Positions 1-64,000 of a DNA stretch of 64,000 nucleotides are shown in pieces. Source of the DNA: an uncultured Verrucomicrobiota bacterium (lineage in GTDB: Bacteria > Verrucomicrobiota > Verrucomicrobiia > Palsa-1439 > CAZOTB01). The notes below the pieces were generated by a model. It was not told the DNA's origin. It saw nothing but the letters and a program-made list of their open reading frames with translations, and did no database searches. The stretch spans positions 12,777 through 76,776 of the forward strand of contig CAZOTB010000002.1 in assembly GCA_964582645.1 (NCBI GenBank). Direction: 5' to 3'. Made by a program: the position numbers and the translations under genes. Positions within the stretch are counted from its first letter, which is position 1, and every line of letters starts with the position of its first letter.

Positions 1-240
1 GAGGAGGGACTCAACTATCTGTGTGCCGGGTACAAGCGGTTTTTCAATCATGTGGACCCGTACATGAAAACGATGTCGGAATTGTTGCGCGCCGGTCGCG
101 CCGCAGCGGAGATCGTAGATATGGTCGCGCGACAGGAGCAGTCCCCTCGTTCCCACAGAGCCATGCTCAATGATCCGTGCCCGTGTGGGAGCGGAAGGAA
201 ATACAAGAAGTGCTGCGGCTCGGGCCAGCGGAAGCCTTGA
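1..240 (+). CDS. SEC-C motif domain protein, C-terminal fragment (5' end lies outside window)
   Basis: Frame 1 is open from base 1 to the TGA at 238-240. The C-terminus ends in the SecA-type zinc-binding motif [14 protein letters not shown]. Track ORF 52..240 is only the in-window tail. Confidence 0.5.
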
Positions 241-279
241 TTCCCCGCGCGGAATCGCTTACACGCAACATCCACCTCC

Positions 280-1797
280 ATGAAGAAGATCGCCCTCGTC
301 GGTTTCCTCCACGAAGCGCACAGCTTCGCGACGCAACTCACCAGCCTCGACCGTTTTCGCGAGCACCATTTTGCTTTCGGTCGCGAGGAGATGCGGAAGG
401 CAGCCGGCGTGTCCACGGAAACCGCCGGTGTGTTCGACACCGCGGAGAAACTCGGCTTTGAGCTCAAGCCGCTTTTCTACGCCTTTCCACTGCCCGGCGG
501 CATCATCACCGCCGATGCCTTCGAGTTTTTCCGCCAGAAGCTCGTCGAGGGACTCAAGGCAAACGCGCCGCTCGATGGCGTGATCCTGAACCTGCACGGC
601 GCCATGGTCGCCCAGAACGCGCCCGATGCAGAAGGCGAGTTTGCCCGGATCGCGCGCGCAACTGTCGGGCCGAACGTGCCGATCGTTTCCACACTTGATT
701 GCCATGGCAACGTCAGCGAGTTGATGGTGCGTTCGACCAACGCGTTGATCCCGTACGACACCAACCCGCACACCGACTGCTATCACCGTGGCGTGCAGGC
801 GGCGCAGTTGATGAAGGACATGCTCGACGGGAACGTGAAGCCGGTGACCGCGCTGGTGAAGCCGCCGCTGATCCCGATCCCGCAAAAGCAAAACTCCGCG
901 CAATCCCCGTGGCGGGACATCTGGTCGCTGGCGTTCGAGTTGGAGAAGCGACCGGGCGTGATCAACGTCGGCGTGCTGCCCGGGTTCAGTTATTCCGACG
1001 TGCCCGAGGTCGGCGTGAGCATCCTTGCAATCACGAACAACGATCCCAAACTCGCCCGCGAGATCGGCGAGGCTGTCGCGCGCAAAGCCTGGGAGTTGCG
1101 CGAGCAGTTCGTTCCGAGATTCCCAAAACCGGCCGAGGCGGTGCAGATGGCGATCCATGAGTCGAAATGGCCGGTCATTCTCGTGGACACCGGCGACAAC
1201 GTCGGCGGCGGCAGCGCGGCGGATGGAACGGTGTTGCTCTATCAATTGCTCCGCCAGAACGCCCGCGACGCGGTGATGATCATCCGCGACGCCGAGGTCG
1301 TCGAGAAATGCTTCGCGGCGGGCGTGAACGGCACCGTGAGCGCCAGTGTGGGTGCCAAGACCGACAAACTCCACGGCGAGCCTGTGTACGTGACTGGTCG
1401 CGTGAAGTTGCTGAGCGATGGCCGCTACATCAATCGCGGCCCGATGCACGGCATGGCGGAAGGGGTCGAGTGGCAGATGGGACGGTGCGCGGTGCTTGAG
1501 TGCCGGGGCGTCACGCTGCTGTTGACCGAGAACCGCGTCATGCCGATGAACATCTACCAGCTTCGCAGCCAGGGCATTCAACCCGAGTACTGCAAAATCA
1601 TCGTCGTCAAAGCCGCTGTGGCATTTCGGGCTTCATACGAGCCGGTCGCCGCGAAGATCATCGAGGTGGACACCCCCGGCCTGACCGCGGTGGATTTGGC
1701 GAAGTTCCCTTTTCGAAATCTGAAGCGCCGCTTGTTTCCGCTCCACGTGGATGCGACGTGGGAGGGTACCGAAGTTTTCGTGGAACCTGGAGCGTAA
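280..1797 (+). CDS. MlrC-family (M81) metallopeptidase-like protein, microcystinase C-like
   Basis: 505-aa ORF with an ATG start at 280. Length and sequence are typical of the DUF1485/MlrC C-terminal family. Confidence 0.75.
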   Translation: MKKIALVGFLHEAHSFATQLTSLDRFREHHFAFGREEMRKAAGVSTETAGVFDTAEKLGFELKPLFYAFPLPGGIITADAFEFFRQKLVEGLKANAPLDGVILNLHGAMVAQNAPDAEGEFARIARATVGPNVPIVSTLDCHGNVSELMVRSTNALIPYDTNPHTDCYHRGVQAAQLMKDMLDGNVKPVTALVKPPLIPIPQKQNSAQSPWRDIWSLAFELEKRPGVINVGVLPGFSYSDVPEVGVSILAITNNDPKLAREIGEAVARKAWELREQFVPRFPKPAEAVQMAIHESKWPVILVDTGDNVGGGSAADGTVLLYQLLRQNARDAVMIIRDAEVVEKCFAAGVNGTVSASVGAKTDKLHGEPVYVTGRVKLLSDGRYINRGPMHGMAEGVEWQMGRCAVLECRGVTLLLTENRVMPMNIYQLRSQGIQPEYCKIIVVKAAVAFRASYEPVAAKIIEVDTPGLTAVDLAKFPFRNLKRRLFPLHVDATWEGTEVFVEPGA

Positions 1798-1907
1798 GGC
1801 GTGGAGCCAGTGTCGCTCCGGATTCCAGATTTCACCGACACCCCGCCGCGAAAAATCGTGACGATCCGCCGGCGATTGGTGTAAGAATCCCGCGTCGAGG
1901 CGACGTC

Positions 1908-2528
1908 ATGTCTGAATCCACCGAAGACGTCAGGAAATGTCCCGATTGCGGACAGATGATCCGCAAGGAGGCCACGTTCTGTCGCCATTGCGGTTACTCG
2001 TTCGAACCAAGAAAATCCCCTCAATCTCCCCCCATGAGCACATCTACCCGCCCGGCCACCCCGGCGCCGACCGCGCAACCTGCCCGCTCCAAACAGAGCG
2101 TGATGCTCACATTGTTCATCGTCCTCTGCCTTTGCATCATCTCCGTCTTCGCGGTGTATATGGCCACGAGTCAGGGCGATCCCGGCGAACGCGCGGACAA
2201 GGAGTTTCGCAAGCAACTGGGCCACTCGCTCGGCATCGCGGGATTCGACGCCGTGGCGACCGCGTCGAACGGCGTGTGCGTGATCGAGTATCAAGAACCT
2301 TTGCCGCGGGAGATTGCCGATTCCATTGCCCGAATGAGCGCGGGGATTTACTCGCAGGTGCGGCGCCGTCATGGAAGCGAGCCATCGGTGACCGTCGAGG
2401 TCTTTGTGCGGGGCAACAAGGTGGCCGAGGCGGCCTCGGAGAGCGGCGACGTGGATTGGCGCGGCGAACTTCAGAAGCTGGGCGAAGTGGCGCGTCAGGC
2501 AGAGAAGCAGGCGACCTCACCCCGGTAG
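1908..2528 (+). CDS. zinc-ribbon membrane protein, hypothetical
   Basis: In-frame ATG at 1908 inside track ORF 1500..2528. N-terminal CPDCG...CRHCG zinc ribbon, one predicted TM helix (LTLFIVLCLCIISVFAVYMA), then a soluble C-terminal domain. Confidence 0.5.
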   Translation: MSESTEDVRKCPDCGQMIRKEATFCRHCGYSFEPRKSPQSPPMSTSTRPATPAPTAQPARSKQSVMLTLFIVLCLCIISVFAVYMATSQGDPGERADKEFRKQLGHSLGIAGFDAVATASNGVCVIEYQEPLPREIADSIARMSAGIYSQVRRRHGSEPSVTVEVFVRGNKVAEAASESGDVDWRGELQKLGEVARQAEKQATSPR

Positions 2529-2555
2529 CGGGAATGCGGGCGGATCCCGCCCGGC

Positions 2556-3461
2556 TCAGGCGGACACCACGGACGGCAGTTTCTTTCCTTTTTCCGCAAC
2601 CTTCGCCTTCGTCTCCGCCTGCAACTGGTAGAGCGATTTCGTTTTCTTGCTGATCTTGGGGACGAATGGGGGCGGCCCGCCGAATCGCGCAAATCGCGCC
2701 GGCTTGCCGCGCAGGTGATGCACGAACGATTCGTCCTGCACGATCTTCTCACCGTAATAGATCGGGAACGAATCGGCCGCGCGATACTCGAAGATCAACG
2801 TGCGGCGCGCCTTGTCCGACCGGTTCGGCAACGAGGCGTGCGGTGTCAGGCAATGCATGAAGATCGCGCTCCCTGCCGGCGCGGCAAGCGGCACCGGCTT
2901 GCCGAAGCGTCCGCCGTCGAGATCTTCGGTGATCATGCCGGCAAACTCACCGTCGTCCGTCCAGTGGCTGAAGAGATGGTAGTGATGCCGGGGGATGATT
3001 TGCAGACAGCCGTTCTGCTCGGTCGCGTCGTCGAGATACACCAGCGTGGTGACGATGTCGTCGTTGGTGTGCGGGAAATAACTGAGGTCCTGATGCCAGT
3101 CCACCACCGAACCGACCTTGGCAGGCTTCATGTTGAGCTTGCTGTGCTGGATGCCGAAGCTCGGGCCGATGAGGGATTCAATCTTGTCGAGCAAGCGCGG
3201 ATCGGTGCCGAGGGCGCGAAACGTTTCGTGTTGTTCGAACGGGTTGTAGATGCGTCGCGGGACGCGCTCGCCGTTGATGGGTTCGGGCTCCAGTTCGAGC
3301 ACTTTGCTGAAATCGCCCCCTGCGAGCGCCTGTTTCGTCAGGTCACGGATGGTCTGATCCACTTTCTTGAGGTCGCTCGGATCGTACACTCGCTCGACGA
3401 CCACGTAGCCTTCGGTTTTGTAGAACTGAACCTGTTCCGGCGTGAGAGAAAACTTGTTCAT
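2556..3461 (-). CDS. phytanoyl-CoA dioxygenase (PhyH) family Fe(II)/2OG oxygenase
   Basis: ATG at complement 3459-3461 (MNKFSLTPEQVQFY). The HQD...H motif region is typical of PhyH. The 452-aa track ORF is an R/S-rich N-terminal over-extension. Confidence 0.8.
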   Translation of the reverse strand: MNKFSLTPEQVQFYKTEGYVVVERVYDPSDLKKVDQTIRDLTKQALAGGDFSKVLELEPEPINGERVPRRIYNPFEQHETFRALGTDPRLLDKIESLIGPSFGIQHSKLNMKPAKVGSVVDWHQDLSYFPHTNDDIVTTLVYLDDATEQNGCLQIIPRHHYHLFSHWTDDGEFAGMITEDLDGGRFGKPVPLAAPAGSAIFMHCLTPHASLPNRSDKARRTLIFEYRAADSFPIYYGEKIVQDESFVHHLRGKPARFARFGGPPPFVPKISKKTKSLYQLQAETKAKVAEKGKKLPSVVSA

Positions 3462-3528
3462 GGTGTGCCCCGTTACGCAAAGACGGTAACGGATTTCTCC
3501 GCCAAGACAAGCCGCAAGATGGGTGCGA

Positions 3529-4257
3529 TCAACTGTCCCGCAACTGATACGCGATGGCGTAGGCGCACTTGTGCGCGCCGCTGCGGTTGGTCTCGGCGCG
3601 ATGCCAGGTGTAGTTGGTGAAGAACGCCGCATCGCCCGGCGACATGGGGAGCAGCACTTCCTTCGAGAAATCAATCTGGTTGCGCGGAATCCGAAACCGC
3701 TGAAACGCCACGCCGTTGCTCGCGCTGTGGAAACTCGGTTCGTCGTAATACTGCTCGTGCGGCGTGAGTGTCCACGACTTGTGCGTGCCGGGGAGGATGG
3801 CCAGCGCGATGGCATCCTTGCCCACCTCGTCGAGCGCGATCCAGGAGTTGCAGCCCAGCTCGGGTTTGATGTGCCAGTAGTATGAGTCCTGATGGTAGAA
3901 CGATTGGCCGTCAATGGCCTTGTTCTTGATTAACGCCTGGTCCGTGAACCGTTTGACCGGCCCGCCGAGTAGTTGCGACATCGCGCCTTGCAGGTTGGGA
4001 TGGTCGGCGATGTGGCGAAAGACATCTTCATTCTTTGCCGGCTGTTGTACGCCGACGGGAATCATTTGTCCCCTGGCGTTCCGATACTTTGCGGGATCGA
4101 GCACTTGGAAGTGGGTCTTGCCCCATTCCGGCGAATCCTCGAGCAACTCCATGAGCCGGTTGCGGACGCGCGCCGCTTCTTCGCGCGAAATCAGGCCCCG
4201 CACGACTGTGTAGCCTTCCTCCTTGTACTGCTGCAATTGTGCTCCAGTGAGATTCAT
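3529..4257 (-). CDS. phytanoyl-CoA dioxygenase (PhyH) family protein, paralog
   Basis: 242-aa ORF showing PhyH-family similarity (HQDSYYW...H). It is tandem to the previous gene. Confidence 0.75.
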   Translation of the reverse strand: MNLTGAQLQQYKEEGYTVVRGLISREEAARVRNRLMELLEDSPEWGKTHFQVLDPAKYRNARGQMIPVGVQQPAKNEDVFRHIADHPNLQGAMSQLLGGPVKRFTDQALIKNKAIDGQSFYHQDSYYWHIKPELGCNSWIALDEVGKDAIALAILPGTHKSWTLTPHEQYYDEPSFHSASNGVAFQRFRIPRNQIDFSKEVLLPMSPGDAAFFTNYTWHRAETNRSGAHKCAYAIAYQLRDS

Positions 4258-4330
4258 CCTGGGTGTATGCTACCGAGCGCTCGCCGAAAGAGAATGGACA
4301 GCGTCCGCTGAAAAACTGTATTTTTTCAAC

Positions 4331-5197
4331 ATGCCCAAACGCCCGCCCATTCGCCCGCCGCGATTGCTGTTCGAGACGCGGCTTGGCTTGCGCCTGTTGT
4401 ACTGCGGACGGTTCGTCTGCAAACCCGACTGGCGGATCGAGTCGGACCGTCTCCCGAGCGGCATGATCGGATTTTTCTTCCTCGAACGGAACGGGTGCTG
4501 GTCGGAGGTCAACGGTCGGCGGTTGACCTTGAACGAGGGCGACCTGCAGGTGTTGCGCGCGGGCGACCTGCTCCGCATGGGGCACAACCCCGCCCGTCCA
4601 ATCACCGCATTGAGTCTCTCGCTCGCAGTCGAACAGGGAGTCGTGCCGAACATTCTGCTCCAGCGGAAGTTTGCCCGTCGTTACCGGATTCGCAATCGGC
4701 GCCGGTACGTGGAGTTGTTCGATGCGGTTCTGACCTCCTTGCAAAGTCCGCTCACCGTCCGCGATTGGGCCGTGTCGGGCGCCGTGCTGCAGTGGTTGGC
4801 GTACCTGCTCGACGAAACCGGCGCGCCGCTCTCCCCGCACACGGACCTGGCGGAGGGCACGATGGATCGGGTGTTGTTGGCCCAAGCCTGGGCCAGTGCC
4901 CGGCTTGCCGAGGTGCTGACTCTTGACGCGTGGGCGAAATCAGTCGGCTGGCATCCCGTTCACTTCGAGCGCGTGTTCAAACAGGAGACCGGCCTCACCC
5001 CGATGCGCTGGATCGAGGAGCGGCGCATGGAAGCGGCAAGACAATACCTCAGCGGTACCGCCAAGACCGTTGCCGAAATCGCCGAGGCGGTCGGATATCC
5101 CGATCCATTCTACTTCTCTCGCGTGTTCCGCAAACACTATGGTCACCCCCCGCTGCGGTACCGCAAGCTGGGCTTCGGTCTCAAGACGATGCCGTGA
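4331..5197 (+). CDS. AraC-family transcriptional regulator
   Basis: ATG at 4331 (MPKRPPIRPP). C-terminal AraC HTH (...AEIAEAVGYPDPFYFSRVFRKHYGHPPLRYR). Divergent from the PhyH pair. Confidence 0.7.
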   Translation: MPKRPPIRPPRLLFETRLGLRLLYCGRFVCKPDWRIESDRLPSGMIGFFFLERNGCWSEVNGRRLTLNEGDLQVLRAGDLLRMGHNPARPITALSLSLAVEQGVVPNILLQRKFARRYRIRNRRRYVELFDAVLTSLQSPLTVRDWAVSGAVLQWLAYLLDETGAPLSPHTDLAEGTMDRVLLAQAWASARLAEVLTLDAWAKSVGWHPVHFERVFKQETGLTPMRWIEERRMEAARQYLSGTAKTVAEIAEAVGYPDPFYFSRVFRKHYGHPPLRYRKLGFGLKTMP

Positions 5198-5873
5198 TTC
5201 GGCGCGCCCGATCCCGCAGGCGTTGAGGCACGGTTTCATCCAGCCAGAAGTAGTGCGCGGGAACGAATAGCTCGACATCAAAACCGACCAGCTTGCAGAG
5301 CGAGACTCTTACTTGCGCGGAGTCGTCGTTGAAAATCGGCGGCGGAAGCGCGATCCGCCATGAAACGGCAAAGACATCGCCGATGAAGAATACGCGTTTG
5401 GACTTCGAGTAGTAACCGATGTGCCCGTTGGTGTGGCCGGGGAGGGAAACGACGCGCAAGCCGCCCCAGAACGGAAGCTCGTCCCCGTCGCGCAGCCAGA
5501 CATCCACCTGGGGTACACGATAGCGCAGAGCGGCCCGACCCACTGCCTCCATCGCGTCGCACACGCGCGCAACGCCCCGGTAAGGATGGCGTCCCGCAAG
5601 ATGCAATTCATCGCCAACAGGCGCGTAGAGCTTCGCGCCGCTCCATTGTTGGAGGCGTGATGCGTTGAGAGTGTGATCAAGATGACCGTGGGTCAGGAGG
5701 ATGGCCTTGAGATCGGACGGGCTTCGACCGAGCGAGGTGATGGCGCGTTGAACGCGGCGGAAATCACCTATCAACCCGGTGTCCACCAACACCAGCTCGC
5801 TGTCGCTGACCAACAAATGCGTCAACACGCCCCAGCCGCGCACGGCGAAGAGATCAGGACGAAGCTGTTTCAC
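5181..5873 (-). CDS. MBL-fold metallo-hydrolase
   Basis: THGHLDHT (HxHxDH) motif. Confidence 0.75.
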   Translation of the reverse strand: MKQLRPDLFAVRGWGVLTHLLVSDSELVLVDTGLIGDFRRVQRAITSLGRSPSDLKAILLTHGHLDHTLNASRLQQWSGAKLYAPVGDELHLAGRHPYRGVARVCDAMEAVGRAALRYRVPQVDVWLRDGDELPFWGGLRVVSLPGHTNGHIGYYSKSKRVFFIGDVFAVSWRIALPPPIFNDDSAQVRVSLCKLVGFDVELFVPAHYFWLDETVPQRLRDRARRITASS

Positions 5874-6786
5874 GATGCGCTCGAATCACAGCGCCGTGAC
5901 GAAGGTTGCGGGCGCTGACGGTGATCTCGGAACTGCCAAGCGCCTGAATCCCTGTCACCAGAATGATCGTGCCCGCGACGATGATATCGGCGCGGCTGGG
6001 CGGAAGGCCGCGGAGTTGTTTGCGTTCGGCGAGCGGCATGGCGGCAAGCCGATCACGAAATTCGACTAGACGCTCCAGGCTGAAACGATGGCCGTCAATC
6101 GCCTTCGGTGCCGGCAACTCCAGTTTGAGATCCATCGAAGCGAGACAACTGATCGTGCCACCGGTGCCGAGGAGAGGAAATAAAGTGCTTGAGTGCCGAA
6201 GTGCTTGAGTGTTTGAGTGCAACGCTTGCAGCACGTGTTTTGTCATCGCAGACAGTTCGGCGTGCGAAGGCGGGTCGGATTTCATGAACAGTTCCGTCAT
6301 CCGCACGGCGCCGCAGTTGAGGCTCACCTTGAACTCGATGTGGCCGTGTCTGCCTCGGATGAACTCCATGCTGCCGCCGCCGATGTCGAATACGATTACC
6401 TCTCGGTCACGAAGTCCGGGATGGCTGGTGGCGCCGGTAAAGATCAGATCGGCTTCCTCGTTGCCGGAAAGAACACGGCAGTCGAAGCCCATCCGCTGGC
6501 GAAACGCGTCGAGGAAGGCGTCGCGATTCGACGCGTCGCGGACGGCGCTGGTGGCGAACGCGAGGAAACGCTCGGCCTTACGCTTCCGTGCTTGATCGCA
6601 GAAATCCTCGATCACTGCCAGCGTGCGTGAGATCGCTTCGGGGAGCAGATGCCCGTTGCTCGATACGCCCTGGCCGATGCGCGTGGTCTCGCTTGTTTCG
6701 AGCACCGGTCGCAGATCATTGCCGGCGCAGTCGGCCACCAGCAGTTTGACGGTGTTGGTGCCGATGTCGAGGACGGCGTAACGCAC
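5854..6786 (-). CDS. Ppx/GppA-family exopolyphosphatase / guanosine pentaphosphate phosphohydrolase
   Basis: N-terminal AVLDIGTNTVKLLV plus DIGGGS actin-like ATPase motifs of the Ppx/GppA family. Confidence 0.8.
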   Translation of the reverse strand: MRYAVLDIGTNTVKLLVADCAGNDLRPVLETSETTRIGQGVSSNGHLLPEAISRTLAVIEDFCDQARKRKAERFLAFATSAVRDASNRDAFLDAFRQRMGFDCRVLSGNEEADLIFTGATSHPGLRDREVIVFDIGGGSMEFIRGRHGHIEFKVSLNCGAVRMTELFMKSDPPSHAELSAMTKHVLQALHSNTQALRHSSTLFPLLGTGGTISCLASMDLKLELPAPKAIDGHRFSLERLVEFRDRLAAMPLAERKQLRGLPPSRADIIVAGTIILVTGIQALGSSEITVSARNLRHGAVIRAHRETASS

Positions 6787-6788
6787 GA

Positions 6789-7187
6789 TTAGCGACGCGC
6801 TTTGAGCACCTTCTGCGCTTTGTGGTTGTCGGACGTGCGCAACACGACCAGCGCCTGACCGCCCGCGTGACCGCCCGTGGCGTAGAGATACTCAATGTTG
6901 ATGCCCGCTTGGCCCAGGGCAGTCGCCGCCCGCCCGATCGCGCCCGGCTTGTCGGAGAGTTTCACGCACAACACATTGTGCGTGCCCACGTCGAGCCGGT
7001 GTTTCTTCAACACTGCCATCGCCTTGTTCGCGTCGGACGGGACAAGGCGGACGATGTTGTGGTCGAGTCCGCCCCCGGCATCGAGCGAGAGCAGGTTGAC
7101 GCCCTTGGCCGCCATGGCGGAGGTCACTTTGCCAAGCGTCCCGGGTCGGTTTGGCAGAACAAACGACAATTCTTTCTGAATGCTCAT
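6789..7187 (-). CDS. ACT domain-containing protein
   Basis: ATG at complement 7185-7187 (MSIQKELSF) with an AAGGA element upstream. Two ACT-like halves. Immediately upstream of ppx, so probably an operon. Confidence 0.6.
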   Translation of the reverse strand: MSIQKELSFVLPNRPGTLGKVTSAMAAKGVNLLSLDAGGGLDHNIVRLVPSDANKAMAVLKKHRLDVGTHNVLCVKLSDKPGAIGRAATALGQAGINIEYLYATGGHAGGQALVVLRTSDNHKAQKVLKARR

Positions 7188-7320
7188 GATGGATTCCTTC
7201 CTCTGAATGTCACCCGGGGCGACTGTAGTGAGGGTGACCGGCTGGGGCAAGCGCGAATCCATTGAGCGAGTGGGGTTGAGTTTTGTCCAATTTGGTGTCA
7301 TAAGTGACCACCAAATTCCG

Positions 7321-9477
7321 ATGAGCAGAAGTCTGGGACGAATCTTCAGTGCGGGGGTGGCGGTTTTCCTCTGGATTGCCATCCTGCCGCTCCATGCCGA
7401 AATCGGGCCGACGGTCGAGTCGGGCCAGGTCGCGCAGGCGGTGGCGGCGCTTCTTGAGAAGAACCACTACAGCGGGCAAGCTTTGAACGACGAGGTCTCG
7501 CGACAGGTGTTCACAAACTACCTCGATGCGCTCGATCGCGACCATCTGATCTTCCTGCAGTCGGACGTGGATCGGTTCAGCGAGTTTGCGACCACCCTCG
7601 ATGACCACCTGATGGTGGGCAACCTGCGACCCGCGTTCGAGATTTTTGGCGTTTATACCAATCGCGTCGAGCAGTTCGTCGAGGCAGCCAAGGAGTTGGT
7701 GAAGGAAGAATTTCGGTTTGATGAGAACGATTCGATCCTGATTGACCGCAAGGAAGCGCCGCGGCCGAAGGACGAAGCCGAGGCGCGCCGGCTCCTGCGC
7801 CAACGTGTGAAGTTCCAGTTGCTCGAGGAACGGCTTGGGAAGGAAAAACCCGAGGAAGCGAAATCCATCGTGACCCGCCGGTACGAGCGCCTGGCGCGGA
7901 CAGTGCGCGAGGCGGACACGGAGTTCGTGCTCGATGTGTATCTGAACGCGTTCAGCCAGGCGTACGATCCGCATTCGCAGTACATGACGCCGTCGTCGCT
8001 CGACAATTTCACCATCAACATGCGGCTGTCGCTGACAGGCATCGGCGCGGTGCTGCGTTCGGATGACGGTTACGCCAAGATCGTCGAAATCATCCCGGGA
8101 GGTCCGGCCGACCTCGACAAGAAGCTGAAGCCCAACGATCGCATCTGCGCCGTGGCGCAGGGCGACGGCGAGTGGGTGGACGTGGTGGACATGAAGTTGA
8201 ACAAGGTGGTCGAGATGATCCGAGGGCCGAAGGGAACGGTTGTCCGGCTCAAACTCATCCCGGCGGACGCGTCGGATTCGTCGGTGCGTTCCGAACTGCG
8301 GCTGACGCGCGATGAGATCAAGCTCACCGAGCAGGAGGCGAAGGCGAAGATCGTCGAGAAAGCGGACGGAAACGGGAGGCTGCTGCGGTTGGGTTACATC
8401 GATTTGCCGTCGTTCTACGTGGACACGAAAAAGGGGCCGAACGCGAAGAGTTCGACGCGGGACGTGGCGAGGCTGCTGGAGAAGTTGAAGGCGGAGAAGG
8501 TGGACGGATTGGTGATGGACTTGCGCCGGAACAACGGCGGGTCGCTCACGGAGGCGATCTCGCTGACGGGCTTGTTCATCAAGGAGGGGCCGGTCGTGCA
8601 GGTCAAGGACTCGCATGGCAGGCAGATCACGCAACGCGACGACGACAGCGGGATCGCGTATGAAGGGCCGATGGTGGTGCTGGTGAGCCATCTCAGCGCG
8701 TCGGCGGCGGAGATTTTCTCGGCGGCATTGCAGGATTACGCGCGCGCGTTGATCGTGGGCGCGCAGAGCACGTTCGGCAAGGGAACGGTGCAACAGATTT
8801 TCGAACTGGATCGGGTGGTGGGATTTCGGAAGCCCACGAAAGATTCGAGCGGGGCGCTGAAATTGACGATCCAGAAGTTCTATCGCATCTCCGGCGGCTC
8901 CACGCAGGTGCGCGGCGTCGTTCCCGACATCCAGTTGCCCTCGGTGTTGGACAGCAGTCCCGTGGGCGAAGCGACGCTTCCGCATGCGTTGCCGTACGAC
9001 GAGGTGAAACGATCCGATTATCGTTCGTGGGGACTCGTGGGCGAGCATCTGTCGGAACTGCGGTTGCGTTGTGCGAAGCGGATTCTGAACAACGTGGAGT
9101 TCCGGTACGTGCGCGAGGACATGGATCTCGTGAAGAAGCGGCTCGAGGAAAAGACGGTTTCCCTGAACGAATCCAAGCGCGAGGCGGAGAAGAAAGCAAA
9201 CCTCGAGCGAAGGGAAGCGCGAAAGAAAGAACGACTAACGCGCAAGGATGAGCCATTGAAGGCCACCGAGATCACGCTGGCCACGCTCGACGGAAAGACA
9301 AATATGGTATCGGTGGCCAGGCGCCCGGCCCCCCAATCAGCCGCGAGCGAGGATGGGAGCGCAGAGGAAGCAGAAGTCAATGAGCCGGACATGGATCCGG
9401 TCTTCCGGGAAAGCTTTGAGATTTTGACGGACTACATTACCCTGAGTTCCGTCATGACCGCACGAGTGGAGAACTGA
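7321..9477 (+). CDS. carboxy-terminal processing protease (S41 family, Prc/Tsp-like) with PDZ domain
   Basis: ATG at 7321 followed by a signal peptide. PDZ region, S41 catalytic region (GAQSTFGKGTVQ), and a long charged C-terminal tail. Confidence 0.85.
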   Translation: MSRSLGRIFSAGVAVFLWIAILPLHAEIGPTVESGQVAQAVAALLEKNHYSGQALNDEVSRQVFTNYLDALDRDHLIFLQSDVDRFSEFATTLDDHLMVGNLRPAFEIFGVYTNRVEQFVEAAKELVKEEFRFDENDSILIDRKEAPRPKDEAEARRLLRQRVKFQLLEERLGKEKPEEAKSIVTRRYERLARTVREADTEFVLDVYLNAFSQAYDPHSQYMTPSSLDNFTINMRLSLTGIGAVLRSDDGYAKIVEIIPGGPADLDKKLKPNDRICAVAQGDGEWVDVVDMKLNKVVEMIRGPKGTVVRLKLIPADASDSSVRSELRLTRDEIKLTEQEAKAKIVEKADGNGRLLRLGYIDLPSFYVDTKKGPNAKSSTRDVARLLEKLKAEKVDGLVMDLRRNNGGSLTEAISLTGLFIKEGPVVQVKDSHGRQITQRDDDSGIAYEGPMVVLVSHLSASAAEIFSAALQDYARALIVGAQSTFGKGTVQQIFELDRVVGFRKPTKDSSGALKLTIQKFYRISGGSTQVRGVVPDIQLPSVLDSSPVGEATLPHALPYDEVKRSDYRSWGLVGEHLSELRLRCAKRILNNVEFRYVREDMDLVKKRLEEKTVSLNESKREAEKKANLERREARKKERLTRKDEPLKATEITLATLDGKTNMVSVARRPAPQSAASEDGSAEEAEVNEPDMDPVFRESFEILTDYITLSSVMTARVEN

Positions 9478-9490
9478 GGAGAATACGACC

Positions 9491-10129
9491 ATGAACCAAC
9501 CAAAGATCATGTGGTGCTGCATCCTTGCCGTGGGCGTGGCGCTGACCGGGGCCTGCTCGAAACGAGAGTCTGAGCCGCCAGCGGATTCGAAAACACCGAC
9601 CACATTGGAGAAACCTGCCACACCGCCGAAGACGACCACGACCAAAGCACCTACGAGCATGCCAAAAACGACCCAGTCGGGATCAACCAAGTCCCCGATC
9701 GCGCCACCCAAGACCTCTGCAACACCACAGAAGGCATCGTCCCTCGAAAAGGCCTATCACGAAGCGCCCGATGTACGGCAGAAGACGGACATCGTATACC
9801 GGCTGGGCGATATGGGTTCGCCCGAAGCCATCCTCGCGCTGGGGCGCATCTTCGAGACGGAAGGAGACGCGGAGTTGAAGGAGAACCTTCTCACGGCGCT
9901 CTGGGTGGTGGACGGTTACGACAAGGAGAAGATCCCGATCTACGCGATGGCAGTCCAGGCGAACCAGCCCGAGGAAGTGCGCAAGGAAGCGATTGACGGG
10001 CTGGGCGACCTCGAAGTGGTGGAGGCAATTCCGGTTCTGCAGTCGTTGATAAACGACCCCAACAAGGAAATCAGCGAAGCCGCCAAGGATGCAATCGAGA
10101 CGGTTCGATCGTCCTTAAGCGACAACTGA
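9491..10129 (+). CDS. lipoprotein with HEAT/PBS-lyase-type repeats
   Basis: Signal peptide with a lipobox (LTGAC), a P/T/K-rich linker, and C-terminal HEAT-like repeats. GAGGA Shine-Dalgarno upstream. Confidence 0.6.
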   Translation: MNQPKIMWCCILAVGVALTGACSKRESEPPADSKTPTTLEKPATPPKTTTTKAPTSMPKTTQSGSTKSPIAPPKTSATPQKASSLEKAYHEAPDVRQKTDIVYRLGDMGSPEAILALGRIFETEGDAELKENLLTALWVVDGYDKEKIPIYAMAVQANQPEEVRKEAIDGLGDLEVVEAIPVLQSLINDPNKEISEAAKDAIETVRSSLSDN

Positions 10130-10277
10130 CCCGCCAAAAGACAGCGAGTAGGCCGGAATCGTCTCCGGGCTGCTCGCGCAAATGTCACTCTTCCTGACCG
10201 GTCACGGCAGTTCTGGGGAGAAGCGTCCATGCCTCGCGGCGTCGTCCATCGCCTGGCGTACCGGGGGATTCCATTTC

Positions 10278-10517
10278 TCAGCGCCAGTCGTGTTCGGCGC
10301 GAATGATCCATTGCGGGTGCATGTTGTGGACGGTGAGGAAGGCTTCGAGCAATTCCCGGCTGGGGGCTTCGAACTCGCAGAGCAGTTTCCCTTCGACGGA
10401 GTCGGCGACAAACCGCACGGACGTGACTGTTTCGTCCCGCTTCAACTCCTCCGTGAGCGCGTGCAATTGTTGGCGGGTTAAACACGCAACCGTGTGTAGG
10501 CTGAAATATCGTGGCAT
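10278..10517 (-). CDS. DUF4242 domain protein
   Basis: 79 aa, MPRYFSLHTV...FEAPSRELLEAF, matching the DUF4242 consensus pattern (MPxYLVxHT...FCVFEAPS). ATG at complement 10515-10517. Confidence 0.55.
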   Translation of the reverse strand: MPRYFSLHTVACLTRQQLHALTEELKRDETVTSVRFVADSVEGKLLCEFEAPSRELLEAFLTVHNMHPQWIIRAEHDWR

Positions 10518-10757
10518 ATGCGCTCCGAGACTGGCGGCGTCTTATCTCCTGATTCTCACCGCTGTGCAACGAGAAACTCCATACTTTCAATAGGATTCTC
10601 CACCGTCTGCCGCTGGGTGTTCGTGGCATCGGAAACGCTATTCCAGATGTGAGGATGTGTCGCAGAAATTCGCAGAACGCATGGAGATGGCGTGGCGTTC
10701 TTGGTGGCACAACCGTTGCTAAAACGGCAGGGACACTTTGTGGGAACGGGCGTAGCC

Positions 10758-11681
10758 ATGGAGACAAAAACCCAGGACAACGAGAAATTGCAACTGCTTC
10801 AGACCGTCGAAATGTTTGAAGCGGTCACGCAGGCGAATCCGGACGACTATCAGTCCCTCGAAATCCTCAAGGAAGCCTATGTCAAACTGGGACGCGACGA
10901 CGACAGCCACCGCGTTGCAAAGCAGGTCGCGCTGGCCCATTACAGCCTCGGTCAGTTCGCCAAGGCCATTCAGGAACACGAAGCCATTCTCAAGAAATGG
11001 CCGAATGATTCTGAGAGCAAGAAAGCCCTCAAGGAGCTTCGCGAGCGATCAAAAGACGGCGATGCGGTCACGCAGGCAGCAACGCCCGATGCCATCGAGC
11101 ATCTTCCAACCAACCGTTCTACCGGCAAGGATAGTGAAGAGCTGCTCTGTGATCTGATCGTCAAACGAGCTTCCCGTCTCAAACAGAATTTGGGCGATCC
11201 CGACGGCGACGAAGTGCTGTGCGAACTCATCGTCAAACACAACCTTCTGAAGGAAAAAGACGTCATGGATGTTCTCCATGGCGTGCAGGGCCAAAACGCG
11301 CAGATGAATTCGGACTCGATTCGGGTTCATCTGGTGCAGGGGTTCAGCGACCGCGGGTTGCTGTCGCCGGAACAGTTGCTGGCTTTTATCACGGAGAAAA
11401 CCACGTTGGCGTATATTCCTCTCACGATTTACGACGTGGTGCCCGATATCGTGCGGTTGCTGCCACGCGACATCGCGTTCAGGCACTGCATCATTCCGTT
11501 CGATCGGATCAGCCGCACCCTGTTGATGGCCTCGGCGAATCCATTCGACGAACCCGCCAAAAAAGCCGCGGAGAAGGCGCTCGATTACAACCTGCAATGG
11601 TACGTCTGTAACCCCGCCGAGATCACCCAGGTACTCAAGGACGTGTACCTGATCGGCAAAGCCAGCACGAAAGACGACTAA
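10758..11681 (+). CDS. TPR-like plus GspE_N (T2SSE N-terminal / MshEN-like) domain protein
   Basis: ATG at 10758 (METKTQDN). N-terminal TPR-like helical repeats. C-terminal region (...LCDLIVKRASRL...LCELIVKHNLLKEKDVMDVL...IPFDRISRTLLMASANPFDE...) resembles the N-terminal domain of GspE/PilB/MshE ATPases. Lies 13 nt upstream of the ATPase gene. Confidence 0.6.
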   Translation: METKTQDNEKLQLLQTVEMFEAVTQANPDDYQSLEILKEAYVKLGRDDDSHRVAKQVALAHYSLGQFAKAIQEHEAILKKWPNDSESKKALKELRERSKDGDAVTQAATPDAIEHLPTNRSTGKDSEELLCDLIVKRASRLKQNLGDPDGDEVLCELIVKHNLLKEKDVMDVLHGVQGQNAQMNSDSIRVHLVQGFSDRGLLSPEQLLAFITEKTTLAYIPLTIYDVVPDIVRLLPRDIAFRHCIIPFDRISRTLLMASANPFDEPAKKAAEKALDYNLQWYVCNPAEITQVLKDVYLIGKASTKDD

Positions 11682-11693
11682 TAGACGCTTGTC

Positions 11694-13403
11694 ATGAAAT
11701 CTTTTGGCGAACGCATCGCAGACCTGCTGATCGAAGAGGGATTCCTCCTGGCGGAGCAACTCCAGGAAGCAATCACCATCCAGAAAAAGGAGGGCGGCCG
11801 TCTGCTCAAGATCCTCCAGGAGAAGAAGTACGTCTCCGAAGAGGACATGATGATCAGCATCGGCCGTTGCCTTGGCTGTTCGCCGGTGAATCTCGCGCGC
11901 ATGCGCATCCCGCCCGAGACGCTGCAGATCATCTCGAAAGAGATGGCGAAAAATTACAATCTCGTGCCCGTGGCCAAGATCGGCAACCGTCTGTTCGTGG
12001 CCATGGCCGACCCGATGAACGTCATCGCGCTTGACGATTTGCGTCAGGCGACCGGTCTGAACATCGTGCCGATGATCAGCACCGAAAAGGCGGTGTCGGA
12101 CTGCTTGAACAACATCCATGCTCAGATGAAGGGGAGCATGGAGGAAATTCTCAAAGACACCGACGTGCCCGATCTCGAACTGACCAAGGACAGCCAGGAT
12201 GAGATCAACCTGGACAAGCTTGTCGAGGGATCCGAGGAAGGCCCGGTCATCAAGATCGTCAACCTGCTGCTCGTCCAGGCCATCAAGGACCGGGCGAGCG
12301 ATATCCACATCGAGCCATTCGAGAAGAAAGTCCGACTGCGCTACCGCATTGACGGCGTGTTGTACGACAGCACCGCGCCGCCGAAGTTCATGCAGCACTC
12401 GATTTCGTCGCGCATCAAGATCATGGCCAACCTCGACATTGCGGAACGCCGTCTGCCACAGGACGGTCGCTTCCGCATCAAGATCGCGGGACGCGAGGTG
12501 GATCTCCGTGTTTCCTTGCTGCCGACGGTCCACGGAGAGAAGATCGTCATGCGTGTGCTCGACAAAGGCTGCCTGGCGTCGAGCCTCGAAAGCCTGGGCA
12601 TGGACGAACACACCCTGGGGCGGTTCCGCGATGCGATTGATTCGCCGCACGGCATGTTGCTGGTCACGGGACCGACCGGTAGCGGCAAGACCACCACGCT
12701 TTACTCGGTGCTGCAGGAGCTGAATTCACCCGAGTACAACATCGTCACCGTCGAAGACCCGGTCGAGTATCAGCTCAACGGCATCAACCAGGTCCAGGTC
12801 AAACCCGAGATCGGTCTGACTTTCGCCAGCGGTCTGCGTTCGATTCTGCGCCAGGACCCCGACATCGTGATGGTGGGCGAAATCCGTGACAACGAAACCG
12901 CCGACATCGCGGTCAAGGCGGCCCTCACCGGCCACCAGGTGCTCTCCACGTTGCACACAAACGATGCCGCGGGTGCCATCGCGCGTTTGATTGACATGGG
13001 TATCGAGCCGTTCCTGGTTTCCTCCTCCATCATCATGACGTGTGCGCAACGACTTCTCCGCAAGATTTGTCCGCACTGCAAGGAGCCGGTCGTGGCTCCG
13101 AAGTCGTTGCTCGATCGCCTCAAGCTCAAGATCGAGCCCGGCGAAAAGGTCGAATTCTACCGTGGGCGCGGATGCGATCGCTGCAAAAAGACCGGCTTTC
13201 TCGGACGTGCCGCCATCATCGAAGTGCTGCGTTGCAGCGAAGGCATCCGTCAACTCATCGTCAACGATGGCAAGGCGTTCGAGATCAAGAAACTCGCGCT
13301 CGAGGAGGGTATGAGGACGTTGCGCATGGCCGGGATCCTCAAGGCCCGCGAAGGCATCACCTCACTCGAGGAAGTTTTCCGCGTCACTGCTGCGGATGAA
13401 TGA
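11694..13403 (+). CDS. GspE/PilB-family secretion/pilus-assembly ATPase
   Basis: 569 aa with Walker A GPTGSGKTTT, Asp box, His box, tetracysteine CPHC...CDRC, and an N-terminal GspE_N domain. Confidence 0.9.
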   Translation: MKSFGERIADLLIEEGFLLAEQLQEAITIQKKEGGRLLKILQEKKYVSEEDMMISIGRCLGCSPVNLARMRIPPETLQIISKEMAKNYNLVPVAKIGNRLFVAMADPMNVIALDDLRQATGLNIVPMISTEKAVSDCLNNIHAQMKGSMEEILKDTDVPDLELTKDSQDEINLDKLVEGSEEGPVIKIVNLLLVQAIKDRASDIHIEPFEKKVRLRYRIDGVLYDSTAPPKFMQHSISSRIKIMANLDIAERRLPQDGRFRIKIAGREVDLRVSLLPTVHGEKIVMRVLDKGCLASSLESLGMDEHTLGRFRDAIDSPHGMLLVTGPTGSGKTTTLYSVLQELNSPEYNIVTVEDPVEYQLNGINQVQVKPEIGLTFASGLRSILRQDPDIVMVGEIRDNETADIAVKAALTGHQVLSTLHTNDAAGAIARLIDMGIEPFLVSSSIIMTCAQRLLRKICPHCKEPVVAPKSLLDRLKLKIEPGEKVEFYRGRGCDRCKKTGFLGRAAIIEVLRCSEGIRQLIVNDGKAFEIKKLALEEGMRTLRMAGILKAREGITSLEEVFRVTAADE

Positions 13404-13543
13404 TCGTCCCCGCAGCAGCCTGCGCGGATCCGGTCCCAGTGAATCTCCATTGTGCTGATCCCTCTTGGTGTGCGCGAGCGGCAGCCGCGCTCGTGGCATA
13501 ACGGCTGCTAAAAATACATCATCGAACGCAGAAGCAACTGTCT

Positions 13544-15622
13544 ATGAACCTCTCATTTTTCAGGCGATGGAAGACCCAGCCAGCCGCAGCGTCACCCGCA
13601 GTCACCGAAAAGTCTGCCTGTGCCACGAGTGCCACGGAAACAGCGACCGCCACCTTGGCTGGTGACGCGGACACCACTGTTGAGTGCCTGGAGATGCCGT
13701 GGGAGACGGTGCTGCCGTTGTTGCCGCAGTCCGCGGTGCGCACCACCGGGAACACAGACCTCACCACGCGCGTCCGTCTGCCGCTCAAGCAGATTCTTCC
13801 GCAATTGTCCAAGGGACGGGTTGTTGTTCCACTGAGCGATCTGCTTTCGCAGTTACCCGCGGAACTGCGTACCACGACGGGACCGCACTCGGGCACGGAA
13901 AAGATCTCACTTCCGATCGAACAGGTCGTGGCAAATCTGTCGCCCGAGGCGTTGCAGGCGCGTTCCGACCAGCGCGAGATTGAGATCGAGGAAAGCGAAA
14001 TCCCGGTACCATTCACCGAAGAACCGCGCCACGCCAGTCTGCTGGACGGGGAAGGGCCTCTCGTTCTCGATCCCCCGGCAACACGAACTGCCCAAGTAGC
14101 CGAGCCCGTTCCGCAGGCGCGGCAGGTGGAGCCTCCAACGACAACGGACGCTGCGGAAATGCCATCCATCCGAATTCCTCTGATCGAACCGGCTGCCATC
14201 CGTGATGTTGCGCCGCCGACTCCGACGCCTGCGCAGCCGTCCGCTCAGGGCGGGGAGGCGGTCAAACCATGGATATACCTCACGCTTGCGAGCGTGCTGG
14301 ACAGCATTCCCAACAACGCGCTGGCCGCCGACCGTGAACTGATCCGGTCGCAGGTGGACGGGAGCTACCAGATTCCCGTGCAGGCAGACCAGATCATCGG
14401 TCAGCTCAGCAAAGGTCGTATCGAACTCGACCTCGGCAAGCTGGCGAGCAAATTCCCCGAAGGCGTGCTCATTCCGAACGCGAACGGGCAGATCACGCTC
14501 GGCGTGGACAAAGTGATTGATCAACTCCCCGCGAACGTGTTTTCGCAGGACACAGAAGCCGAGGCACCTGGTCCGACGTTCCAAGACATTCCCGATCCAT
14601 TCCGCGAGACCAACCGGGCGACGCAGCCCGCGACACCGACCGTCAAGGAAACGCCGCCGCCGGCTTGTATCGAAGCACCGCCGGCACCACAAGCAACGGA
14701 AGCGATCGCCGAGCAGGATATTCCGCAGATACTATTTGCGCCCGTGACACCACCTCCCGCTGCAGAGCCGGTCTCCGAGACCACACCGGTGCCCAGCGAA
14801 CCGCGCGTTGAATTGCCATGTCAGACTGTGCCGGTGGTCGGGCCCGTGGCATCTGCGCCGGTCGAGCCGCCTGCGGCCGAATCGCCTGCAGAGCCGGTGG
14901 CCGAGCAAGAACTCGACGATCTGGATTCCATCGAGACGACGACCGAGCCGGTAGCGAGCGCTACGGAGCCGCCCCAACGTCGCGTGTCCGCCGAGGAGAT
15001 TGCCAGGGCGTTGAACGATGTCAACGCGTGGACCGCGGAGGACTTCCATCGCCACACGCTTGGACCGACTTTGAGCCAGCGCATCATCGCCTATCGCACG
15101 CAGCGTGGTGGATTCCAGAGCCTGCGTGAGCTGCTGCAAATCGGCGGCATCGGCCCACGCGTGTTCGAGAAGGTTCTCGGCTTCAGTCCAAGCGCGCTCG
15201 AAGACGAAGCGCATGCAATCAATCGCCTCTTGGGCGTTCCGTGCGACCACGAGATGTCGCTGCAGGAAATCGTCAAGTGCGCGAGCCAGTTGCCGGGCGT
15301 CGAAGGCTGCATCGTGGCGATGGGCGACGGACTCTACATGACGGGCGAGCTGCCCGGACACATGGATTCACAGCGCGTCAGCGCGTTCGCGCCGCAATTG
15401 TTTGGACGCGTGGCGCAGTACGTCCGCGAACTCAACGTCGGCACCGCACGCCGGTTGACGATCTTCACCGACGCCCAGCCGATCACGATTTTCAAGGCGA
15501 ACGATCTGTTCTTCATCGTCATTCACAAGGCCAACCGGTTCTCGAAGGTCTTGTTGAACAAGTGCGAACGGATCAGCCAGGAAATTTCCCGAATTTGCTC
15601 CAAGGAGACTGCGAAAGAATAG
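13544..15622 (+). CDS. large proline/threonine-rich protein with ComEA-type helix-hairpin-helix and C-terminal Roadblock/LC7-like domain
   Basis: 692-aa ORF. Long low-complexity P/T/E/A-rich region with two copies of a QLSKGR(V/I) motif. HhH near aa 480-540 (VNAWTAEDF...LLQIGGIGPRVFEKV). C-terminal approx. 120 aa match the Roadblock pattern (QLPGVEGCIVAMGDGLYMTGELPG...ITIFKANDLFFIVIH). Start choice is uncertain (no clear Shine-Dalgarno). Confidence 0.55.
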   Translation: MNLSFFRRWKTQPAAASPAVTEKSACATSATETATATLAGDADTTVECLEMPWETVLPLLPQSAVRTTGNTDLTTRVRLPLKQILPQLSKGRVVVPLSDLLSQLPAELRTTTGPHSGTEKISLPIEQVVANLSPEALQARSDQREIEIEESEIPVPFTEEPRHASLLDGEGPLVLDPPATRTAQVAEPVPQARQVEPPTTTDAAEMPSIRIPLIEPAAIRDVAPPTPTPAQPSAQGGEAVKPWIYLTLASVLDSIPNNALAADRELIRSQVDGSYQIPVQADQIIGQLSKGRIELDLGKLASKFPEGVLIPNANGQITLGVDKVIDQLPANVFSQDTEAEAPGPTFQDIPDPFRETNRATQPATPTVKETPPPACIEAPPAPQATEAIAEQDIPQILFAPVTPPPAAEPVSETTPVPSEPRVELPCQTVPVVGPVASAPVEPPAAESPAEPVAEQELDDLDSIETTTEPVASATEPPQRRVSAEEIARALNDVNAWTAEDFHRHTLGPTLSQRIIAYRTQRGGFQSLRELLQIGGIGPRVFEKVLGFSPSALEDEAHAINRLLGVPCDHEMSLQEIVKCASQLPGVEGCIVAMGDGLYMTGELPGHMDSQRVSAFAPQLFGRVAQYVRELNVGTARRLTIFTDAQPITIFKANDLFFIVIHKANRFSKVLLNKCERISQEISRICSKETAKE

Positions 15623-15631
15623 AAGGAAGCC

Positions 15632-16288
15632 ATGTCCATCATCAACTACGCCAGCAAGGAAATTCAATTCAAGATCGTCTTCTACGGTCCCGCGCTCTGC
15701 GGCAAGACGACCAACCTCTCGTACATTCACTCCCAGATCAATCCCGACAACCGCGGCGATCTCGTGTCGCTGGCGACGGCGGCGGACCGGACGTTGTTCT
15801 TCGACTTCCTTCCGCTGCACGCGATCACGATCAAGAACTTCAAGACCAAGTTCCAGCTCTACACCGTGCCCGGGCAGGTCATCTACAACACGACGCGCCA
15901 GCTCGTGCTGCGGAGCGTGGACGGCATCGTGTTCGTCGCCGACTCGCAGTGGGACAAGATGGAGGAGAACATCGAGAGCTTCCGCAACCTCGAAGACAAC
16001 CTGGCGAAACAGAACCTGAAAATTGACGATGTGCCGTACGTGTTGCAGTTCAACAAACGCGACCTGCCGCGGATCGCGCCGACGCACTACCTGAATTACC
16101 TGCTCAACAACCGCAAAGTGCGCGTGCCCAGCTTCGAGGCGTGCGCCACCTCCGGCAAGGGCGTGTTCGACACGCTCAACATGATCTCGCGTCTGGTGCT
16201 GCTCAAGTTCACCAAGGAAAGCGACCAGCAATCCGCCGCCGCCGCCAAACGTCCAGCGCCCAAGCCGCTGGCGACCACGCACGTCTGA
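15632..16288 (+). CDS. mglA: Ras-like small GTPase MglA
   Basis: 218 aa. [29 protein letters not shown]... closely matches Myxococcus MglA ([29 protein letters not shown]). Arginine finger DRTLFFDF and VPGQ present. GAAGGA Shine-Dalgarno upstream. Confidence 0.9.
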   Translation: [218 protein letters not shown]

Positions 16289-16318
16289 TCGCACCGCACT
16301 CCAGGAAGCACGCATCAC

Positions 16319-16792
16319 ATGGACGCCATCCCGGTTCTCGGCCTGGAAGAAGTCGCGCAGATTGACGCGGTGCTCAACGAGTACCTCGACAAGTCGGAGG
16401 CCGACCTCGCCGTGGTGCTCGACAAGGGCGGCAACATCATCTCCCAGCAGGGCGAACGCAACACCGCCCATCTGGCGATTGTGGCCGCGTTGGCCGCAGG
16501 ATCGTTTGCCGCAACCAAGGAACTCGCCAGCCGCATCGGCGAGCCGGAGTTCAGCGCGCTGTACCACCAGGGCAAGAATGGGCACGTGTTCATGAACGCC
16601 GTGGACGAGAATACCGTCCTGCTCACGGTGTTCTCCGGCAAGACCACGGTGGGGCTGATTCGGTTCTACTCGGTCAGTTGTGCCCGCAAGCTTCAGCAAA
16701 TCCTCGATCGACTCCGCACCCAGCCGCAACGCAGCCGCTTCACGCTCACCGTCGCCGACATTCAGAAAGCCGGCTCGCTGTTCCAGAGCTGA
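16319..16792 (+). CDS. mglB: MglB, Roadblock/LC7 GTPase-activating protein for MglA
   Basis: 157-aa Roadblock/LC7 protein immediately downstream of mglA. VVLDKGGNIISQQG...VLLTVFSGKTTVGLIRF resembles M. xanthus MglB (VFLVDKNGQLISSAG...VVLVVIFDNRTSLGLVRL). Confidence 0.85.
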   Translation: MDAIPVLGLEEVAQIDAVLNEYLDKSEADLAVVLDKGGNIISQQGERNTAHLAIVAALAAGSFAATKELASRIGEPEFSALYHQGKNGHVFMNAVDENTVLLTVFSGKTTVGLIRFYSVSCARKLQQILDRLRTQPQRSRFTLTVADIQKAGSLFQS

Positions 16793-16889
16793 GTCGCCCG
16801 CGCGGCAGTGAATTCCCTGGAGTCTGCCACGTCGTAAAGGCAGGGCACCTGTGCTGCCATTTGCAAACCCGGCATCTGTTTGCTACAGA

Positions 16890-17693
16890 ATGTCCAATCG
16901 AACCATGACGCTCAGACCTATATTGACCTTACTGGCTGCCGGCATTGGCCTGCAGGCTCCCATCGGATGCGCCGACAACACCAACAGTCCGCCTCCGGCG
17001 AAAGTCGCCGCGGAGCAGCCGGGGACGGCCGCCGCTACAACTACCACCGCGCCTCCTGCGACAGTTGCTGACACGAACCTGCCCACAATGGAAGTCGCCC
17101 AAGCGGTCATGGTGACAGTCGAACTCGATTTCGGGACGAACGTTCCGTCCATTGCCGAAGGACTGCGCGAGGTCGAACGCAAGTATCAGCCCGACGACGG
17201 CAAGGGACGCACGTTCGCCATTCTCGACGCCTACGGCCAACCGACGCCCGATGGGAAGAAACTCCACATGTCCATGCACGTCAGCACCGAGAAGCCGGGG
17301 ATTGGCGAACTGGTCTTCAAGCGCACGGGCGAAGTGTTGTGGAAGAATCGCATCCTCCCCGCGACCAAACCGCCTTCGTCCTCGTTCGCGGGCAAGGGCT
17401 TGACCATCATGGTCGCCGACGACAAGGGCAAGGCGCGTGTGTTGAACGGCACCAAGGTGAAAAACTCGATCTTCGAAGCCACGCTCAACGACAGCGGCGA
17501 ACCGCTCGACGTGTTCTGGCCCGAGGGCGAGGAGCGCGAGGTGACCATGATCTACAGCTCATGCGGTTGTCCCGTGAAAGCGATGGCCCGCCGACAGGGA
17601 GACAAGACCGTCCGCACGAAGGACACGCCCGTAATCTTCCCCGACGACCTCGCCGTGGCCGCCACGATCAACAAGCTGATGGGATGGAAGTAG
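16890..17693 (+). CDS. hypothetical secreted/lipoprotein
   Basis: ATG at 16890 (MSNRTMTLRPILTLLAAGIGLQAPIGC) gives a signal peptide with cysteine. Confidence 0.5.
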   Translation: MSNRTMTLRPILTLLAAGIGLQAPIGCADNTNSPPPAKVAAEQPGTAAATTTTAPPATVADTNLPTMEVAQAVMVTVELDFGTNVPSIAEGLREVERKYQPDDGKGRTFAILDAYGQPTPDGKKLHMSMHVSTEKPGIGELVFKRTGEVLWKNRILPATKPPSSSFAGKGLTIMVADDKGKARVLNGTKVKNSIFEATLNDSGEPLDVFWPEGEEREVTMIYSSCGCPVKAMARRQGDKTVRTKDTPVIFPDDLAVAATINKLMGWK

Positions 17694-17906
17694 GCGGGCT
17701 CACCGTTCCCGGTTCACGGTCCAGGGTTGGCGGTTGTCGGGTTGGCCATGGATGGACACAGATTTTCACGGATACAGAATGCGTTGGTCCGTGTTCCATC
17801 CGTGCCAATCTGTGGCTCCCTTGCTTGACCCGCTGCATCTCGCTCGTTACTGTCACCGCCTCTTTCGTTGGAACTGAATCGCAAGCTGGATCATCAAAGG
17901 AACGAC

Positions 17907-18839
17907 ATGGAAAACGTAGTCATCATCGGCTCGGGATGCGCGGGTTGGACGGCGGCGTTGTACACGGCGCGGGCGAACTTGAACCCGGTCGTGGTCACGG
18001 GCGCGCAGCCGGGCGGGTTGCTCACCACCACCAGCATCGTCGAGAACTATCCCGGCTTCCCCGAAGGCGTGGACGGGACCGAGCTGATGATGCGGATGCA
18101 GAAACAGGCGGAACGGTTCGGCGCCAAGACGCAGTACGGCACGACGATCACGAAGGTGGATTTTTCCAAGCGACCATTTCGACTTTGGGCGGACGAGGAT
18201 TTGATTGAAACCAAGACGGTCATCATCGCGGTGGGCGCGTCGCACCGGCATCTCGGGTTGAAGAACGAGAACCTGCTGGAGAAGAAAGGCGTGACCTATT
18301 GCGCGACGTGCGACGGCGCGTTGCCGATGTTCCGCAACCAACCGCTTGTGGTAGTCGGCGGGGGCGATTCGGCCTGCGAGGAGGCAACCTACCTGACGCG
18401 GTTCGCGTCGAAGGTGTATCTGATCCACCGTCGCGACCAGCTTCGAGCGTCGAAGATCATGGCCGACCGGGCATTGGGCAATCCGAAGATCCAACCGGTG
18501 TGGGACAGCGTGGTCGAGGACGTGTACGACGTGAAGCAGGACAAGGTTACCGGCGTGAAGGTGAAGAATGTGAAGACGGGCGCGACCAAGGATCTGGCGT
18601 GCGCGGGGGTGTTTGTGGCCATCGGTCACTCGCCGAGCACCCAGGTGTTCCGGGGCCAGATCGAGATGGATGCCGACGGTTACATTCTCTGCAAGCAGGG
18701 CAGCTACTCGAGCGTGGAGGGCGTGTTCGCCGCGGGCGACTGCGTGGATCGCGTCTATCGTCAGGCGATCACCGCTGCCGGCATGGGTTGCGCCGCGGCA
18801 ATTGATGCGGAACGGTTCCTGGCGCATCACGGCGGGTGA
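17907..18839 (+). CDS. trxB: thioredoxin-disulfide reductase
   Basis: ATG at 17907 with an AAAGGA Shine-Dalgarno. GSGCAG FAD motif, redox CATC motif and GGGDSA NADPH motif. Confidence 0.9.
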   Translation: MENVVIIGSGCAGWTAALYTARANLNPVVVTGAQPGGLLTTTSIVENYPGFPEGVDGTELMMRMQKQAERFGAKTQYGTTITKVDFSKRPFRLWADEDLIETKTVIIAVGASHRHLGLKNENLLEKKGVTYCATCDGALPMFRNQPLVVVGGGDSACEEATYLTRFASKVYLIHRRDQLRASKIMADRALGNPKIQPVWDSVVEDVYDVKQDKVTGVKVKNVKTGATKDLACAGVFVAIGHSPSTQVFRGQIEMDADGYILCKQGSYSSVEGVFAAGDCVDRVYRQAITAAGMGCAAAIDAERFLAHHGG

Positions 18840-18859
18840 GTAAATCCCTCGCGGATTGT

Positions 18860-18940
18860 TTGTGGTCGAGCGCTTCAGCGCGGTCATGGCGAATCTGGCC
18901 TGTCCCTTCAAGCCCGCGCTGAAGCGCTCGACTACAAGCA
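18860..18940. repeat. palindromic repeat element, copy A (19-bp perfect inverted repeat gtcgagcgcttcagcgcgg / ccgcgctgaagcgctcgac), terminator-like between convergent genes
   Basis: Perfect inverted repeat seen directly in the sequence. A second diverged copy is at 60085-60165, sharing aagcccgcgctgaaNcgctcgactaca. Confidence 0.6.
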
Positions 18941-18950
18941 GTGCCGCTTT

Positions 18951-19652
18951 TCACAAGCACTGCACCAGTTCTCGCAGATCGCCGATGACTGCCCGTTGCC
19001 GGTCGGCCTCCAACTTCCGATCCAGCCTCACCGCATTCAAACCCGCTGCATTTGCTCCCTCAACGTCCTCGCGTGCGTGATCGCCGACGTGCAGCGCTTC
19101 GTGGGGCTGGATGCCGAGCCGCTCGCAGGTGAGTTGGAAGATGCGCGGGTCGGGTTTCTCGATGCCGACCTCGGTGGAGATGAGCACGGTGTCGAACAAG
19201 GATGCGATGCCCATGCCTTCGATGAGCCGACGTAATCGAACATCCCAGTTGGAGATCAAGGCGGTCTTGAGTCCCCGGCCTCGCGTTTCGAGCAACGCGG
19301 GAAACGCGTCGGGATAAAGCCGCCACACGTCGGTTTCGGCAAATCGCCAGTAGAGTTCGGCGAAGAACCTCTCTGGCTCACGGACGGAGATGTGGAGCGA
19401 ATCGAGCACGTCGAACACGAGCGCCTTCCACCAATCGTAGCCTTCGTTGACGAGGGGTGACGGGCAACCGAGAACCGAGAACCGAGAACCGCGCCGTTCC
19501 GCGAACGCTTTGCGGAATGCGGTCTCCATTGTTTGCGGTTCGACCTTCGGGCCGTGACGGGACACAGCCTCTGCATACACGTGTCCCACGCTCGGATGCG
19601 CATGCAGCAACGTGCCGGCGGCGTCGAAGAAAATGGCTTTGATTTGAGGCAT
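18951..19652 (-). CDS. HAD-family hydrolase (haloacid dehalogenase-like)
   Basis: ATG at complement 19650-19652 (MPQIKAIFFDAAGTL: the HAD motif I DxDGT variant FFDAAGT). The upstream part of the track ORF is a spurious extension. Confidence 0.75.
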   Translation of the reverse strand: MPQIKAIFFDAAGTLLHAHPSVGHVYAEAVSRHGPKVEPQTMETAFRKAFAERRGSRFSVLGCPSPLVNEGYDWWKALVFDVLDSLHISVREPERFFAELYWRFAETDVWRLYPDAFPALLETRGRGLKTALISNWDVRLRRLIEGMGIASLFDTVLISTEVGIEKPDPRIFQLTCERLGIQPHEALHVGDHAREDVEGANAAGLNAVRLDRKLEADRQRAVIGDLRELVQCL

Positions 19653-19673
19653 CGGTTGACTAGGTTGGGCGCG

Positions 19674-20318
19674 ATGAACCGTTTCTGGCTGCTGTTGCTC
19701 GTGCCTCAACTCTGCGCCGCCAGAATCGTTCAGGTGGACGATCTGGTCAAGAAGCACAGCAGTCATGCCCCCGGCACCGTTGTGCACGAGACCACCAGCT
19801 ACATGATCGCCCCCAGCGACGCCTGGCTGCCCTCCGGCTACAAGATCGGCCCCGCGTTCCGGTACCGCTTCGCCGGCGTGGAGCGCGAAGGCAAGCGAGT
19901 CTATATCAAGCTGCGGGTCGAGAACCTCTTCCTTGAACGGTTCATCGCGCGCAATCAGTCGGCCCAGCACAATTCGAAGACCGGCTCGGCTTCGAGTACG
20001 CGCCGTACCCAGTCCACGGAGTTCGAGTTGTTGCTGCCCGTCGAGAATGGCCGAGCGATCTTTCCATTCCCGACGCGGATTGTGAGCGACCCGCACTCCG
20101 AGCACGTCCCCGTATCGGAAGCGGTGCTGGAGGTGGTTTCGGGACGGTTGCGGGTGTTGGAAGTGGCTGGGAAGGTTTATCCTGCGACGAAATTGCCGTG
20201 GTCGCCGCCGCGCGAGTGGCCACGCGAGAACGAAACGGTGTATGTCGGCGCGAGGCCGGAGACCGAGCCAGCCCAGCCACCACCGAGCGACGTGCTGAAG
20301 ATGCCGGGCGCTCCATAG
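19674..20318 (+). CDS. hypothetical secreted protein
   Basis: ATG at 19674 (MNRFWLLLLVPQLCAA), signal peptide. No recognised domain. Confidence 0.45.
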   Translation: MNRFWLLLLVPQLCAARIVQVDDLVKKHSSHAPGTVVHETTSYMIAPSDAWLPSGYKIGPAFRYRFAGVEREGKRVYIKLRVENLFLERFIARNQSAQHNSKTGSASSTRRTQSTEFELLLPVENGRAIFPFPTRIVSDPHSEHVPVSEAVLEVVSGRLRVLEVAGKVYPATKLPWSPPREWPRENETVYVGARPETEPAQPPPSDVLKMPGAP

Positions 20319-20363
20319 CATTGGGCTCCCTCACGTTAATCAACCTTGACTGCGGTGCGTACG

Positions 20364-20378
20364 AGGCATGTAATGCCT
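20364..20378. promoter_or_regulatory. candidate operator palindrome aggcatgtaatgcct, about 20 bp upstream of the LacI-family gene
   Basis: 6-bp arms with a 3-bp spacer, seen in the sequence. Any function is pure inference. Confidence 0.2.
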
Positions 20379-20398
20379 GAAGCGATGCTGTTAGTAGC

Positions 20399-21427
20399 AT
20401 GGTAACTCTCAAGCAAATCGCGGAGACCGCAGGCGTTTCGATCATGACCGTGTCGAAGGTCATGCGCGACTATCCCGATATCGCGCCGAAGACGAAGGAA
20501 CGCATCCGCGCCATCGCCAACGAGCTCGGCTATGTGCCGGATGGGGCCGCTCGCAGTTTGCGGACGCGTTCGACGCAGACTATCGGCGTGGTCCTGCCGA
20601 GCATCAGCCATGTGTACTATCCGAGGGTGTTCGTCGGGATCGAACAGGTCGCCCGGGCGCGCGGCTACCGGCTGTTGCTGTCGCACACCAACGATGACGC
20701 CAATCAGGAGATGGCGGAAATCAAGGAAATGCTCTCGCGCAAGGTGGACGGGCTGTTGATCGTGCCCGCGAGCCGATTCGACAGCAGCTACGAGATTTAC
20801 TCGTTGATCGAAAGCCGCCGCGTGCCGACGGTGATCATGGACCGGCATCCGGCACAGCTCGGGAATTTCCTTCGTGTGGTGTCCGACGACCGGCAGGGCG
20901 GCTATCTCGCGGCGAAGCATCTGATTGACATGGGTCACCGCGACATAGCGTTGCTGAGCGGGCCGGCAGGCTGCACATCAACGCAGGAACGCACCGAGGG
21001 GTTCAAACGAGCGTTGCAAGAGAGCGGCATCGCCTATCGCGATGAGCTTGTCTTCTCCGCCGGTACCGACGTGGCCGACGGACAGAAGGCCGCATCCGAA
21101 CTCGTCAACGAGCGTGCCAGATGCACCGCCATCCTCGCCCATAACGACCTGGTGGCCATTGGCGCGGCCGAGTTTTTCTTCGCTCAAAAATGGCGTGTGC
21201 CCGAGGACATTTCGATCGTGGGTTACGGCGACGTGCAAGTGGCGTCGCTGTATCGGGTGCCGCTCACCACCGTTCGTCAGCCGCAATCGGCGCTCGGCCA
21301 AATCGCGATCCAGCTTCTCCTCGAGAAGATGGCTGGCCGTCCCACCGAGTCGCGTCGGATGCCGGTCGAAGTCATCGTGCGCGCCAGCACCGCCGGGCCG
21401 AAAGCCGCCCTTTCCTCCCGCAAATGA
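20399..21427 (+). CDS. LacI-family transcriptional regulator
   Basis: N-terminal HTH (VTLKQIAETAGVSIMTVSKVM) and a periplasmic-binding-protein-like sugar-binding core. Confidence 0.85.
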   Translation: MVTLKQIAETAGVSIMTVSKVMRDYPDIAPKTKERIRAIANELGYVPDGAARSLRTRSTQTIGVVLPSISHVYYPRVFVGIEQVARARGYRLLLSHTNDDANQEMAEIKEMLSRKVDGLLIVPASRFDSSYEIYSLIESRRVPTVIMDRHPAQLGNFLRVVSDDRQGGYLAAKHLIDMGHRDIALLSGPAGCTSTQERTEGFKRALQESGIAYRDELVFSAGTDVADGQKAASELVNERARCTAILAHNDLVAIGAAEFFFAQKWRVPEDISIVGYGDVQVASLYRVPLTTVRQPQSALGQIAIQLLLEKMAGRPTESRRMPVEVIVRASTAGPKAALSSRK

Positions 21428-22749
21428 TCCGCCGCTACTCCCGCGCTGTGATGCGCGACATCTGGGAAGAGCAGAACAAGCTCTCCATCTGGCTCAAGAT
21501 CGAAATCCTCGCCTCCGAGGCGCAGTGCGAACTGGGCATTGTCCCCAGGAAGGACCTCGAGATCATCAAGGCCAGGGCGGCGTTCACCGTCGCGGAATGC
21601 CACGAGATCGAAAAAGTCACCAACCACGACGTCATCGCGTTCCTGACGTGCGTCGCCAATCACATCCAAGACCCGGCCAGCCGGTGGGTGCATCAGGGCA
21701 TGACCAGCAGCGACGTGCTCGATACCTGCATCGCGGTGCAGATGCAGCAGGCGGCGGACATTCTCATCGACGATGTGAAGAAACTGCGTGAGACGGTGGC
21801 GAAGCGGGCGAAGGAACACAAGCTCACGCCCATGATCGGCCGCAGCCATGGCATCCACGCCGAACCGATCACGTTCGGGCTTAAGGTGGCTTTGATGTAC
21901 GACGAGTTTGGCCGTGCGCTCGAACGCCTGCAACGCGCCCGCGAGATCATCAGCGTGGGCAAGATCAGCGGCGCGGTCGGCACCCACGCGCATCTCGATC
22001 CGTTCGTCGAAAAGTATGTCTGCGAGAAGTTGGGACTCAAGCCGGCGAAGATTTCGACCCAGATTCTGCAGCGGGACCGGCACGCCGAGTACCTGAACCA
22101 CCTTGCGGTGGTGGCCTGCTCGATCGAGCGCTGGGCGACGGAGATCCGGCACTTGCAGCGCACCGAAGTCTTGGAAGCGGAAGAGTTTTTCGCCGCGGGC
22201 CAGAAAGGTTCAAGTGCGATGCCGCACAAGCGCAACCCGATCACCTGCGAGCGACTTGCCGGCCTCGCGCGCGTGATCCGCGGCAACGCGGTCGCTGCGA
22301 TGGAGAACGTGGCGCTCTGGCACGAGCGCGACATCACCCACAGCAGCGTCGAACGGATCATCCTGCCGGACTCGACGACGTTGCTCGATTACATGCTCGT
22401 GACGCTCGACAAGGTGATGGCGCAGTTGCTGGTCTATCCCGAAAGGATGGCGCAGAACCTCGCCAACAGCGCCGGGCTGATCCACAGCCAGAGCGTGTTG
22501 TTGAAGCTCACGCAGAAAGGTGTGAGCCGGGAGGATTCGTACGGGATCGTCCAGCGCAATGCGATGAAGACCTGGGAGACGGTGCGTTCGAGCAAGACGT
22601 ATCCCACCGGCGATGAGTTCAAGCACACACTGCTGGCGGATCCGGAAGTGGCGAAACACCTGACGAAGAAGGAGATCGAGGAGTTGTTCGATATCCAGCG
22701 TCACGTTCGCGACGTGGATCGGACCTTCAAACTGGTGGGCTTGGGTTAG
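21424..22749 (+). CDS. purB: adenylosuccinate lyase
   Basis: ATG at 21424 overlaps the LacI stop (ATGA). Strong PurB signature (GKISGAVGT..., SSAMPHKRNP). The 519-aa track ORF is an over-extension. Confidence 0.9.
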   Translation: MIRRYSRAVMRDIWEEQNKLSIWLKIEILASEAQCELGIVPRKDLEIIKARAAFTVAECHEIEKVTNHDVIAFLTCVANHIQDPASRWVHQGMTSSDVLDTCIAVQMQQAADILIDDVKKLRETVAKRAKEHKLTPMIGRSHGIHAEPITFGLKVALMYDEFGRALERLQRAREIISVGKISGAVGTHAHLDPFVEKYVCEKLGLKPAKISTQILQRDRHAEYLNHLAVVACSIERWATEIRHLQRTEVLEAEEFFAAGQKGSSAMPHKRNPITCERLAGLARVIRGNAVAAMENVALWHERDITHSSVERIILPDSTTLLDYMLVTLDKVMAQLLVYPERMAQNLANSAGLIHSQSVLLKLTQKGVSREDSYGIVQRNAMKTWETVRSSKTYPTGDEFKHTLLADPEVAKHLTKKEIEELFDIQRHVRDVDRTFKLVGLG

Positions 22750-23114
22750 GCCACGGCCCGCGCATCGGCGGCGGCTTGGAAGGCTTTCATGGCTTTGAAG
22801 ATGTCATCGAAGATCGTGATCTGATGATCCCTGTCGAGCAGTCGGATGACGCCGGCGAGTTCGTCGTTGAGCCCCACCCACTTGATGTCGCCTCCGTGCG
22901 ATTGGGCCTCCTGCTCGTAGCACAACAGGGACGGCAACACGGCGGCGTGGAGATAATCCAACCGGTTACAATCGAGAATCACCCGCCACCGCGCGACGCG
23001 AAAGAGGTGTGTCAGCGAAGAAGTCAGCACGGTGACATTGCCCGTCTCCAATCGCCCCGCCACGCGAATGATCACCGGATCGTAGGCATCGTCCACATTC
23101 ACGAGTAGTCCCAT
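22746..23114 (-). CDS. STAS-domain protein (anti-sigma factor antagonist-like)
   Basis: ATG at complement 23112-23114 (MGLLVNVDD). SpoIIAA-like fold pattern. Confidence 0.6.
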   Translation of the reverse strand: MGLLVNVDDAYDPVIIRVAGRLETGNVTVLTSSLTHLFRVARWRVILDCNRLDYLHAAVLPSLLCYEQEAQSHGGDIKWVGLNDELAGVIRLLDRDHQITIFDDIFKAMKAFQAAADARAVA

Positions 23115-23368
23115 AGGTGTCCCTGAGAGCAGGTAAGAAACATGAAATGTACCAAGGCAAGGACGGGACAATTCCTTGCGGAAACGTGGTGAATTCTCGC
23201 GTGGAGAAAGCCTCCGTCCGCAGTCAGGAGCGTTCGCACGACTGACACAAGACCGAGACGCACTTGTTACGTGGGTCAACCGGTTTTTCGGCGGGTTTTT
23301 CTTGCATTTCCGTGTGCAGGTGTGTCATAAGGCGCACCAGATTTGTAATGAAGTTGAGGAGTGTACTT

Positions 23369-24055
23369 ATGAAAGTCAGGATTCTTCTTATCGCAGTGGC
23401 ATTGATTGGAGTGGTTGCGGTTGGACCTGCGAACGCGACTGTTACCATCACATTTGCCAACGGTGACACGTTCGACGGGGATGTTGCTGGCAGCTTGGCG
23501 GGGCCATTCACCGACGCCGCTACACCACTCACTGCCGAGATTCTCACGAGCGCGGTCGCACCGGCTGGTTCGGTGGTGAACACGGTCGCTGGCCAGCTTG
23601 GCATCAACGATCCGGGCGCGGACACAGTGGATGCCTTTGACAATGGGGAGAGCTGGATCTTCTCATGGAGTCAGAACTCACAATTTGTGGGGATCGATCT
23701 GGGCGGGTACAGCACACTAGCAGAAGACTTCGCATTTTCAGTGCAGTCGCCCGAGTTGGTCGGGTTGGTAATCACTCCCGGCAGCGCGAACGTCGCTTTC
23801 AACAGTGGCACCGGCACATTCACTTTCGACAGCGGCACGTTAAGCGACATTTTTACCGCGACGGATCTGTACGGTTCTGGCCCCATTCCCGTGATCGCGA
23901 ATACGAGGACCATCAAGTTCAGTTTCTCCGCGGCGGGAGAGAATGCCTTTGTTCAGGGGATGTCATTCAACCTCCTCATCCCTGAGCCTTCGTCCGCAGT
24001 GGCGATGACCCTTTCGGGTGTGTTGCTTTTGCTCGCCCAGCGTCGCCGCAGCTGA
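23369..24055 (+). CDS. PEP-CTERM sorting-domain protein
   Basis: ATG at 23369 with an AGGAG Shine-Dalgarno 8 nt upstream. Signal peptide. C-terminal IPEPSSAVAMTLSGVLLLLAQRRRS (PEP motif + TM + basic tail). Confidence 0.7.
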   Translation: MKVRILLIAVALIGVVAVGPANATVTITFANGDTFDGDVAGSLAGPFTDAATPLTAEILTSAVAPAGSVVNTVAGQLGINDPGADTVDAFDNGESWIFSWSQNSQFVGIDLGGYSTLAEDFAFSVQSPELVGLVITPGSANVAFNSGTGTFTFDSGTLSDIFTATDLYGSGPIPVIANTRTIKFSFSAAGENAFVQGMSFNLLIPEPSSAVAMTLSGVLLLLAQRRRS

Positions 24056-24097
24056 AGCTCGCTCACTGCCGACTTGCAAACGGGTTCCGGCAGCTCC

Positions 24098-25795
24098 ATG
24101 CTGCGCGGCATGTCGTTTCAACGGAGCACGTTGTTTCACTTCATTCTCATCGTCTGCGCGGCGTTCTGCGTCGCCACCGGTTTGGCCCGCGAAGTCCCCA
24201 TCACGATTCTCTCCACCACCGATCTCCACGGGACAATCCTGCCGGCCACAGACTACGAAGGGAACACGAACCGCGGCGGGATCGCGCGGCTCGCCACCAA
24301 GATCGCCGAGATCCGCGCCCAGACACCGAACGTGCTGCTGCTCGATTCAGGGGACACCATTCAGGGCACAGCGGCCAGTTTTCTCGACAAGGGGCAGGTT
24401 ATTGTACGGCTCGTCAATCATCTCAAATTCGACGCATGGACACTCGGCAACCATGAGTTTGATTGGGGAACGGAAACCCTTGCTGCCTGCCTGGCGAAAG
24501 CGGAAGTCCCCGTGCTGGCTGGCAACCTGAAGACGAACTCCGACGACGCAAAAGCCAGGTTCGCCAAGGTGCAACCGTTCGTGATCAAGGAGGTGGACGG
24601 CGTGAAAGTCGCCATCATCGGGTTGACCACGCCCGGCATCCCGAATTGGAGCCGGCCGCGATTGATCCCCGGCCTCGAGTTCGAGCATTCCACCGTCGCG
24701 CTTCGGCGGATTGTGCCTGCCGTGCAAGCAGCCGGTGCGCTGGTGATCGTGCTGGCGGCGCATCAGGGGATTCGCGAAAGCGGCGATGACCACGCCAACC
24801 AGTTGAACGCCATCGCGAGCGGCTTCCCTGAGATTGACGCCATCGCGGGCGGCCACACGCATCGCAACCACCCCGAGTACAAGTTTCCCCGCTCCGACGT
24901 CCTTTACTGCCAGGCTGGCTACTGGGGAACGTGCCTCGGTCGCATTGATCTTGTGTACGACACCGAGGCCAGGAAGGTCGTCAGCCGTAAATCGAAGACG
25001 TTTCTCATGGACGACTCGGTGCCGCTCGACGCGAAGGTGCTCGAATTGGCGAAGAACGAACTCGCTGCCGCCGACAAACAGCTCTCGCGTGAGATCGGCA
25101 CCGCGCCAAAGGAGTACACGCCGGCGGGCGCGCCGCGACAGGAGACGCCGATCCACAACCTCATCTTCGAAGCCATCGCCGCCTCGCTGCAAGAACGCGG
25201 TGTGGCAGTGGACGCGGTCGTTCACGGCTTGCTCGATGATCGCGTAATGCTGCGTCAGGGAACGCTGCGTGAAGCGGACGCTTGGAAGGTCGTTCCCTAC
25301 GAGAACACCGTCGGTGTGATCGAGATCACGCCGGCCGAGCTAAAGGAGATTTTGGAGGAGAACGCCGACTCGCGCGACCGGTTCCGCGGCATCGGGGGGC
25401 TGAAGATGAAATTGCGGATGAGCGCCCCGCAGGGTGAACGCGTCGTCGCGCTGACCGACCGCGACGGCAAGCCGCTCGATGACAGCCAACGATATAAGGT
25501 CGCCTTCAACAGCTACGAGCTGGCCAGCGGCGGGCTGCGGTTCTCGAAGCTGCGCGAGATTGCTGAGCGACCGAGTTCGAAGCTCGTCGAGTACGACTTC
25601 CAGACACGCGAGTCGGTAATCCGCTACATCGAGAAGCAGAAAGAACTGAATCTCGGCGTCCACGGCTGGTGGGAGTACGTCAAGGCTAAGCCCGCGAAGA
25701 AGTCCTCCGACAACCCCCCCCTCAACTCCTCCTCCCGCACCGGTGCCGGCGGGCGCGGATTGAACCGATGGATCGCCGCATCGCGGGGCTGGTGA
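24098..25795 (+). CDS. bifunctional metallophosphatase / 5'-nucleotidase family protein
   Basis: Signal peptide. Calcineurin-like metallophosphoesterase motifs (DLHG, GDTIQG, GNHEFD, GGHTH) plus a C-terminal 5'-nucleotidase domain. Confidence 0.8.
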   Translation: MLRGMSFQRSTLFHFILIVCAAFCVATGLAREVPITILSTTDLHGTILPATDYEGNTNRGGIARLATKIAEIRAQTPNVLLLDSGDTIQGTAASFLDKGQVIVRLVNHLKFDAWTLGNHEFDWGTETLAACLAKAEVPVLAGNLKTNSDDAKARFAKVQPFVIKEVDGVKVAIIGLTTPGIPNWSRPRLIPGLEFEHSTVALRRIVPAVQAAGALVIVLAAHQGIRESGDDHANQLNAIASGFPEIDAIAGGHTHRNHPEYKFPRSDVLYCQAGYWGTCLGRIDLVYDTEARKVVSRKSKTFLMDDSVPLDAKVLELAKNELAAADKQLSREIGTAPKEYTPAGAPRQETPIHNLIFEAIAASLQERGVAVDAVVHGLLDDRVMLRQGTLREADAWKVVPYENTVGVIEITPAELKEILEENADSRDRFRGIGGLKMKLRMSAPQGERVVALTDRDGKPLDDSQRYKVAFNSYELASGGLRFSKLREIAERPSSKLVEYDFQTRESVIRYIEKQKELNLGVHGWWEYVKAKPAKKSSDNPPLNSSSRTGAGGRGLNRWIAASRGW

Positions 25796-26083
25796 GTTCA
25801 GATCAAGCTCACTTTGCTCCCATTGCTCATTGATTGCTGCAATCTTCTCGCCGCTTCGCACCCAGCGGGGAAAACCGGTGCCGACCCTGCTTATCAGACG
25901 AAACGGTTTCCTCCTGCTTCGGTAACGGGCGTGAAGCGCTTCAGGAGCGACCAGCAGATCCGCTTGAACGTCCCGATCATCTCGCAAACGCCACGTCGCA
26001 ATTGGTACATCAGCACCTCCAACGCGGGCATCACCTGGCTCAGCCCGGTGACGTGGGCCGTGGCGACGCTTCAGAGGGAATAA

Positions 26084-27256
26084 CTATTCCCGCTCGATCC
26101 GCCGCAGACTCTCGATGGCAACGATCAACGCCCGCGGCAGGTGAAACGGGTCTTTGACGGGCAACGCAACCACCGTGTCCACCTTATTGCCACGCCGATC
26201 CAAGCGCTGTGTCCATTCCCCATGCTCGGGAACAGGAAAATGACGGAAGCTCCACTCATGCACCTTCCAGTACCAATCAAGACACCACGGCTCGCGGCAG
26301 TGTTCGTGCGCGAGCAAACACGCGGCCAGCGCTTCGGCGTGCGGCCACCAGAGTTTCATCTCGGCGTTGCGCCAGTACACGGGCTGCCGGCCTTCGACAT
26401 CAATCCCCAAGAATAACCCACCATACTCTGCGTCCCAACCCTTCTCCAAGCACCAGCGGATCGGTTCGCAGGCGCGCGTGACCTGCTCCTCCATGCTTGC
26501 GTCGTTGAAAATCAGAATCTGGAAGTAACACGACTCGATCCCGTGCCCCGGCACCATCGTCCGTCCGGCGGGAGTGTCCTGCGGTTGACCATCCATGCCG
26601 AGGTATTCCAGCAAGACCTGACGATCGCGACGGACAAAATGATCCAGCACCTCCATCCCAAGCGACAGGCCATGGGAGCGAATCCTCTCGTCGCCCAGCA
26701 GCTTGCCGAGTTCGTAGAACGCCAGCGAGAACTGCATTCGTTCGCGGTGCGCCTTCATGCCCGGCGGTGTCGGATACGGCGCGGTCTTGTACGTGCCCGG
26801 GTGGGCAAGTCGTTCGCAGACGCTGCCGTAGGTCTCGAGCGCGATCAGTTTCGCCTCCTCGTTTCCCGTTGCCCGTGCGTACTCGGTCATCCCCATGATG
26901 GCGAAGGCGTCGGTCACGATGCTGTCCTCGCCCTTCGTGACGCGGCCGGATTCATCCGTGGTGAAGACCCAGTAACCCTTATTGTCGCGACCATGGGCCG
27001 TGAGGAATCGAAACAGTCCGTGGGCGGCCTCGAGCCACTCATTGCGTTTCTCGATGCGATTATACAGGGCCGAGAACGTCCACAACCCGCGCGCCTGCGA
27101 CCAGATGAACTTGTCACGGCTCTGAATCACGCCATCGTCGCCGATGCAGGAGAAGATGCCGCCCCGCTGGCGATCAATCGCATGTTTCAGCCAGAATGGA
27201 ACGATGTCCTCCCGCAGGTGCCGTTCGAGGAAGACGCGCAGCTCCGCAAGAGTCAT
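26084..27256 (-). CDS. N-acylglucosamine 2-epimerase (AGE) family protein
   Basis: (alpha/alpha)6-barrel AGE/cellobiose-2-epimerase family similarity. The start overlaps the upstream gene's stop by 4 nt. Confidence 0.75.
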   Translation of the reverse strand: MTLAELRVFLERHLREDIVPFWLKHAIDRQRGGIFSCIGDDGVIQSRDKFIWSQARGLWTFSALYNRIEKRNEWLEAAHGLFRFLTAHGRDNKGYWVFTTDESGRVTKGEDSIVTDAFAIMGMTEYARATGNEEAKLIALETYGSVCERLAHPGTYKTAPYPTPPGMKAHRERMQFSLAFYELGKLLGDERIRSHGLSLGMEVLDHFVRRDRQVLLEYLGMDGQPQDTPAGRTMVPGHGIESCYFQILIFNDASMEEQVTRACEPIRWCLEKGWDAEYGGLFLGIDVEGRQPVYWRNAEMKLWWPHAEALAACLLAHEHCREPWCLDWYWKVHEWSFRHFPVPEHGEWTQRLDRRGNKVDTVVALPVKDPFHLPRALIVAIESLRRIERE

Positions 27257-28740
27257 GGCGTGCGCTCCGTACACCAGATCGGACTGCTCCAGGCAATGTG
27301 ACCGTTCTTCTGTTGCACCTTCACCAGGTAGAAATCGTCGTTACCCGGTGCGGGATCGGTCCACTCGCCCGCGAAACGAAGCTCGCTCTCGGCGTGCGCT
27401 GGACCGAGACAGATCTTCGGGGCGGAGAATGCCTTGGCAATCGTTCCCCATGCGGTACGTTGCCTCAACTCTCCGATCCTCGTGGCGAAACCGCAACCGC
27501 ACGGCGCCCCCTTGTATCGCGCCGACGCGCTGACCCGGCATTGCGTCGAGTCGGTTCCCTCCACGCGAAGCACGACCGCACTCGTCGGACGCGAGTTCAG
27601 GCGCGAGGTGCTTGCTTCGATCGCCGCCTCGTGTGGCAACAGCGACGCAACGCGGCTGACCTTCTCGATCGAGCCGCTGCCGCCTGCAAAACACGGCACC
27701 GCCTCGATCAGTTGCCCCCCGTTCACCGAAACCTGAATGAGCCAGTCGGTGACTTCCTTCGAGTTCATGCCGTCCCAGCCGAATTCGAGCCGCGCGAGGA
27801 ACCGGTGATCTGTCGAATCGGACGGAGCCGACGGGACAGAATGGTGCGCCGGCGTTCCGTTCTTGAGGATCTGCACGTAATCCAGCGCCCCGAGCGTTTC
27901 CGTTTCCCAGCGGATGCGCCGTCGCGTTTGCGGCGGGAGGATGTCACCCATCATGCCGTCGGCGAGATGGAGCTTCAGCGCGATGCGGTCGCCCGTGACC
28001 GCGTACGTGTGACGCTGGCGAATCGCGTCGAACACGCTGGATCGGTTCAGTTTCTCCGCCCATACGGCGGCAAGCCCTTCGCCGTAACTTGCAGGATGAC
28101 CCCAATGATTGTCGGTGGATGCCACGATGCCGAAGATGCGACCGCGCTTGAGTTGTTCGAGCGCGGTCTGCGATTTCTCCGTGCCGCCCATCGAGTGCAG
28201 CACGTACGGCCAATGCGTTTCGGGCTCCATCCCGTTGCCGTGCTCGGAAAAGACATCCACCACGGGTGAAACATCGGGCCGGTACGTCTCCCAATTGATC
28301 CCGCGCCAGCCCTGCCGATACGCGATGTGGTGCGGGATGAGAAGGACGCGGCGTTGTCGTGCAAACTCCTGCAACTCCCCCAGCGTGCTCCCCCGGCAAA
28401 TCTCGCCCTCGGCGCCGGGGAACAACACGTGATTGTCGCCAAACATGCTCGAATGCCACTCGAATGCGACGAATGTCGTGAACGCGCCGTCCCGGTTTTC
28501 GTCGTTGGCCTTCCGTTGGACAGCATCCCATTTCTGCCGCACCAGTTCGAAGCCTTGCCGGTGGCCTTCCGCGATCTTCGGATCATCTTGCGGAAGATCG
28601 TGCCAGTGACCATGCGGCGTGAAGGCATAGACATCGAGCCGGCAAGCCTTCGCAATTTCGTACGAACGCTCGAGCGATCCCTTCCCGTAGCCCACGCCAT
28701 TGTGGTTGTGGAGGTCAGCCCAATATGGACGCTCGTTCAT
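27253..28740 (-). CDS. DUF3604 / PHP-like metal-dependent phosphoesterase family protein
   Basis: 495 aa. N-terminal WADLHNHN...TPHGHWHD is a PHP-like His cluster. Operon-embedded between the aldolase and the AGE epimerase. Confidence 0.55.
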   Translation of the reverse strand: MNERPYWADLHNHNGVGYGKGSLERSYEIAKACRLDVYAFTPHGHWHDLPQDDPKIAEGHRQGFELVRQKWDAVQRKANDENRDGAFTTFVAFEWHSSMFGDNHVLFPGAEGEICRGSTLGELQEFARQRRVLLIPHHIAYRQGWRGINWETYRPDVSPVVDVFSEHGNGMEPETHWPYVLHSMGGTEKSQTALEQLKRGRIFGIVASTDNHWGHPASYGEGLAAVWAEKLNRSSVFDAIRQRHTYAVTGDRIALKLHLADGMMGDILPPQTRRRIRWETETLGALDYVQILKNGTPAHHSVPSAPSDSTDHRFLARLEFGWDGMNSKEVTDWLIQVSVNGGQLIEAVPCFAGGSGSIEKVSRVASLLPHEAAIEASTSRLNSRPTSAVVLRVEGTDSTQCRVSASARYKGAPCGCGFATRIGELRQRTAWGTIAKAFSAPKICLGPAHAESELRFAGEWTDPAPGNDDFYLVKVQQKNGHIAWSSPIWCTERTP

Positions 28741-28743
28741 GGT

Positions 28744-29520
28744 CTATCGCGGCTGCTGCACAACCTCACGGGCTTCCTTGGCTGCCTTCTTGGAACCTTC
28801 GGGCAGAAAACGGATATCGCCTCCCGCAACGATCATGTTGAATCCAGCTTCGACGCAAAACCGGATCATATCGGCGTTCGTGCCACCGCTGGCGAGCGAA
28901 AACTTGCCGTGCTTGCGACACGCGGCCACGACCGCTTGCATGTCGCTGCCAAGGGTGTTTTTCGAGCGCGGAGAGTCCATCGAGAACCCCCGACGCATCA
29001 TCACGTCGTCGGGACCGAGGAACAGTACGTCCACGCCCGGCACCGCAGCGATCGCGTCTGCGTTCTCGATGGCCTGGGGCGATTCGATCTGGACGATGAG
29101 CAGCACTTCCTCGTTCGCCTTGTCCGAGAAGAGTCGCCCATGCAGATCGACCGGTCGTCGTCCCCCATAGGAACGTCCGCCGATGGGCGGGAACTTGGCC
29201 GCGTGAACGAGTTTGCGTGCTTCCTCTGAGGTGTCCACGAGCGGTACGATCACGCCCGCGGCAGCGGTATCGAGCGCGAGGCCGATGCGCCCGGTATCAT
29301 GCGATGGTGAGCGGACGAACGCGGGTTTGCCGACCGCATCGCACGCCCGCACCATGGCGAGCAGGTCCTCGTAGCCCATCTCGCCATGTTGCCCATCAAT
29401 CCACAACCAGTCCCAGTCGGGCGCGATTCGTTCCAGTTCGCCGGGGCACGGATACATGATGCACAGGCCGAACTGGGGAACCCCCGACGCGAGTGCGGCG
29501 CGAAAAGTTTTCCCGTTCAT
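28744..29520 (-). CDS. HpcH/HpaI-family 2-keto-3-deoxy-sugar-acid aldolase
   Basis: 258 aa with HpcH/HpaI aldolase family similarity throughout. Confidence 0.8.
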   Translation of the reverse strand: MNGKTFRAALASGVPQFGLCIMYPCPGELERIAPDWDWLWIDGQHGEMGYEDLLAMVRACDAVGKPAFVRSPSHDTGRIGLALDTAAAGVIVPLVDTSEEARKLVHAAKFPPIGGRSYGGRRPVDLHGRLFSDKANEEVLLIVQIESPQAIENADAIAAVPGVDVLFLGPDDVMMRRGFSMDSPRSKNTLGSDMQAVVAACRKHGKFSLASGGTNADMIRFCVEAGFNMIVAGGDIRFLPEGSKKAAKEAREVVQQPR

Positions 29521-29664
29521 GTTGCAAAATCGCCCCCGGGCTTATAGCGCGAAGCGGCGGGAATGCACGCCTGTTTTTGCGCGGAAATTTCGCTTGTCAG
29601 CCGGCGGCGTCTATGGCAAGTTGCGCGCCCTTTTACGACGGGAAACAACGAAACGAGGTCCATC

Positions 29665-29976
29665 ATGTACGCGGTAGTTCAAACGGGCAGCAAACAATAT
29701 CGGGTTCAACAAGGCGACACGCTCGAAATCGAGCTCCTTGACGCCGAACAGGGCAAGGAAGTCACCCTCGACCAGGTGCTGCTCATCGCCGACGGCGACA
29801 AAGTGCAGATCGGCAAGCCCACGCTCGCCGGCGCGAAGGTCACCGCCGAGGTCGTCAAGCACAAGCGTGGACCGAAACTGATCGCGTTCAAGATGCGTCG
29901 TACCGAAGGCTATCACCGCAAGGTGGGTCACCGGCAGGAGCTCACGGTAGTCAAGGTCAAGGCGATTCAGGGATAG
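29665..29976 (+). CDS. rplU: 50S ribosomal protein L21
   Basis: ATG at 29665 with a GAGG Shine-Dalgarno. MYAVVQTGSKQYRV... is the canonical L21 N-terminus. 103 aa. Confidence 0.9.
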   Translation: MYAVVQTGSKQYRVQQGDTLEIELLDAEQGKEVTLDQVLLIADGDKVQIGKPTLAGAKVTAEVVKHKRGPKLIAFKMRRTEGYHRKVGHRQELTVVKVKAIQG

Positions 29977-30040
29977 CGATTCGTTGGTCGCCGGGTCGTA
30001 GCCGCTTGCCAAACACTCCGGGCTTTGGCACTCTGCACTT

Positions 30041-31027
30041 GTGCAGACTGTGACCGCCAAAAAACTTCGTTCCCTCCTCGCCGCGTTCTGCAACAAACGC
30101 CTCATCGTTCTCGGCGACGCGATGGTGGACCAATACATCTGGGGCAAGGTCTCGCGCATTTCGCCCGAAGCACCGGTGCCCGTCGTCGAAGTAGCGCGGG
30201 AGACCTTCGTCCCCGGCGGTGCCGCCAATGTCAGTCGCAACATCGTCTCGCTCGGCGGCCACGCCGAACTCATTGCCGCAGTCGGCGCCGATGAGATGGG
30301 GGGAAAACTGGAGTCGCTCCTTGCCGAGGACCGAGTCGGCACGCAACACCTGATCCGTCATGGTCGCTATCCCACCACGGTCAAAACGCGCGTGATGGCG
30401 CATCAGCAACAGGTCGTCCGCATTGATCGTGAAGACCGCAGCGGACTCAACAGCGACGTGTCGGTGATGGCGCTGGAACGCGTGCAGCGCGAGCTTTCCC
30501 GTGCCGATGCCGTGGTACTGACCGACTATCACAAGGGCTTTCTCACGCAGCAATTGTTCGACGGAGCGGTGCGACTCGCGACGCGTGCGCGAAAGATCAT
30601 TACCGTGGACCCCAAACCTTCGCATGCGCTGCGGATGCGCGGCATGACGGGGATCACCCCGAACCGCGCCGAGGCGTATTTGGCCGACGCCGCGCCTGCG
30701 GACCGCCCCGTGGAGCAGGTCGGTCAATCCCTCCTCCGAAAATGGGCGGCGAAGAACGTCCTGATCACTCTCGGCGAAGAGGGGATGGCGTTGTTTCAGC
30801 CGGACAAGAAACCGTTCCGCATCCCGACGATGGCGCGTGAGGTCTATGACGTCAGCGGCGCGGGAGATACCGTAATCGCGGCCTTCACGCTGGCGTTGGC
30901 CGCGGGCGCGAGCGCCGTCGAGGCGGCCATCATTGCCAACCACGCCGCGGGCGTCGTGGTCGGCAAAATCGGCACCGCCACGGTCTCACCCGAGGAACTC
31001 GTCGCCAGCTTCGAGGCGGAACGATGA
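30041..31027 (+). CDS. D-glycero-beta-D-manno-heptose-7-phosphate kinase (HldE kinase domain / RfaE domain I, PfkB family)
   Basis: 328 aa. ...RISPEAPVPVV... and DVSGAGDT PfkB motifs. There is no adenylyltransferase domain. Confidence 0.8.
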   Translation: MQTVTAKKLRSLLAAFCNKRLIVLGDAMVDQYIWGKVSRISPEAPVPVVEVARETFVPGGAANVSRNIVSLGGHAELIAAVGADEMGGKLESLLAEDRVGTQHLIRHGRYPTTVKTRVMAHQQQVVRIDREDRSGLNSDVSVMALERVQRELSRADAVVLTDYHKGFLTQQLFDGAVRLATRARKIITVDPKPSHALRMRGMTGITPNRAEAYLADAAPADRPVEQVGQSLLRKWAAKNVLITLGEEGMALFQPDKKPFRIPTMAREVYDVSGAGDTVIAAFTLALAAGASAVEAAIIANHAAGVVVGKIGTATVSPEELVASFEAER

Positions 31028-31557
31028 ACCGCGCCGTGTTTCTCGACCGCGACGGCACGCTGATCGTCGAGAAGAACTACCTCCACAAGATCGAGGACGT
31101 GGAGTTCATTCCCGGCGTCGGCACCGCGCTGGCGAAATTGCGGAAGAAAGGGTTCCTGCTGATTCTGGTCACGAACCAATCCGGTGTCTCGCGCGGCTAT
31201 TTCACGATGGAGGACGTGCAGCGTGTCCACCGCCACATCATCGCCGTGTTGCAGAAAGACGGTGCCACGCTCGACGGCATTTACATCTGTCCGCACCAAG
31301 CCGAGGACAACTGCGAGTGCCGCAAGCCGGGGACAAAGCTCCTTCAGGATGCAAAGGAAAAATTCGGGATTGATCTGACCCGGTCCTTCATGGTCGGCGA
31401 CCGCGAACTGGACGTGCAACTTGGGCAACGAGTTGGCTGCAAGTCGGTGCTCGTGAAGACGGGCTATGGAGAGCAGGTCATCGCGCAGAAACTCGCCGTG
31501 CCCGAGCATGTCGCGGCCGATGTAACGGCGGCAGTAGAGTGGATATTGAAACAGTGA
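31024..31557 (+). CDS. gmhB: D-glycero-D-manno-heptose-1,7-bisphosphate phosphatase (HAD-IIIA)
   Basis: FLDRDGTL motif I and the Cys cluster CPH...CECRKP. Overlaps the kinase stop by 4 nt. Confidence 0.8.
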   Translation: MNRAVFLDRDGTLIVEKNYLHKIEDVEFIPGVGTALAKLRKKGFLLILVTNQSGVSRGYFTMEDVQRVHRHIIAVLQKDGATLDGIYICPHQAEDNCECRKPGTKLLQDAKEKFGIDLTRSFMVGDRELDVQLGQRVGCKSVLVKTGYGEQVIAQKLAVPEHVAADVTAAVEWILKQ

Positions 31558-31572
31558 GTGACGCCTGCCTTC

Positions 31573-32397
31573 TCACTTCGCGGCGCATCTCTTCTCGATC
31601 AGCGCTCGCAAATCCTTCAACGCCGCCTTCTCCGTCTCGTTTAGTGATTCCACCGTTTTGAGCACCGCGGAAGGATCCTGGTGGATTTTCTCCGTCACAC
31701 CCACGGGCACGCCGAGCAGTCGCGTGAACTGCCGGTCGGCCGTGCTCTTCGATTTGCTCAGGAACACCCGGCTCAGAAACGCAAAGAAGGCGCTGTCCAC
31801 CTTCACCCACACATCCAGCCGGTAGTCCAGCATCTCACTGCGATTCAGCGCCGGGTTCTTTGGTCGCACGTACTCGAGCACTACCACGCTGTGGCCGCCG
31901 ACGGTGAACAAGCCTTTCTGCGTTCCTTCCACGTGGAACACCCGTTTGCCTTCGGCGGCATGGACGAACGTCAGGTAGCCGGTCGAGGTCTCGCCGTCGT
32001 CGCCGAAGATGCGCCCGTCCTTCTCGCGGCGGGTGGTGAAGTTGGCGACCCCGAGTCTGCGTCCGGCGAGCGCGCAATGCTCGAGATTGTCGAACAGGTA
32101 CTCGAAGATCACCCGGTCACCGTGCAGTGTTCGCGGCCCGATGTTGAGTTCGAAGGTCGGGTATTGTGTCACCGCACGGACGAGCTCTCGTGATTCCCCG
32201 GACAGCTTGTCGAACGGAATTGCCTTCGGGTCGGGCGCCACATCGGCATGCGCACCCCATGCGGAGGCGAGCACCACAAGGCCGCCCAACACACCTGCCA
32301 CCACCCCGAGTCGGTTCAACGCGGGACCAGAATGGTATTTATGATTGCTGACGGAGTTGACGTTCGGCTTCGAGCCAATGCTCAATGTCCTGACCAT
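31573..32397 (-). CDS. hypothetical secreted protein
   Basis: ATG at complement 32395-32397 (MVRTLSIGS...) with a signal/TM segment LGVVAGVLGGLVVLASAWGAHA. Start is uncertain. Confidence 0.45.
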   Translation of the reverse strand: MVRTLSIGSKPNVNSVSNHKYHSGPALNRLGVVAGVLGGLVVLASAWGAHADVAPDPKAIPFDKLSGESRELVRAVTQYPTFELNIGPRTLHGDRVIFEYLFDNLEHCALAGRRLGVANFTTRREKDGRIFGDDGETSTGYLTFVHAAEGKRVFHVEGTQKGLFTVGGHSVVVLEYVRPKNPALNRSEMLDYRLDVWVKVDSAFFAFLSRVFLSKSKSTADRQFTRLLGVPVGVTEKIHQDPSAVLKTVESLNETEKAALKDLRALIEKRCAAK

Positions 32398-32569
32398 GCG
32401 GGCATCCGCGCGACTGCCAGATTTCGTAAGCGCGTCGCGCGATCTCCTCTGCACTTGCTGTCGCACTCGCAGTTGATGCGACGCTGCGAGCGGCGCGTTG
32501 GCGCGAGCGCGCAGAGGAAGTTCGGGTTTGCACTCCAAAGACACGATTTTGTCCCAAGTCTGTAGCCAT
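32339..32569 (-). CDS. DUF2934 domain protein
   Basis: EEIARRAYEIWQSRGCPHGQDIEHWLEAERQL is the DUF2934 signature. Its 3' end overlaps the predicted start of the downstream gene by about 59 nt. Confidence 0.55.
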   Translation of the reverse strand: MATDLGQNRVFGVQTRTSSARSRQRAARSVASTASATASAEEIARRAYEIWQSRGCPHGQDIEHWLEAERQLRQQS

Positions 32570-32853
32570 AGATGGCTCCTTTCGTTATGAGTCGGTTTAT
32601 CCTCGGGCACATACATTCTATCCGAGAACCGGGACTTCGCAAAGCCATTTTTGTTCCGACGCGGCGACGGACGCGTGTCGGCGGGGGCGCGAACTGTCGC
32701 GCTTGCGCGCCATCAGGCGTATTTCCTTGAAAACCATGCGCCGGCCCAATATCACTTGCCGCCGTCGCGGGCGGGCAGATTTTGCTCACGCAGCGCAACT
32801 TTAACCAGCGGACTGGCAGAGATTGCCCGTCCCACTCACGAGGGAGAATTGAC

Positions 32854-33852
32854 ATGGCACGACCAGTTACGTTGTTCACGGGACAGTGGGCCGACCTGAC
32901 GTTCGAGGTGGCTTGTCAGAAAGCGAAATCGTTTGGCTACGATGGAATCGAGTTGCCTTGTTGGGGCGACCATTTCGACGTCAGCAAGGCACACAAGGAC
33001 AAATCCTACTGCGACGGGCGACACGAGATCCTCGCCAAGCATGGACTCAAGACCTGGGCCATCAGCAGCCATCTCGTCGGCCAGGCCATTTGCGACCACA
33101 TTGATGCCCGGCACAAGGCGATCCTCCCGCCGCACGTCTGGGGCGACGGTAAACCCGATGGCGTGCGCAAGCGCGCCGCCGAGGAAATGAAGAAGACGGC
33201 CCACGCGGCAAAGAACCTCGGCGTGAAAGTCGTCAACGGCTTCACCGGCAGCAGCATCTGGCATTACCTCTACAGTTTCCCGCCCGTGTCGCAGCAGATG
33301 ATTGACGACGGCTATGCGCAGTTTGCCACAGCGTGGAATCCGATCCTCGACGAGTTCAAGAAATGCGGTGTGCGGTTCGCGCTCGAAGTGCATCCAACGG
33401 AGATCGCGTTCGACATCGCCAGCTCTGAACGCGCCATCGCTGCGCTCAAGGGCCGCAAGGAGTTCGGCTTCAACTACGATCCGTCGCACCTCGGCTATCA
33501 GGGCGTGGATTACGTGAAGTTCATCCGTCGTTTCGGCGACCGCATCTATCACGTCCACATGAAGGATGTTTGGTGGGGTCACGGCGACGGCACCGTGGGC
33601 GTGTTCGGTGGCCACACCAACTTCGGCGATGCGCGCCGCTACTGGGATTTCCGCAGCCTCGGCCACGGCGACATCAACTTCGAGGAGATCATCGTCGCGC
33701 TCAACGACGTAGGCTATCAAGGCCCGTTGAGCGTCGAGTGGGAAGACATCCGCATGGATCGCGAGTACGGTGCCGCCGAAGCCTGCGCGTTCGTCAAGAA
33801 ACTCAGCTTCAAGCCGAGCGCCGTGGCGTTCGACGCGGCGTTTGAGAAGTGA
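32854..33852 (+). CDS. sugar phosphate isomerase/epimerase (xylose-isomerase-like TIM barrel)
   Basis: ATG at 32854 with an AGGGAG Shine-Dalgarno. AP-endonuclease-2 / xylose-isomerase-like TIM barrel pattern. The antisense ORF 32836..33720 is rejected. Confidence 0.8.
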
Positions 33853-34044
33853 TCGGTGGAAGCCCGATGCTGTCCAAAGCGAGCTTTCGAGTCCGGTAGC
33901 GAACAGTTTTCACTGCGTTGGAGCGATGTCGCAAGCGACCATAATCCGATTGAACCGGAACCGAGTCTGGCTTGGGATGACGGCCGGATCATTCGCTGCG
34001 AGCGTGACTTGGTATTGCGCTTATCCGAGGGTGAGTGGCTCCGC

Positions 34045-34485
34045 TCACGCGGCTTGTTCGTTCAATGGGTCTATCCACTGCAGATCGTGAAAGCGCGCGA
34101 ATCCGCTGTCGGCGCTTGCCAGGGTTGCTTCCGCCTCGATGGCAACCGCCGCGATGAACGCATCCGTGATATCGTTGCCCGCCAGGCGAAGGTCCCGGCA
34201 GAGGCGGATGAATGTTTCCCGATGCCCCGGCGCGGTGCGGACTTCGGTCACGAGGGGGCAAGCCCTGATGGCGTTCAAGAAACTGAGCGATTCTTCCAGG
34301 CTCGAAGGCTGGGCAAACGCCCGGGGATTCGTCGTGATCCGGAGGAACGCCAGTTCGGTGAACTCATGCAAACCCAGCGGCTCTCGTTCTGCGAGCTTTT
34401 TCTCCACCCACCGCTTCGCCTTGGCGTGCTGGACGAGGTCTCGGCGGAAAGCGTAGATCAACACATTGGCGTCGAGCAGTAGCAT
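34045..34485 (-). CDS. vapC: PIN-domain toxin VapC
   Basis: MLLLDANVLIYAF...D...D acidic PIN residues. Paired with the upstream RHH antitoxin. Confidence 0.8.
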   Translation of the reverse strand: MLLLDANVLIYAFRRDLVQHAKAKRWVEKKLAEREPLGLHEFTELAFLRITTNPRAFAQPSSLEESLSFLNAIRACPLVTEVRTAPGHRETFIRLCRDLRLAGNDITDAFIAAVAIEAEATLASADSGFARFHDLQWIDPLNEQAA

Positions 34486-34532
34486 GTTGACTCAGGCGGG
34501 GCGACCGTGCAACCGATGCGCGTCCATGTCGC

Positions 34533-34808
34533 TCATTTGCGGTTGTTCAGGAGCCTGGCGGCTTCCGAGTCTTCCGCGGTCTCGCGGGCGTGCCGCAAAT
34601 CCCGAACCCCTCGTGCGAACCCGCCCTTGGCACGGCTCACCGGCAGCTTGACCCTGCGCACCCGCTGGCGCGTCCCGTTGCCGGAGCGTCCCCCCAGATA
34701 CTGGCGCAGGGCATCCTCAATATAGTGGTGGAGAGTCACGCCCTTCTTTGCCGCCTCCGCTTTGGCCTGGCGCATGATACGATCATCGAACCGCAACGTA
34801 GTTTGCAT
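34533..34808 (-). CDS. vapB: VapB-family antitoxin (ribbon-helix-helix)
   Basis: MQTTLRFDDRIMRQAKAEAAKKGVTL... is typical of RHH antitoxins. Immediately upstream of vapC. Confidence 0.65.
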   Translation of the reverse strand: MQTTLRFDDRIMRQAKAEAAKKGVTLHHYIEDALRQYLGGRSGNGTRQRVRRVKLPVSRAKGGFARGVRDLRHARETAEDSEAARLLNNRK

Positions 34809-34849
34809 GTGCCAAAATTAATAGACCGACGGGTTGGTGTCAAACCGCT

Positions 34850-35206
34850 CTACTTGCCCGCCAGCTTGACCACAACGACCTTTTCAGCGTCATCCCATGT
34901 GGCAGCGTATTGCTTCGTCTTCGGGTGCTCGAGTTCGTAGTGCCGCAGGAAGGAAATGGCGGTGATTTGAAACCCTCCGCCCTTCACGGGCCGCAGCTTG
35001 TAGCTGTGCTCCGTCTCCGGCGCAACCGGGCGAATCCCGATCCGGCGCGACTTGGCATCATAGAGTAACTGTACCGCCTCGGCTTTCGGCAGATACTGTT
35101 CCTGGCACGCTTGGTTCAGACCGAAGGTGCCGTTCTTGGTCACGCTGACCGTCGGCTCCAAGCTCCTGGGTTTCCGATTTACTCCTGTAAACGTCTCGAA
35201 TCCCAT
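34850..35206 (-). CDS. hypothetical protein
   Basis: ATG at complement 35204-35206 with a GGAG Shine-Dalgarno 9 nt upstream. 118 aa. No recognised domain. Confidence 0.4.
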   Translation of the reverse strand: MGFETFTGVNRKPRSLEPTVSVTKNGTFGLNQACQEQYLPKAEAVQLLYDAKSRRIGIRPVAPETEHSYKLRPVKGGGFQITAISFLRHYELEHPKTKQYAATWDDAEKVVVVKLAGK

Positions 35207-35383
35207 AATGTGTTCTCCATTCCTTATTGAGCAGCTATTTCCAGTCTTGTCGCCGCAGGTTTTACACCTGCGAACTGTTTGCACTACAGAAAAGTCTTCT
35301 CGAATCAGCTTTCATCACCACGATACAAACCGAAAGTCCCACTTGCGTCAATGCCGGATCCAGGCGAACCCGTTCTCACGGTG

Positions 35384-35480
35384 GCAAGCTGAAGCTTGAA
35401 CTACCTACGCAAGCAGCAACCCCGTTCTTGGGAATCGAACGATCCCGGCGCCAGCGTTCGTAGTTCAAGCTTCAGCTTGC
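35384..35480. repeat. palindromic element: perfect 21-bp inverted repeat (gcaagctgaagcttgaactac ... gtagttcaagcttcagcttgc) flanking a 55-nt core
   Basis: Seen directly. The arms are themselves near-palindromic (gaagcttc). A related hairpin containing cgcttcagcttg is at 51795-51850. Confidence 0.6.
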
Positions 35481-35585
35481 TCCTGCACATGTCGCAGTGA
35501 CCGACAACCTCGGGACACCGCTTTCCGCCCGTATGGCCCGGCCCCACAATCGCTCCTGAAAGAGCTTGACCGGGCCGGGTGCGCG

Positions 35586-36236
35586 TTGCACACTCTCGGC
35601 CAAACAAGGGAAGGCGAATCACATGCGCCGAACGATCACGCGATTGACTGGATCCCGGTTGAGCGCCAGCAGGAAAAAGCACTCCATGGCCTCGTCCGAC
35701 TCGATTGGAAAGGACACCGCTTCTTGATCGCCACTGACTGTGCCTTCAGCGACGACGCCATGGATTCCCTCGCCACCCACGACCTGCGGGCGGAGGTGCT
35801 CGTCGTCCCAGGACGACTCGGACCGTCAGATCGTCCGGCTCAAGCCAGGTACCACGACCTGCTCCGAGCGTTGATCCCCGCCGCAAACCCGGAACTCATC
35901 GTCCTGTGCGACGGTGACCCGTCCCTCTTTTCCGCCACACTCGCGGTTTGCCGGACCGCGTGCCAAGCCCCCGTGCTCTCCACCCGGCTGACGGGTGCCC
36001 TGACCTTCAGCTTGACGCCGGACCGCACACTGGTCATCAGCCCCTATCACCCGAACAGCAAACCCGTTCGGCTCTCGCCGCGCCGGTCACCTCACGACTC
36101 TTTACAACCTTCAGCCCTCGACATTAAACCCCGCCACAGTGCCGATCGCCCTGTAAACAGCCCGTTTCTCGGTCCGGTACTCACGACCCGAAACGCAGCC
36201 TCAGAACAACACGGCGGGACGCATCCAGAGGAATAG
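35586..36236 (+). pseudogene. degenerate ComEC/Rec2-like MBL-fold C-terminal remnant (TTG start in track)
   Basis: The pattern GHRFLIATDCAFSDDAMDSLATHDLRAEVLVVPGRL...ELIVLCDGDPSLF aligns to the end of the ComEC MBL domain (LltGDie..E..L....advLkvpHHGS...aviS.G..N.yghPh). The metal-binding His residues are lost (HHGS -> PGRL) and the N-terminal MBL motifs are absent. Confidence 0.3.
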
Positions 36237-36238
36237 CC

Positions 36239-37075
36239 ATGACATGTAATCATTCAAGTGGAGGTTTCTTCGGAAGAATGAAGGATAAAGTTGTTGGTGG
36301 ATATGAAGGAATTAAGAATAGATTGTTAGGAGATGGTGTATTTGATTTGGAGTATGTTGGACAAGAAAGATCTGGATTACCAGGTATTAATTATGCTGGT
36401 AATAAAGCATTTACGCTGATTGAATTACTTGTTGTTACTGGAATTATTGCTATTTTAGCTGCGATGACTTTGCCTGCTTTGAGTTCTGCTAAAGCTGCCG
36501 GGAAAAGAGCATCATGCATTAATAATTTGAATCAAATTGGAAAAGCCATGACGATGTATGCTGGAGATAATAAAGATTTTCTACCTCCAACTGGGACTCT
36601 CATGAATGATGTAACTTCAGATTGGCAGCTTAGAACTCCTTTAGGCACAAATTTTAATGCGGGCATGGTTATAGCAAATGCAGGCACAACAATCTCGACT
36701 GGAAATATTGCTAGTTATAAATCGTTTGCTTGTCCCGATGCCAGTTATTTTACACTTAAGAAATTAGATGATGATTGGTCAAATCCAAGCGGAGTACCAG
36801 AAAGTTCTTATTTGTATAGAAGTAAAATGCATGGAAGACTTGAAAAGCTTGGTGATCTAAATGGTCAAGAACCAAATAATCTTATTATGACGGACTTTAA
36901 CAAATATTATGGTAGTCCAAATGAGAATCATCGAGGGAAGTTAGTAAACGTTTTATTTGCTGATGGACATGTTGCAACAGCAAATAATATAAGTAATGAA
37001 TTGGGTATTTATGTTCCGGCTCGTTTATCAAATTATTGGAATATTCTCAAGGTAAAATTTCCTGGAGGAATTTAA
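36239..37075 (+). CDS. prepilin-type N-terminal cleavage/methylation domain protein, DUF1559 (H-X9-DG) family, in a low-GC island
   Basis: [45 protein letters not shown] is the PVC-lineage prepilin/DUF1559 N-terminus. [12 protein letters not shown] looks like the H-X9-DG motif. The gene is about 35% GC against a roughly 62% GC background. An unusual 57-aa leader precedes the FTLIE motif. Confidence 0.8.
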
Positions 37076-37324
37076 CTATTTTATAAACTTTTAAATAGAT
37101 TATTTTCTTCGATTACTTATGAGAAAAGGTTGTTTGTTAATGAGAGGGATGTGTTAGTTGTCGTAGCCGCGTGGGGTGAGAGCAGCTTCTCATGCAGAAA
37201 TGTCGGGCTTGGTGCATACCTCCGATCATTGGTGCCATTCGAGTAATTCGTGGCTACAGTCTGCTCCATGACCTCCCCATCACGATCCTTGTGAATCGGC
37301 TTCAATAGGATTAGAGTATGCCCG

Positions 37325-37950
37325 ATGAAACTCCGGACGGACCTGCTCAAGCACGCGACTCCAAAGGAAGCACTCAAGGAGGGACTGGCGAACATTCACC
37401 GTTACAAGCCCGAGCCGCGTTTCTCCAAAACTGGGACTGGGAGTCTGTCGTCCGCCACAACCGAAGAGTCTGCGAATGAGGTCGCGCGCAGTACGGCACG
37501 AATTCAGAAAGCGTTGCGAAAGTCCGGAGCCAATGGGAGGAAAAACGGCTCGTCGCCGCGTCGCTAGGCGACACCCTCGATTTCCTCCGCCGTTGTCACC
37601 GCGAGGCACCGTTCTTCTTCTTCAACGGGAACACATTCGCTGAGATCGGCCGCACATTCTCAGACTACCTCTTTGCGGAACTCCCCGCCGTCCGCCGCCG
37701 CGAAGCCACTTCCGCCGTCGCCCACTACATTGCCGGTGTGCTTGACCGGCAGTTCATGGTTGAGATTGTCGAGGAGCTTTGCCAGAGCGCAGAACTCAAG
37801 CCGGGCGACCGCGTAAAGACTCTGCGCGGCTCCTCCCGAGGCGCAGTTGTCCGCTTGCTCGATGATGGCCGGGTGGTCTGGAGAGCGGACGGCGCGCGAA
37901 TGGAGATCGTCGCTTTGCCCGAGAGCCTGCTTCTCGACAAGTCGAAGTAA
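37325..37950 (+). pseudogene. frameshifted hypothetical gene (ORF 37325..37567 in frame 2 continues as frame 1 from about 37480 to 37950)
   Basis: Frame 1 is open and protein-like (…SQWEEKRLVAASLGDTLDFLRRCHREAPFFFFNGNTFAEIGRTF…) but has no start until the GTG at 37738 / ATG at 37756. The frame switch coincides with a gcgcgc tract at 37483-37490. Confidence 0.3.
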
Positions 37951-38091
37951 TGCAGTCCCAGAGAGCCGGCAAAACCATTACCGGAACAATCATTCTGCCC
38001 GCAATCATTTTGCCGGATTCTCGGAGAAATCGGATCATCCGCAGCGCCGCCTTTGTGCATCGGGGCGCCTGAGGCGGTGTCCGTAGCTTGC

Positions 38092-38328
38092 CTACGCCGA
38101 TGCGGTCGGGGAGCTGCCAGGATTCAATTCCAGTGCGGTCACCAGAAACATGTCCACGAAGCTCGATGCGTCGTTCGGGCCGTGGAAAACACAGACGATG
38201 CGTCCGGTCTGTGACGCCGCCACGAAGTCGGGATGCGCCACGGGGATGTTGCGGCCATCCGCCAGATGCATCGTGAACGGCACGAATGGCTGAGAGTGAA
38301 CCAGTTCATGAAACTCCTCGATTGTCAT
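38092..38328 (-). CDS. hypothetical small protein
   Basis: 78-aa ORF with an AAGG-type Shine-Dalgarno upstream. No recognised domain. Confidence 0.35.
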   Translation of the reverse strand: MTIEEFHELVHSQPFVPFTMHLADGRNIPVAHPDFVAASQTGRIVCVFHGPNDASSFVDMFLVTALELNPGSSPTASA

Positions 38329-38379
38329 GGCCTACCTTTTACCCTATTTGGGGGTGTCACGCAAGCCACCCTTTCTCGG

Positions 38380-39441
38380 TTAAATCATCCGTAACGCCGC
38401 CTGCATCCAGCCGAGCGCGTACGCCATGCCGGCATGCCACGGCGCGTCGCAGCTCATCTGTGGCGTGTGGTCGGGAATCAACACGCCCTCGAACCCGTTC
38501 TTCTTGAGGATGCGCAACACACGAATCATGTCCACGTCGCCTTCGTCCACGAAAGTCTCCTCGTAGTGCGGCACCTTGCCGCGAATGTTGCGGAAGTGGA
38601 CGTACCCCAGCTTCCCCTGCTTGCTGTAGTGGTCCACGACCTCGTAAATGTCGCCTTCGGTCATCTCGGCCAGTGAACCGATGCAAAACTCCAGTGTATT
38701 CGCCTTGCTCGGCTTGAGATCGAGCAACCGCTGGTAGTAGTGCGGCTGATAGACCAAACGCGGCTGGCCACGGAGCGTCGGCAACGGCGGATCATCGGGA
38801 TGCGCCGCGAGCTTCACGCCCGCGTCCTCCGCGACGGGAACGACCTCGTCGAGGAAATCCTCCAGCCGCTTCCACAATTCCTCACGATCTACCGACGGCA
38901 CGGTGCCTTTCGGCGCGTGCGGGTCGTAGATCATGTTCCAAACCATCCCGTTTGGCATCGGTGTGTCGAGCGGGCCGTCCATGCCAACGGAGAGAGCGCC
39001 GCCGCGTGCGAACGGACCGGTCACGCGTCCGGTGACGCCGGCAAGGCTGAAGTTATAGCCCATCACGGGAACTCCCGCCTTCCCGAGCCGACGGATGATC
39101 GTCTTGACGTTCTCGATGTGCTGTTTCTTCTTCGGTCCATCGAGCAACACATCGTGCCAGTGAGCAGGATCGAAGTTCTCAAACGCCTCCAACTCGAGCC
39201 CTGCGGCGTTGATCTCCTTGCGCAACGCGACGATTTCTTCGAGCGTCCAGAGCTGGTTCGGGTCGCCCGCCAAGCCCCAGCCCGTGTCGGTGCCGGTGGG
39301 TTGATTGTCGTGCGCGCTGTGTTTGCCGCCTTGGAAGTAGTCCACGTAGTGCACGACGATGTGCGTCGCGCCCGCCTGCCGCGCGAACGCAAAGTTCTCG
39401 CGCGTCAACATGTGGCGATAGAGGCCGAGTCCGAGTTTCAT
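38380..39441 (-). CDS. uxuA: D-mannonate dehydratase
   Basis: 353 aa. ...AAHPDDPP...LPTLRGQPRLV... and GDVDM match UxuA (AVHPDDPPRPILGLPRIV, NGDVDM). Confidence 0.85.
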   Translation of the reverse strand: MKLGLGLYRHMLTRENFAFARQAGATHIVVHYVDYFQGGKHSAHDNQPTGTDTGWGLAGDPNQLWTLEEIVALRKEINAAGLELEAFENFDPAHWHDVLLDGPKKKQHIENVKTIIRRLGKAGVPVMGYNFSLAGVTGRVTGPFARGGALSVGMDGPLDTPMPNGMVWNMIYDPHAPKGTVPSVDREELWKRLEDFLDEVVPVAEDAGVKLAAHPDDPPLPTLRGQPRLVYQPHYYQRLLDLKPSKANTLEFCIGSLAEMTEGDIYEVVDHYSKQGKLGYVHFRNIRGKVPHYEETFVDEGDVDMIRVLRILKKNGFEGVLIPDHTPQMSCDAPWHAGMAYALGWMQAALRMI

Positions 39442-39538
39442 TGGAAGCGATGGAAAAGTGGAAGGATGGAAGAAAGGAAGGTTGGGATCATGCAGCGAAG
39501 ATCAGTCTTCCACTCTTCCATGCTTCCATTCATCGAGA

Positions 39539-40837
39539 TCATCTTGGTCTCTCAATCTTCAGCAGCGTGTACGGATACAAGATCGTCACCCAGATTCGTC
39601 CGTCGTGTCCGACGACCATGCCCATGTGAGAATACATCGGCGTCAGTGTGCCATCGGGCAACTTGTGGAAGCCATGCCGGTAGGGACGGGGCTTGCCGTT
39701 CCAGAGCGGAGAAAAATCGGCGAAGTCGGGATTCTTCACCGCCAGCACGCCGAGGTCTTCCATCTTGCCGGTCTTGGGAGTGAAGCGCGCGAGGTGATGC
39801 AGGTAGCCGGTGCCGAACCTGGTCGTGTTGTCCACGCGGATCACCGTATAGACGCGGCCATCCGGTGCGATGCTCAACGCGCAGCGCGAGTCGGGATTTT
39901 TGCCTTCGATCATTTTCCCGTGGTTCGCCAACTGGACCGTCTCGCCTTCACTCAACAAATCCACTGAGAACAGCCGGGTGTCCGTCATCAGGATGAGATA
40001 TGCGGTTCGCCCGTCCGCGGCGAGATTCCAGGTGTAGATGCGCTCCTGATCCTTGCGGGTGAACTTCTGTCCGTCGAGAATGAGATCGCGCGTCCGCAGT
40101 TTGCCGGTCTCGGGATCGTACTGTACGAGACGGAAATCCGCCGTGATCGAGTTCGCCCGGCCATTTGCGTCAATCAACGTCGTTGCGTACGGCGTCAATT
40201 GTAGCGCCGGGTCGGGCTCGCGGTACTTCTTCGTCTTTGTGTCATAAACCATGTAATGCTGTTCCTCGCACGTGACGACGTAGATCAATCCACGCTTCTC
40301 GTCGGCGACGACATCAATCACGCCCTCCTTCGGATAGGGCATCCCGAGACATTCCGCCTTGTCCCCCTTCGGGTCGTAGGTCATCACGTAACCGCCCGGG
40401 TACTCGGAGGTGTCGCCGGGGATCACCCGGTACCCCTGCTTGCTGCCGACGTAGATTTTTCCTGATGGCCCAACGAAGTTGCGCGTATGGATCTTCGATT
40501 GCGCCGCGTAACCCGCCGCCGTCACACCGCAGAGCCTGCGGGTATCAATCACGATCCGCTGCCGTTCCGTGCGCGGGTCGAACTCGACGAGGTACGAGTT
40601 GAACTGATACTGCGCCGTGCCGACATAGACCTTGCCGTTCCTGCCCTCGCACAACGAGAAGTAGCCCGATTCCTCTGAGGTCGTTTCCGGCAGGACATGG
40701 TAGGCCTTGGCCCAGACATAAGGAAAGGGGGGGCGGTTGGTTTGCCCGGCAGGAACGCCGGAGCTGCACAGCAGCAACATCAACAGAACAAAACAGGCCG
40801 ACGGGGGCGTCGAAAGATCCACGAGTCTCCATTTCAT
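39539..40837 (-). CDS. hypothetical secreted beta-propeller-like protein
   Basis: ATG at complement 40835-40837 (MKWRLVDLS...) followed by a signal peptide. Repeated YV/GxIYVxxx motifs suggest a beta-propeller. Sits between uxuA and galK. Confidence 0.5.
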   Translation of the reverse strand: MKWRLVDLSTPPSACFVLLMLLLCSSGVPAGQTNRPPFPYVWAKAYHVLPETTSEESGYFSLCEGRNGKVYVGTAQYQFNSYLVEFDPRTERQRIVIDTRRLCGVTAAGYAAQSKIHTRNFVGPSGKIYVGSKQGYRVIPGDTSEYPGGYVMTYDPKGDKAECLGMPYPKEGVIDVVADEKRGLIYVVTCEEQHYMVYDTKTKKYREPDPALQLTPYATTLIDANGRANSITADFRLVQYDPETGKLRTRDLILDGQKFTRKDQERIYTWNLAADGRTAYLILMTDTRLFSVDLLSEGETVQLANHGKMIEGKNPDSRCALSIAPDGRVYTVIRVDNTTRFGTGYLHHLARFTPKTGKMEDLGVLAVKNPDFADFSPLWNGKPRPYRHGFHKLPDGTLTPMYSHMGMVVGHDGRIWVTILYPYTLLKIERPR

Positions 40838-40896
40838 TCGGGGGAGATTCAAACACACGCTCGCCTTTTTTCAAAGCGAATGTTAGGCAAGGGCGC

Positions 40897-42036
<1,140 letters not shown>

Positions 42037-42118
42037 GAATCGAGGCTGCCACCACCGGCTCTTCTTACGCACCTTTTACAAGCTTTGCGTTTGCAGTTTT
42101 CAAAGGAACTGGCACAAT

Positions 42119-44482
42119 ATGCCGCCAAGGATGAGTAAACGACTTTGGATGGACATGGTTCGCCGCTGCCTCGCCGCATTCTTGTGCGTCGTGCTCGTGG
42201 CGCCGGTTTCCGTTCCCGGCCAGGATACGCCCAAGATTGAGGGGCCGACTCTGCGTCCGGCTGCCACCGATCTGCCGCCCGCACCGCCGCCGGCGACCGT
42301 TCCCACCAAGACCGGCATGCGCGTTTCGTCGAACCCCGATGAGAAACCCAGCCTGACCGTCCGCTGGGAAAGCGCGCCGGCCGCGGCTGCATTGCAGAGA
42401 TACTCCGACCTCACCGGGCGCACCGTGATCCAGAACGCCGCGCTCTCGGGCGTGGTTTCACTGGACACCAAGACCATGCTCACCACCAACGAGATGCTCC
42501 TCGCCATCGAGAGCGTGTTGTTCGCCAACGGCATCTCGCTGACACCGATGGGCGACAAGTTTGTGAAAGCCGCCGCCAACCAGGCCATCGCGCGCGAGGG
42601 CATCGCCATTGCCGGGGCGGACGCGGAGTTTCCCGAGGGCGACCGCATCACGGCGACGGTGATCCCGTTGCAGTACCTGGATGTGGGCGACGCGTCCATC
42701 GTGCAAAGCCTGTCGCAGTTCATCCATCAACCCGGAGGCACGATCCTGCCGTTGACGCGCTCGAACAGTCTGCTGATCATTGACACCACGCTCATCGTGA
42801 AACGGTTGCAGGAGATTCTCGAGCGCCTCGATCAGAAGGTCGAGAACCGCATTCAGACTTACTATCGTCCTTTGACCAACGCAGAGGCGTCGAAGGTCGC
42901 CGCGACGATCCAGGCGTTGATCACGGGATCGGCGCCGGCGACAGGGGGCGCTCCCCGACCTCCGCCCCGGCCAGGCCAGCCAGCCACAGTGGCGGCAGGT
43001 CCTACCGAGGAGTCCATCGTAGCCGGCAAGGTCATCATCCAGGCGGACGAGCGCACGAACACGCTCATCATTTTGACCCGACCATCGAACCTCGAATTCC
43101 TCGAAGGCATCATCAGCGCGCTCGATGCGAAGGTCGAACCCGAGATTCGCTTCAAGAAATTCAAGCTCGAACACGCGCGCGCGGAGGATGCCGCCGATAT
43201 CTTGCTGTCGCTGACGGGCAGCGGCAGCCAACCGACGATCCAACGCCGCGCCTCGACCACCCAGCGTGCCGACCGCAACCGGCTCGGACGCACGAGCTAC
43301 GGCTCGAGTGCCCGCGACCGCACACAGACGGGAGCGCAACAGCCGCAGCCGCAGTTGCCGCCCATCGCGCGCCAACCGACCACGCCCACCGGGACCACCG
43401 CGACCCAACCCGGGCAGGGTGTGGAGAGGCCGGATTTCGTGTTGAGCGAACGAGCGCGCGTGATCGCCGATCCCCGGCAAGGCTCGATCCTTGTGTTGGG
43501 CACGGCCAGCGATCTGGAACTGGTCGAGATGATCATCCCGGAAATTGACCTGGCCCTGGCGCAGGTCATGATCGAGTCCATCATCGTCGAGGTCACGCTC
43601 GACAACAACGCCGAGTTCGGCGTGAACATCCTCCAGCGCGAGTGGGAAAAGGGCAGCAACAAGGGCGGCGGCGCCTCCCTGCCATCGGTAGTTGCCACCA
43701 ACGCGCTGCAGAAACTTGCGTTCCTGCGCGACCCGCAACAGTTTGCCGCCTCGGGTCTGGCGGGTCTTGGGGGGCTTACCTATTTTCTCGACCTCGGCGG
43801 CCTCGATCTCGATGTCATCGTGCGCGCCGTGGCGGGTTCGTCCAACTTCAAGGTGCTGCAGCGGCCATTGCTCCAATCGTCGCAGAACGAGCCCGCGCAC
43901 ATCTTCGTGGGCGAGACGCGCCCAATCATCACCGCCACACAAACCAGTTTCACCGGTGACGATGCGCTGCGCTCCACCATCGAACAGTTCGACATCGGTG
44001 TCACCCTTGATGTGACTCCCAACATCACGCCCGGTGGATTGGTGGAACTCGAGGTCGAACAGACCGTCGAGGACGTCTCCGGCGAAGTGCGGGTGGACAA
44101 CAACCTGCAACCGATCGTCTCCCGTCGCGAGTTGACCTCCCTGGTGAGCGTACGGGACCGGGGCGTCGTCGCGCTCGGCGGTCTCATCAAGAACGGCAAG
44201 ACGAAAACGGAGAGCAAGGTGCCGATTCTGGGCGATATCCCCCTCCTCAGCTACGCCTTCAAGCAGACCTCGTGGAAGGATTCCCGTATCGAATTGATTG
44301 TGTTCCTGCGGCCCACCGTGCTGCGCAGCGCCGATGAAGCCATGAAGGAAGCGCAGAAGTTGAGGAACAAATTCAAGGGACTCGACAACATTCCGAAACA
44401 GGACGTGCCGGCTCTGCCTGAAGAACCCGGTCCTCCCGAGAAGAAACCCTGGTACGCGCCGTTGCAGCCGCCGCCGTCCTGA
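42119..44482 (+). CDS. secretin (GspD/PilQ family outer-membrane channel)
   Basis: ATG at 42119 followed by a signal peptide. N-domains and the C-terminal secretin domain (…VVALGGLIKNGKTKTESKVPILGDIPLLSYAFKQTSWKDSRIELIVFLRPTVL). Confidence 0.85.
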   Translation: MPPRMSKRLWMDMVRRCLAAFLCVVLVAPVSVPGQDTPKIEGPTLRPAATDLPPAPPPATVPTKTGMRVSSNPDEKPSLTVRWESAPAAAALQRYSDLTGRTVIQNAALSGVVSLDTKTMLTTNEMLLAIESVLFANGISLTPMGDKFVKAAANQAIAREGIAIAGADAEFPEGDRITATVIPLQYLDVGDASIVQSLSQFIHQPGGTILPLTRSNSLLIIDTTLIVKRLQEILERLDQKVENRIQTYYRPLTNAEASKVAATIQALITGSAPATGGAPRPPPRPGQPATVAAGPTEESIVAGKVIIQADERTNTLIILTRPSNLEFLEGIISALDAKVEPEIRFKKFKLEHARAEDAADILLSLTGSGSQPTIQRRASTTQRADRNRLGRTSYGSSARDRTQTGAQQPQPQLPPIARQPTTPTGTTATQPGQGVERPDFVLSERARVIADPRQGSILVLGTASDLELVEMIIPEIDLALAQVMIESIIVEVTLDNNAEFGVNILQREWEKGSNKGGGASLPSVVATNALQKLAFLRDPQQFAASGLAGLGGLTYFLDLGGLDLDVIVRAVAGSSNFKVLQRPLLQSSQNEPAHIFVGETRPIITATQTSFTGDDALRSTIEQFDIGVTLDVTPNITPGGLVELEVEQTVEDVSGEVRVDNNLQPIVSRRELTSLVSVRDRGVVALGGLIKNGKTKTESKVPILGDIPLLSYAFKQTSWKDSRIELIVFLRPTVLRSADEAMKEAQKLRNKFKGLDNIPKQDVPALPEEPGPPEKKPWYAPLQPPPS

Positions 44483-44551
44483 GCCGCGTGGGGGGCGACG
44501 CGATGTGGCCAACGCCACTTCCTGCTCTCCCGGCGATGGCGATTCCATCCG

Positions 44552-45151
44552 CTATCGGATCACCACATCGTCGGATGACCACATCTTCTGGTCGGGGCCG
44601 GCGGAGCGGATCTCGGTCTGGTTGGCAGAAAGCTGATGGAAGAAATACGGCGTACCCCAGACGTCCACCAACTCACCCTTGTCATTGATTCGGTTCCCGT
44701 CGGCGATCGAGAATCTCACATGCTTTGGGTTGTCGCCGTTGAGCGCGCGCGCGATCTCAGGGTTCGAGCCGACCGGGTTGCCGCCGTACATCGCGTTGTA
44801 TTGGCGGAACGTCGTGCGCAGGCTGTCCAGCGCAACCGTCGCGGGAGTGTGGGCTTCGAGGGGAGCCGGTGAGGGAGAAACGCCGGGGGTGCTGGTGGAA
44901 GCCGTTGCCGCCGGGAGGGCGGCCGCTACAACGTTGGTTGTCTCGACCGGCGGGGTTGCAACCCTGCCGCCGAAACGACCGCCGGTATTGGTGACAGCCG
45001 GACTGTTTTCGTCGTGAGACTGCGAGACGGGCTGGGACCGTGCGCTTCGCGAGGCGGGCTTCAGATGCGTTCCAAACCAATCGGCGCTCCACCAGAGGAA
45101 GGCGGAAATTGCGATCAGGATGAAGACCAGCAACAGCAACCGCGTCTTCAT
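44552..45151 (-). CDS. membrane-anchored protein with GspG-like pseudopilin C-terminal domain
   Basis: N-terminal TM helix LLLLVFILIAISAFLWW, no prepilin cleavage motif. C-terminal ...GELVDVWGTPYFFH...SAGPD... resembles the GspG globular domain (DPWGnpY...SlGaDg). Confidence 0.5.
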   Translation of the reverse strand: MKTRLLLLVFILIAISAFLWWSADWFGTHLKPASRSARSQPVSQSHDENSPAVTNTGGRFGGRVATPPVETTNVVAAALPAATASTSTPGVSPSPAPLEAHTPATVALDSLRTTFRQYNAMYGGNPVGSNPEIARALNGDNPKHVRFSIADGNRINDKGELVDVWGTPYFFHQLSANQTEIRSAGPDQKMWSSDDVVIR

Positions 45152-45154
45152 CGC

Positions 45155-46594
45155 TCAGAGCATGAAGCCGAGATCAGGATGGGCGAAACGGCCGATGTTC
45201 GGGAACACGGTGGCCATGTCCGAGCTGCCGACGCCGAACCATTTCGCGAGTGTCGCCGAGTATTCGTCCACGGAAGTGGTGGGAATCCAACGACCCAAGC
45301 CGGTGTCGTCGGGGCCGTTGACGGTGAGCGCGGGAAGAATTCCGAACGTGCGCCGACCATTGACGCCGCCGCCCACGATGATGTGGTGGCTGCCCCAACC
45401 ATGGTCGCTACCCTGGCCATTGGTCGGGAACGTCCTTCCGAAATCGCTCGCGGTGAACGCCGTGACCTTCGAAGGCAACGCGGCGTCCTCTCCTGCCTGC
45501 GCCGCGAGTTGCTCCATGGCGCGCTGGAAGGCGAAGAGGCTCTGACTCAACTCGCCGATCAGATTCGCGTGGCCGCCGACGGTGGTGTCGTTCGGATTCG
45601 CGGCGTTGCCCACCTGTCCCGTGTGCGTGTCGTAGCCACTGACCGAGACGAAGAAAATCTGCCGCTTCATGTTCATCGCCGAGCGTGCCGCGATGAGGCG
45701 GGCAACCATTTTAAGCTGGTTGCCGAGCGTGGTGTTCGGAAATGGCACGGTCCAGTACGTAGCCGACGCCGTGGGCGCGATCGCGGTGTTCAACACGTCT
45801 GCGGTGTTGATCGAATGGGCAGCGACGGTGGCGTAGGCCTGCTCCTGCATGTTCGGGTAGTTGAGCCCGAGGATGTCCTTTACCGCCTGCAAGCGCGGGC
45901 CCGTCACCCCGGTCAAGGACACCGCGCCCGTCGTGGAGACGGAGTATTGCGACACGATGTTGCCGACCTCGAATGTGTTCGCGCCCGCGAGCGTGACGGT
46001 GAGCGAGATTTTTCCGCCGTTGCTCGTGTTGAGCGTATCGAGCAGGTCGGCGCAACGTCCGCCCCACCCCGTCAGTGGCGGTTGATCGGGGATGGATGTC
46101 TGCCATTGTGTGACCTGGTCGGCGTGGGAAAACAACTGCGGCGGCTTGGCGACGCTCCCTGCCTGGTACTGGGCGCGGGTGATCGGATAGACGAGCGTGC
46201 CGGTGTTGAACAGGACCGCTAGTTTGTTCTCGGCGAAGAGCGTTTGCAGGCCGGTGCAACTGGGATGCAACCCATAGGTGTGCCCGTCATTATTGATCGG
46301 TGTAATCGGGAGCAGGCTGGATTGTGGCAGCGCGAGGTTCTGACGGATGGCCGCGTAGTTTTGGTATTCGGTGTCGCCGGCGGGCACGATCAGGTTGTTC
46401 GAGTCGTTGCCGCCGGCAAGGAAGACGCACACCAGCGCCTTGTAATCGGTGATTGTGCCCTGCGCCATCGCCGCGTTGATGAAACGCAGGTCCCGCAACA
46501 TGCTGGTGACCGCCCACGTGCCGACGGCGGCGCAGGAAGCCTTGCGGAGAAAATCGCGGCGGGTGATGGGCTGGGCGTAACGTTTGCGGCTCAT
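45155..46594 (-). CDS. DUF1501 domain protein (Tat signal, sulfatase-like)
   Basis: Twin-arginine signal TRRDFLRKA and DUF1501 pattern. Immediately downstream of the DUF1800 protein. Confidence 0.85.
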   Translation of the reverse strand: MSRKRYAQPITRRDFLRKASCAAVGTWAVTSMLRDLRFINAAMAQGTITDYKALVCVFLAGGNDSNNLIVPAGDTEYQNYAAIRQNLALPQSSLLPITPINNDGHTYGLHPSCTGLQTLFAENKLAVLFNTGTLVYPITRAQYQAGSVAKPPQLFSHADQVTQWQTSIPDQPPLTGWGGRCADLLDTLNTSNGGKISLTVTLAGANTFEVGNIVSQYSVSTTGAVSLTGVTGPRLQAVKDILGLNYPNMQEQAYATVAAHSINTADVLNTAIAPTASATYWTVPFPNTTLGNQLKMVARLIAARSAMNMKRQIFFVSVSGYDTHTGQVGNAANPNDTTVGGHANLIGELSQSLFAFQRAMEQLAAQAGEDAALPSKVTAFTASDFGRTFPTNGQGSDHGWGSHHIIVGGGVNGRRTFGILPALTVNGPDDTGLGRWIPTTSVDEYSATLAKWFGVGSSDMATVFPNIGRFAHPDLGFML

Positions 46595-46598
46595 AAGA

Positions 46599-49500
46599 TT
46601 ACTTCTGGATGGTGAAGTCCGGCGAGGTGACCATGAGGTGGATGGTGGCGCGAACCCGGTCGCGTTGCTGGCTGGCGGTTGGAGGAGTCGAATACGGGAA
46701 GTTGGTCGAGGTGACGTACGTCACAATCGTGTTGGACGCGCCTGTGGACAACTGACCCGCCAGCAGCAGGGAGTTCAGCGTGCCCACCAGGCTCGGGACG
46801 CCGGTGTTGCTGGTGTAATTGGTGGTCATGTACGGACCAATGTCGAGGACGATCGAGCCGTTGCCGTTCTTAAAGCTGTTCAACCCATTGGTGTTCGATC
46901 CCTGGCTGTTGATGATCGCCCCCGCGAGGAAGTTGTTTTGCAGCGCCACACCGGTGTCGGACGTGAGCTGGAACTCGGGCGTGGTCAATCCCGCCGAGGC
47001 GAGAAGCCCCGGGAACTTGTAGTCGGGGAAGAAGTAGTTGAACACCGTCGGCGACCGCAACGGCGTCTGGGTCAGGTCGAGGTCGGTCACGCCCATGTTC
47101 CACGTGCTCGACTGGACCGTGACGTTGCCCGATCGCACCAGCGGCGGCCCGGCTAGCGGCGCGACCACGTGGCTGTTCTGGTTTTGATTGGCGACCGCGC
47201 CGACGACGATGGTGAAGTGATCCTCATCCACGACCGACGCCACCGCATACTGGCCGTCCGCCGCCGTGCCGGACATGAAATCAATATAGACCTGGTCGCC
47301 CGGGTTCAGCCCGTGGTTGCCGGCCGTGCTGACGGTGATGATGTTTGTGTTCGGCTGCGAGTAGCCGCCCTTGTAGAACGCGAGCAGGCAATTGCCCGAA
47401 AGCGTCGCCGCGTCCGGGGTCGTCACGCTGAAAGCCGAATTCGACGGCACGCTCACCACTTCGTACACGCCGTTGGAGGCGCCGCCCGTGGTGAACGTGA
47501 TGTGCAGCCGGTTGCTGACGGCGAGTCCGTGGCCCGCCGAGTTGATCGAGATGAAGCCCCCGGCCTGGTTGTACGCGCCCGTCAACACGCCCGTCGCGTT
47601 GACCGTGAAAGTGTTCACGCCCGTCACCGTCACCGGGTACGCGGTGCTCGTCGGTACCGGAGTTCCCGAATCAAACTGGAGGAAAATATTGTTGCCCGTG
47701 GCCAGCCGGTGGGCGTTGGTGGTCGTCACCGTGATCGCGCGCCCGCCGTTCTGGCTGTAGGTGCCGCCATTCGGCTGCGGCGACGGGAACGCCCGCGCCA
47801 CGCCCGTCGCGCGCAGTAACGGCTCGCGCTGCTTGCCGAACGTCGAGCGGGTGATCTGCGAACTGCTCCGCGCTTCGTAATCGAGCAGGATTGCCTTGAT
47901 CACCGCCGCCATGTCGCCGCGAACGCCGGCGCCGTTGTCGTGGAACACCTTCACCACCCGGTAGAGATAGTCCCGGCTCGGGTGGCTCGTCACGAGTCGC
48001 TGGATGAGTTGCCGGCAGACGAATGGGCCGACGTTTGGATGGTTAAAGATCGCGTCCAGGCCGGTCTCGAGTTCTTGCAAACCATAGTTGTCGTACTCCG
48101 CGTTTGTGGGGTCGGCCTGGCTTCCCGCCGCAGCGGGCATGACCACGTTGTCGAGGATGCGTTTGGTGCCGAGTTCGTGGCGGGTGGGAACGAGCTTCAT
48201 CGGGTTGATGTAATCGGCAGCCGGGCTCCAGTTCGTCGGCAGCCGTCCATTGCTCTGGTTCGGCTGGTTGTAGTTCCAGCCCGTGAACAGCCGGGAGTAA
48301 CCGATCACGACATTCTGATCGTAGGTCGGCACCAGGTTGTCCTGCGAGTTGAGCACCAGCGTGCCGTCCGGCCACATGCGGTAGAGGCCGACCGAGAAGA
48401 GCTGCAGAATCTCGCGCGCGTAGTTTTCGTTCGGGATGCGTCCTGTGGCGAGGTCGCCCTTCTCGTTGCGGCGCATGTCGAGATACAACCCCATCGCGGG
48501 CGTGAGCGTGACCGCTTCGAGGATTTCGCGGAAGTTGCCGAAGGCGTTGTCGAGCAGCGTGTCGTAGAAGGCGGAGAGGGCGCGTCCGTTGTTGTCGAGT
48601 ACGCCGATCTCGGAGACGACCAGGATCTCGCTCAACGCAAACGCCACTCGCTGGCGCAATTGATCGGGCGCGGTGACAGACTGTTGCCACCACGAGTTGA
48701 AGGTCAGGTTGCGCGGATAGGGCGCGGTCGGATCGGAACTGAGGTTCGCCAGCACGAACGGCAGGTGATGCGACACGGGCCTGGCAAACTGATCGTCAAT
48801 CCACGCTTCGTATCCCATCGCCTGCACGGCCGCGATGTCGCTCTGGCTCGGTCCGAACGTCGCCTGCATGAGGAACCGCGCTGCGGCGTTGGCGTTGGCG
48901 TGGTCGTCCGTCCAGGCAGGCGGATCGGGCGGCGGCGAAAACGTTTGCGAGCCATTGGCGAGCGTGTAGTTGCCGCGAATCTCGCCGGCAGGGTAGTTGA
49001 CGGTGTGGATGTTGATGAAGGCCTTGCCCTGCTTGATGACCTCGAGGACGTCCGCCGCCGAGAGCGTTCCTACGGCTGCGATGGGCCAGATGTAACTGCC
49101 GTCCGCCTCCGGCGTGGCATCATCAATGTCGAAGATGATCTGGCTCGGGTGGTTCAGGTACGGGTCGGAGTGGATGTGGGCTGCCGTGTATGGGGAAGTG
49201 AGATTGGTGTAGGCGAACGAGAAGGTCGCCTGGGATTCATCGGCGCTCAGTCGCAACGTGGACGTGCCGATGCCCTGCGATTGGGCGGCACCCTGGGCGA
49301 GCATGGTGGTCGCGTAAAGCGTACCGGGGATGGAACTCGGCGGCGGTTCGACGTACGGCGACAACACGAACCCGGGCACGACCTCGCTCGGTCCCGTGCC
49401 GGCCTGGTCGGGACGCAGCCATCCCACGGCGACATTGTCGTTCGTGCCCGTGCCGGCCTTGTGCAGGACCTCGATGTAGTAGCGCTGCCCGGCCACCAGC

Positions 49501-51428
49501 GCGAGCCACGGTGATTTCTGGTTGGGTTGATTGGTGAAACTCAACGGGGGCGTGCCGCTCGTGACGGAGGCGCGCTTCACTTTGTTGACCGGCTCGTGGT
49601 CATTGGAAATCCAAAGCTCCGCGGTATCGCTCGCGGCGATCCAGAAGTAGTAGTTGCCAGTTACCGGCGCAGTGAGATAGCCACGAATGCGCGCGCCGTA
49701 GTCGTCGCCGAAGTTGGCGCTCGCGAGATTGGTGAGCGTGCCGGCGCCGCTCGGTAGCGAATCGACCGGGATAGCGCTGATCGCAGTGCCGCCGATGCCC
49801 GTCCAGTAATCCCGCGTGATCGAGCCGCCCGTATCCTGAATCGTCAGATTCAGCACGGCGTAGCTCACGCCAAGCGCGTTGGAAGTGGTGAGCATGACCT
49901 GATAGGCTCCCGCGGCGGTGGGCGTGCCGCTGATGAGGCCGGTAGCGGGATTGAACGTCAAACCCGGCGGCAGGTTATTCACGTCAAACCCGAGCGGCAG
50001 GTTGCTGCCCGTGACCAGATAGCTGAACGCTCCGCCGACGAGTCCGACCGCGCTCGTGGGGCTGGTGATCACGGCGGGCGCGGCAGCGGTCGGATAGAGG
50101 CGCTCCAGGGGAATGGGTTGTTTCGTCTGGCTCTCGCTGTACCAGTAGAGTTGCACCGAGGCGCTGCCGGTGTTCTCGAAATACTCGAGCTTGATGTCGT
50201 AGCGGACGCCCGCCTCCAACGGGATCTGGTTTGTCCAATCAGTCGTGCCCTGCGTCTGCCATTGATCAATCAGCAACTGACCGTTGACCCAGAGCTTCAC
50301 ACCGTCGCTGCTGCGCGTGCCGAAGATGTACGTCTCGCTGTGCTCGGGTTGTACCTGGCCGGTCCAGCGAATGGAGAATGTGTTCGTACCCATCGAAGCG
50401 ATGGGCGCGTTGGTGCCCCAATCGAAATTGATCGTCGGGTCCACCTGTGTCAGCATCAGCCCCGTGAAATTCGCGGCATTCGTGTACGTCGCGCTGGCGT
50501 TATCATAGTACTGCCCCGTGAGGCCGGTGCCGGTGGGCGTGGACGAGTCGGCGATCACCAGCGAGGCGCTGCTCGGCGCATCCACGATGTAACCGCTGTT
50601 GGTGGCCAGTGTGAGCGTGACCAACTCCGATGCCTCGACCGCCGCATCCGCCATCGGCGTGACGGCGATGGTGGCATTCGTCACGTCGGGCGGGAGCATG
50701 ACCGAGCCGCTCAGCGGTGAAAAATCAACGCCGTTGGTCGCGGTGCCGCCGAGCGTGTAGAGCACCGTCAGTGTGTTCGTGCCGCCGTTGCGACGGATCT
50801 CGAAGATGCCCGGTTGCGGCCCATCCTCGGTGGCGTTCGGATTGAGCGTCGCGACCGAAAGAACGTTCGGGACCGTGATGAACTTGCCGAATGATGTCAC
50901 CCCATTCGTGATCGTCCCGGCCACGCTGACAGTACCCGTGCCCCAACCGCCGCCCGCAGGAAGCATGGCGGTGATCTGTTCCCGGTTGACGACCACGACG
51001 TTGGAGAGCGTGACGTTAATCGGCGACCCGATGGTGATGAGGGGCGGCGTGTTCGTCGGGAAACCAATGCCGAACACCGTCACCGGCATCGGCACGGGGT
51101 TGGTGCGCGCGAAGGGAAAGATGGCAGTGGTCACGTGCGCCCGCAAACCGACCATGACCTGGTTGATCACCAACGAGTCGGCGCCCGAGACGGTGCCATT
51201 GTCGTTGACGTCGCCGTTCTCGAATCCCGTGACGGCGAAGATCGGGTGGGTGTTGCTCCTGAGACCGACCATGACCTGGTTGATGAGCAGCGAGTCGGCG
51301 CCCGTGACATGGAAATCGCCGTTGACGTCACCCGGCGGGTAAAACTCGTTGGTCTGGGCAGATGTACTCCACGCCAACGCAGAGCAAAAAAATAATGCGC
51401 CGAGGATCCGTGTTGTCATCATGGCCAT
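46599..51428 (-). CDS. giant multidomain DUF1800 protein (dockerin-like repeats, Calx-beta, PA14 x2, cadherin-like Ig, CHRD, DUF1800, T/G/N-rich C-terminal region)
   Basis: ATG at complement 51426-51428 (MAMMTTRILGALFFCSALAWSTSA signal peptide). Domains recognised by motif: DVNGDFHVTGADSLLINQ (dockerin-type), PA14 GLTGQYYDN...FSIRWTGQ, CHRD ...AAHIHSDP...NIHT..YPAGEIRGN, and DUF1800 ...FLMQATFGPS.... Confidence 0.85.
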   Translation of the reverse strand: MAMMTTRILGALFFCSALAWSTSAQTNEFYPPGDVNGDFHVTGADSLLINQVMVGLRSNTHPIFAVTGFENGDVNDNGTVSGADSLVINQVMVGLRAHVTTAIFPFARTNPVPMPVTVFGIGFPTNTPPLITIGSPINVTLSNVVVVNREQITAMLPAGGGWGTGTVSVAGTITNGVTSFGKFITVPNVLSVATLNPNATEDGPQPGIFEIRRNGGTNTLTVLYTLGGTATNGVDFSPLSGSVMLPPDVTNATIAVTPMADAAVEASELVTLTLATNSGYIVDAPSSASLVIADSSTPTGTGLTGQYYDNASATYTNAANFTGLMLTQVDPTINFDWGTNAPIASMGTNTFSIRWTGQVQPEHSETYIFGTRSSDGVKLWVNGQLLIDQWQTQGTTDWTNQIPLEAGVRYDIKLEYFENTGSASVQLYWYSESQTKQPIPLERLYPTAAAPAVITSPTSAVGLVGGAFSYLVTGSNLPLGFDVNNLPPGLTFNPATGLISGTPTAAGAYQVMLTTSNALGVSYAVLNLTIQDTGGSITRDYWTGIGGTAISAIPVDSLPSGAGTLTNLASANFGDDYGARIRGYLTAPVTGNYYFWIAASDTAELWISNDHEPVNKVKRASVTSGTPPLSFTNQPNQKSPWLALVAGQRYYIEVLHKAGTGTNDNVAVGWLRPDQAGTGPSEVVPGFVLSPYVEPPPSSIPGTLYATTMLAQGAAQSQGIGTSTLRLSADESQATFSFAYTNLTSPYTAAHIHSDPYLNHPSQIIFDIDDATPEADGSYIWPIAAVGTLSAADVLEVIKQGKAFINIHTVNYPAGEIRGNYTLANGSQTFSPPPDPPAWTDDHANANAAARFLMQATFGPSQSDIAAVQAMGYEAWIDDQFARPVSHHLPFVLANLSSDPTAPYPRNLTFNSWWQQSVTAPDQLRQRVAFALSEILVVSEIGVLDNNGRALSAFYDTLLDNAFGNFREILEAVTLTPAMGLYLDMRRNEKGDLATGRIPNENYAREILQLFSVGLYRMWPDGTLVLNSQDNLVPTYDQNVVIGYSRLFTGWNYNQPNQSNGRLPTNWSPAADYINPMKLVPTRHELGTKRILDNVVMPAAAGSQADPTNAEYDNYGLQELETGLDAIFNHPNVGPFVCRQLIQRLVTSHPSRDYLYRVVKVFHDNGAGVRGDMAAVIKAILLDYEARSSSQITRSTFGKQREPLLRATGVARAFPSPQPNGGTYSQNGGRAITVTTTNAHRLATGNNIFLQFDSGTPVPTSTAYPVTVTGVNTFTVNATGVLTGAYNQAGGFISINSAGHGLAVSNRLHITFTTGGASNGVYEVVSVPSNSAFSVTTPDAATLSGNCLLAFYKGGYSQPNTNIITVSTAGNHGLNPGDQVYIDFMSGTAADGQYAVASVVDEDHFTIVVGAVANQNQNSHVVAPLAGPPLVRSGNVTVQSSTWNMGVTDLDLTQTPLRSPTVFNYFFPDYKFPGLLASAGLTTPEFQLTSDTGVALQNNFLAGAIINSQGSNTNGLNSFKNGNGSIVLDIGPYMTTNYTSNTGVPSLVGTLNSLLLAGQLSTGASNTIVTYVTSTNFPYSTPPTASQQRDRVRATIHLMVTSPDFTIQK

Positions 51429-51794
51429 GTTCGAGTGAATCGGGTTGTCGTCGGAACGCGCCGTTTGTGTTCTGAACACCGGCCGCGCCATTTGGTTGCG
51501 GACAAGAGCGGCAAAGCGTCCGAGGTGCCACGCTCTGCTGAACCGCCATTCGGCAAGGATATCCGCGATCAACACACACCCTCCCCCGCGCGTTCAGGAC
51601 AAATCATCGTCGTGCCTGTGAAAACGGCTGCATCGTAGGGGAAAAAAGCGCGTCTTGTCAACGCGCCAGCGCCCTGCCCTTTTCGATTTCCATTCCACCT
51701 GCGGCGGATACGATACTGCCGTGTCTCGACACGCCCTGATCGGGGACCGGATCTGGGATGGGCACCCTGCCGGACGCTCGAACAGCTTGCGTCT

Positions 51795-51850
51795 GGAGTT
51801 CACGCTTCAGCTTGTCTGGGTTCGACTGCTGCACCAAGCTGAAGTGTGAG
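51795..51850. repeat. hairpin element tcacgcttcagcttg ... caagctgaagtgtga (15-bp stem with one G-T pair, 20-nt loop)
   Basis: Seen in the intergenic region upstream of panC. It shares the gcttcagcttg core with the element at 35384-35480. Confidence 0.5.
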
Positions 51851-51945
51851 CTCCAAACGAGAGCAAATGATGCGCTGAACAGGGACTCTTGGCCGCCCTA
51901 CAAACTCTTGTCATCCTTCCCGTCATCCAGTTTAGTTGTCTCGCC

Positions 51946-52788
51946 ATGGAACTGGTGACCTCGCCGAGCGCGATGCAACAGATCGCCCTTCGTCTGCGAC
52001 GCGAAGGGAAACGCATCGGCCTCGTGCCCACCATGGGCTACCTCCACGAAGGTCATCTGAGCCTCGTGCGCGAAGTGCGGAAACGCTGCAATGTCACCAT
52101 CGTCAGCATCTACGTGAACCCGACGCAGTTCGCGCCCAACGAGGACCTCAAAAAGTATCCGCGCGACCTGGAACGAGACAAGTCGCTCTGCGCCGCCGAG
52201 AACGTGGACTACCTGTTCGTCCCGACCGACGCCGACATGTACCCGGCTCACTACTCCACCTATGTCGTCGAGGAATCGCTCTCCCGTCATCTGGAAGGGG
52301 CGACGCGCCCGGCTCATTTTCGCGGTGTATGCACGGTGGTGGCGAAGCTGTTTCACATCGCGCTGCCCGACGTCGCCATCTTCGGGCAGAAGGATGCGCA
52401 GCAGGCGCTCGTAATCCAACGCATGGTGCGCGACCTGAATTTTCCCATCGAGATCCTCATCGCGCCGATCGTGCGCGAAGCCGACGGGCTCGCCATGAGC
52501 AGCCGCAATGCGTACCTTTCTCCCGCCGAACGCAAACAAGCCGGCACCCTCCGCGCGGCTTTGGATTGGGCGCTCGATGCGTTCCGCAAAGGCGAGAAGG
52601 AATCGCTGGCCTTGCGAAAGGGGATGCTCAAAATCATCCTCTACGCGCCGGATGCGAAGTTGGATTACATCGAGTTTGTGAACCCGGACACATTCGAGAT
52701 CGTGCCGACGGTGAAGAAGGGAACGCGCATCGTGATGGCGGTGTGGATCGGAAAGACGCGGCTGATTGACAACGCGGTGGTGGAATGA
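51946..52788 (+). CDS. panC: pantoate--beta-alanine ligase
   Basis: ATG at 51946. PTMGYLHEGHLSL (HIGH-like) PanC signature. Confidence 0.9.
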   Translation: MELVTSPSAMQQIALRLRREGKRIGLVPTMGYLHEGHLSLVREVRKRCNVTIVSIYVNPTQFAPNEDLKKYPRDLERDKSLCAAENVDYLFVPTDADMYPAHYSTYVVEESLSRHLEGATRPAHFRGVCTVVAKLFHIALPDVAIFGQKDAQQALVIQRMVRDLNFPIEILIAPIVREADGLAMSSRNAYLSPAERKQAGTLRAALDWALDAFRKGEKESLALRKGMLKIILYAPDAKLDYIEFVNPDTFEIVPTVKKGTRIVMAVWIGKTRLIDNAVVE

Positions 52789-52876
52789 GGCGAGATTGGT
52801 TACTCGTTATGGGTCATTGGTTTATGGTATCCGTAATCTTCCTGATAACGAATGACTGAGAACCAATAACTGCTCC

Positions 52877-54517
52877 ATGGCCGACGACCAAATCAACGTG
52901 GACTTCCTCGTTCTCGGCAGCGGGATTGCCGGGCTGACGTTCGCCCTGAAAGTCGCGCCGCGCGGGACCGTCGCGATCATCACCAAGAAAGACCGAGCCG
53001 AGTCGAATACCAACTATGCCCAGGGGGGGATCGCCGCCGTGATGGCCAAGGACGATTCGTTTGATCTGCACATCAAGGACACGCTCGAAGCGGGCGCCGG
53101 GTTGTGCAACGAGGCGGTCGTTCGCACGATCGTCGAGGAGGGACCGGCTCGCGTCCGCGAGTTGATCGAGATCGGTTTGCGTTTCGCCACGCATGAGGAA
53201 GGCGGCCACGTGGAGTTCGATCTCGGCAAGGAGGGTGGCCACTCCCGTCGTCGTGTGCTCCACGCCACGGACATCACCGGCAGGGAGGTCGAGCGGGCCT
53301 TACTCAACGCCGTCGCGAAGCAACCCAACATCCACATCTACGAAAATCATCACGCGATTGACCTGATCACAAGTCGGAAACTGGCGGCACTCAGCACTCA
53401 GCACTCAGCACTCAGCGCTCCCAATCGCTGCCTCGGCGCCTACGTTCTCGATAAAGCCGGCCACCGGGTTCTGACTTTCGCCGCCCGGGTGACGCTCCTT
53501 GCCACCGGCGGAGCCGGCAAGGTCTATCTCTACACCAGCAACCCCGACATCGCGACCGGCGACGGCATTGCGATGGGTTACCGGGCGGGCGCGACGGTCG
53601 CAAACATGGAGTTCATCCAGTTTCACCCGACCTGCCTCTACCATCCCAAGGCGAAGTCGTTCCTCATCAGCGAAGCCGTCCGCGGCGAGGGGGCGATCCT
53701 CAAGAACCTCGCGGGCGAAGCGTTCATGGGCGCGTATCACAAACTGGCCGACCTCGCTCCGCGCGACATCGTCGCCCGGGCGATTGACGCTGAGATGAAG
53801 AAACGCGGCGACCCTCACGTGCACCTCGACATCACGCACAAGCCCGCGCCGTTCGTGATGAGTCGCTTCCCGAACATCTATCAGACGTGTCTGCAATACG
53901 GCTACGACATGACGAAGCAGCCGCTGCCGGTCGTGCCCGCAGCGCATTACACCTGCGGCGGCGTCAACACCGACGTGGACGGACGCACCGACATCAAGAA
54001 TCTGCTCGCCGTGGGCGAGGTGGCATGCACCGGCTTGCACGGCGCCAATCGGCTCGCCAGCAATTCGCTGCTCGAAGCGCTCGTCGTAGCCCATCGTGCT
54101 GCCCGTGTTGCCACCGATTCACGATTCACGATTCACGATTCGCGATGTGCCATCCCCCCCTGGCAGCCCGGCAAGGCTCACGACCCGGACGAACTGGTCG
54201 TCATCTCGCACAACTGGGACGAAATCCGCCGCACCATGTGGGATTACGTCGGCATCGTTCGCACCACCAAACGTCTTGAACGAGCACGGACGCGGATCCA
54301 GAACCTGCAGCGCGAGATCCAGGGGTACTACTGGGATTTCACCGTCACGCCCGACTTGCTGGAGCTGCGCAACATCGCCACCGTGGCGGGCCTGATCATC
54401 GAATGCGCCGAGATGCGCAAGGAAAGCCGCGGACTGCATTACACCCTCGATTACCCGAACCGCGACGATGCGAACTGGAGAAAGGATACGATGGTGAAAC
54501 TGGAGCCGCAAGCGTAA
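52877..54517 (+). CDS. nadB: L-aspartate oxidase
   Basis: GSGIAGL FAD motif. Colinear with E. coli NadB over its length (…[30 protein letters not shown]…HYTCGGV…[14 protein letters not shown]…). Confidence 0.9.
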
Positions 54518-54578
54518 GCGAGTGGATCGCCCTGCCACTCGCTCACGCTCGCGGCTACGAACCCGAAAGGAAAAACCC

Positions 54579-55418
54579 ATGCCCAACCTGCTCACCGCCG
54601 ACCAAATCGAATACCTGATTCAATTCGCCCACCCGGACAAAATGCTGAAGTGGTCCACGACCGTGGACGAACGGGTGCTCGCCACCATCTACGGAGTGGA
54701 CGTGACCGACTACCGGGCCTCCCGGGCGCGATTCGCGAGCCGCGTCCGTGAGGCCGCGCTCGACCTGCTCAAGGACGACCCGTTCGCCCGGCGCGTGGAC
54801 AAGCTGCCGTTCGCCCCCAAGTCCGTCGTCGTCGGTCTCGGCGACAGCATCACCGATGACCACCAATCGTGGCTCGAAATCCTGACTGATCTGCTCCTGC
54901 TGCGTCGTCCCGAGGAGGGGATCACCGTCATCAATGCCGGCATCTCCGGAGACACAACCTCGCAGATGATCACGCGTTTCCTGGAAGTCGTGAACGCCAA
55001 GCCCGATTGGATCATTGCGATGCCGGGCACGAACGACGCACGTCTCCACGGAGAGAAACCAACGAAGACACTCGTCAGCATCGAAGAGACCAAGAAAAAC
55101 ATCGCCATGCTCCGCAATTACGCAGCCACGCAAACCAAGGCGCGCTGGGTCTGGATGACGCCCGCCACCGTCATCGAGGAGAAAATTCCAAAGCACTGGT
55201 TGTTGGGCGAGGGACAGATGATGTGGCGCAACAAAGACCTTGCCGCCATCGCCGCGGTCATTCGCCGCCAACCCGAGCCGGTGGTGGACCTGCAAAAGGT
55301 CTTCGGCAATCCCGCCAACCCAAAGCTGCTCATGGACGACGGACTGCACCCGAGCATCACCGGGCAGAAGGAGATTGTGCGGGCATTGGTGACGAAGCTG
55401 ATCTCAGTGAGACAGTGA
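54579..55418 (+). CDS. SGNH/GDSL-family hydrolase
   Basis: ATG at 54579 with an AAAGGA Shine-Dalgarno. GLGDSITDD (GDS block I) and a DGLHP block V. Confidence 0.7.
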   Translation: MPNLLTADQIEYLIQFAHPDKMLKWSTTVDERVLATIYGVDVTDYRASRARFASRVREAALDLLKDDPFARRVDKLPFAPKSVVVGLGDSITDDHQSWLEILTDLLLLRRPEEGITVINAGISGDTTSQMITRFLEVVNAKPDWIIAMPGTNDARLHGEKPTKTLVSIEETKKNIAMLRNYAATQTKARWVWMTPATVIEEKIPKHWLLGEGQMMWRNKDLAAIAAVIRRQPEPVVDLQKVFGNPANPKLLMDDGLHPSITGQKEIVRALVTKLISVRQ

Positions 55419-55542
55419 TGAGCGTGCTCGCGCTGTCCTATCTTCTCGGACTCTGGTCTGTGCTCGCACTGATCTTGAACCGATTCAGCGGCGGAGATGG
55501 CGAGACACGGAGCCGTCAATGCGTGTGAGCCTGTCGACCGGC

Positions 55543-56310
55543 TCACCGTAGGAACCGTCCCCCATTCACATCCACAATCGCGCCGTTGGTGAACGAGGAG
55601 GCGTCGCTGGCGAGGAAGAGCGCGGCCTGGCCGACTTCCTCGGCGGTGCCGTTGCGACCGAGTGGTGTTTCCTTTCGGTACTGCTCCATCCGTTCTTTTG
55701 AGCTATAGACTTCATGATGCCGCGTTTCGATGACCCCGGGACAGAGCGTGTTGGCGCGGACCTGCGGTGCCAGCTCGCGCGCGAGCGTGCGGGTGAAGAC
55801 CTGCAATGCGCCCTTGGCAGCGGCATAGGGACCGGCCCCGTTCGCGCCGCCGGTCTGCGTCGAGAGCGAGATGACGTTGATGATGCTGCCGCTGCCGGTG
55901 GCCTTGAGATGCGGGATGGCGCGCTTGGTGACGAGGAACGCGCTGGTCATGTTCACATCGAACACCTTCCGCCAGATGTCGAGTGGGCAATCCTCGATCT
56001 TCGCGCGCTGAATCGGATCGCCGGCATTGTTGACGAGAATATGCAGCTTCTTCGTCTGTGCCACGAGTTGATCCACGATGGCGTTGGCCGCGGCTTCGTT
56101 GGCGAGATCGGCCTGGAGCAACACACCGTCGCTCTTGAGCCGGCGCACTTCGGCAAGCACGGCCTCTGCCTCCTTCTTGCTGCTTCGGTAATGGATGCCC
56201 ACGAACGCTCCGGCGCCGGCCAACGCAAGCGTGATTGCGCGCCCGATTCCAACGCCGGCGCCGGTGACCAGAGCCACTCTCCCGGATAGATCAAACTTCG
56301 TCCCTTTCAT
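55543..56310 (-). CDS. SDR-family oxidoreductase (FabG-like)
   Basis: TGAGVGIGRA Rossmann motif, NNAG, and the S...Y...K catalytic triad pattern. Confidence 0.85.
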   Translation of the reverse strand: MKGTKFDLSGRVALVTGAGVGIGRAITLALAGAGAFVGIHYRSSKKEAEAVLAEVRRLKSDGVLLQADLANEAAANAIVDQLVAQTKKLHILVNNAGDPIQRAKIEDCPLDIWRKVFDVNMTSAFLVTKRAIPHLKATGSGSIINVISLSTQTGGANGAGPYAAAKGALQVFTRTLARELAPQVRANTLCPGVIETRHHEVYSSKERMEQYRKETPLGRNGTAEEVGQAALFLASDASSFTNGAIVDVNGGRFLR

Positions 56311-57218
56311 CGTCGCGGCATCCTACGAATCGGAGGCACGGTGTGACAAGAGGCGATTGGTCCAAGCGCGCGATACTCTTTCGGGCTTGCGTCGGTGATC
56401 TGCCGAAATCATCGTGAGAAATAATTCACGTCTTCGATCCCGCACTGGACGCTGACTTCCTTGATGGGCAGATTGGTGTGTTCGAGCAGCTTTTGCGCGT
56501 GCTGAATGCGGTACCGGGCGAGGTACGCCATCGGGGACAGGCCGAGGCATTTCTTGAACAACGGATACAACTTCGACCGGCTCACCCCGCTGCTGAAGAC
56601 CAGTTCTTTCAGGCTGATGTAGCGGTGGGGCGCGCCGGACAGGTTCCGGCAGGCTTTCCGTTGCGCCGTCGCTGCCGTTCCCTGCCGTGGCCGACGGGTA
56701 GCGCTTCTGGTTTTGGCAGAATCCACGAACAAGTCGGTGATCATCCCATGAATGACGAGAGATGCACGCGCCTCAAATCCGGGCGGCTTTCGTCGCATCA
56801 GACCGGGCAATCGTTCAAAATGCCGGACCCAACGCGCGCCATCGCTCTGGGCGAGGGCGCGCAGGTATGGCCGCAAATCCAGAGTGATATCGAACGCGGC
56901 ACCCTCCAACGCCAGTATCGCGGTTCGTACGCCGAGCCCTATCGGAACGCGCCGGCACCGCGCCGCGACCGGTTGCCGCATCGAGATTTTCTCACTACGA
57001 CGAGCATGATCGCCACGCGAGGCTGCCACAATCGCTGCGGATTCTCCTGTTGGTCCACCAAGGGTCTCCCCATGCCGTACCTGATGCGCGACGTTCCACA
57101 TTCTCACGCCGTACCCGGGCACGCCGTTGTTCGAGCAGATGGAACGTGAAGGCCGGTTGCTCCACCGCCACTGGGACTTGTACGACACCGCCCACGCCGT
57201 ATTTCGTCCCCGGCACAT
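56307..57218 (-). pseudogene. AraC-family regulator gene interrupted by an in-frame TGA inside the HTH (internal stop at complement 56409-56411)
   Basis: The HTH reads ...EDVNYFSR [TGA] FRQITDASPKEYRALGP... Reading through, the frame ends at a TGA overlapping the ATG of the downstream SDR gene (ATGA). The true N-terminus is uncertain because 56838-57218 is also covered, antisense, by radical-SAM remnants. Confidence 0.45.
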
Positions 57219-57552
57219 GACGCCCGAGGAACTCGAAGCCGGCTACGAGTGGTGCTACGAACGGCTGTTCACGCATGCAAGCATATGGGCTCGCCAACCC
57301 GCCGATTGGCGCGCCGTGCCGGCGTATCTCGGCATGACCTATCTCTACCGCAAGTCGAACCCGCTATGGTGGTTCTTGATCAGGCATCGGCTGACTGCCG
57401 CGGCGTGGAGGCCGCTCGTGGAACTCACCCGCCTGCGTCATCTCGCCCTGCGACGAAAGCCGGCCGCGGAAGCGCCGGCTCAGGCTTCCTTCGACTTCAC
57501 CGAGGCCAGCTCGCGAATCTTGCGCAGATCGAGCTTGCCGGTGCCGAGATAA
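56838..57552 (+). pseudogene. remnant of a B12-binding radical SAM (class B, DUF4070-containing) gene, fragmented across two frames with a large internal deletion
   Basis: Frame A: ...GEGAQ...APAPRRDRLPHRDFLTTTSMIATRGCHNRCGFSC... Frame B from 57085: ILTPYPGTPLFEQMEREGRLLHRHWDLYDTAHAVFRPRHMTPEELEAGYEWCYERLF. Only about 20 aa separate the Cys cluster from the C-terminal domain, where about 200 aa are expected. Confidence 0.35.
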
Positions 57553-58474
57553 GGCAGCTTTTCGATGTGGATGAACTGATCGGGGCGCGGCTTCCAAAGA
57601 TTGGGGAGATCCGACGCGCCGGGCTTGTCCACACAGGGCTTGAGTTTGTCGTCGGGAAGGGTGTGCAGGACGACGAGGCGTTCGCCTTTCTTCTCGTCGG
57701 GAACCCCGGTGACGGCAAAGGTCTGTTCCGTCGCTTCCGCCAGTTCGTGAAGTTTCTCCTCGATCTTGATGTGCGGCACCATCTCGCCGCCGATCTTGCT
57801 GAACCGAGTGAGACGGTCGGTGATCTGCAAGAAGCCATCCTCGTCGAGCGTGGCAACGTCACCGGTGCTGTACCAGCCATCGCGCAACACCTCGGCGGTT
57901 TTGTCGGGACGACCGAGGTGGCCTTTTATCACATTCGGACCGTGCACCCAAACGAATGAAAGAACGGCAGGATGCCGAGCAGGCAATCGCGCTTCTCGAA
58001 CGCGAAGACCTGGCCGAGCTGTTCGATGTTCGAAGCGATGTTGTAGTGCGTCAGCATCACGCCCTTGGGATCGCCGGTGCTGCCGCTGGAAAAGATGATG
58101 GTGGCGAGATCATCGAGCGGGTTGTGTGATGCGGGGAGTGTGGAGCGTGGAGCGTGGCCGACGGCCCGCTCCAACAATGGGGTGGGCAACAGCCAGGCCT
58201 TGCACGCCGAGGAGAACATCTCGCCGAGGGATGGCTTGGCGGCGATTTCCTCCAACAGAATTGTCTGCCCCGGAACCTTGAGCTTGAGTTTGTCGAGGAA
58301 CGCCTTCGAGGTGATGATCGTCTGCAGGTTGCACTGCCGGGCGCACGACGCGAGGACTTCTTCGTGGGCGGTGTAGTTGAGGTTGACGGGAACTTTGCCC
58401 ATCAGGAACGCGGCGTGATTGACGAGGGCGCCGCCCACGGACGGCGGCAGGAGAATGCCCCCAAAATCCGACAA
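57480..58474 (-). pseudogene. remnant of an AMP-binding (acyl-CoA/acyl-ACP synthetase, Aas-like) gene in two frames with an internal deletion
   Basis: Track ORFs 57929..58474 (…IIFSSGSTGDPKGVMLTH…LPFFHSFG) and 57480..57986 (…VIKGHLGRPDKTAEVLRDGWYSTGDVATLDEDGFLQITDRL…) overlap in different frames. About 200 aa of the central domain are missing. Confidence 0.45.
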
Positions 58475-58555
58475 CCAATCACCTATTACCCGCTGCTGAA
58501 GCCGCGATCACCTTTTCGTGTTCCAACGCTCTCACGCGACTTGCGTCCGCGAAAT

Positions 58556-60022
58556 CTACTCTCTCACCGTCACATTGTTCTTCGGCAGCAACGTTCCCTC
58601 GGAGCGCCACAACTCGGCCAGCGACTGGTTGTAATCCGCGATGGCGCGCATCTCCCTCGAGCGCGCCTCGCGCAAGTCGCGCTGGTGCTGGAGCACGGTG
58701 TAACTGGTGCTCGTGCCGGCCTCGAGTTTCTTCCGCTCGGCGTTCAACGTCTCCTCCGCCAATCGTCGCGAGATGCCCGTGGCTTCGACGCGCTTGAGGT
58801 TGGTCTGCACTTGCGCTGCGGCATTGTCCACCTGGAGAATGATCGTCTGCTCGATGCGCTTGAGTTGGAGGATCGCCTGTTCGAGCCGCAACTTGGCGGC
58901 GCGATAGGCGCCGCGTGCGGACGCGTTGCCGAGCGGAAACTCCACCACCACGCCGACAAACCATTGCGGGAACTCGGACGAGGTGAACGCGGTGTCGAGC
59001 GCGTCTCCGCGTGTGCCGCTCAGCCCCGACTGGCCGTATGTGCCGGTGACGTCCAACTGGGGAAAGAGCTGGTTGTGGTCAAACCGAAGCTGGATGCGGT
59101 TCTTCTCGATCACCTGTTTCTGCTGCAGATACTCGGGCCGGTTCTGGATGCCGCGCGCGACGCTTTCGTCCACGTTGACCGTGACGGGCTCGACGCTCGG
59201 AGTGTCCACGGGAATGATCCGCGTTTGGCGTTGCGAGGCGACGTCGGAACTGATCAGCCGCAGCAACAGCAAGGTCTGCGTCTTGATCGTCTGTTTGGCT
59301 TCGATGACGGCGACCTCCTGCGCGGCGACGCCGGACTCGGCCTGGGTGACGTCAATCGGCGACATCATTCCGACTTCGAGGCGCTTCTGGTTCTCGGCGA
59401 GCAAAGCGCGGGTCAGTTCGAGCGTATCCTCCTGTACTTTGAGGTCCTCGATGGCGAACACCAGATCGTAGTAGGCCTTGTACACTTCGTTGATCGTATC
59501 GGCCACCTTGGTCACAAACCCTTCGTAGGCGATGTTCTTGTTCTTGCGGGCGATGTGGAGGTTGGCGAGGTTGACGCCGAGCCCAAAATTCTTCAGCAGC
59601 GGCTGCGTCAACCCGACCGTCCAGACACTGCGGTGTTGATTCTCGAATTTGGGCGAGGTTTCCTGGAGCGTTCCGTTGTAGGAGAAATCATACTCGGTAC
59701 CCGTGGGCAGTTTTCCCGTCAGACTCGGTGTGAAGATGCTGTTGCGGGTTTCGTTGGCGGCACTGTTGGTTTGCACAACGAACAACGGCGTCTGGACTTC
59801 GGTCCAGTTGGCGTTGAGTTGCAGGCTCGGATCGAAATCGCCGTACGTGCCCAGGATGTTGGCGTCCTCGATTTTGGGATTCACGCGCTCGATGGCCACG
59901 TCGAGGTTGTTGGCGAGTGCGCGCTCGATGCATTCACGAAGAGTCAGTGAGATCGCTTCCTCCTGCGCTGCGTGCGCGATCTGAGTCAAGGCCACCATCA
60001 GTGCAACAAACCACCGTTTCAT
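58556..60022 (-). CDS. TolC-family outer-membrane efflux protein
   Basis: Signal peptide plus two TolC repeats (…LSLTLRECIERALANNLDV…). 488 aa. Confidence 0.85.
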   Translation of the reverse strand: MKRWFVALMVALTQIAHAAQEEAISLTLRECIERALANNLDVAIERVNPKIEDANILGTYGDFDPSLQLNANWTEVQTPLFVVQTNSAANETRNSIFTPSLTGKLPTGTEYDFSYNGTLQETSPKFENQHRSVWTVGLTQPLLKNFGLGVNLANLHIARKNKNIAYEGFVTKVADTINEVYKAYYDLVFAIEDLKVQEDTLELTRALLAENQKRLEVGMMSPIDVTQAESGVAAQEVAVIEAKQTIKTQTLLLLRLISSDVASQRQTRIIPVDTPSVEPVTVNVDESVARGIQNRPEYLQQKQVIEKNRIQLRFDHNQLFPQLDVTGTYGQSGLSGTRGDALDTAFTSSEFPQWFVGVVVEFPLGNASARGAYRAAKLRLEQAILQLKRIEQTIILQVDNAAAQVQTNLKRVEATGISRRLAEETLNAERKKLEAGTSTSYTVLQHQRDLREARSREMRAIADYNQSLAELWRSEGTLLPKNNVTVRE

Positions 60023-60084
60023 AATCGCCGAAGATGGACAGCGGGGATGGGAAAGTCAACGGCGGGCTTCCGATGACTGGTTTG

Positions 60085-60165
60085 CAGTCGAGCGCTACAA
60101 CGCGGGCGTGGGGGAAAGGGCATTGCACTTGAAGCCCGCGCTGAATCGCTCGACTACACGCTGCC
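60085..60165. repeat. palindromic repeat element, copy B (diverged copy of 18860-18940)
   Basis: agtcgagcgctacaacgcgg ... cttgaagcccgcgctgaatcgctcgactaca. Arms are imperfect. Lies downstream of ybaK. Confidence 0.5.
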
Positions 60166-60633
60166 CTCCTCCTTCACATCCACCACGTGCAACTTCAGAA
60201 CGCGCGACAGTTCCGCAGCCGCCACCGACACCAGTGCGTTTGACCCACCGGCGCCAAACCAGACTCGCTCTTGTTGCAGCACCAGCGGATCGCAGTAGAT
60301 CGGGACCGATTCGTCCTCGAAAAACGGGTTCACTCCGCCCACCGCAAAGCCGGTCCATGCTTCGATCTGCTCCGGCCGGGCCGTGGGCAGTTTCTTGCAG
60401 CCGGTGAGTGCTTTGAGCTTTTTCATCGAGACCCGGTTCGGCCCCGGGCAGAGAACCAGGATTGGTTTGTCGTCCGCGACGAAGCAGAGCGTCTTGATGA
60501 CCTGTGCCACGGGGATGCCGAGTTGCGCGGCGGACTCACCGGCAGTGTGAGTCGAGTGATCGAACCGCCGCAACTCAAACTGCACGCCGTGCGATTCCAG
60601 GAACGCCCTGACAGATTCCATGTCGCGTTTCAT
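60154..60633 (-). CDS. ybaK: Cys-tRNA(Pro)/Cys-tRNA(Cys) deacylase YbaK-family protein
   Basis: ATG at complement 60631-60633 (MKRDMESVRAFLESHGV...). YbaK/ProX deacylase pattern (…KTLCFVADDKPILVLCPG…). The track ORF is over-extended. Confidence 0.75.
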   Translation of the reverse strand: MKRDMESVRAFLESHGVQFELRRFDHSTHTAGESAAQLGIPVAQVIKTLCFVADDKPILVLCPGPNRVSMKKLKALTGCKKLPTARPEQIEAWTGFAVGGVNPFFEDESVPIYCDPLVLQQERVWFGAGGSNALVSVAAAELSRVLKLHVVDVKEEGSV

Positions 60634-60657
60634 GGTCAACTCAGTTCCGAAGATGCC

Positions 60658-60780
60658 AGGGCGCGAATGCCCCCGTCGTACGCCGTTTCGCGACGGGGGT
60701 TTCGCGCCGTGCCGGCAGGGCGAGGGGCCGCGGCGCGAAACCTCCGCCCCAAACAGCAGGGGCGGAGGCATTCGCGCCCT
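60658..60780. other. nested multi-hairpin element (candidate structured RNA or composite palindromic repeat)
   Basis: The outer 14-bp inverted repeat agggcgcgaatgcc / ggcattcgcgccct encloses three inner hairpins: cccccgtcg/cgacggggg, ggtttcgcgccg/cggcgcgaaacc and cctccgcccc/ggggcggagg. All were read directly from the sequence. Confidence 0.4.
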
Positions 60781-60910
60781 GCAGCAGCGACGACAACCAT
60801 TTCACGTTCGTCAAAGGTCATTGAATGCGCTGGCCGCCTTGTAGCAGCCGGGGGGTCGGGTCGGAAGTTTTTTAGTGCAAATCCGAGCGCGATTGTTACG
60901 ATGCGCCCAC

Positions 60911-61228
60911 ATGTTACCCGCAACCGACTACTCTACATTGCATCGGGTACTGGTGCTCATCGGCGCCGTCGCGGTGCTCGCGAGCGTCATCGGCAACCTC
61001 GCCTACGCGCGCCGCAACGTCACCTTAAACATCGAACTCGTCGCCGCCGCGAACAAGCTCCAGGAAGTCAACGCCACCCAGCAACAGGTCAACGCCATCG
61101 CCCAGGATCTGATCAGCTTCGCGCCGCGTTTCCCGTGGCTGGTTCCGTATCTCCAGAAATACGGATTGGTCCATGTGCAGCAGGGACCGTCCTCCGCGCC
61201 GGGCGCGGCCTCGAAGGGAGTACCATGA
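60911..61228 (+). CDS. hypothetical small membrane protein
   Basis: ATG at 60911 (MLPATDYSTLHRVLVLIGAVAVLASVIG: one TM helix). The stop overlaps the next start (ATGA). Confidence 0.45.
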   Translation: MLPATDYSTLHRVLVLIGAVAVLASVIGNLAYARRNVTLNIELVAAANKLQEVNATQQQVNAIAQDLISFAPRFPWLVPYLQKYGLVHVQQGPSSAPGAASKGVP

Positions 61229-61584
61229 GCGAACCCGATACCACGGAACACGAGTACGGCACCGAGCCGACCGCAGCCGAGGTGGACCCGATCCTGGAAT
61301 TGCGGCTGATCCTGTACGGCTTGGGATTGCTCGTGTTGCTCATGAGCCTGTCGCTGAACCTCTACATCCGAAAACAGAACCGGAACATCGAGACTCAAGT
61401 CAACCAGCTGCGTGCTCAGATTCAGCAGATCGAGGGAAGCCCATTGTACCAACAGAACAAGAACGGCATGCAGAACCTCCTCGAGGAGTTGAAGAAAGAA
61501 GCCAAGGATCGCGCGGAGGCAGCGGAGTTGCTCAAGCGGTACGGCATCGAAGTGCAGAGCCGGCCGCCACTGCCGGACCGATAA
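61225..61584 (+). CDS. hypothetical small membrane protein with coiled-coil
   Basis: ATG at 61225 with a GAAGGGAG Shine-Dalgarno. TM helix LRLILYGLGLLVLLMSLSL followed by a coiled-coil. The 437-aa track ORF 60271..61584 is rejected. Confidence 0.5.
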   Translation: MSEPDTTEHEYGTEPTAAEVDPILELRLILYGLGLLVLLMSLSLNLYIRKQNRNIETQVNQLRAQIQQIEGSPLYQQNKNGMQNLLEELKKEAKDRAEAAELLKRYGIEVQSRPPLPDR

Positions 61585-61602
61585 CGCGTTCCAGAGGAAT
61601 CC

Positions 61603-62637
61603 ATGGCGACAAACGGAAAAGTGACCCGGGTGGGCATCGTCGGGTTCGGTTGGGCGGCCGGGGCGCATGTGCATGCGTTCAACAGCCTGCCCAATGCAAA
61701 GGTGGTGGCCGTATGCTCACGCCGCGCACTGGATCGCAAGCAATTGGAGGCGCAGTTCCACGTCCCGCTCAAGATGTACGATGACTACGCAGCGATGCTG
61801 CGAGACCCCGAGATTGACGTCATTGACATCACCACCGAGCCGTCGTTGCACGCGTCGCAAGCGATCGCGGCCGCCGAGGCGAAGAAGCACGTCCTGATCG
61901 AGAAACCGCTTGCGTTGAGCTGGAAGGATTGCCTCGCCATCCAGCGAGCCGTGAAGAAGAACAAAGTGCGCGCCGCGGTTTGTTTCGAGGTGCGGTTCAG
62001 CCAGCAGTTCACCCTGCTTCGGTCCGTCGTGGATCGCGGATTGGTGGGCGATATTCACTACGCCGAGGTGGATTACTATCACGGCATCGGCCCGTGGTAT
62101 GGACAGTATCCTTGGAACATCACCCGCACGAACGGCGGCAGCAGCCTGCTCTCGGCGGGATGTCACGCGCTCGACGCGTTACTGATGCTCGTGGACGGCA
62201 AGGTCACCGAAGTGCACAGTCTCTCGACGCAGTCGAAGAACAAGGTGTTCGCCGCATACGAGTATCCGACCACGAGCGTGACGCTGTTGAAGTTCGACTC
62301 CGGCGCCGTCGCGAAGGTGGCGTCGGTCATTGACTGTCTTCAACCGTACTATTTCCACGTCCATCTCGTCGGCAGCGAAGGCAGCCTCCTCGACAACCGT
62401 CTCTACACCGACAAGCTGAAAGGATTGAAGAAGCAATGGGCGACGTTGCCGACCGCGCTGATTGATTCTGGAGACGTGAACGATCATCCCTACGCCGCGC
62501 AGTTTCAGGAATTCGTCAACGCGATCCAGCAGAACCGTCCGATGGCCTTGACCGACCTCGACATCGCGCTCGAGAGTTTCCGCGTCCTCTTCGCCGCGGA
62601 CGAATCGGCAAGGACGGGCAAACCTGTTTGGACCTGA
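61603..62637 (+). CDS. Gfo/Idh/MocA-family NAD(P)-dependent oxidoreductase
   Basis: N-terminal Rossmann VGIVGFGWAAGAHVHAF and the EKP motif. AGAGGA Shine-Dalgarno. Confidence 0.85.
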   Translation: MATNGKVTRVGIVGFGWAAGAHVHAFNSLPNAKVVAVCSRRALDRKQLEAQFHVPLKMYDDYAAMLRDPEIDVIDITTEPSLHASQAIAAAEAKKHVLIEKPLALSWKDCLAIQRAVKKNKVRAAVCFEVRFSQQFTLLRSVVDRGLVGDIHYAEVDYYHGIGPWYGQYPWNITRTNGGSSLLSAGCHALDALLMLVDGKVTEVHSLSTQSKNKVFAAYEYPTTSVTLLKFDSGAVAKVASVIDCLQPYYFHVHLVGSEGSLLDNRLYTDKLKGLKKQWATLPTALIDSGDVNDHPYAAQFQEFVNAIQQNRPMALTDLDIALESFRVLFAADESARTGKPVWT

Positions 62638-62719
62638 GACCGTGAACCGCGTCCACAGGCATCTCGCGCGTCTCAGACGCCTGTCTGCGTGGATGCTTCG
62701 GTTCTGATTGGAACGAGGC

Positions 62720-64000
62720 ATGGAAACTCCATCGGCCGAAACGCCTACCGCTAGGGAAGGCTTCCTGCACATTCTGGCGAGCAAGTATTACGCTTTGGAC
62801 TCTCATTCCCGCGTGCTGATACTTGTTCTCCTGCTCTTGCAGTTCCCGCTCCTCCACTTGGTGCTCAATCGCACGTTTCTCGAGTTTGACCTGGATCGTA
62901 CCACATACGAACACATGCACTTGATCGAACGCGTGAGGACGGGCCAGCCCGTATATGCTCCGGTCAGTCCCGAACATGTCTCGATCACCTACACGCCGAT
63001 GTACTGGTGGATTTCCGGGTTCGTGTGCAAGGTCGCCGGCTCGTCGCTCATTTGGCCACGGCTGGTCAGTTTGGCGAGTGCTGGAGTTTTTGCAGTTCTT
63101 ATTGCCGCCTTTGTCTGGAGGGGTACGAAGGGGGATCTTCTTCTGTCTCTCGCGGCGCCCTGCTTCGTGCTTTCGACAAACCTAACCGGGCCGTGGCTTA
63201 ACGCGGTGAATCTGAACGCGCTCCACTTCGCGTTTGGGATTGCCGGATTTTTCTGTCTCTCCCTTCGCTTAACACCTGCCACGGTGGTTGGCGCAGCGAT
63301 CCTTTTTTGTCTCTCAACCCTGACAAAGCAGACCGGCCTTGCATATCTGCTCGCCGCAGCGTTGTTTGTGTTCGTCAGTTCATGGAGATTGGGACTGCTG
63401 TATGCCGGCGTGAGTCTGGCGACGTTGGGTGGATTATGCCTCTGGCTTGACGCCTCGACAAGTGGTGAATTCTATCGCCAAGTGGTTAGCGGAGCCAAGG
63501 GGCCACCGTGGTTGGTCAATCGCTTGTGGAGCGAGGTCGTCTCGGGGGAGTTATTTGGCCAGTACGGATTGATGCTCGCATCGGCGTTCGTTCCCCTGCT
63601 GTTGGTTCATCGCCGAGGCCTTTGGCGGATTCTGATTTCGCCCCAGTATGTCTTGTGCGGAGCAGGGATCGCCGTGGCGTGTGTGGCTCAGCCGAAACTT
63701 GGCAGCGGCTCGAACCACGTCTTCATGGCGTTTGCAGGATTGGCAATTTGCGGATGCATAGGTCTAGCGTGGCTTTCACGGAACGTCCCTGGGTTGCTCG
63801 GTAAACGACTCAAGCTGCTGTTCGTAGCCATCCAGTTGACGGTCGTGATGATTCCCGGCCTCCGGGATTATACGGCCTATTTGGCAGACGATTTGGATCG
63901 GCGCAAGTATGAGACAATCGCAGAGATTTTTCGGGCGGGGAAAACCTGCATGTACGGCGGGTTCGTTTACTTGCCTGTGGTCTTCGGCCAACCTCCTTCG
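62720..64000 (+). CDS. polytopic membrane protein, GT-C glycosyltransferase-like (ArnT/PMT family-like), 3' end outside window
   Basis: ATG at 62720 with a GAGG upstream. The frame is open for 427 codons to the window end (verified codon by codon, no stop). It is not in the ORF track because there is no stop. Multiple TM helices. …TYTPMYWWISGFVCKVAGSS… resembles the eKPPLyyWl..s.klfG motif of ArnT/PMT-type GT-C enzymes. Confidence 0.55.
   Translation, partial: METPSAETPTAREGFLHILASKYYALDSHSRVLILVLLLLQFPLLHLVLNRTFLEFDLDRTTYEHMHLIERVRTGQPVYAPVSPEHVSITYTPMYWWISGFVCKVAGSSLIWPRLVSLASAGVFAVLIAAFVWRGTKGDLLLSLAAPCFVLSTNLTGPWLNAVNLNALHFAFGIAGFFCLSLRLTPATVVGAAILFCLSTLTKQTGLAYLLAAALFVFVSSWRLGLLYAGVSLATLGGLCLWLDASTSGEFYRQVVSGAKGPPWLVNRLWSEVVSGELFGQYGLMLASAFVPLLLVHRRGLWRILISPQYVLCGAGIAVACVAQPKLGSGSNHVFMAFAGLAICGCIGLAWLSRNVPGLLGKRLKLLFVAIQLTVVMIPGLRDYTAYLADDLDRRKYETIAEIFRAGKTCMYGGFVYLPVVFGQPPS

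What the first reader, a model, noticed from the sequence alone, without database searches (positions are those of the whole stretch)
10758..16792. Pilus/secretion ATPase locus coupled to an MglA/MglB polarity GTPase switch and an undescribed HhH-Roadblock scaffold protein
Five same-strand genes are separated by only 10-140 nt. They are a TPR+GspE_N protein, a GspE/PilB ATPase, a 692-aa proline-rich protein ending in a ComEA-type HhH plus a Roadblock/LC7 domain, mglA (all catalytic signatures intact) and mglB. MglA/MglB is the Ras-like GTPase/GAP pair that sets the pole for type IV pilus motors in Myxococcus. It has also been reported in pilus loci of Thermus. In this PVC-lineage genome the switch appears physically operon-linked to the ATPase. 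It also gains an extra Roadblock-containing giant protein directly upstream of mglA. That protein is a candidate MglC/RomR-like scaffold whose architecture (low-complexity linker + DNA-binding-type HhH + Roadblock) I do not recognise from any described polarity system. This is the most plausible undescribed system in the window.
Basis: partly seen in the sequence, partly recalled or inferred. Interest (0 to 1): 0.8.

Follow-up and report, generated by a model that had tools for sequence, protein, structure and literature searches.

The report
Pilus motor wired to GTPase switch
An uncultured Verrucomicrobium carries a conserved five-gene cassette that links the MglA/MglB polarity switch to a type IV pilus assembly ATPase, through a large uncharacterised scaffold protein whose repeated N-terminal domain matches no Pfam family or solved structure.

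Summary
Five same-strand genes, with gaps of 12, 140, 9 and 30 nt, encode:
- a TPR-like plus PilB-N-terminal (MshEN) protein;
- a T4aP-type PilB;
- a 692-aa scaffold;
- a Group-1 MglA with R53, T78 and Q82 intact;
- MglB.

The scaffold's C-terminus is a ComEA-type HhH followed by a Roadblock domain. The AF2 model has pLDDT 92.5, and its TM-score to Roadblock structures (normalised to the target) reaches 0.88.

The gene order is kept in about 40 Verrucomicrobiota loci whose flanks differ. The module occurs in 1,588 protein clusters, mostly fused to the same type of Roadblock. The HhH is optional, and in this window it is degenerate.

In other arrangements, module proteins sit beside mglA-mglB, PATAN proteins, a g1-like protein with PilB and PilC, or PilMNOPQ. 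In one locus the module scaffold and the Roadblock are separate neighbouring genes.

The best reading is a scaffold that couples the MglA/MglB switch to PilB. I rate it a new variant of a known kind, and no interaction has been tested.

The parts
10758..11681 (+). g1: a 307-aa adaptor candidate. It has N-terminal TPR-like helical repeats (aa ~10-100) and a C-terminal paralogue of the PilB N-terminal/MshEN domain (aa ~150-300). It lacks the canonical c-di-GMP motif residues.
   Evidence: Pfam MshEN scores 44.1 bits, and the TPR hits fall just below GA. The best PDB match is residues 7-140 of M. xanthus PilB, at 1.8e-8. It did not list NF053729 at E<=0.1, although g2 did, and the motif was also read by eye. 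A g1-like 528-aa protein (phmmer 3e-18) precedes PilB-PilC in the class D locus L045.
11694..13403 (+). g2: a 569-aa PilB-type extension ATPase. It has an N-terminal c-di-GMP-type MshEN motif (aa 7-52), an MshEN/N1 domain (aa 61-144), an ATPase core with Walker A GPTGSGKT, and a CPHC...CDRC tetracysteine motif.
   Evidence: T2SSE scores 473 bits. TIGR02538 PilB scores 664.9 against a cut-off of 675.65. TIGR02533 GspE scores 650.2 against 630.25. NF053729 scores 40.3 against 38. The best PDB matches are full-length T4aP PilB of Geobacter (2e-168) and Myxococcus (1e-166), while GspE scores only 441 bits.
13544..15622 (+). g3: a 692-aa cytoplasmic scaffold. In order it has a conserved N-terminal MxhSFF(R/K) motif, module 1, an acidic Pro-rich linker, module 2, a long acidic Pro-rich linker, an HhH and a Roadblock domain.
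   Evidence: See the family alignment. There is no TM segment or signal peptide, and the linker composition was measured. Homologues of 640-850 aa share the same order.
13685..14038 (+). g3 module 1 (aa 48-165): a folded core of four beta-strand/short-helix units (aa 48-135), followed by an acidic tail ending in IPVPFTEE.
14270..14623 (+). g3 module 2 (aa 243-360): a duplicate of module 1, ending in IPDPFRE.
   Evidence: AF2 pLDDT is 90-94 over aa 243-330. See also hhalign and the module alignment A5.
14990..15223 (+). g3 (HhH)2 domain of ComEA/HHH_3 type (aa 483-560). The first hairpin is degenerate (HTLGPT), the second is canonical (GGIGP), and the net charge is -2.
   Evidence: HHH_3 scores 42.4 bits. 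The profile hits ComEA at 4e-14 and EEPD1 at 5e-20. AF2 gives a helical model with pLDDT above 90. See the hairpin and charge survey.
15239..15622 (+). g3 C-terminal Roadblock/LC7 domain (aa 566-692), with alpha-beta-beta-alpha-beta-beta-beta-alpha topology. It carries a conserved DG pair and the family-specific motifs SAFAPQLF and CERISQE.
   Evidence: Robl_LC7 scores 27.0 bits against GA 23. See the AF2 model. Foldseek against the PDB gives 9jue_A at 1.4e-7 with target-normalised TM 0.88, along with 1veu_B (p14) and 6hjm (MglB). It shows no BLAST similarity to the window's MglB.
15632..16288 (+). g4: MglA, a 218-aa Group-1-type Ras-like GTPase. It has the P-loop GPALCGKT, the intrinsic Arg finger R53, T78 and Q82 in TVPGQ, and NKRD. 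It also has a 23-aa Pro/Ala/Lys-rich C-terminal tail.
   Evidence: It scores 3e-67 over residues 1-195 to M. xanthus MglA 6h17, with the alignment shown. The residues were read from the sequence. Group criteria come from PMC4316618.
16319..16792 (+). g5: MglB, a 157-aa single Roadblock domain and the cognate GAP candidate.
   Evidence: Robl_LC7 scores 48.7 bits. It scores 6e-16 to M. xanthus MglB 6h5b and 5e-9 to T. thermophilus MglB. NF052242 scores 66 bits, below its cut-off of 200.

Best explanation
The five genes form one functional unit. It places a type IV pilus extension motor (PilB) under the control of a Ras-like polarity switch (MglA with its GAP MglB), and g3 is the physical coupler.

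**Shown here**
- The identity of each protein.
- The domain anatomy of g3.
- Conservation of the gene order.
- Independent recurrence of two pairings in other gene arrangements. Module proteins occur with mglA/mglB, and module proteins occur with g1-like/PilB/PilC or PilMNOPQ.

**Inferred mechanism**
1. The C-terminal Roadblock domain of g3 dimerises and stacks onto, or pairs with, the MglB Roadblock dimer. This resembles MglC bound to MglB in Myxococcus, or Ragulator bound to the Rag C-terminal domains. The contact would respond to the nucleotide state of MglA.
2. The two N-terminal modules and their acidic IPxPFxE tails sit on long, flexible, acidic Pro-rich linkers. They bind the pilus side. 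The likeliest partners are the TPR-like domain of g1 (TPR domains typically bind short acidic peptides) and/or the MshEN N-domains of g1 and PilB.
3. g1 is a PilB-N-domain paralogue without an ATPase. It acts as an adaptor or regulator of PilB docking.
4. The result is that PilB is recruited or released at the cell site defined by MglA-GTP and MglB. c-di-GMP gives a second input, through the MshEN motif of PilB itself.

The HhH is a lineage-specific insert. It may bind DNA in relatives where it is basic and canonical, but it is probably not central to function in this window.
For: **Protein identities:**

**g3 anatomy:**

**Cassette conservation despite different flanks.**
- L001/L002, L003 and L008 keep the cassette.
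- So do 33 species-level Verrucomicrobiota loci.
- In a clustering of all neighbouring genes, only these five are universally retained.

**The g3-mglA-mglB triad persists when PilB is absent.**
- In L005-L007 it sits next to a divergent PATAN+FHA gene and Flp pilins.
- In L046 mglA/mglB are divergently transcribed, at 1e-95 and 2e-25 to the window's proteins.

**Module proteins pair with pilus genes independently.**
- L045 reads class D scaffold, TPR, coiled-coil, g1-like (3e-18), PilB, PilC.
- L047 reads TPR, class D scaffold, standalone g3-type Roadblock (3.6e-7), MglA (1.7e-82), MglB (4.9e-27), PATAN proteins, a second small GTPase, PilM, PilN, two unannotated genes and the PilQ secretin.

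**Fusion argument.** The scaffold and the g3-type Roadblock are separate genes in L047 but fused in the window. This is a Rosetta-stone argument that the two interact.

**Architecture.** Of the top 146 module proteins, 103 end in a g3-type Roadblock.

**Precedent from the literature.**
- MglA acts on PilB through the TPR protein SgmX and the novel-fold scaffold SopA (PMC7519303 and PMC7668184, abstracts listed; PMC11580455).
Against:
- The link between g3 and PilB rests on gene neighbourhood alone.
- The window has no PilC, PilM, PilN, PilO or PilT next to the cassette. There is only a lone secretin 25 kb away, so the machine that PilB serves is not identified.
- g3's Roadblock shows no sequence similarity to MglB or MglC. 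MglC-like stacking is therefore an analogy.
- Many of the 33 loci share wider synteny, so they are not 33 independent observations. The independent contexts number roughly six to eight.
- Co-transcription is not shown, and the promoter/terminator scan was uninformative.
- PilB passes the GspE cut-off and narrowly misses the PilB cut-off in NCBIfam.
Confidence: 0.55

Rival explanations
1. g3 belongs only to the GTPase cycle. It would be a polar landmark plus MglC-like or co-GAP/GEF-like regulator that sets where MglA-GTP accumulates, and it would never touch PilB or g1. On this view PilB and g1 are simply downstream effectors encoded nearby, and they would bind MglA-GTP directly, with g1's TPR acting as SgmX does.
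For: - The g3-mglA-mglB triad is kept without PilB in L005-L007 and L046.
- The g3-type Roadblock always lies directly upstream of mglA, with a 9-nt gap in the window, and the same position in L047.
- The acidic Pro-rich linkers recall RomR (PMC10329633).
- SgmX shows that a TPR protein can be the MglA-GTP effector (PMC7519303, abstract listed).
Against: - Class D module proteins occur with g1-like, PilB and PilC, with no mglAB within 17.7 kb (L045). The modules therefore have a pilus-side association that does not depend on the GTPase.
- The modules are the most conserved and most often repeated element (1-7 copies). That fits multivalent partner binding better than a role as a landmark alone.
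Confidence: 0.22
2. g3 is chiefly a DNA-binding protein. One version has it as a cytoplasmic ComEA-like factor for pilus-dependent DNA uptake. The other has it as a nucleoid tether that keeps a Roadblock GAP platform on the chromosome, so that MglA-GTP survives only at nucleoid-free poles.
For: - HHH_3 scores 42.4 bits, and the family profile hits ComEA at 4e-14.
- In about half of the HhH-bearing relatives both GhG hairpins are canonical and the domain is basic, at +3 to +7.
- Deleting mglA or mglB affects pilus functions and competence in Thermus (Salzer 2015, cited in PMC12024867).
Against: - There is no signal peptide or membrane anchor, so g3 is not a periplasmic DNA receptor.
- Only 45 of the top 146 module proteins carry an HhH, and the Chthoniobacterales-type class lacks it entirely.
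- In the window the first hairpin is degenerate and the net charge is -2. In variant B the charge is -3 to -10.
- TIGR01259 comEA scores 35 against a cut-off of 152.
Confidence: 0.1
3. The ATPase is a type II secretion (GspE) motor rather than a pilus motor. On this view the cassette positions or gates a secretion machine rather than pili.
For: - g2 exceeds the NCBIfam GspE cut-off (650.2 against 630.25) and falls just below the PilB cut-off (664.9 against 675.65).
- PVC genomes are rich in pseudopilin-like genes, and one lies at 36239..37075 in this window.
- L045 begins with an ExeA/GspA-like AAA+PG_binding protein.
Against: - The best full-length matches are T4aP PilB proteins (564 bits), while GspE scores 441 bits and lacks the N-terminal region.
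- g2 carries the MshE/PilB-type c-di-GMP motif.
- L047 carries PilM, a faint PilN match and an AMIN-bearing PilQ-type secretin, which is a T4aP signature.
- JGI names g2 and its relatives PilB.
Confidence: 0.1
4. There is no functional unit. The adjacency would be inherited synteny within one clade, and g3 would be an unrelated multidomain protein.
For: Many of the 33 loci also share upstream and downstream genes, so they are phylogenetically close.
Against: - The cassette is kept in at least four different flanking contexts: the window, L001/L031, the L003 type and L008/L044.
- The same partners recur in rearranged form in L046, L045 and L047.
- The fusion-versus-split pattern of scaffold and Roadblock argues for interaction.
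Confidence: 0.03

Closest known systems
Myxococcus xanthus polarity module: MglA / MglB / MglC / RomR-RomX
   Same: - The window's MglA aligns over residues 1-195 with R53, T78 and Q82 conserved.
- MglB is recognisably orthologous.
- Both systems have a second Roadblock protein beside MglB, and a scaffold with Pro-rich, acidic disordered regions (PMC10329633).
   Different: - Here the second Roadblock is the C-terminus of a 692-aa protein, not a ~120-aa MglC, and it has no detectable sequence similarity to MglC or MglB.
- There is no receiver domain as in RomR.
- The gene order is Roadblock-scaffold, mglA, mglB.
[quoted passage not shown]
MglA -> SgmX (TPR) / FrzS / SopA -> PilB pathway of M. 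xanthus
   Same: - It follows the same logic. A small GTPase controls polar recruitment of the PilB extension ATPase through a TPR protein and a cytoplasmic scaffold. That scaffold, SopA, has novel folded domains separated by a disordered linker and is essential for polar PilB (PMC11580455; PMC7519303 and PMC7668184, abstracts listed).
- PATAN proteins co-occur with SgmX there, and with g3-type proteins here.
   Different: - g1 has only a few TPR-like repeats, all below the Pfam GA, and is fused to a PilB-N-domain paralogue. SgmX is a separate TPR domain protein.
- SopA homologues were reported only in Myxococcales.
- In Myxococcus these genes are dispersed, whereas here they are adjacent.
Ragulator (LAMTOR) - Rag GTPase Roadblock stacks of eukaryotes, and archaeal Roadblock proteins
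   Same: - The closest structural matches of g3's C-terminal domain are Asgard Roadblock proteins and LAMTOR2/p14.
- Layered Roadblock dimers that read a GTPase's nucleotide state are the working precedent (PMC10329633).
   Different: - The match is fold-level only, at 13-21% identity.
- The cellular process is different.
- No Rag-type GTPase-Roadblock fusion is present here.
ComEA / HHH_3 DNA-binding domain
   Same: g3 has a clear (HhH)2 domain above the Pfam GA. The family profile matches ComEA at 4e-14.
   Different: - g3 is cytoplasmic, without a signal peptide or anchor.
- It scores below the ComEA family cut-offs.
- In the window the first hairpin is degenerate and the domain is acidic.
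- The domain is absent from most relatives.
Two-MglB (1:2) MglA systems of Wuichet & Sogaard-Andersen 2014
   Same: One MglA is coupled to two Roadblock proteins. One of them lies outside the clade that co-evolves with MglA (PMC4316618).
   Different: - Those systems belong to Group 3 MglA, which lacks the intrinsic Arg finger, and they have small single-domain MglB proteins plus a receiver/wHTH-like protein.
- Here the MglA is Group 1 type and the second Roadblock is part of a large scaffold.
- That survey listed only Group 5 MglA in Verrucomicrobia.

Membership tests
MglA family, Group 1 (Wuichet & Sogaard-Andersen 2014) | Small single-domain Ras-like GTPase (under 240 aa) with a P-loop and an NKxD motif | tested here: met
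   The protein is 218 aa, with GPALCGKT and NKRD. Pfam Arf scores 33.8 bits against a cut-off of 22.3.
MglA family, Group 1 (Wuichet & Sogaard-Andersen 2014) | Intrinsic arginine finger (R53), and a catalytic Gln in a TVPGQ G3 motif with Thr replacing the usual Asp | tested here: met
   R53 lies in ADRTLFF, and T78 and Q82 lie in YTVPGQ. They align residue for residue with M. xanthus MglA.
MglA family, Group 1 (Wuichet & Sogaard-Andersen 2014) | Encoded within four genes of an MglB homologue | tested here: met
   mglB starts 30 nt downstream of mglA.
MglB (GAP of MglA) | Single Robl_LC7 domain protein of 129-179 aa, with similarity to characterised MglB | tested here: met
   The protein is 157 aa. 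Robl_LC7 scores 48.7 bits, and it scores 6e-16 to M. xanthus MglB.
MglB (GAP of MglA) | NCBIfam equivalog NF052242 (Thermus-type MglB) cut-off | tested here: not met
   It scores 66.1 bits against a cut-off of 200. That model is built on the Thermus lineage.
MglB (GAP of MglA) | Stimulates GTP hydrolysis by MglA | not testable with these tools
   This needs a biochemical assay.
Roadblock/LC7 superfamily (g3 C-terminus) | Pfam PF03259 above the gathering score | tested here: met
   It scores 27.0 bits against 23, over aa 577-660.
Roadblock/LC7 superfamily (g3 C-terminus) | The alpha-beta-beta-alpha-beta-beta-beta(-alpha) fold | tested here: met
   The AF2 model has pLDDT 92.5 and this topology. 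Foldseek gives a target-normalised TM of 0.70-0.88 to Roadblock, p14 and MglB structures.
MglC (M. xanthus MglB paralogue) | Small (~120 aa) single-domain Roadblock homodimer with detectable sequence relationship to MglC | tested here: not met
   g3 is 692 aa and multidomain. No PDB chain named MglC was matched, either by the family profile at E<=1 or by the standalone g3-type Roadblock of L047 at E<=10. I could not confirm that an MglC entry is present in this PDB copy. MglC is also absent from the top 50 Foldseek hits.
MglC (M. xanthus MglB paralogue) | Binds the MglB dimer and RomR, with the contact broken by MglA-GTP | not testable with these tools
   This needs pull-downs or multimer modelling.
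RomR | N-terminal response-regulator receiver domain | tested here: not met
   g3 has no Response_reg hit at E<=0.1. The N-terminus instead holds the two novel modules.
RomR | Pro-rich linker and an acidic region | tested here: met
   The linkers are 18-21% Pro, with net charges of -10 and -20. This is compositional resemblance only.
ComEA | HHH_3 (HhH)2 DNA-binding domain | tested here: met
   PF12836 scores 42.4 bits against 27.
ComEA | Family-level cut-offs (TIGR01259 and TIGR00426), and export or membrane anchoring | tested here: not met
   The scores are 35 against 152 and 30.4 against 53.1. No hydrophobic segment was found, with a maximum KD19 of 1.13.
Type IVa pilus extension ATPase PilB | T2SSE ATPase core with Walker A and a tetracysteine motif, plus an N-terminal MshEN region | tested here: met
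   GPTGSGKT and CPHC...CDRC were read from the translation. It matches PilB structures over its full length at 2e-168.
Type IVa pilus extension ATPase PilB | NCBIfam TIGR02538 equivalog cut-off | tested here: not met
   It scores 664.9 against 675.65, about 11 bits short. TIGR02533 GspE is passed, at 650.2 against 630.25.
Type IVa pilus extension ATPase PilB | Genomic association with PilC or PilMNOPQ | tested here: inconclusive
   These genes are not adjacent in the window. In loci that carry module proteins, PilC follows PilB (L045), and PilM, PilN and PilQ are present (L047).
MshEN c-di-GMP receptor domain | The tandem 24-residue RLGxxLLxxGLLxxxxLxxxLxxQ motif (NF053729) | tested here: met
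   For g2, NF053729 scores 40.3 against 38 at aa 7-52. Motif I is good, and motif II is degenerate by eye.
MshEN c-di-GMP receptor domain | The same motif in g1 | tested here: not met
   NF053729 is not listed for g1 at E<=0.1. The key Arg, Gly and Gln positions are replaced.
SgmX-type MglA effector | TPR domain protein that binds MglA-GTP and is needed for polar PilB localisation | not testable with these tools
   g1 has only a few TPR-like repeats, all below the Pfam GA. The resemblance is functional analogy, not tested homology.

The most novel reading that the evidence does not exclude
The ~110-aa module defines a large, unrecognised family of scaffolds, with at least 1,588 clusters at 50% identity. 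These scaffolds would couple small-GTPase/Roadblock switches to type IV pilus machines. They occur in a soluble form (modules, optional HhH, Roadblock, as in this window) and in a membrane-anchored form (class D).

On this reading, g3 combines in one polypeptide the roles that Myxococcus divides among RomR (polar disordered scaffold), MglC (Roadblock adaptor to MglB) and SopA (PilB recruiter). That would be a direct, GTP-state-dependent tether between MglA/MglB and the PilB motor, and it would show that MglA-based pilus polarity is widespread in Verrucomicrobiota.
Probability: 0.4. Interest if true: 0.8.

Novelty: new variant of a known kind. Interest (0 to 1): 0.66.

Why it matters
MglA/MglB is the model system for GTPase-driven cell polarity in bacteria, but how it reaches the pilus motor is known only for Myxococcus. 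There the connecting proteins (SgmX, FrzS, SopA) are encoded at dispersed sites, and SopA homologues were found only in Myxococcales.

This cassette puts the switch, a candidate coupler, an adaptor and the motor side by side in a different phylum. That turns the question of how a small GTPase addresses a pilus ATPase into a set of pairwise binding experiments.

It also brings three other things to light:
- a new, abundant protein domain with no structural relative;
- a new class of multidomain Roadblock proteins;
- Group-1 MglA in Verrucomicrobiota, where a 2014 survey listed only Group 5.

The Chthoniobacterales-type cassette is common in the metagenomes sampled. Its MglB cluster alone has 436 members at 90% identity, so the system may matter for surface behaviour of major uncultured bacteria.

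Tried and rejected
**Dead ends**
I repeated it with the closer subfamily alignment A2. That scan therefore reached only the close subfamily, using two peptide patterns.
- The afdb50 fold library was unavailable.
- The word-indexed search with the module profile returned only short fragments of the same family. The exhaustive HMMER search was needed to see the family's real size.
- Taxonomy of variant B (L005-L007), L045, L046 and L047 could not be established from exact-match look-ups.
- The window's exact g3 protein was found only on ~3-kb Logan contigs by the encoding-contig look-up. The cluster table does list a 116-kb NCBI contig.
- The promoter/terminator scan of the cassette gave counts at chance level and nothing in the intergenic gaps.
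- Rfam found no RNA family in the window.
- Pfam on 31 class D proteins gave no family except one receiver domain.
- hhalign of the class D C-termini against the g3 Roadblock was only suggestive: two ~97-column matches, E 5e-4 and 1.4e-3, probabilities 32% and 17%.

**Considered and rejected**
- I considered the TadG/TadE/TadE genes downstream of mglB, seen in about 17 loci, as part of the unit. I rejected this because they are absent from other loci with otherwise identical synteny, and from the window.
- I considered g6 (16851..17693, a lipoprotein-like unknown) as a sixth member. I rejected it because it is not conserved in any relative.
- I considered g3 as a periplasmic ComEA. I rejected this because it has no export signal.

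Full report
**1.

Five ORFs lie on the + strand at 10758..11681 (g1), 11694..13403 (g2), 13544..15622 (g3), 15632..16288 (g4) and 16319..16792 (g5). The gaps between them are 12, 140, 9 and 30 nt. All five show the codon-position GC pattern of real genes in this 61% GC genome. The flanking genes are unrelated to motility. Upstream are a Tsp protease and a HEAT lipoprotein. Downstream are an unknown lipoprotein-like ORF and thioredoxin reductase. Apart from a lone secretin at 41915..44482 and a pilin-like gene at 36239..37075, the window holds no other pilus gene.

**2. What each protein is**

- **g4 is MglA.** It scores 3e-67 over residues 1-195 to the M. xanthus MglA structures. The P-loop GPALCGKT, the intrinsic arginine finger R53, T78/Q82 in TVPGQ, and NKRD are all present. 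This is the Group 1 signature of Wuichet and Sogaard-Andersen (PMC4316618). That survey listed only Group 5 MglA for Verrucomicrobia.
- **g5 is MglB.** Robl_LC7 scores 48.7 bits, and it scores 6e-16 to M. xanthus MglB.
- **g2 is a PilB-type ATPase.** T2SSE scores 473 bits. It aligns over its full length to the T4aP PilB of Geobacter (2e-168) and Myxococcus (1e-166), while GspE reaches only 441 bits and lacks the N-terminal part. In NCBIfam it misses the PilB cut-off by 11 bits and passes the GspE cut-off. It also carries the MshE-type c-di-GMP motif at aa 7-52, just above threshold.
- **g1 combines two parts.** It has a few TPR-like repeats, just below the Pfam thresholds, and a paralogue of the PilB N-terminal domain. 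Pfam MshEN scores 44 bits, and the best PDB match is residues 7-140 of M. xanthus PilB. The c-di-GMP motif residues are not kept in g1.

**3. Anatomy of g3**

HHH_3 scores 42.4 bits at aa 492-547, and Robl_LC7 scores 27.0 bits at aa 577-660, both above their gathering scores. An AlphaFold2 model of aa 478-692 has mean pLDDT 92.5 and the Roadblock topology alpha-beta-beta-alpha-beta-beta-beta-alpha. Its best Foldseek matches are Asgard Roadblock proteins (1.4e-7, target-normalised TM 0.88), LAMTOR2/p14 and MglB. The domain has no BLAST-level similarity to the window's own MglB. The PDB sequence searches returned no MglC match.

The family alignment shows two conserved blocks. AlphaFold2 folds both with pLDDT of about 90, over aa 48-135 and aa 243-330. 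Each block is four beta-strand/short-helix units, and everything around them is predicted disordered.

The linkers are 18-21% proline and strongly acidic. No member of the family has a transmembrane segment or signal peptide, so the protein is cytoplasmic. A short N-terminal motif, M-x-h-(S/P)-F-F-(R/K), is also conserved.

**4. The cassette is conserved**

Homologues of g3 are 640-850 aa proteins from Verrucomicrobiota. A scan of one genome per species found 33 loci, all in Verrucomicrobiota MAGs apart from one binned as Terracidiphilus, at 45-54% identity in the C-terminal region.

In every locus long enough to show it, the order g1-g2-g3-mglA-mglB is kept. I clustered all neighbouring genes, and only these five are universally retained. 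The window's own flanks are not shared with any relative. Many of the 33 loci share wider synteny, so they are not independent. Even so, the cassette appears in at least four different genomic contexts.

The Chthoniobacterales-type variant keeps the same five-gene order, but its scaffold has no HhH. Its MglB cluster alone has 436 members at 90% identity.

**5. The wider family gives the strongest evidence**

An exhaustive HMMER search with the module profile found 1,588 representative clusters at E<=1e-3, and 749 at E<=1e-10. The proteins range from 180 to 2,283 aa and carry one to seven modules. Of the top 146, 103 end in a g3-type Roadblock and only 45 carry the HhH.

A further class, which I call class D, has three or four N-terminal transmembrane helices, three to seven modules and an unannotated C-terminal region. 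That region matches the Roadblock profile only weakly.

The genomic contexts of these distant members are as follows:
- **L005-L007:** g3-like, mglA, mglB. A divergent PATAN+FHA gene lies upstream and two Flp pilins lie downstream.
- **L046:** a four-module, HhH and Roadblock protein lies next to divergently transcribed mglA (1e-95) and mglB (2e-25). PATAN and FHA proteins are nearby, and there is no PilB.
- **L045:** the order is an ExeA-like ATPase, a TM protein, the class D scaffold, a TPR protein, a coiled-coil protein, a g1-like protein (3e-18 to the window's g1), PilB and PilC. There is no mglAB in 17.7 kb.
- **L047:** the order is a TPR protein, the class D scaffold, a TM protein, a standalone 114-aa g3-type Roadblock (3.6e-7), MglA (1.7e-82), MglB (4.9e-27), two PATAN proteins, a second small GTPase, PilM, PilN, two unannotated genes and the PilQ secretin.

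Three things follow from these contexts.
- Module proteins associate with mglAB when PilB is absent.
- Module proteins associate with g1-like/PilB/PilC when mglAB is absent.
- In L047 the scaffold and the g3-type Roadblock are separate genes in one cluster, and the Roadblock again sits directly upstream of mglA-mglB. In the window they are fused. This is a Rosetta-stone argument for interaction.

**6. Mechanism**

The protein identities, the domain anatomy and the associations above are shown. What follows is inferred.
- g3's Roadblock domain pairs or stacks with MglB and reads the MglA nucleotide state. The precedents are MglC, which sits between RomR and MglB and whose contact with MglB is broken by MglA-GTP, and the Ragulator-Rag Roadblock layers (PMC10329633).
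- The modules and their acidic IPxPFxE tails, held on flexible linkers, bind the pilus side. The likeliest partners are g1's TPR-like domain and/or the MshEN domains of g1 and PilB.
- g1 acts as an adaptor for PilB docking.
- The net effect would be GTPase-controlled placement or activation of the pilus extension motor, with c-di-GMP as a second input through PilB.

This parallels the Myxococcus route from MglA to PilB, through the TPR protein SgmX and the novel-fold scaffold SopA (PMC7519303 and PMC7668184, abstracts listed; PMC11580455).

I put 0.55 on this coupling model. I put 0.22 on a version in which g3 works only within the GTPase cycle.

**7. The HhH**

The HhH is a genuine ComEA-type (HhH)2 domain, but it is not a core feature. 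Most module-Roadblock proteins lack it. It is basic with two canonical hairpins in about half of those that have it. It is acidic with degenerate hairpins in variant B and in the window's own subclade, where the first hairpin reads HTLGPT and the net charge is -2. A DNA-centred function, whether competence or nucleoid tethering, is therefore a minority reading (0.10).

**8. Comparison with what is known**

MglA and MglB are members of their families by every sequence criterion I could test. g3 is not.
- It lacks the receiver domain that defines RomR.
- It shows no detectable relationship to MglC beyond the shared superfamily fold.
- It fails the ComEA family cut-offs and has no export signal.

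g3 therefore may work like RomR, MglC and SopA, but it is not a member of any of those families.

Databases label it only by domain: 'predicted regulator of Ras-like GTPase activity' at JGI, and 'helix-hairpin-helix domain-containing protein' at NCBI. Four full-text searches found no description of the protein, the module or the cassette.

The review I read reports only that mglAB deletions mislocalise pili.

**9. Verdict**

This is a real, conserved gene cassette. It is a new variant of the MglA/MglB polarity system, with a previously undescribed multidomain Roadblock scaffold and a new, abundant protein domain.

The limits are as follows:
- No interaction was tested.
- Co-transcription is not shown.
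- The pilus machine served by this PilB is not identified in the window.
- The taxonomy of several distant loci is unknown.

Noticed in passing
window 36239..37075 (+), within the low-GC stretch 36001..38000: A 278-aa ORF has a prepilin-type N-terminus ([19 protein letters not shown]) and a C-terminal 'LFADGH' tail. By recollection, not tested here, this resembles the PVC-type pseudopilin-like (H-X9-DG) proteins. It lies in a region of 47.7% GC against about 61% for the rest of the window, so it may be recently acquired or fast-evolving.
   Followed up: partly
window 41915..44482 (+): This is a lone secretin gene of 855 aa (Secretin plus three Secretin_N domains). It has no adjacent pilus or T2SS genes, and its neighbours at 39539..40858 and 41007..41522 have no Pfam match.
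   Followed up: partly
window 45155..51575 (-): A 1,658-aa protein (Dockerin, Calx-beta, PA14 x2, He_PIG, GLEYA, CHRD, DUF1800) is followed by a DUF1501 protein.
   Followed up: no
L001, L013, L015, L016, L021-L023, L025, L029, L031, L035-L039 and others, directly downstream of mglB on the opposite strand: A TadG-like gene and two TadE-like pseudopilin genes lie convergent to the cassette in about 17 related loci. They are missing from otherwise syntenic loci and from the window. Variant B loci (L005-L007) instead have two Flp pilin genes directly after mglB. This may point to a link with Tad/Flp pili as well as PilB.
   Followed up: partly
window 13544..13573, and the N-termini of all g3 homologues (alignment A1): A short N-terminal motif, M-x-h-(S/P)-F-F-(R/K)-x-x-K, is conserved (MNLSFFRRWK, MRLPFFRSSK, MTIPFLDLFKK). 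Class D relatives have a 3-4 helix membrane anchor at the same end, so the motif might be a membrane-targeting or partner-binding peptide.
   Followed up: no
window 16220..16288 (MglA aa 196-218): This MglA has a 23-residue Ala/Pro/Lys-rich C-terminal tail ([23 protein letters not shown]) that M. xanthus MglA lacks.
   Followed up: no
L041 (8001-8222) and L044 (8001-10243): In L041 the g3 homologue is reduced to a ~143-aa C-terminal remnant and no mglB was detected. In L044 the g3 and mglA homologues are split into several short ORFs, most likely frameshifts from long-read assembly. The first may be real decay and the second an artefact.
   Followed up: no
L047 10578..11069, 8845..10101 and 563..1510: The class D locus L047 holds several extra components. 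They are a second, divergent small GTPase (163 aa, Arf hit), a PATAN protein with a faint Roadblock match, and a TPR protein whose C-terminus looks Roadblock-like by eye. This is a much larger GTPase/Roadblock/PATAN set next to pilMNOPQ than any described system I know of.
   Followed up: partly
L045 4043..5977: An ExeA/GspA-like protein (AAA_22 plus PG_binding_1) lies two genes upstream of the class D scaffold, separated from it by a small TM protein. JGI annotates it as 'putative secretion ATPase (PEP-CTERM system associated)'.
   Followed up: no

Follow-up and report, generated by a model that had tools for sequence, protein, structure and literature searches.

Our understanding of how type IV pili and type II secretion systems have their assembly ATPases activated in the right place is incomplete, and a locus in the 64,000-nt window analysed here, a continuous stretch of DNA from an uncultured Verrucomicrobiota bacterium, poses the question in a compact form. 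A gene for a PilB/MshE-type assembly ATPase is preceded by a gene for a small protein that combines a TPR-like helical domain with an MshEN domain of the kind that the ATPase carries at its own N terminus. Is this protein, which we denote TPR-MshEN, a c-di-GMP receptor that informs its neighbour, as the first-pass annotation proposed, or does it serve the motor in another way?

Gene and domain architecture

The TPR-MshEN gene (positions 10758..11681, + strand, stop codon included) encodes 307 amino acids and is supported by the listing of open reading frames (ORFs), by the identical JGI protein P0001 and by homologues of ~300 amino acids. The ATG at 10758 is also the start in the JGI gene call and has an equivalent in family members; a longer ORF with a GTG start at 10692 was dropped because the homologues and the JGI call begin at the ATG. 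The GC3 of 0.70 is typical of coding sequence in the window. This is a real gene, conserved in Verrucomicrobiota, for a small cytoplasmic protein.

The product, modelled by AF2 with a pLDDT of 85, consists of a TPR-like helical domain (residues 1–101), a probably disordered linker (residues 104–146) and a complete MshEN/GSPII fold (residues 147–300). No T2SSE ATPase domain with Walker motifs was matched in the protein; the chain stops at residue 307, directly after MshEN, and the ATPase domain is encoded by the adjacent gene. Pfam, AF2 and Foldseek bear out the architecture first read from the sequence, a separate protein that joins a TPR-like domain to a GspE_N/MshEN domain and lacks an ATPase domain.

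The TPR-like domain (10758..11060, + strand), delimited by AF2, Foldseek and weak Pfam matches, comprises one long helix and two helix hairpins (helices 2–26, 31–44, 47–63, 67–80 and 85–101; pLDDT above 90). Its Pfam TPR scores in the window protein fall just under the cutoffs (TPR_14, 22.0 versus 23.5; TPR_19, 22.7 versus 25), and many homologues have precomputed matches to TPR_19, TPR_14 or TPR_16. Foldseek finds that the region resembles CTPR and other designed TPR proteins (E ~2e-3 for CTPR). The TPR domain is the best conserved part of the protein, with the core TVEMFEA..PDDYQSLEILKEAY and the invariant columns Q12, T16, M19, F20, D30, Y31, Q32, S33, L34, I36, L37, E39 and A40.

The linker (11067..11195, + strand) is variable, ranges from 35 to 93 amino acids across the family and is probably disordered, as suggested by its AF2 pLDDT below 50 and its low identity. 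A comparison at the DNA level revealed within it a second copy of the start of the first MshEN helix, α1 (residues 126–146; 11133–11195, + strand): 26 of the first 34 nucleotides are identical to the start of α1. The copy is restricted to the closest relatives (P0001–P0006) and, by sequence, looks like an old, clade-specific duplication. It bears on the two tandem motifs (residues 128–145 and 152–177) that had been taken as the hallmark of the domain. The second region does lie in the MshEN domain; the first, ELLCDLIVKRASRLKQNL (residues 128–145), falls inside the low-confidence linker and outside the domain, and the pair was discarded as the two MshEN motifs.

The C-terminal half has two subdomains. 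The first is an MshEN_N-like four-helix bundle (residues 147–215; 11196..11402, + strand), placed by AF2 helices and by alignments to PilB, MshE and the partner ATPase. The second is an α/β subdomain resembling MshEN_C/T2SSE-N1 (residues 216–300; 11403..11657, + strand), delimited by Pfam, AF2 and conservation. AF2 models residues 150–300 with pLDDT above 90 as four helices (150–160, 166–182, 192–198 and 204–215) followed by three strands (245–251, 254–259 and 278–283) with flanking helices. The MshEN profile search that had been suggested as a check returned PF05157 at residues 218–297 (E=2e-11; 44.1 bits versus a gathering cutoff of 23.1); PF05157 is present in nearly every homologue among the matches listed, and MshEN_C has the conserved pattern PFD...ANPFD...W..P. 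Foldseek matched 9g1w, 5htl, 7lko, 8pdk and 2d27 with probability 1.0 (target TM-scores: PilF GSPII-A, 0.78; MshE, 0.65–0.70; XpsE-N, ~0.6; Xanthomonas PilB-N from the PilZ complex, ~0.6), and hhalign placed family residues 151–298 onto residues 5–144 of the partner ATPase with a probability of 96.9%. The initial statement that this fold normally occurs only at the N terminus of ATPases was too strong, as Wang et al. (2016; PMC5013675) had already listed fusions to REC, HD-GYP, CheA, CheX, cyclases, kinases and glycosyltransferases.

A family linked to an assembly ATPase gene

TPR-MshEN proteins of ~300 amino acids occur in at least 587 species genomes, almost all labelled Verrucomicrobiota, and full-length intact ORFs of ~300 amino acids also occur in hundreds of metagenome clusters, at 33–73% identity. 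Across 55 diverse members, 23 columns are invariant. Among the best 150 representative matches there is no fused TPR-MshEN-ATPase protein. Two long matches examined as possible fusions were something else: P0247, a PilF-like ATPase, has four canonical MshEN domains, and P0170 is a pure TPR protein.

In the window, the next gene encodes the PilB/MshE-type assembly ATPase (569 amino acids; 11694..13403, + strand), whose product matches Pfam T2SSE (E=5e-142) and MshEN (E=4e-17), which agrees with the first reading of an ATPase with its own GspE_N/MshEN domain directly downstream. It scores 664.9 bits against TIGR02538 (PilB) and 650.2 bits against TIGR02533 (GspE). Both ORFs share one reading frame, and the gap between them is 12 nt (taa|tag acg ctt gtc|ATG), one fewer than the 13 originally counted. 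Recurrence of this split arrangement in relatives, raised as a further check, was found in all 81 related loci with downstream DNA: the next gene is a PilB-type ATPase on the same strand, 58–73% identical. Two independent metagenome contigs have the same gene order.

Three more genes continue the string. The third gene (13544..15622, + strand; 692 amino acids for the longest ORF, 642 in the JGI call) has, by Pfam, a ComEA-like HHH_3 region and a C-terminal Roadblock/LC7 domain, and its homologue is found in most related loci. It is followed by an MglA-type small GTPase (218 amino acids; 15632..16288, + strand; Pfam Arf and Ras matches), 70–77% identical across related loci, and by an MglB-type Roadblock/LC7 protein (157 amino acids; 16319..16792, + strand; Pfam Robl_LC7, E=6.6e-13). 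An MglA-like gene lies downstream of the ATPase gene on the same strand in 36 of 60 related loci, and mglB is present in 32 of the 60. Conservation of the TPR domain is equal in loci with and without mglA, so MglA cannot be the partner throughout the family, except if the genomes without the linked gene carry mglA at another site. No PilM, GspL or PilC gene adjoins the cluster in the window. A promoter and terminator scan of positions 10100–17900 gave no excess of sites over shuffled sequence and therefore says nothing on operon structure; an Rfam scan of the whole window gave no match. The literature, as far as our incomplete coverage extends, yielded no description of the TPR-MshEN architecture or of a pilB-mglA-mglB string in Verrucomicrobia.

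A putative accessory subunit of the ATPase

With slightly better than even confidence, we read TPR-MshEN as an accessory or adaptor of the assembly ATPase whose gene starts 12 nt downstream, a subunit that works independently of c-di-GMP. In this view the C-terminal half is a paralogue of the MshEN/GSPII domain at the N terminus of that ATPase and has diverged from it while retaining the fold and the N1-like subdomain; the TPR domain would give a second, conserved partner a place to dock. By presumed physical binding, the protein would bridge the ATPase or its platform to a regulator recognized by the TPR domain, and so might determine the place or the moment at which the extension motor engages, by activation or by inhibition. 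Where mglA and mglB share the gene string (~60% of lineages), the MglA/MglB polarity switch could supply the input, in analogy to the TPR protein SgmX of Myxococcus xanthus.

The distribution of conservation is consistent with such a role. Identity is 0.50–0.60 in the TPR domain and 0.53–0.65 in MshEN_C, as against 0.30–0.45 in the four-helix bundle, the lowest among the folded regions, and 0.14–0.27 in the linker. Conserved TPR and MshEN_C regions beside a variable bundle and linker speak more for surfaces that bind proteins than for a conserved pocket that holds a ligand in the bundle. There is precedent for protein contacts through this fold, and in related systems the N1-like subdomain connects the ATPase with its cytoplasmic platform: a GSPII domain of PilF must be present for PilMN to stimulate the ATPase (PMC6325625); MshEN_C corresponds to the N1 domain of type II secretion systems, which binds GspL and was crystallized with it (PDB 2BH1, 4PHT; supplement of PMC5013675); and in the Foldseek match PDB 7lko Xanthomonas PilB offers its N-terminal domain to PilZ as a docking site. 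Several observations weigh against the adaptor reading: the absence of a TPR-MshEN-ATPase fusion among the best 150 representative matches, the equal conservation of the TPR domain with and without mglA, the absence of PilM, GspL and PilC genes beside the cluster in the window, and the guanine-stacking positions of the MshEN motifs, which are still hydrophobic.

The same fold, linkage and conservation would also be expected of a decoy, in which the MshEN domain mimics the N-domain of the ATPase and competes for its site on the platform (PilM/GspL-like or PilC), keeping the machine off until a TPR partner releases it. The N1-like subdomain is well conserved, and in type II secretion systems it is the GspL-binding surface (structures cited above). 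However, the docking role of N1-like domains is not universal, and the tight upstream linkage in 81 of 81 loci, with probable co-transcription, fits a stoichiometric partner better than an antagonist. Sequence does not distinguish inhibition from activation, and we regard the decoy as unlikely.

Loss of the c-di-GMP-binding signature

Known binders share the signature defined by Wang et al. [quoted passage not shown] The true equivalents in TPR-MshEN lie at residues 153–176 (motif 1) and 191–214 (motif 2), as judged from the AF2 helices, from HMMER alignment with PilB and MshE and from an hhalign comparison with the partner ATPase. [quoted passage not shown] The commonest residues among the 133 are A/Q/P/H/V at position 1, A/V/I/C/S at position 3, K/R/Q at position 10 and V/L/I at position 24 of motif 1, and S/T, I/L/V, G/Q and R/K at the same positions of motif 2. 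Gly3, the backbone amide of which reads the guanine, is thus replaced in both motifs, and motif 1 has Lys/Arg/Gln for Gly10 and Val/Leu/Ile for Gln24. For XpsE, which does not bind, the cited changes include G11V and G40L (PMC5013675). The spacer between the motifs is 14 amino acids in 117 of the 133 (range 8–18) rather than the 5 of binders, and hhalign locates there a 9-amino-acid insertion relative to the partner ATPase.

The NCBIfam model of the c-di-GMP motif, NF053729, gave no match to the window protein at E≤0.1 and is not among the 25 families matched by at least two of 55 family members, yet as a positive control it matched 32 of 32 N termini of partner ATPases. Taken with the poor conservation of the bundle, these results do not support the assignment of TPR-MshEN as a c-di-GMP receptor: judged by its sequence, the MshEN domain has lost the c-di-GMP-binding signature while the fold is kept. 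Because its binding motifs are degenerate, a protein–protein adaptor of the motor is likelier than a receptor.

A detached receptor that passes its signal to the adjoining ATPase nevertheless has points in its favour. The MshEN fold is complete in the AF2 model and in the Foldseek comparisons, four-helix bundle included. The positions that form the guanine-stacking 'triangle' of MshE (2, 17 and 21 of both motifs) are still hydrophobic in nearly all of the 133 members, by which some ligand binding may persist. Arg at position 1 is not an absolute requirement, as PilF GSPII-B, with Lys and Leu there, binds at 6 nM (PMC11731258), and there is a weak whole-domain alignment to the MshEN region of the model for NfrB, a c-di-GMP-activated glycosyltransferase (E=6.5e-11). 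Against these stand the losses described above and the example of PilF GSPII-A, which has one nearly perfect motif, does not bind and was not rescued when its consensus residues alone were restored (PMC11731258, PMC12002112). AF2 starts helix α1 at residue 150, which makes motif positions 1–3 helical, the pocket-obstructing state seen in GSPII-A; this is weak evidence, as the AF2 model is an apo prediction. We consider a receptor quite improbable.

If any protein at these loci senses c-di-GMP, the ATPase appears to be a better candidate than TPR-MshEN, albeit an uncertain one. Its N-terminal MshEN domain (residues 1–150) matches NF053729 (40.3 bits against a cutoff of 38; 43 bits for the N-terminal fragment), and motif 1 (R7–Q30) is near-canonical except for Ala in place of G3 and is followed by a 5-amino-acid spacer. 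Motif 2 (R36–C59) is degenerate, hence the uncertainty.

A decaying remnant, that is, a non-functional partial duplication of the 5′ end of the ATPase gene joined by chance to TPR sequence, might account for the degenerate motifs and for the internal partial duplication in the window clade, but this reading is effectively refuted by the conservation of the family, with intact ORFs in all those genomes and metagenome clusters and 23 invariant columns, and it sits poorly with confident AF2 models of both domains and the coding-typical GC3.

Comparison with known systems

As a putative adaptor, TPR-MshEN has close counterparts in MshEN folds that do not bind c-di-GMP, the N-domain of XpsE/GspE (PDB 2d27, 2d28) and Thermus thermophilus PilF GSPII-A (PDB 9g1w). 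These have the two-subdomain fold in common with it, have likewise exchanged Gly3 for a bulky residue and lost the Arg and Gln positions, and serve protein–protein coupling rather than nucleotide sensing. In contrast to TPR-MshEN, which is a separate polypeptide with a TPR fusion, they sit covalently within the ATPase, and their motifs are 5 rather than 14 amino acids apart. Binders such as the N-domain of Vibrio cholerae MshE (PDB 5htl) belong to the same Pfam family and fold; unlike MshE-type binders, TPR-MshEN is without RLGxxLLxxGLLxxxxLxxxLxxQ in both motifs and fails NF053729. Detachment from an ATPase is shared with the MshEN fusions to REC, HD-GYP, CheA and NfrB-type glycosyltransferases, and those portions of Wang et al. 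(2016) and its supplement (PMC5013675) that were available to us contain no mention of a TPR-MshEN fusion.

Two systems resemble the proposed function. In Xanthomonas, PilZ–FimX acts on the N-domain of PilB (PDB 7lko, 7lkm), so that a small accessory regulates a PilB-type ATPase through a domain of MshEN fold; there, however, the accessory is a PilZ fold that binds the MshEN domain, whereas TPR-MshEN itself carries the MshEN fold and has neither PilZ nor EAL. In Myxococcus, SgmX, like Bdellovibrio Bd2492, is a TPR protein and an MglA-GTP effector on which the PilB-dependent extension of pili relies. Three TPRs of SgmX, as a unit, bind MglA-GTP and suffice for this binding; SgmX acts upstream of PilB, and the way in which MglA/SgmX reaches PilB is still given as 'direct or indirect' (PMC7668184). 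TPR-MshEN likewise is linked to a PilB-type ATPase gene and, in 60% of loci, to mglA/mglB. It differs from SgmX, which has 1060 amino acids and 14 TPRs, lacks MshEN and is encoded by a gene that does not adjoin pilB; the SgmX model NF052243 matches 6 of 55 members (best E=7e-4), a generic TPR similarity only.

This parallel invites a more speculative version of the adaptor reading, which we hold tentatively, as possible but on the unlikely side: TPR-MshEN could directly couple a Ras-like polarity switch to the motor of a type IV filament. For its TPR domain the partner would be either MglA-GTP or the Roadblock-containing product of the third gene, and its degenerate MshEN domain would pair with the N-domain of the ATPase or replace that domain on the platform. 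The five genes, for TPR-MshEN, PilB, the HHH-Roadblock protein, MglA and MglB, would then form a self-contained, polarity-gated pilus-extension module of Verrucomicrobiota and, if this is true, a compact, non-homologous counterpart of the MglA–SgmX–PilB pathway of Myxococcus that works by N-domain mimicry.

For annotation, a fold that is kept while its binding signature is lost means that a Pfam 'MshEN' match must not be labelled a c-di-GMP receptor. For the biology of these bacteria, the TPR-MshEN family supplies a candidate regulator, in strict linkage with a motor gene and equipped with a copy of the regulatory domain of that motor, across a phylum in which pili and secretion systems have received very little study.

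Architecture of the TPR–MshEN protein

The TPR–MshEN gene (10758..11681, + strand) encodes a 307-aa protein. An alternative GTG start at 10692 would extend it upstream, but the homologues and the JGI gene call open at the ATG instead. Between its TAA and the ATG of the 569-aa ORF of the partner ATPase, which is in the same frame, lie 12 nt (tag acg ctt gtc). A Pfam profile search places MshEN (PF05157, formerly T2SSE_N) at residues 218–297 (E=2e-11; 44.1 bits, cutoff 23.1) and TPR matches, slightly under their cutoffs, at residues 16–90. The AlphaFold2 model, computed from a 55-sequence family alignment (mean pLDDT 85), comprises a helical domain with one long helix and a pair of helix hairpins (residues 1–101), a low-confidence linker (residues 104–146, pLDDT <50) and a confident domain (residues 147–300) with helices at 150–160, 166–182, 192–198 and 204–215 followed by a three-strand α/β unit. 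In a Foldseek comparison, MshEN/GSPII domains in the PDB match the model at probability 1.0: Thermus thermophilus PilF GSPII-A (9g1w, target TM-score 0.78), Vibrio cholerae MshE with c-di-GMP (5htl, 0.65–0.70), the N-domain of Xanthomonas PilB bound to PilZ (7lko, 0.63), PilF GSPII-B (8pdk and related entries, ~0.6) and XpsE-N (2d27, 0.60). Designed consensus TPR proteins match the N-terminal domain (E ~2e-3). The Pfam match, the predicted fold and these structural matches bear out the architecture proposed in the first-pass annotation, a stand-alone TPR and MshEN protein beside an ATPase.

HMMER alignments to MshE and to PilB of Myxococcus and Geobacter, in agreement with hhalign, place motif 1 of the MshEN pair at residues 153–176 (VLCELIVKHNLLKEKDVMDVLHGV) and motif 2 at residues 191–214 (HLVQGFSDRGLLSPEQLLAFITEK), positions that coincide with the four helices of the model; the family profile aligns with the partner ATPase N-termini at 96.9% probability over 139 columns (hhalign). 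The segment originally read as the first motif (ELLCDLIVKRASRLKQNL, residues 128–145) lies in the disordered linker and is not one of the two. It is found only in the closest relatives (P0001–P0006) and is missing from the remaining family, and in DNA sequence the opening of the linker segment shares 26 of its first 34 nt with the start of helix α1 at a 72-nt (24-codon) offset (11133..11276, + strand; ELLCDLIVK/EVLCELIVK). Because of this likeness and this restricted distribution, we interpret the segment as an old, clade-specific partial duplication, in which the start of helix α1 was copied into the linker.

Degeneration of the c-di-GMP signature

[quoted passage not shown] We counted residues at the key positions in an alignment of 133 TPR–MshEN family members. 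At position 1 (canonical R), the commonest residues are A, Q, P, H and V in motif 1 and S and T in motif 2; at position 3 (G), A (91 members), V, I, C and S, and I, L and V, respectively; at position 10 (G), K, R and Q (G in 9) in motif 1 and G (59) or Q (42) in motif 2; and at position 24 (Q), V, L and I in motif 1 and R or K in motif 2. The inter-motif spacer, canonically 5 aa, is 14 aa in 117 of the 133, and none of the 133 matches the relaxed pattern; as a control, the regular expression recovered canonical motifs in a PilF-like ATPase with four MshEN domains (P0247), Geobacter PilB and PilF GSPII-B. NF053729, the NCBIfam model of the c-di-GMP motif, has no match at E≤0.1 in the TPR–MshEN protein of the window and is not among the 25 families listed for 55 members, a list extending to families found in 2 of the 55; it matches all 32 partner ATPase N-termini. 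Pairwise identity is lowest, among the folded parts, in the four-helix bundle (0.30–0.45, compared with 0.50–0.60 in the TPR domain and 0.53–0.65 in the N1-like subdomain, MshEN_C). In the partner ATPase, unlike this bundle, motif 1 is almost invariant.

Work on Thermus PilF illustrates the fragility of binding: GSPII-A, which has one nearly perfect and one degenerate motif, does not bind c-di-GMP; putting back the consensus residues is not enough to restore it, and the pocket is blocked by an extended, N-capped helix α1 (PMC11731258, PMC12002112). Helix α1 of the TPR–MshEN model starts at residue 150, so that motif positions 1–3 are predicted to be helical; since the model is an apo prediction, this fits a blocked pocket only weakly.

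The partner ATPase (11694..13403, + strand) is of the PilB/MshE/GspE type (T2SSE, E=5e-142), scoring 664.9 bits against TIGR02538 PilB (cutoff 675.65) and 650.2 bits against TIGR02533 GspE (cutoff 630.25). It carries its own MshEN domain (residues 61–144) and, at its N terminus (11694..11870, + strand), a pair of one near-canonical and one degenerate motif: motif 1 is RIADLLIEEGFLLAEQLQEAITIQ (G3→A), followed by a 5-aa spacer, and motif 2 is RLLKILQEKKYVSEEDMMISIGRC (G3→L, G10→K, Q24→C). The two motifs show strong conservation across 32 orthologues, with K or Q at position 10 of motif 2. Although residues 7–52 pass NF053729 (40.3 bits, cutoff 38), these changes and the resemblance of the pair to non-binding PilF GSPII-A make the ATPase a half-canonical c-di-GMP candidate, whose own binding is uncertain.

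Family distribution and gene neighbourhood

The family is represented by 525 matches in a 90%-clustered protein database; the best 120 are almost all ~300 aa long with the same architecture (32–73% identity), and their organism names, where given, are Verrucomicrobia or just 'bacterium'. Searching 1.84 billion representatives with a profile returned 206 clusters at E≤1e-30, and relatives turned up in at least 587 genomes when one genome per GTDB species was scanned. Among the 80 loci kept from these, 77 are titled Chthoniobacterales, Verrucomicrobiia, Spartobacteria, Prosthecobacter or similar; the exceptions are Dongiaceae and Chitinophaga, both of which may be binning errors, and 'uncultured bacterium'. 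A PilB-type ATPase gene (58–73% identical) lies directly next on the same strand in 81 of 81 loci with downstream DNA (one further locus, which ends at the TPR–MshEN gene, was left out), and the split arrangement thus recurs in related genomes. Two related loci with the gene order of the window have a PilC-type T2SSF gene close by (L001) and a prepilin-type gene (L002).

Three more genes follow the ATPase on the same strand. The first (13544..15622, + strand; 692 aa, or 642 aa in the JGI call) encodes a protein with repeated 'LP..I..QL..GR....L..L....P'-like segments, without a Pfam match, in its N-terminal half, a ComEA-like helix-hairpin-helix HHH_3 domain (residues 492–547) and a C-terminal Roadblock/LC7 domain (residues 577–660); most related loci have a related gene, and its product may regulate the adjacent MglA in the manner of MglC or MglB. 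The other two (15632..16792, + strand), in one string with the ATPase gene, encode an MglA-type small GTPase, with the MglA-like sequence YTVPGQ and 70–77% identity across Verrucomicrobial loci, and an MglB-type Roadblock protein. Where a complete ATPase gene is followed by 4.5 kb or more (60 loci), an MglA-like GTPase gene is found downstream on the same strand in 36 and an MglB Roadblock gene as well in 32. Chthoniobacter-type loci have no mglA and mglB nearby, and their TPR domain is conserved to an equal degree. A survey of prokaryotic small GTPases describes variable neighbourhoods for the MglA group in Verrucomicrobia, with pilB beside mglA unmentioned (PMC4316618), and the literature searched yielded no account of the linkage.

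Elsewhere in the window, an 855-aa GspD-like secretin (41915..44482, + strand; Pfam Secretin and three Secretin_N stretches) lies ~28 kb from the ATPase gene, and no further pilus or secretion genes were recognised next to it in the set of ORFs scanned. A prepilin-like ORF (36239..37075, + strand) encodes an N-terminal methylation motif of the prepilin type (FTLIELLVV) and ends in '...FADGHV', features that we take to be typical of the pilin-like, DUF1559-type proteins abundant in Planctomycetes and Verrucomicrobia; its start has probably been annotated too far upstream. It lies in a low-GC stretch (36001–38000; GC 0.48 versus ~0.61), which suggests recent acquisition. A 1658-aa ORF (46599..51575, − strand) adjoins a DUF1501 protein (45155..46594, − strand), a pairing common in Planctomycetes and Verrucomicrobia and unrelated to the TPR–MshEN finding.

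Proposed role

The TPR–MshEN protein is a cytoplasmic two-domain protein whose degenerate MshEN domain and the N-domain of the ATPase next to it are paralogues. Its gene is strictly adjacent to the ATPase gene and frequently linked to an MglA/MglB switch, and selection bears mainly on the face of the TPR domain and on the N1-like subdomain. In related systems, the MshEN_C/N1 subdomain is the part of GspE that was crystallised together with GspL's cytoplasmic domain (PDB 2BH1, 4PHT; PMC5013675 supplement), PilF binds PilMNO via PilM, with GSPII-C required for stimulation by PilMN (PMC6325625), and the Xanthomonas PilB N-domain is the docking site of PilZ (PDB 7lko). MglA-GTP is bound by SgmX, a protein acting upstream of PilB, through a unit of three TPR repeats (PMC7668184). 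We modestly favour a role as an accessory adaptor of the assembly ATPase, in which the MshEN-like half would touch the ATPase N-domain or the platform and the TPR half would bring in a conserved regulator; in loci that have MglA and the Roadblock-containing third protein, this regulator would be MglA-GTP or that third protein.

A close variant of this adaptor model, in which the protein is a decoy competing with the ATPase for the platform, seems rather unlikely. Still less probable is the c-di-GMP receptor proposed in the first-pass annotation: positions 1, 3, 10 and 24 are mostly non-canonical across the family, the spacer is lengthened, the pattern and NF053729 searches are negative and the four-helix bundle is conserved less than any other folded part. 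We retain the receptor at a low probability because the Arg at position 1 is dispensable in PilF GSPII-B and the six guanine-stacking hydrophobic positions are still hydrophobic in the family. A decaying remnant is ruled out by the conservation of the family.

MshEN domains detached from ATPases, with signalling or glycosyltransferase domains as fusion partners, were described in 2016 (Wang et al. 2016), and XpsE and PilF GSPII-A already exemplify degenerate, non-binding MshEN domains. In the literature searched, the coverage of which is incomplete, we found no description of a stand-alone degenerate MshEN and TPR protein always paired with a PilB-type ATPase, or of the gene string TPR–MshEN, PilB, HHH-Roadblock, MglA and MglB in Verrucomicrobiota. 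The family warns that a Pfam MshEN match should not be taken as a c-di-GMP receptor, and the adaptor model offers a testable hypothesis on the regulation of a pilus or secretion motor.

Follow-up and report, generated by a model that had tools for sequence, protein, structure and literature searches.

In Myxococcus, the polarity GTPase MglA recruits the TPR protein SgmX, and polar recruitment of the pilus ATPase PilB by SgmX proceeds "by an unknown mechanism" (PMC11580455). MglB is the Roadblock-type GAP of MglA. Its Roadblock paralogue MglC is not a GAP itself but an adaptor that binds MglB and RomR (PMC4719450). How MglA and MglB are physically connected to the extension motor is a standing question even in Myxococcus.

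Here we describe a locus from an uncultured Verrucomicrobiota bacterium that encodes a motor ATPase, a TPR protein with an MshEN domain, the GTPase, its GAP, and a putative scaffold in one compact conserved cluster. Because all of these are encoded together, the connection can be tested with five proteins. The cluster lies in a 64-kb stretch of DNA (the window), in which we found no Rfam match and no tRNA. The candidate scaffold, which we will call X, has 692 amino acids and is encoded by a single open reading frame (13544..15622, + strand). It consists of an N-terminal basic-aromatic peptide, a module, a linker, a second module, a second linker, a helix-hairpin-helix (HhH) domain, and a Roadblock domain, in that order. 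In the literature that we searched on Roadblock, HhH/ComEA, and MglA with Verrucomicrobia or Planctomycetes, we found no description of this protein. We propose, with a probability of roughly 60%, that X is a cytoplasmic and probably membrane-proximal scaffold of an MglA/MglB module that is devoted to a motor of the type IV pilus type (PilB/GspE family).

Organization and conservation of the five-gene cluster

All five genes are on the + strand. The first (10692..11681) encodes the TPR-MshEN protein, which has an MshEN domain at aa 240–319 (Pfam, E = 2.4e-11) and sub-threshold matches to TPR_19 and TPR_14. It lies directly upstream of the PilB gene in about 30 loci, with 33–44% identity. The alignments of its orthologues start at about aa 23–29, and translation probably begins at the ATG at 10758 instead. 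The second gene (11694..13403) encodes a hexameric ATPase of the PilB/GspE family (Pfam T2SSE, E = 5e-142) with an N-terminal MshEN domain of the c-di-GMP-binding type (E = 4e-17); an MshE-related c-di-GMP motif scores 40.3 bits (cutoff 38). Identity to the PilB-type ATPases of most orthologous loci is 65–70%. Since the ATPase is above the NCBIfam cutoff for GspE (650.2 vs. 630.25 bits) and just below the cutoff for PilB (664.9 vs. 675.65 bits), it is possible that it powers type II secretion.

The gene for X has the same orientation as its neighbours; it begins 140 nt after the ATPase gene and ends 9 nt before mglA (15632..16288). The product of mglA contains the motifs TVPGQ and DRTLFFDF and is similar to MglA from M. 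xanthus (6h17; phmmer E = 3.1e-67) and T. thermophilus (E = 3e-66); by these sequence comparisons, it is a true MglA. The last gene, mglB (16319..16792), encodes a Roadblock-type GAP (Pfam Robl_LC7, E = 6.6e-13; E = 6.2e-16 to M. xanthus MglB, 6h5b_B), although its match to the NCBIfam model for MglB (E = 3.8e-18, 66.1 bits) is under the 200-bit cutoff. The initial annotation, which was made from the sequence without database searches, had already placed X among pilus-polarity genes, and this was correct: the genes for MglA and MglB are next downstream, and the gene for the PilB/GspE-type ATPase is directly upstream. In a scan of positions 10100–17900, promoter and terminator sites were no more numerous than in shuffled controls, so the case for an operon is made from gene spacing and conservation.

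We surveyed 40 loci, and the cluster was kept wherever the flanks were long enough (several contigs end early). The five-gene order is common to about 30 loci from metagenome-assembled genomes of Verrucomicrobiota. In the loci whose flanking genes were listed, the genes on either side of the cluster differ from locus to locus. One locus (L044) has the same five genes, with MglA and PilB that are 80% and 64% identical to those in the window, and its family member lacks the HhH domain.

The N-terminus and the repeated module

The reading frame of X is open throughout, and 13544 is the first start codon past the upstream stop. As the initial annotation had remarked, there is no Shine-Dalgarno-like sequence upstream of it. 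That annotation also suspected that the N-terminus was misplaced. However, most orthologues begin with a conserved peptide of the form M-x-[LFW]-x-F-F-[RK], which supports the start at 13544. We rejected a start at M51 (the JGI call, P0001), as the conserved peptide is upstream of M51. X is also not two separate genes, another reading that had been considered, because the ORF is unbroken, with its architecture unchanged, across over 30 orthologous loci.

The N-terminus of X reads MNLSFFRRWKTQPAAASPAVTEK. Its first ten residues, MNLSFFRRWK (13544..13573), are a candidate membrane-binding or partner-docking peptide. Orthologues and remote relatives begin with MRLPFFRSSK, MKWPFFKSSK, MAFSFSNWFKGK, or MGFLDWFKSK. 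With a proline or serine inside, the peptide is too short to form a clear amphipathic helix. It resembles the PilN peptide that binds PilM, with different spacing. In about 35 paralogues, four N-terminal transmembrane (TM) segments take the place of the peptide. The C-termini of these four-TM paralogues align to Roadblock at hhalign E-values of 0.002 and 0.011, with probabilities of only 13% and 4%. In X itself, neither a signal peptide nor a TM segment is predicted: no hydrophobic segment occurs anywhere in its 692 amino acids (Kyte-Doolittle hydropathy with a 19-residue window and a threshold of 1.6). We rejected a lipoprotein or another exported protein for want of any hydrophobic N-terminal region; the "SAC" at aa 24–26 has a lysine at the -3 position of the lipobox and is in a poorly conserved part of the homologue alignment.

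The motif QLSKGR occurs twice, at aa 79–94 and 283–298 (near nt 13778 and 14389), as originally noticed. The surrounding region had been described as a low-complexity linker of more than 400 amino acids. In fact, it contains two conserved and predicted-folded modules of about 115 amino acids, along with proline-rich linkers. Profiles of module 1 (aa 48–165; 13685..14038) and module 2 (aa 243–360; 14270..14623) align to each other over 111 columns with a probability of 99.35% and E = 6.1e-21 (hhalign), and by this profile comparison the repeat is far beyond chance. Each module is predicted to be an alpha/beta domain with four beta-alpha units. Module 1 contains LPQLSKGRV and ends with IPVPF (aa 153–157; 14000–14014), while module 2 contains IGQLSKGRI and ends with IPDPF (aa 349–353; 14588–14602). 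In the homologue alignment, I349, P350, P352, and F353 of module 2 are invariant. More broadly, we found the motif [IVLF]PxPF in its strict form after 93 of 336 modules, compared to 0.9% in shuffled controls. [DE]IPxPF resembles the C-terminal peptide of FtsZ (DIPAFLR), with different spacing.

Linker 1 (aa 166–242; 14039..14269) is rich in proline (21%), alanine (16%), and threonine, and it is poorly conserved, with variable length and sequence in the homologue alignment. Linker 2 (aa 361–485; 14624..14998) is 22% proline, 15% alanine, and 14% glutamate. Across the family, the spacer between the module and the HhH domain ranges from 36 to 395 amino acids, with a median of 126.

The module had no match in Pfam, among PDB sequences, or among PDB folds, and we found no account of the family in the literature that we searched; it is previously undescribed. 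Because its predicted structure has moderate confidence (pLDDT of 76.7) and has no structural neighbour, the model gives no clue as to function. Yet the domain is widespread: an exhaustive search with a HMMER profile matched 1,340 protein clusters (at 50% identity) in public data. X thus exposes a common domain that has neither a Pfam model nor a structural neighbour.

Of 169 proteins that we examined, 102 have both the module (in one or more copies) and Roadblock. We propose a "module + Roadblock" family, whose members have at least one module of about 115 amino acids (…LPQLxxGRV…LP…IPxPF) and a C-terminal Roadblock domain, and whose genes are next to mglA-mglB and/or pilB. X belongs to this family, with two modules, a Roadblock domain, and a fitting context. 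Remote relatives keep mglA/mglB, or pilB and the TPR-MshEN gene, or both, as neighbours. For instance, one X-MglA-MglB set adjoins genes for a PatA_N-FHA protein and a Flp pilin; another is beside a PilC-type gene; and in a relative from Lentisphaeria, X is accompanied by a divergently transcribed MglA/MglB pair and a PatA_N protein. One X of the four-TM type is within a Che cluster (RR-PatA_N, RR-Roadblock, MglA, and MglB). Another (L045) is found with an ExeA-like ATPase, a TPR-MshEN protein, and PilB, and also with PilC and PilS/PilR. A fusion of the module to a receiver domain (L043) has no mglA, mglB, or pilB nearby.

As these examples show, remote relatives of X and the PATAN (PatA_N) proteins share genomic company. 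PATAN was tied to MglB/MglA neighbourhoods before (PMC4316618), and a preprint, by its title, ties it to the motor of type IV pili in Synechocystis (bioRxiv 10.1101/2021.06.11.447907). However, the modules of X did not match PF14332 (PatA_N) or any other Pfam model.

The HhH domain and ComEA

The initial annotation recognized a ComEA-like HhH domain, and the peptide lies where it was placed; the domain spans 15017..15184. Pfam HHH_3 (PF12836) matches aa 492–547 with E = 7.8e-11 (42.4 bits, with a cutoff of 27), and the similarity extends to the PDB sequence of ComEA (8dfk, E = 9.4e-7). As in ComEA, this is a double helix-hairpin-helix of about 60 amino acids, and it is predicted with high confidence (AlphaFold2 pLDDT above 90). 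Hairpin 2 (GGIGP) is canonical; hairpin 1 (HTLGP) is degenerate, with T-L-G and a one-residue deletion.

Could X be a competence DNA receptor, like ComEA, that acts in pilus-dependent DNA uptake? This was suggested originally, and besides the similarity itself, the gene for a pilus-type ATPase adjoins and some database records describe homologues of X as "competence protein ComEA." But ComEA is exported or membrane-anchored and works outside the cytoplasm (PMC9747964, PMC3879209), while X has no export signal that we could see and its HhH domain is fused to a Roadblock domain of the cytoplasmic type, in an apparent operon with the cytoplasmic proteins MglA and MglB. The full-length model of ComEA (NCBIfam comE, TIGR01259) gives X just 35 bits (cutoff 152.35), with the HhH part alone matching. 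Among the 40 of 54 ORFs in the window that were scanned, none has a ComEC-, DprA-, or ComF-type Pfam domain.

The residues that matter in ComEA also argue against DNA uptake. In Bacillus subtilis, K164 (equivalent to K63 of Vibrio cholerae and K166 of the Gs protein) is the best conserved lysine of ComEA and the most important for transformation, and loss of either K164 or K199 reduces transformation by over 100-fold (PMC9747964). Both positions are leucine in X. Across 75 family members, the K164 equivalent is leucine in 44, arginine in 15, and never lysine, and the K199 equivalent is threonine, alanine, leucine, or valine, and never basic. Furthermore, some relatives with the same gene cluster dispense with the HhH domain, an accessory that about half of the relatives we examined possess. 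Because neither a signal peptide nor a TM segment is predicted in X, both key lysines are replaced, and hairpin 1 is degenerate, we consider a ComEA-like role to be highly improbable, and the annotation of homologues as ComEA is probably misleading. X more likely helps to position pili than to take up DNA.

We also considered that the HhH domain might bind non-specifically to chromosomal double-stranded DNA in the cytoplasm, in which case the nucleoid would exclude the MglB/MglA module or the pilus motor, or provide a reference for its placement. HhH domains contact DNA chiefly via backbone amides (PMC9747964), and the fold is intact. Of 75 relatives, 73 retain hairpin 2 (GIG), 63 retain hairpin 1, and 53 have lysine or arginine at the K193 equivalent; the median net charge in the family is +3. 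However, the net charge of the domain in X is 0, its hairpin 1 is the degenerate one, and both of the lysines with strong effects in ComEA are replaced family-wide. The dispensability of the domain in relatives that share the gene cluster is another difficulty. On balance, a tether to the nucleoid seems unlikely, if far less so than a role in DNA uptake.

The Roadblock domain and the proposed role of X

The C-terminal Roadblock/LC7 domain (aa ~556–688; 15209..15607) matches Pfam Robl_LC7 (PF03259) at aa 577–660 (E = 3.8e-6; 27 bits, with a cutoff of 23). A conserved NRLLGV segment joins it tightly to the HhH domain, and the spacer between the two has a median of 8 amino acids across the family. 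An AlphaFold2 model of the C-terminal part, a check that the initial annotation had recommended, has a pLDDT of 95.5 and a pTM of 0.79, and its elements are in the order expected for Roadblock (alpha-beta-beta-alpha-beta-beta-beta-alpha). In Foldseek searches, the Roadblock model matches solved Asgard Roadblock proteins (TM scores of 0.83–0.85), and LAMTOR2 and MglB (6hjm, 6h5b_B) are also matched.

The domain had been likened to the MglB/MglC type. That it is a Roadblock domain is clear, but sequence comparisons do not place it with MglB or MglC. Alignment to the MglB family gave an hhalign E-value of 0.043 over 23 columns, the NCBIfam model for MglB did not match X at E ≤ 0.01, and no entry for MglC was among the PDB sequence matches or the top 50 fold matches. 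So X shares with MglB the Roadblock/LC7 fold and a gene near mglA, but its Roadblock family has no significant profile match to MglB, and a canonical mglB is present separately. With MglC (MXAN_5770 of M. xanthus), X shares the Roadblock fold and the company of MglA and MglB. Unlike the Roadblock chains from the PDB that are among its fold matches (about 80–133 residues), X has 692 residues, with two novel modules, long proline-rich linkers, and an HhH domain. We propose that the C-terminal domain of X has an adaptor role like that of MglC, which would be consistent with its fold and its gene neighbourhood.

Alternatively, X might regulate MglA catalytically. By pairing with MglB, or by taking the place of one MglB protomer, its Roadblock domain would alter GAP or GEF activity, as a co-GAP, an anti-GAP, or part of a GEF (comparable to RomY or to the "1 MglA : 2 MglB" arrangement), and the rest of X would merely localise this activity. 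The single mglA is flanked by genes for two Roadblock-domain proteins, and Wuichet and Sogaard-Andersen reported that a subset of systems have two MglB-family genes per mglA (PMC4316618). Roadblock heterodimers also act as platforms for GTPases in Ragulator, one of the fold matches. The alpha2-helix motif S[AV]FAPQLF and residues Y626, E629, and L630 do not vary among 10 diverse homologues, a sign that an interaction surface may be conserved here. But in MglB, a hydrophobic patch of small residues on helix alpha2 (A68/A72 in T. thermophilus; A64/G68 in M. xanthus) contacts MglA, and the A64R/G68R protein is defective in binding (PMC3199381). The profile alignment is not significant and its register is ambiguous: the corresponding positions in X are either G621/Q625 or R622/Y626, and in the wider family, either 621/[QR]625 or [RK]622/Y626. 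In either register, at least one residue is bulky or charged, as in the MglB mutant. Given the insignificant similarity to MglB, the canonical MglB that is already encoded, and, more tentatively, this ambiguously aligned patch, we think that a catalytic role is unlikely, but slightly less so than a tether to the nucleoid.

If X is instead a scaffold, then its Roadblock domain would dimerise or dock on the MglB/MglA pair, as MglC does in Myxococcus. The N-terminal peptide (or the four-TM anchor in paralogues) would hold X against the inner membrane. The two modules, each trailed by [IV]PxPF and borne on flexible proline-rich linkers, would bind PilB, the TPR-MshEN protein, or the platform. The HhH and Roadblock domains would form a rigid unit, as suggested by the pTM of the two-domain model and the short spacer, with the HhH domain serving as a weak binder of DNA or as a surface for protein contacts. 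An HhH domain co-opted for binding proteins was the other possibility raised by the initial annotation, and it remains plausible. Through the contacts of the scaffold, the nucleotide state of MglA would govern where the extension motor engages, or at what time. The domain content and the gene neighbourhood are observed, while the role is inferred, and the binding to MglB/MglA is proposed by analogy, because the Roadblock domain has no significant relation to the MglB family.

A broader reading is more tentative, and we consider it less probable than the role of X itself. In this reading, the module is a new fold, and "module + Roadblock" proteins are a general, unrecognised component of MglA/MglB systems in PVC bacteria and in other largely uncultured phyla (Lentisphaeria, Methylomirabilota). 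With an N-terminal peptide or four TM segments as their anchor, they would link the GTPase switch (in some lineages, along with Che and PATAN proteins) to PilB, and those with HhH domains would also contact cytoplasmic DNA and use the nucleoid as a reference.

Overall, the mechanism that we propose for the scaffold would be functionally analogous to the dispersed network of RomR/MglC and SgmX/SopA in M. xanthus. There, RomR/RomX, SgmX, FrzS, and SopA link MglA to the recruitment of PilB at the pole. X resembles these proteins in its long, proline-rich, and probably disordered linkers, but we detected no homology to them, and X lacks a receiver domain, a TPR, and a coiled coil. The TPR protein of the Verrucomicrobiota locus, unlike its counterpart in M. 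xanthus, has a PilB-like MshEN domain, and the genes are in one compact cluster that includes pilB.

Domain architecture of the 692-aa protein

The ORF at 13544–15622 (+) is genuine, and it is a single gene whose product has 692 amino acids. Its first start codon is at 13544, while a JGI record for the identical protein (P0001) has the start called at Met51 (642 amino acids). As the initial annotation noticed, there is no Shine-Dalgarno-like sequence upstream of 13544, but its concern that the N-terminus is misplaced seems unfounded. The N-terminal peptide MNLSFFRRWK resembles MRLPFFRSSK, MKWPFFKSSK, or MKLPFFKSSK, with which most orthologs begin, and remote relatives have related basic-aromatic N-terminal peptides (MAFSFSNWFKGK, MGFLDWFKSK, and MALFSFGKK). 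This conservation supports translation from 13544. We found no hydrophobic segment anywhere in the protein.

Pfam places a helix-hairpin-helix (HhH) domain at amino acids 492–547 (HHH_3, E = 7.8e-11, 42.4 bits, cutoff 27) and a Roadblock domain at amino acids 577–660 (Robl_LC7, E = 3.8e-6, 27 bits, cutoff 23). The HhH also aligns to solved DNA-binding domains of ComEA (8dfk, E = 9.4e-7) and the C-terminus to Roadblock proteins of solved structure (7f8f, E = 1.4e-4). Given the significance of these matches and the single continuous gene, neither of the doubts attached to the initial annotation (spurious domains, or two separate genes) holds. An AlphaFold2 model of amino acids 480–692, built with 56 sequences (mean pLDDT 95.5, pTM 0.79), has a five-helix HhH followed by an alpha-beta-beta-alpha-beta-beta-beta-alpha Roadblock domain; as modeled, the two form a rigid unit, and the spacer between them is short throughout the family (median 8 amino acids). 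In Foldseek, the Roadblock part matched Asgard Roadblock proteins (TM 0.83–0.85) as well as LAMTOR2/p14, dynein LC7, and Myxococcus xanthus MglB.

The remaining claim was of a low-complexity linker with a repeated motif. QLSKGR does occur twice, but each copy falls in its own segment of about 115 amino acids (48–165 and 243–360). Both segments are conserved across orthologs, and their profiles align to each other (hhalign probability 99.35%, E = 6.1e-21), so these are two copies of a domain, which we will call the module. It is built from four short units, each a strand and a helix, that follow the pattern φxφxLxxφφxxLPxxφ; units two and three contain LPQLxxGRVxφxL. At the end of the module are an acidic stretch and an [IV]PxPF motif (IPVPF at amino acids 153–157 and IPDPF at 349–353). 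Across the family, the strict motif trails 93 of 336 modules, versus 0.9% in shuffled controls. True Pro/Ala/Thr/Glu-rich linkers are limited to amino acids 166–242 and 361–485. Linker lengths differ widely among homologs; for instance, the spacer between module and HhH ranges from 36 to 395 amino acids.

A conserved cluster with mglA, mglB, and an ATPase gene

The gene is the third of five on the + strand. It is preceded by genes for a protein with TPR and MshEN domains (10692/10758–11681, +, from Pfam domain calls) and for a PilB/GspE-family ATPase whose N-terminus is an MshEN domain of the c-di-GMP type (11694–13403, +). It is followed, after 9 nt, by mglA (15632–16288, +) and then by mglB, which encodes a 157-aa Roadblock protein (16319–16792, +). 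By homology, we identify the GTPase as a true MglA (E = 3e-67 to M. xanthus and T. thermophilus MglA, with the TVPGQ and DRTLFFDF signatures) and the Roadblock protein as MglB (E = 6e-16 to M. xanthus MglB). As called, the TPR-MshEN ORF opens with GTG at 10692, and because alignments to homologs start only at around amino acids 23–29, translation probably begins at the ATG at 10758 (METKTQ...). The C-terminal MshEN domain of this protein is similar to the PilB N-terminus, so the protein might assemble together with the ATPase, or it might bind c-di-GMP. The 140-nt gap between the ATPase gene and the HhH-Roadblock gene (13404–13543) contains a GC-rich inverted repeat (CGAGCG-gcagccg-CGCTCG, around nt 13475–13493) with no T-run after it; within the operon, it may serve in RNA stability or processing.

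Scanning a genome collection yielded 33 loci, all from metagenome-assembled genomes and all but one labeled Verrucomicrobiota/Verrucomicrobiia. All five genes, in unchanged order, are present in every locus with sufficient flanking sequence. The conserved unit is this cluster, not the wider neighborhood: flanking genes vary in the loci with listed flanks, and the window's neighboring HEAT and 280-aa genes had no tblastn match in any of 40 related loci. This puts the 280-aa ORF (16851–17693, +), which is just 3′ of mglB and has no Pfam or NCBIfam match, outside the conserved cluster.

The ATPase scores over the NCBIfam cutoff for GspE and slightly under the cutoff for PilB, so this motor may, strictly speaking, be one for type II secretion. 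We favor a pilus because relatives have pilC and pilS/pilR (locus L045) or Flp pilin (loci L005–L007) as neighbors, and because of the precedent of MglA. About 26 kb 3′ of the cluster is an 855-aa secretin (41915–44482, +; Pfam Secretin E = 1.4e-40, three Secretin_N stretches), which could be the outer-membrane channel for the cluster's pilus or secretion system.

Elsewhere in the window, a sharply bounded low-GC island (36200–37200, GC 0.30–0.41 versus about 0.61 for the window) contains a 278-aa ORF (36239–37075, +) with a prepilin-type N-terminus and a C-terminal LFADGHV motif. By eye, we take it to be a DUF1559-type pseudopilin-like protein, a type that is typical of PVC bacteria; it may be horizontally acquired. 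A 1,658-aa protein (45155–51575, −) with DUF1800, PA14, CHRD, Calx-beta, and dockerin domains adjoins a DUF1501 protein. This pairing is typical of Planctomycetes and Verrucomicrobia and agrees with the window's taxonomic assignment.

The wider family of module proteins

An exhaustive HMMER search with the module profile, against representatives of 50%-identity clusters, matched 1,340 representatives at E ≤ 1e-3 and 402 at E ≤ 1e-10. Among 169 proteins surveyed for architecture, there were three main groups: 66 proteins read module(s)-HhH-Roadblock, 35 have module(s) and Roadblock but no HhH, and about 35 have four N-terminal transmembrane segments (4-TM) in place of the N-terminal peptide, then 2–8 modules, and C-terminal tails whose Roadblock likeness is weak and equivocal. 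Across the family, the peptide or the 4-TM anchor is present. Named members belong to Lentisphaeria and Methylomirabilota. In the family proteins examined, Pfam found nothing beyond HhH families, Robl_LC7, and single matches to a receiver domain, LAMTOR5, and T2SSK.

Locus L044 has the identical five-gene cluster with a member that lacks the HhH (its MglA and PilB are 80% and 64% identical to those of the window). Polarity and pilus genes also recur around remote members. One-module members (L005–L007) are 5′ of mglA-mglB and adjoin PatA_N-FHA and Flp pilin genes; a Lentisphaeria member adjoins a divergently transcribed mglA-mglB pair and a PatA_N gene; and another remote member is 5′ of mglA-mglB and adjoins a PilC-type gene. 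Two 4-TM members are found with an ExeA-like ATPase, a TPR-MshEN gene, and pilB (and, in L045, the pilC and pilS/pilR genes). One receiver-domain fusion is without any of these neighbors.

Another 4-TM member is in a Che cluster (L046:243–13631, from GCA_009772835.1 contig WNGF01000143.1), which encodes a receiver protein, CheW, MCP, hybrid CheA, RR-PatA_N, RR-Roadblock, the 4-TM module protein, MglA, and MglB, and then, on the opposite strand, another Roadblock protein and a TPR protein. This looks like a complete Frz-like chemosensory-to-polarity pathway at a single locus.

A proposed link between MglA and the pilus motor

Homologs are named "helix-hairpin-helix domain-containing protein," "competence protein ComEA," or "predicted regulator of Ras-like GTPase activity" in the databases, and pilus-dependent DNA uptake had been suggested for this protein. 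However, ComEA acts outside the cytoplasm (PMC9747964, PMC3879209), while this protein lacks a hydrophobic segment and is fused to a type of domain that regulates cytoplasmic GTPases. We aligned 75 HhH domains from the family to two solved ComEA domains, with residue roles from PMC9747964. At the best-conserved DNA-contact lysine of ComEA (Bs K164 / Gs K166 / Vc K63), this protein has Leu; family-wide, the residue is Leu in 44/75, Arg in 15/75, and Lys in none. At the second critical lysine (Bs K199), the family has Thr, Ala, or Leu, and never a basic residue. The less critical K193 is Lys or Arg in 53/75, and hairpin 2 (GIG) is retained; hairpin 1 is GxG in most relatives and T-L-G, with a one-residue deletion, in the window's clade. 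The HhH has a net charge of 0, versus a family median of +3, and the NCBIfam comE model gives 35 bits versus a cutoff of 152. Given these data, and since there are HhH-less relatives with the same operon, a ComEA-like role in uptake is very unlikely, and the reading of this protein as a ComEA is scarcely credible. It is possible that the HhH binds cytoplasmic DNA weakly and non-specifically, or that it contacts protein. That it binds DNA so as to tether the protein to the nucleoid seems rather improbable.

We propose, with a probability of about 0.6, that this protein is a scaffold that couples the MglA/MglB switch to the pilus extension motor. Its composition is of the cytoplasmic type, and its linkage to mglA-mglB, pilB, and the TPR-MshEN gene is conserved. 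By analogy to MglC, which binds MglB and RomR (PMC4719450), the Roadblock domain would homodimerize or dock on the MglB/MglA pair. The N-terminal peptide would hold the protein at the membrane, and the modules and IPxPF tails, on flexible linkers, would bind components of the pilus machine. The nucleotide state of MglA would thereby control whether the extension ATPase engages. In the chief alternative, which seems unlikely, the Roadblock domain would itself change the GTPase cycle of MglA, as a co-GAP, anti-GAP, or GEF. Sequence comparison does not discriminate between the two readings: the domain is not significantly similar to MglB, and the mapping of MglB's MglA-contact patch (PMC3199381) onto it is ambiguous.

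Accessory Roadblock and scaffold proteins are already known from MglA/MglB systems. In the survey of Wuichet and Sogaard-Andersen, Verrucomicrobia carry group 5 MglA, and the neighborhoods of such groups vary and sometimes include PATAN genes (PMC4316618). The literature that we searched describes no HhH-Roadblock fusion, no such module, and no MglA-PilB operon in PVC bacteria. The proposed scaffold family, the module domain, and the compact operon would be new forms of that known type of system. The proposed scaffold has a functional counterpart in Myxococcus, where MglA recruits the TPR protein SgmX, and SgmX in turn delivers PilB to the pole through an unknown mechanism (PMC11580455). Unlike the SgmX pathway, the window's system is made of unrelated parts that are encoded together with the motor.
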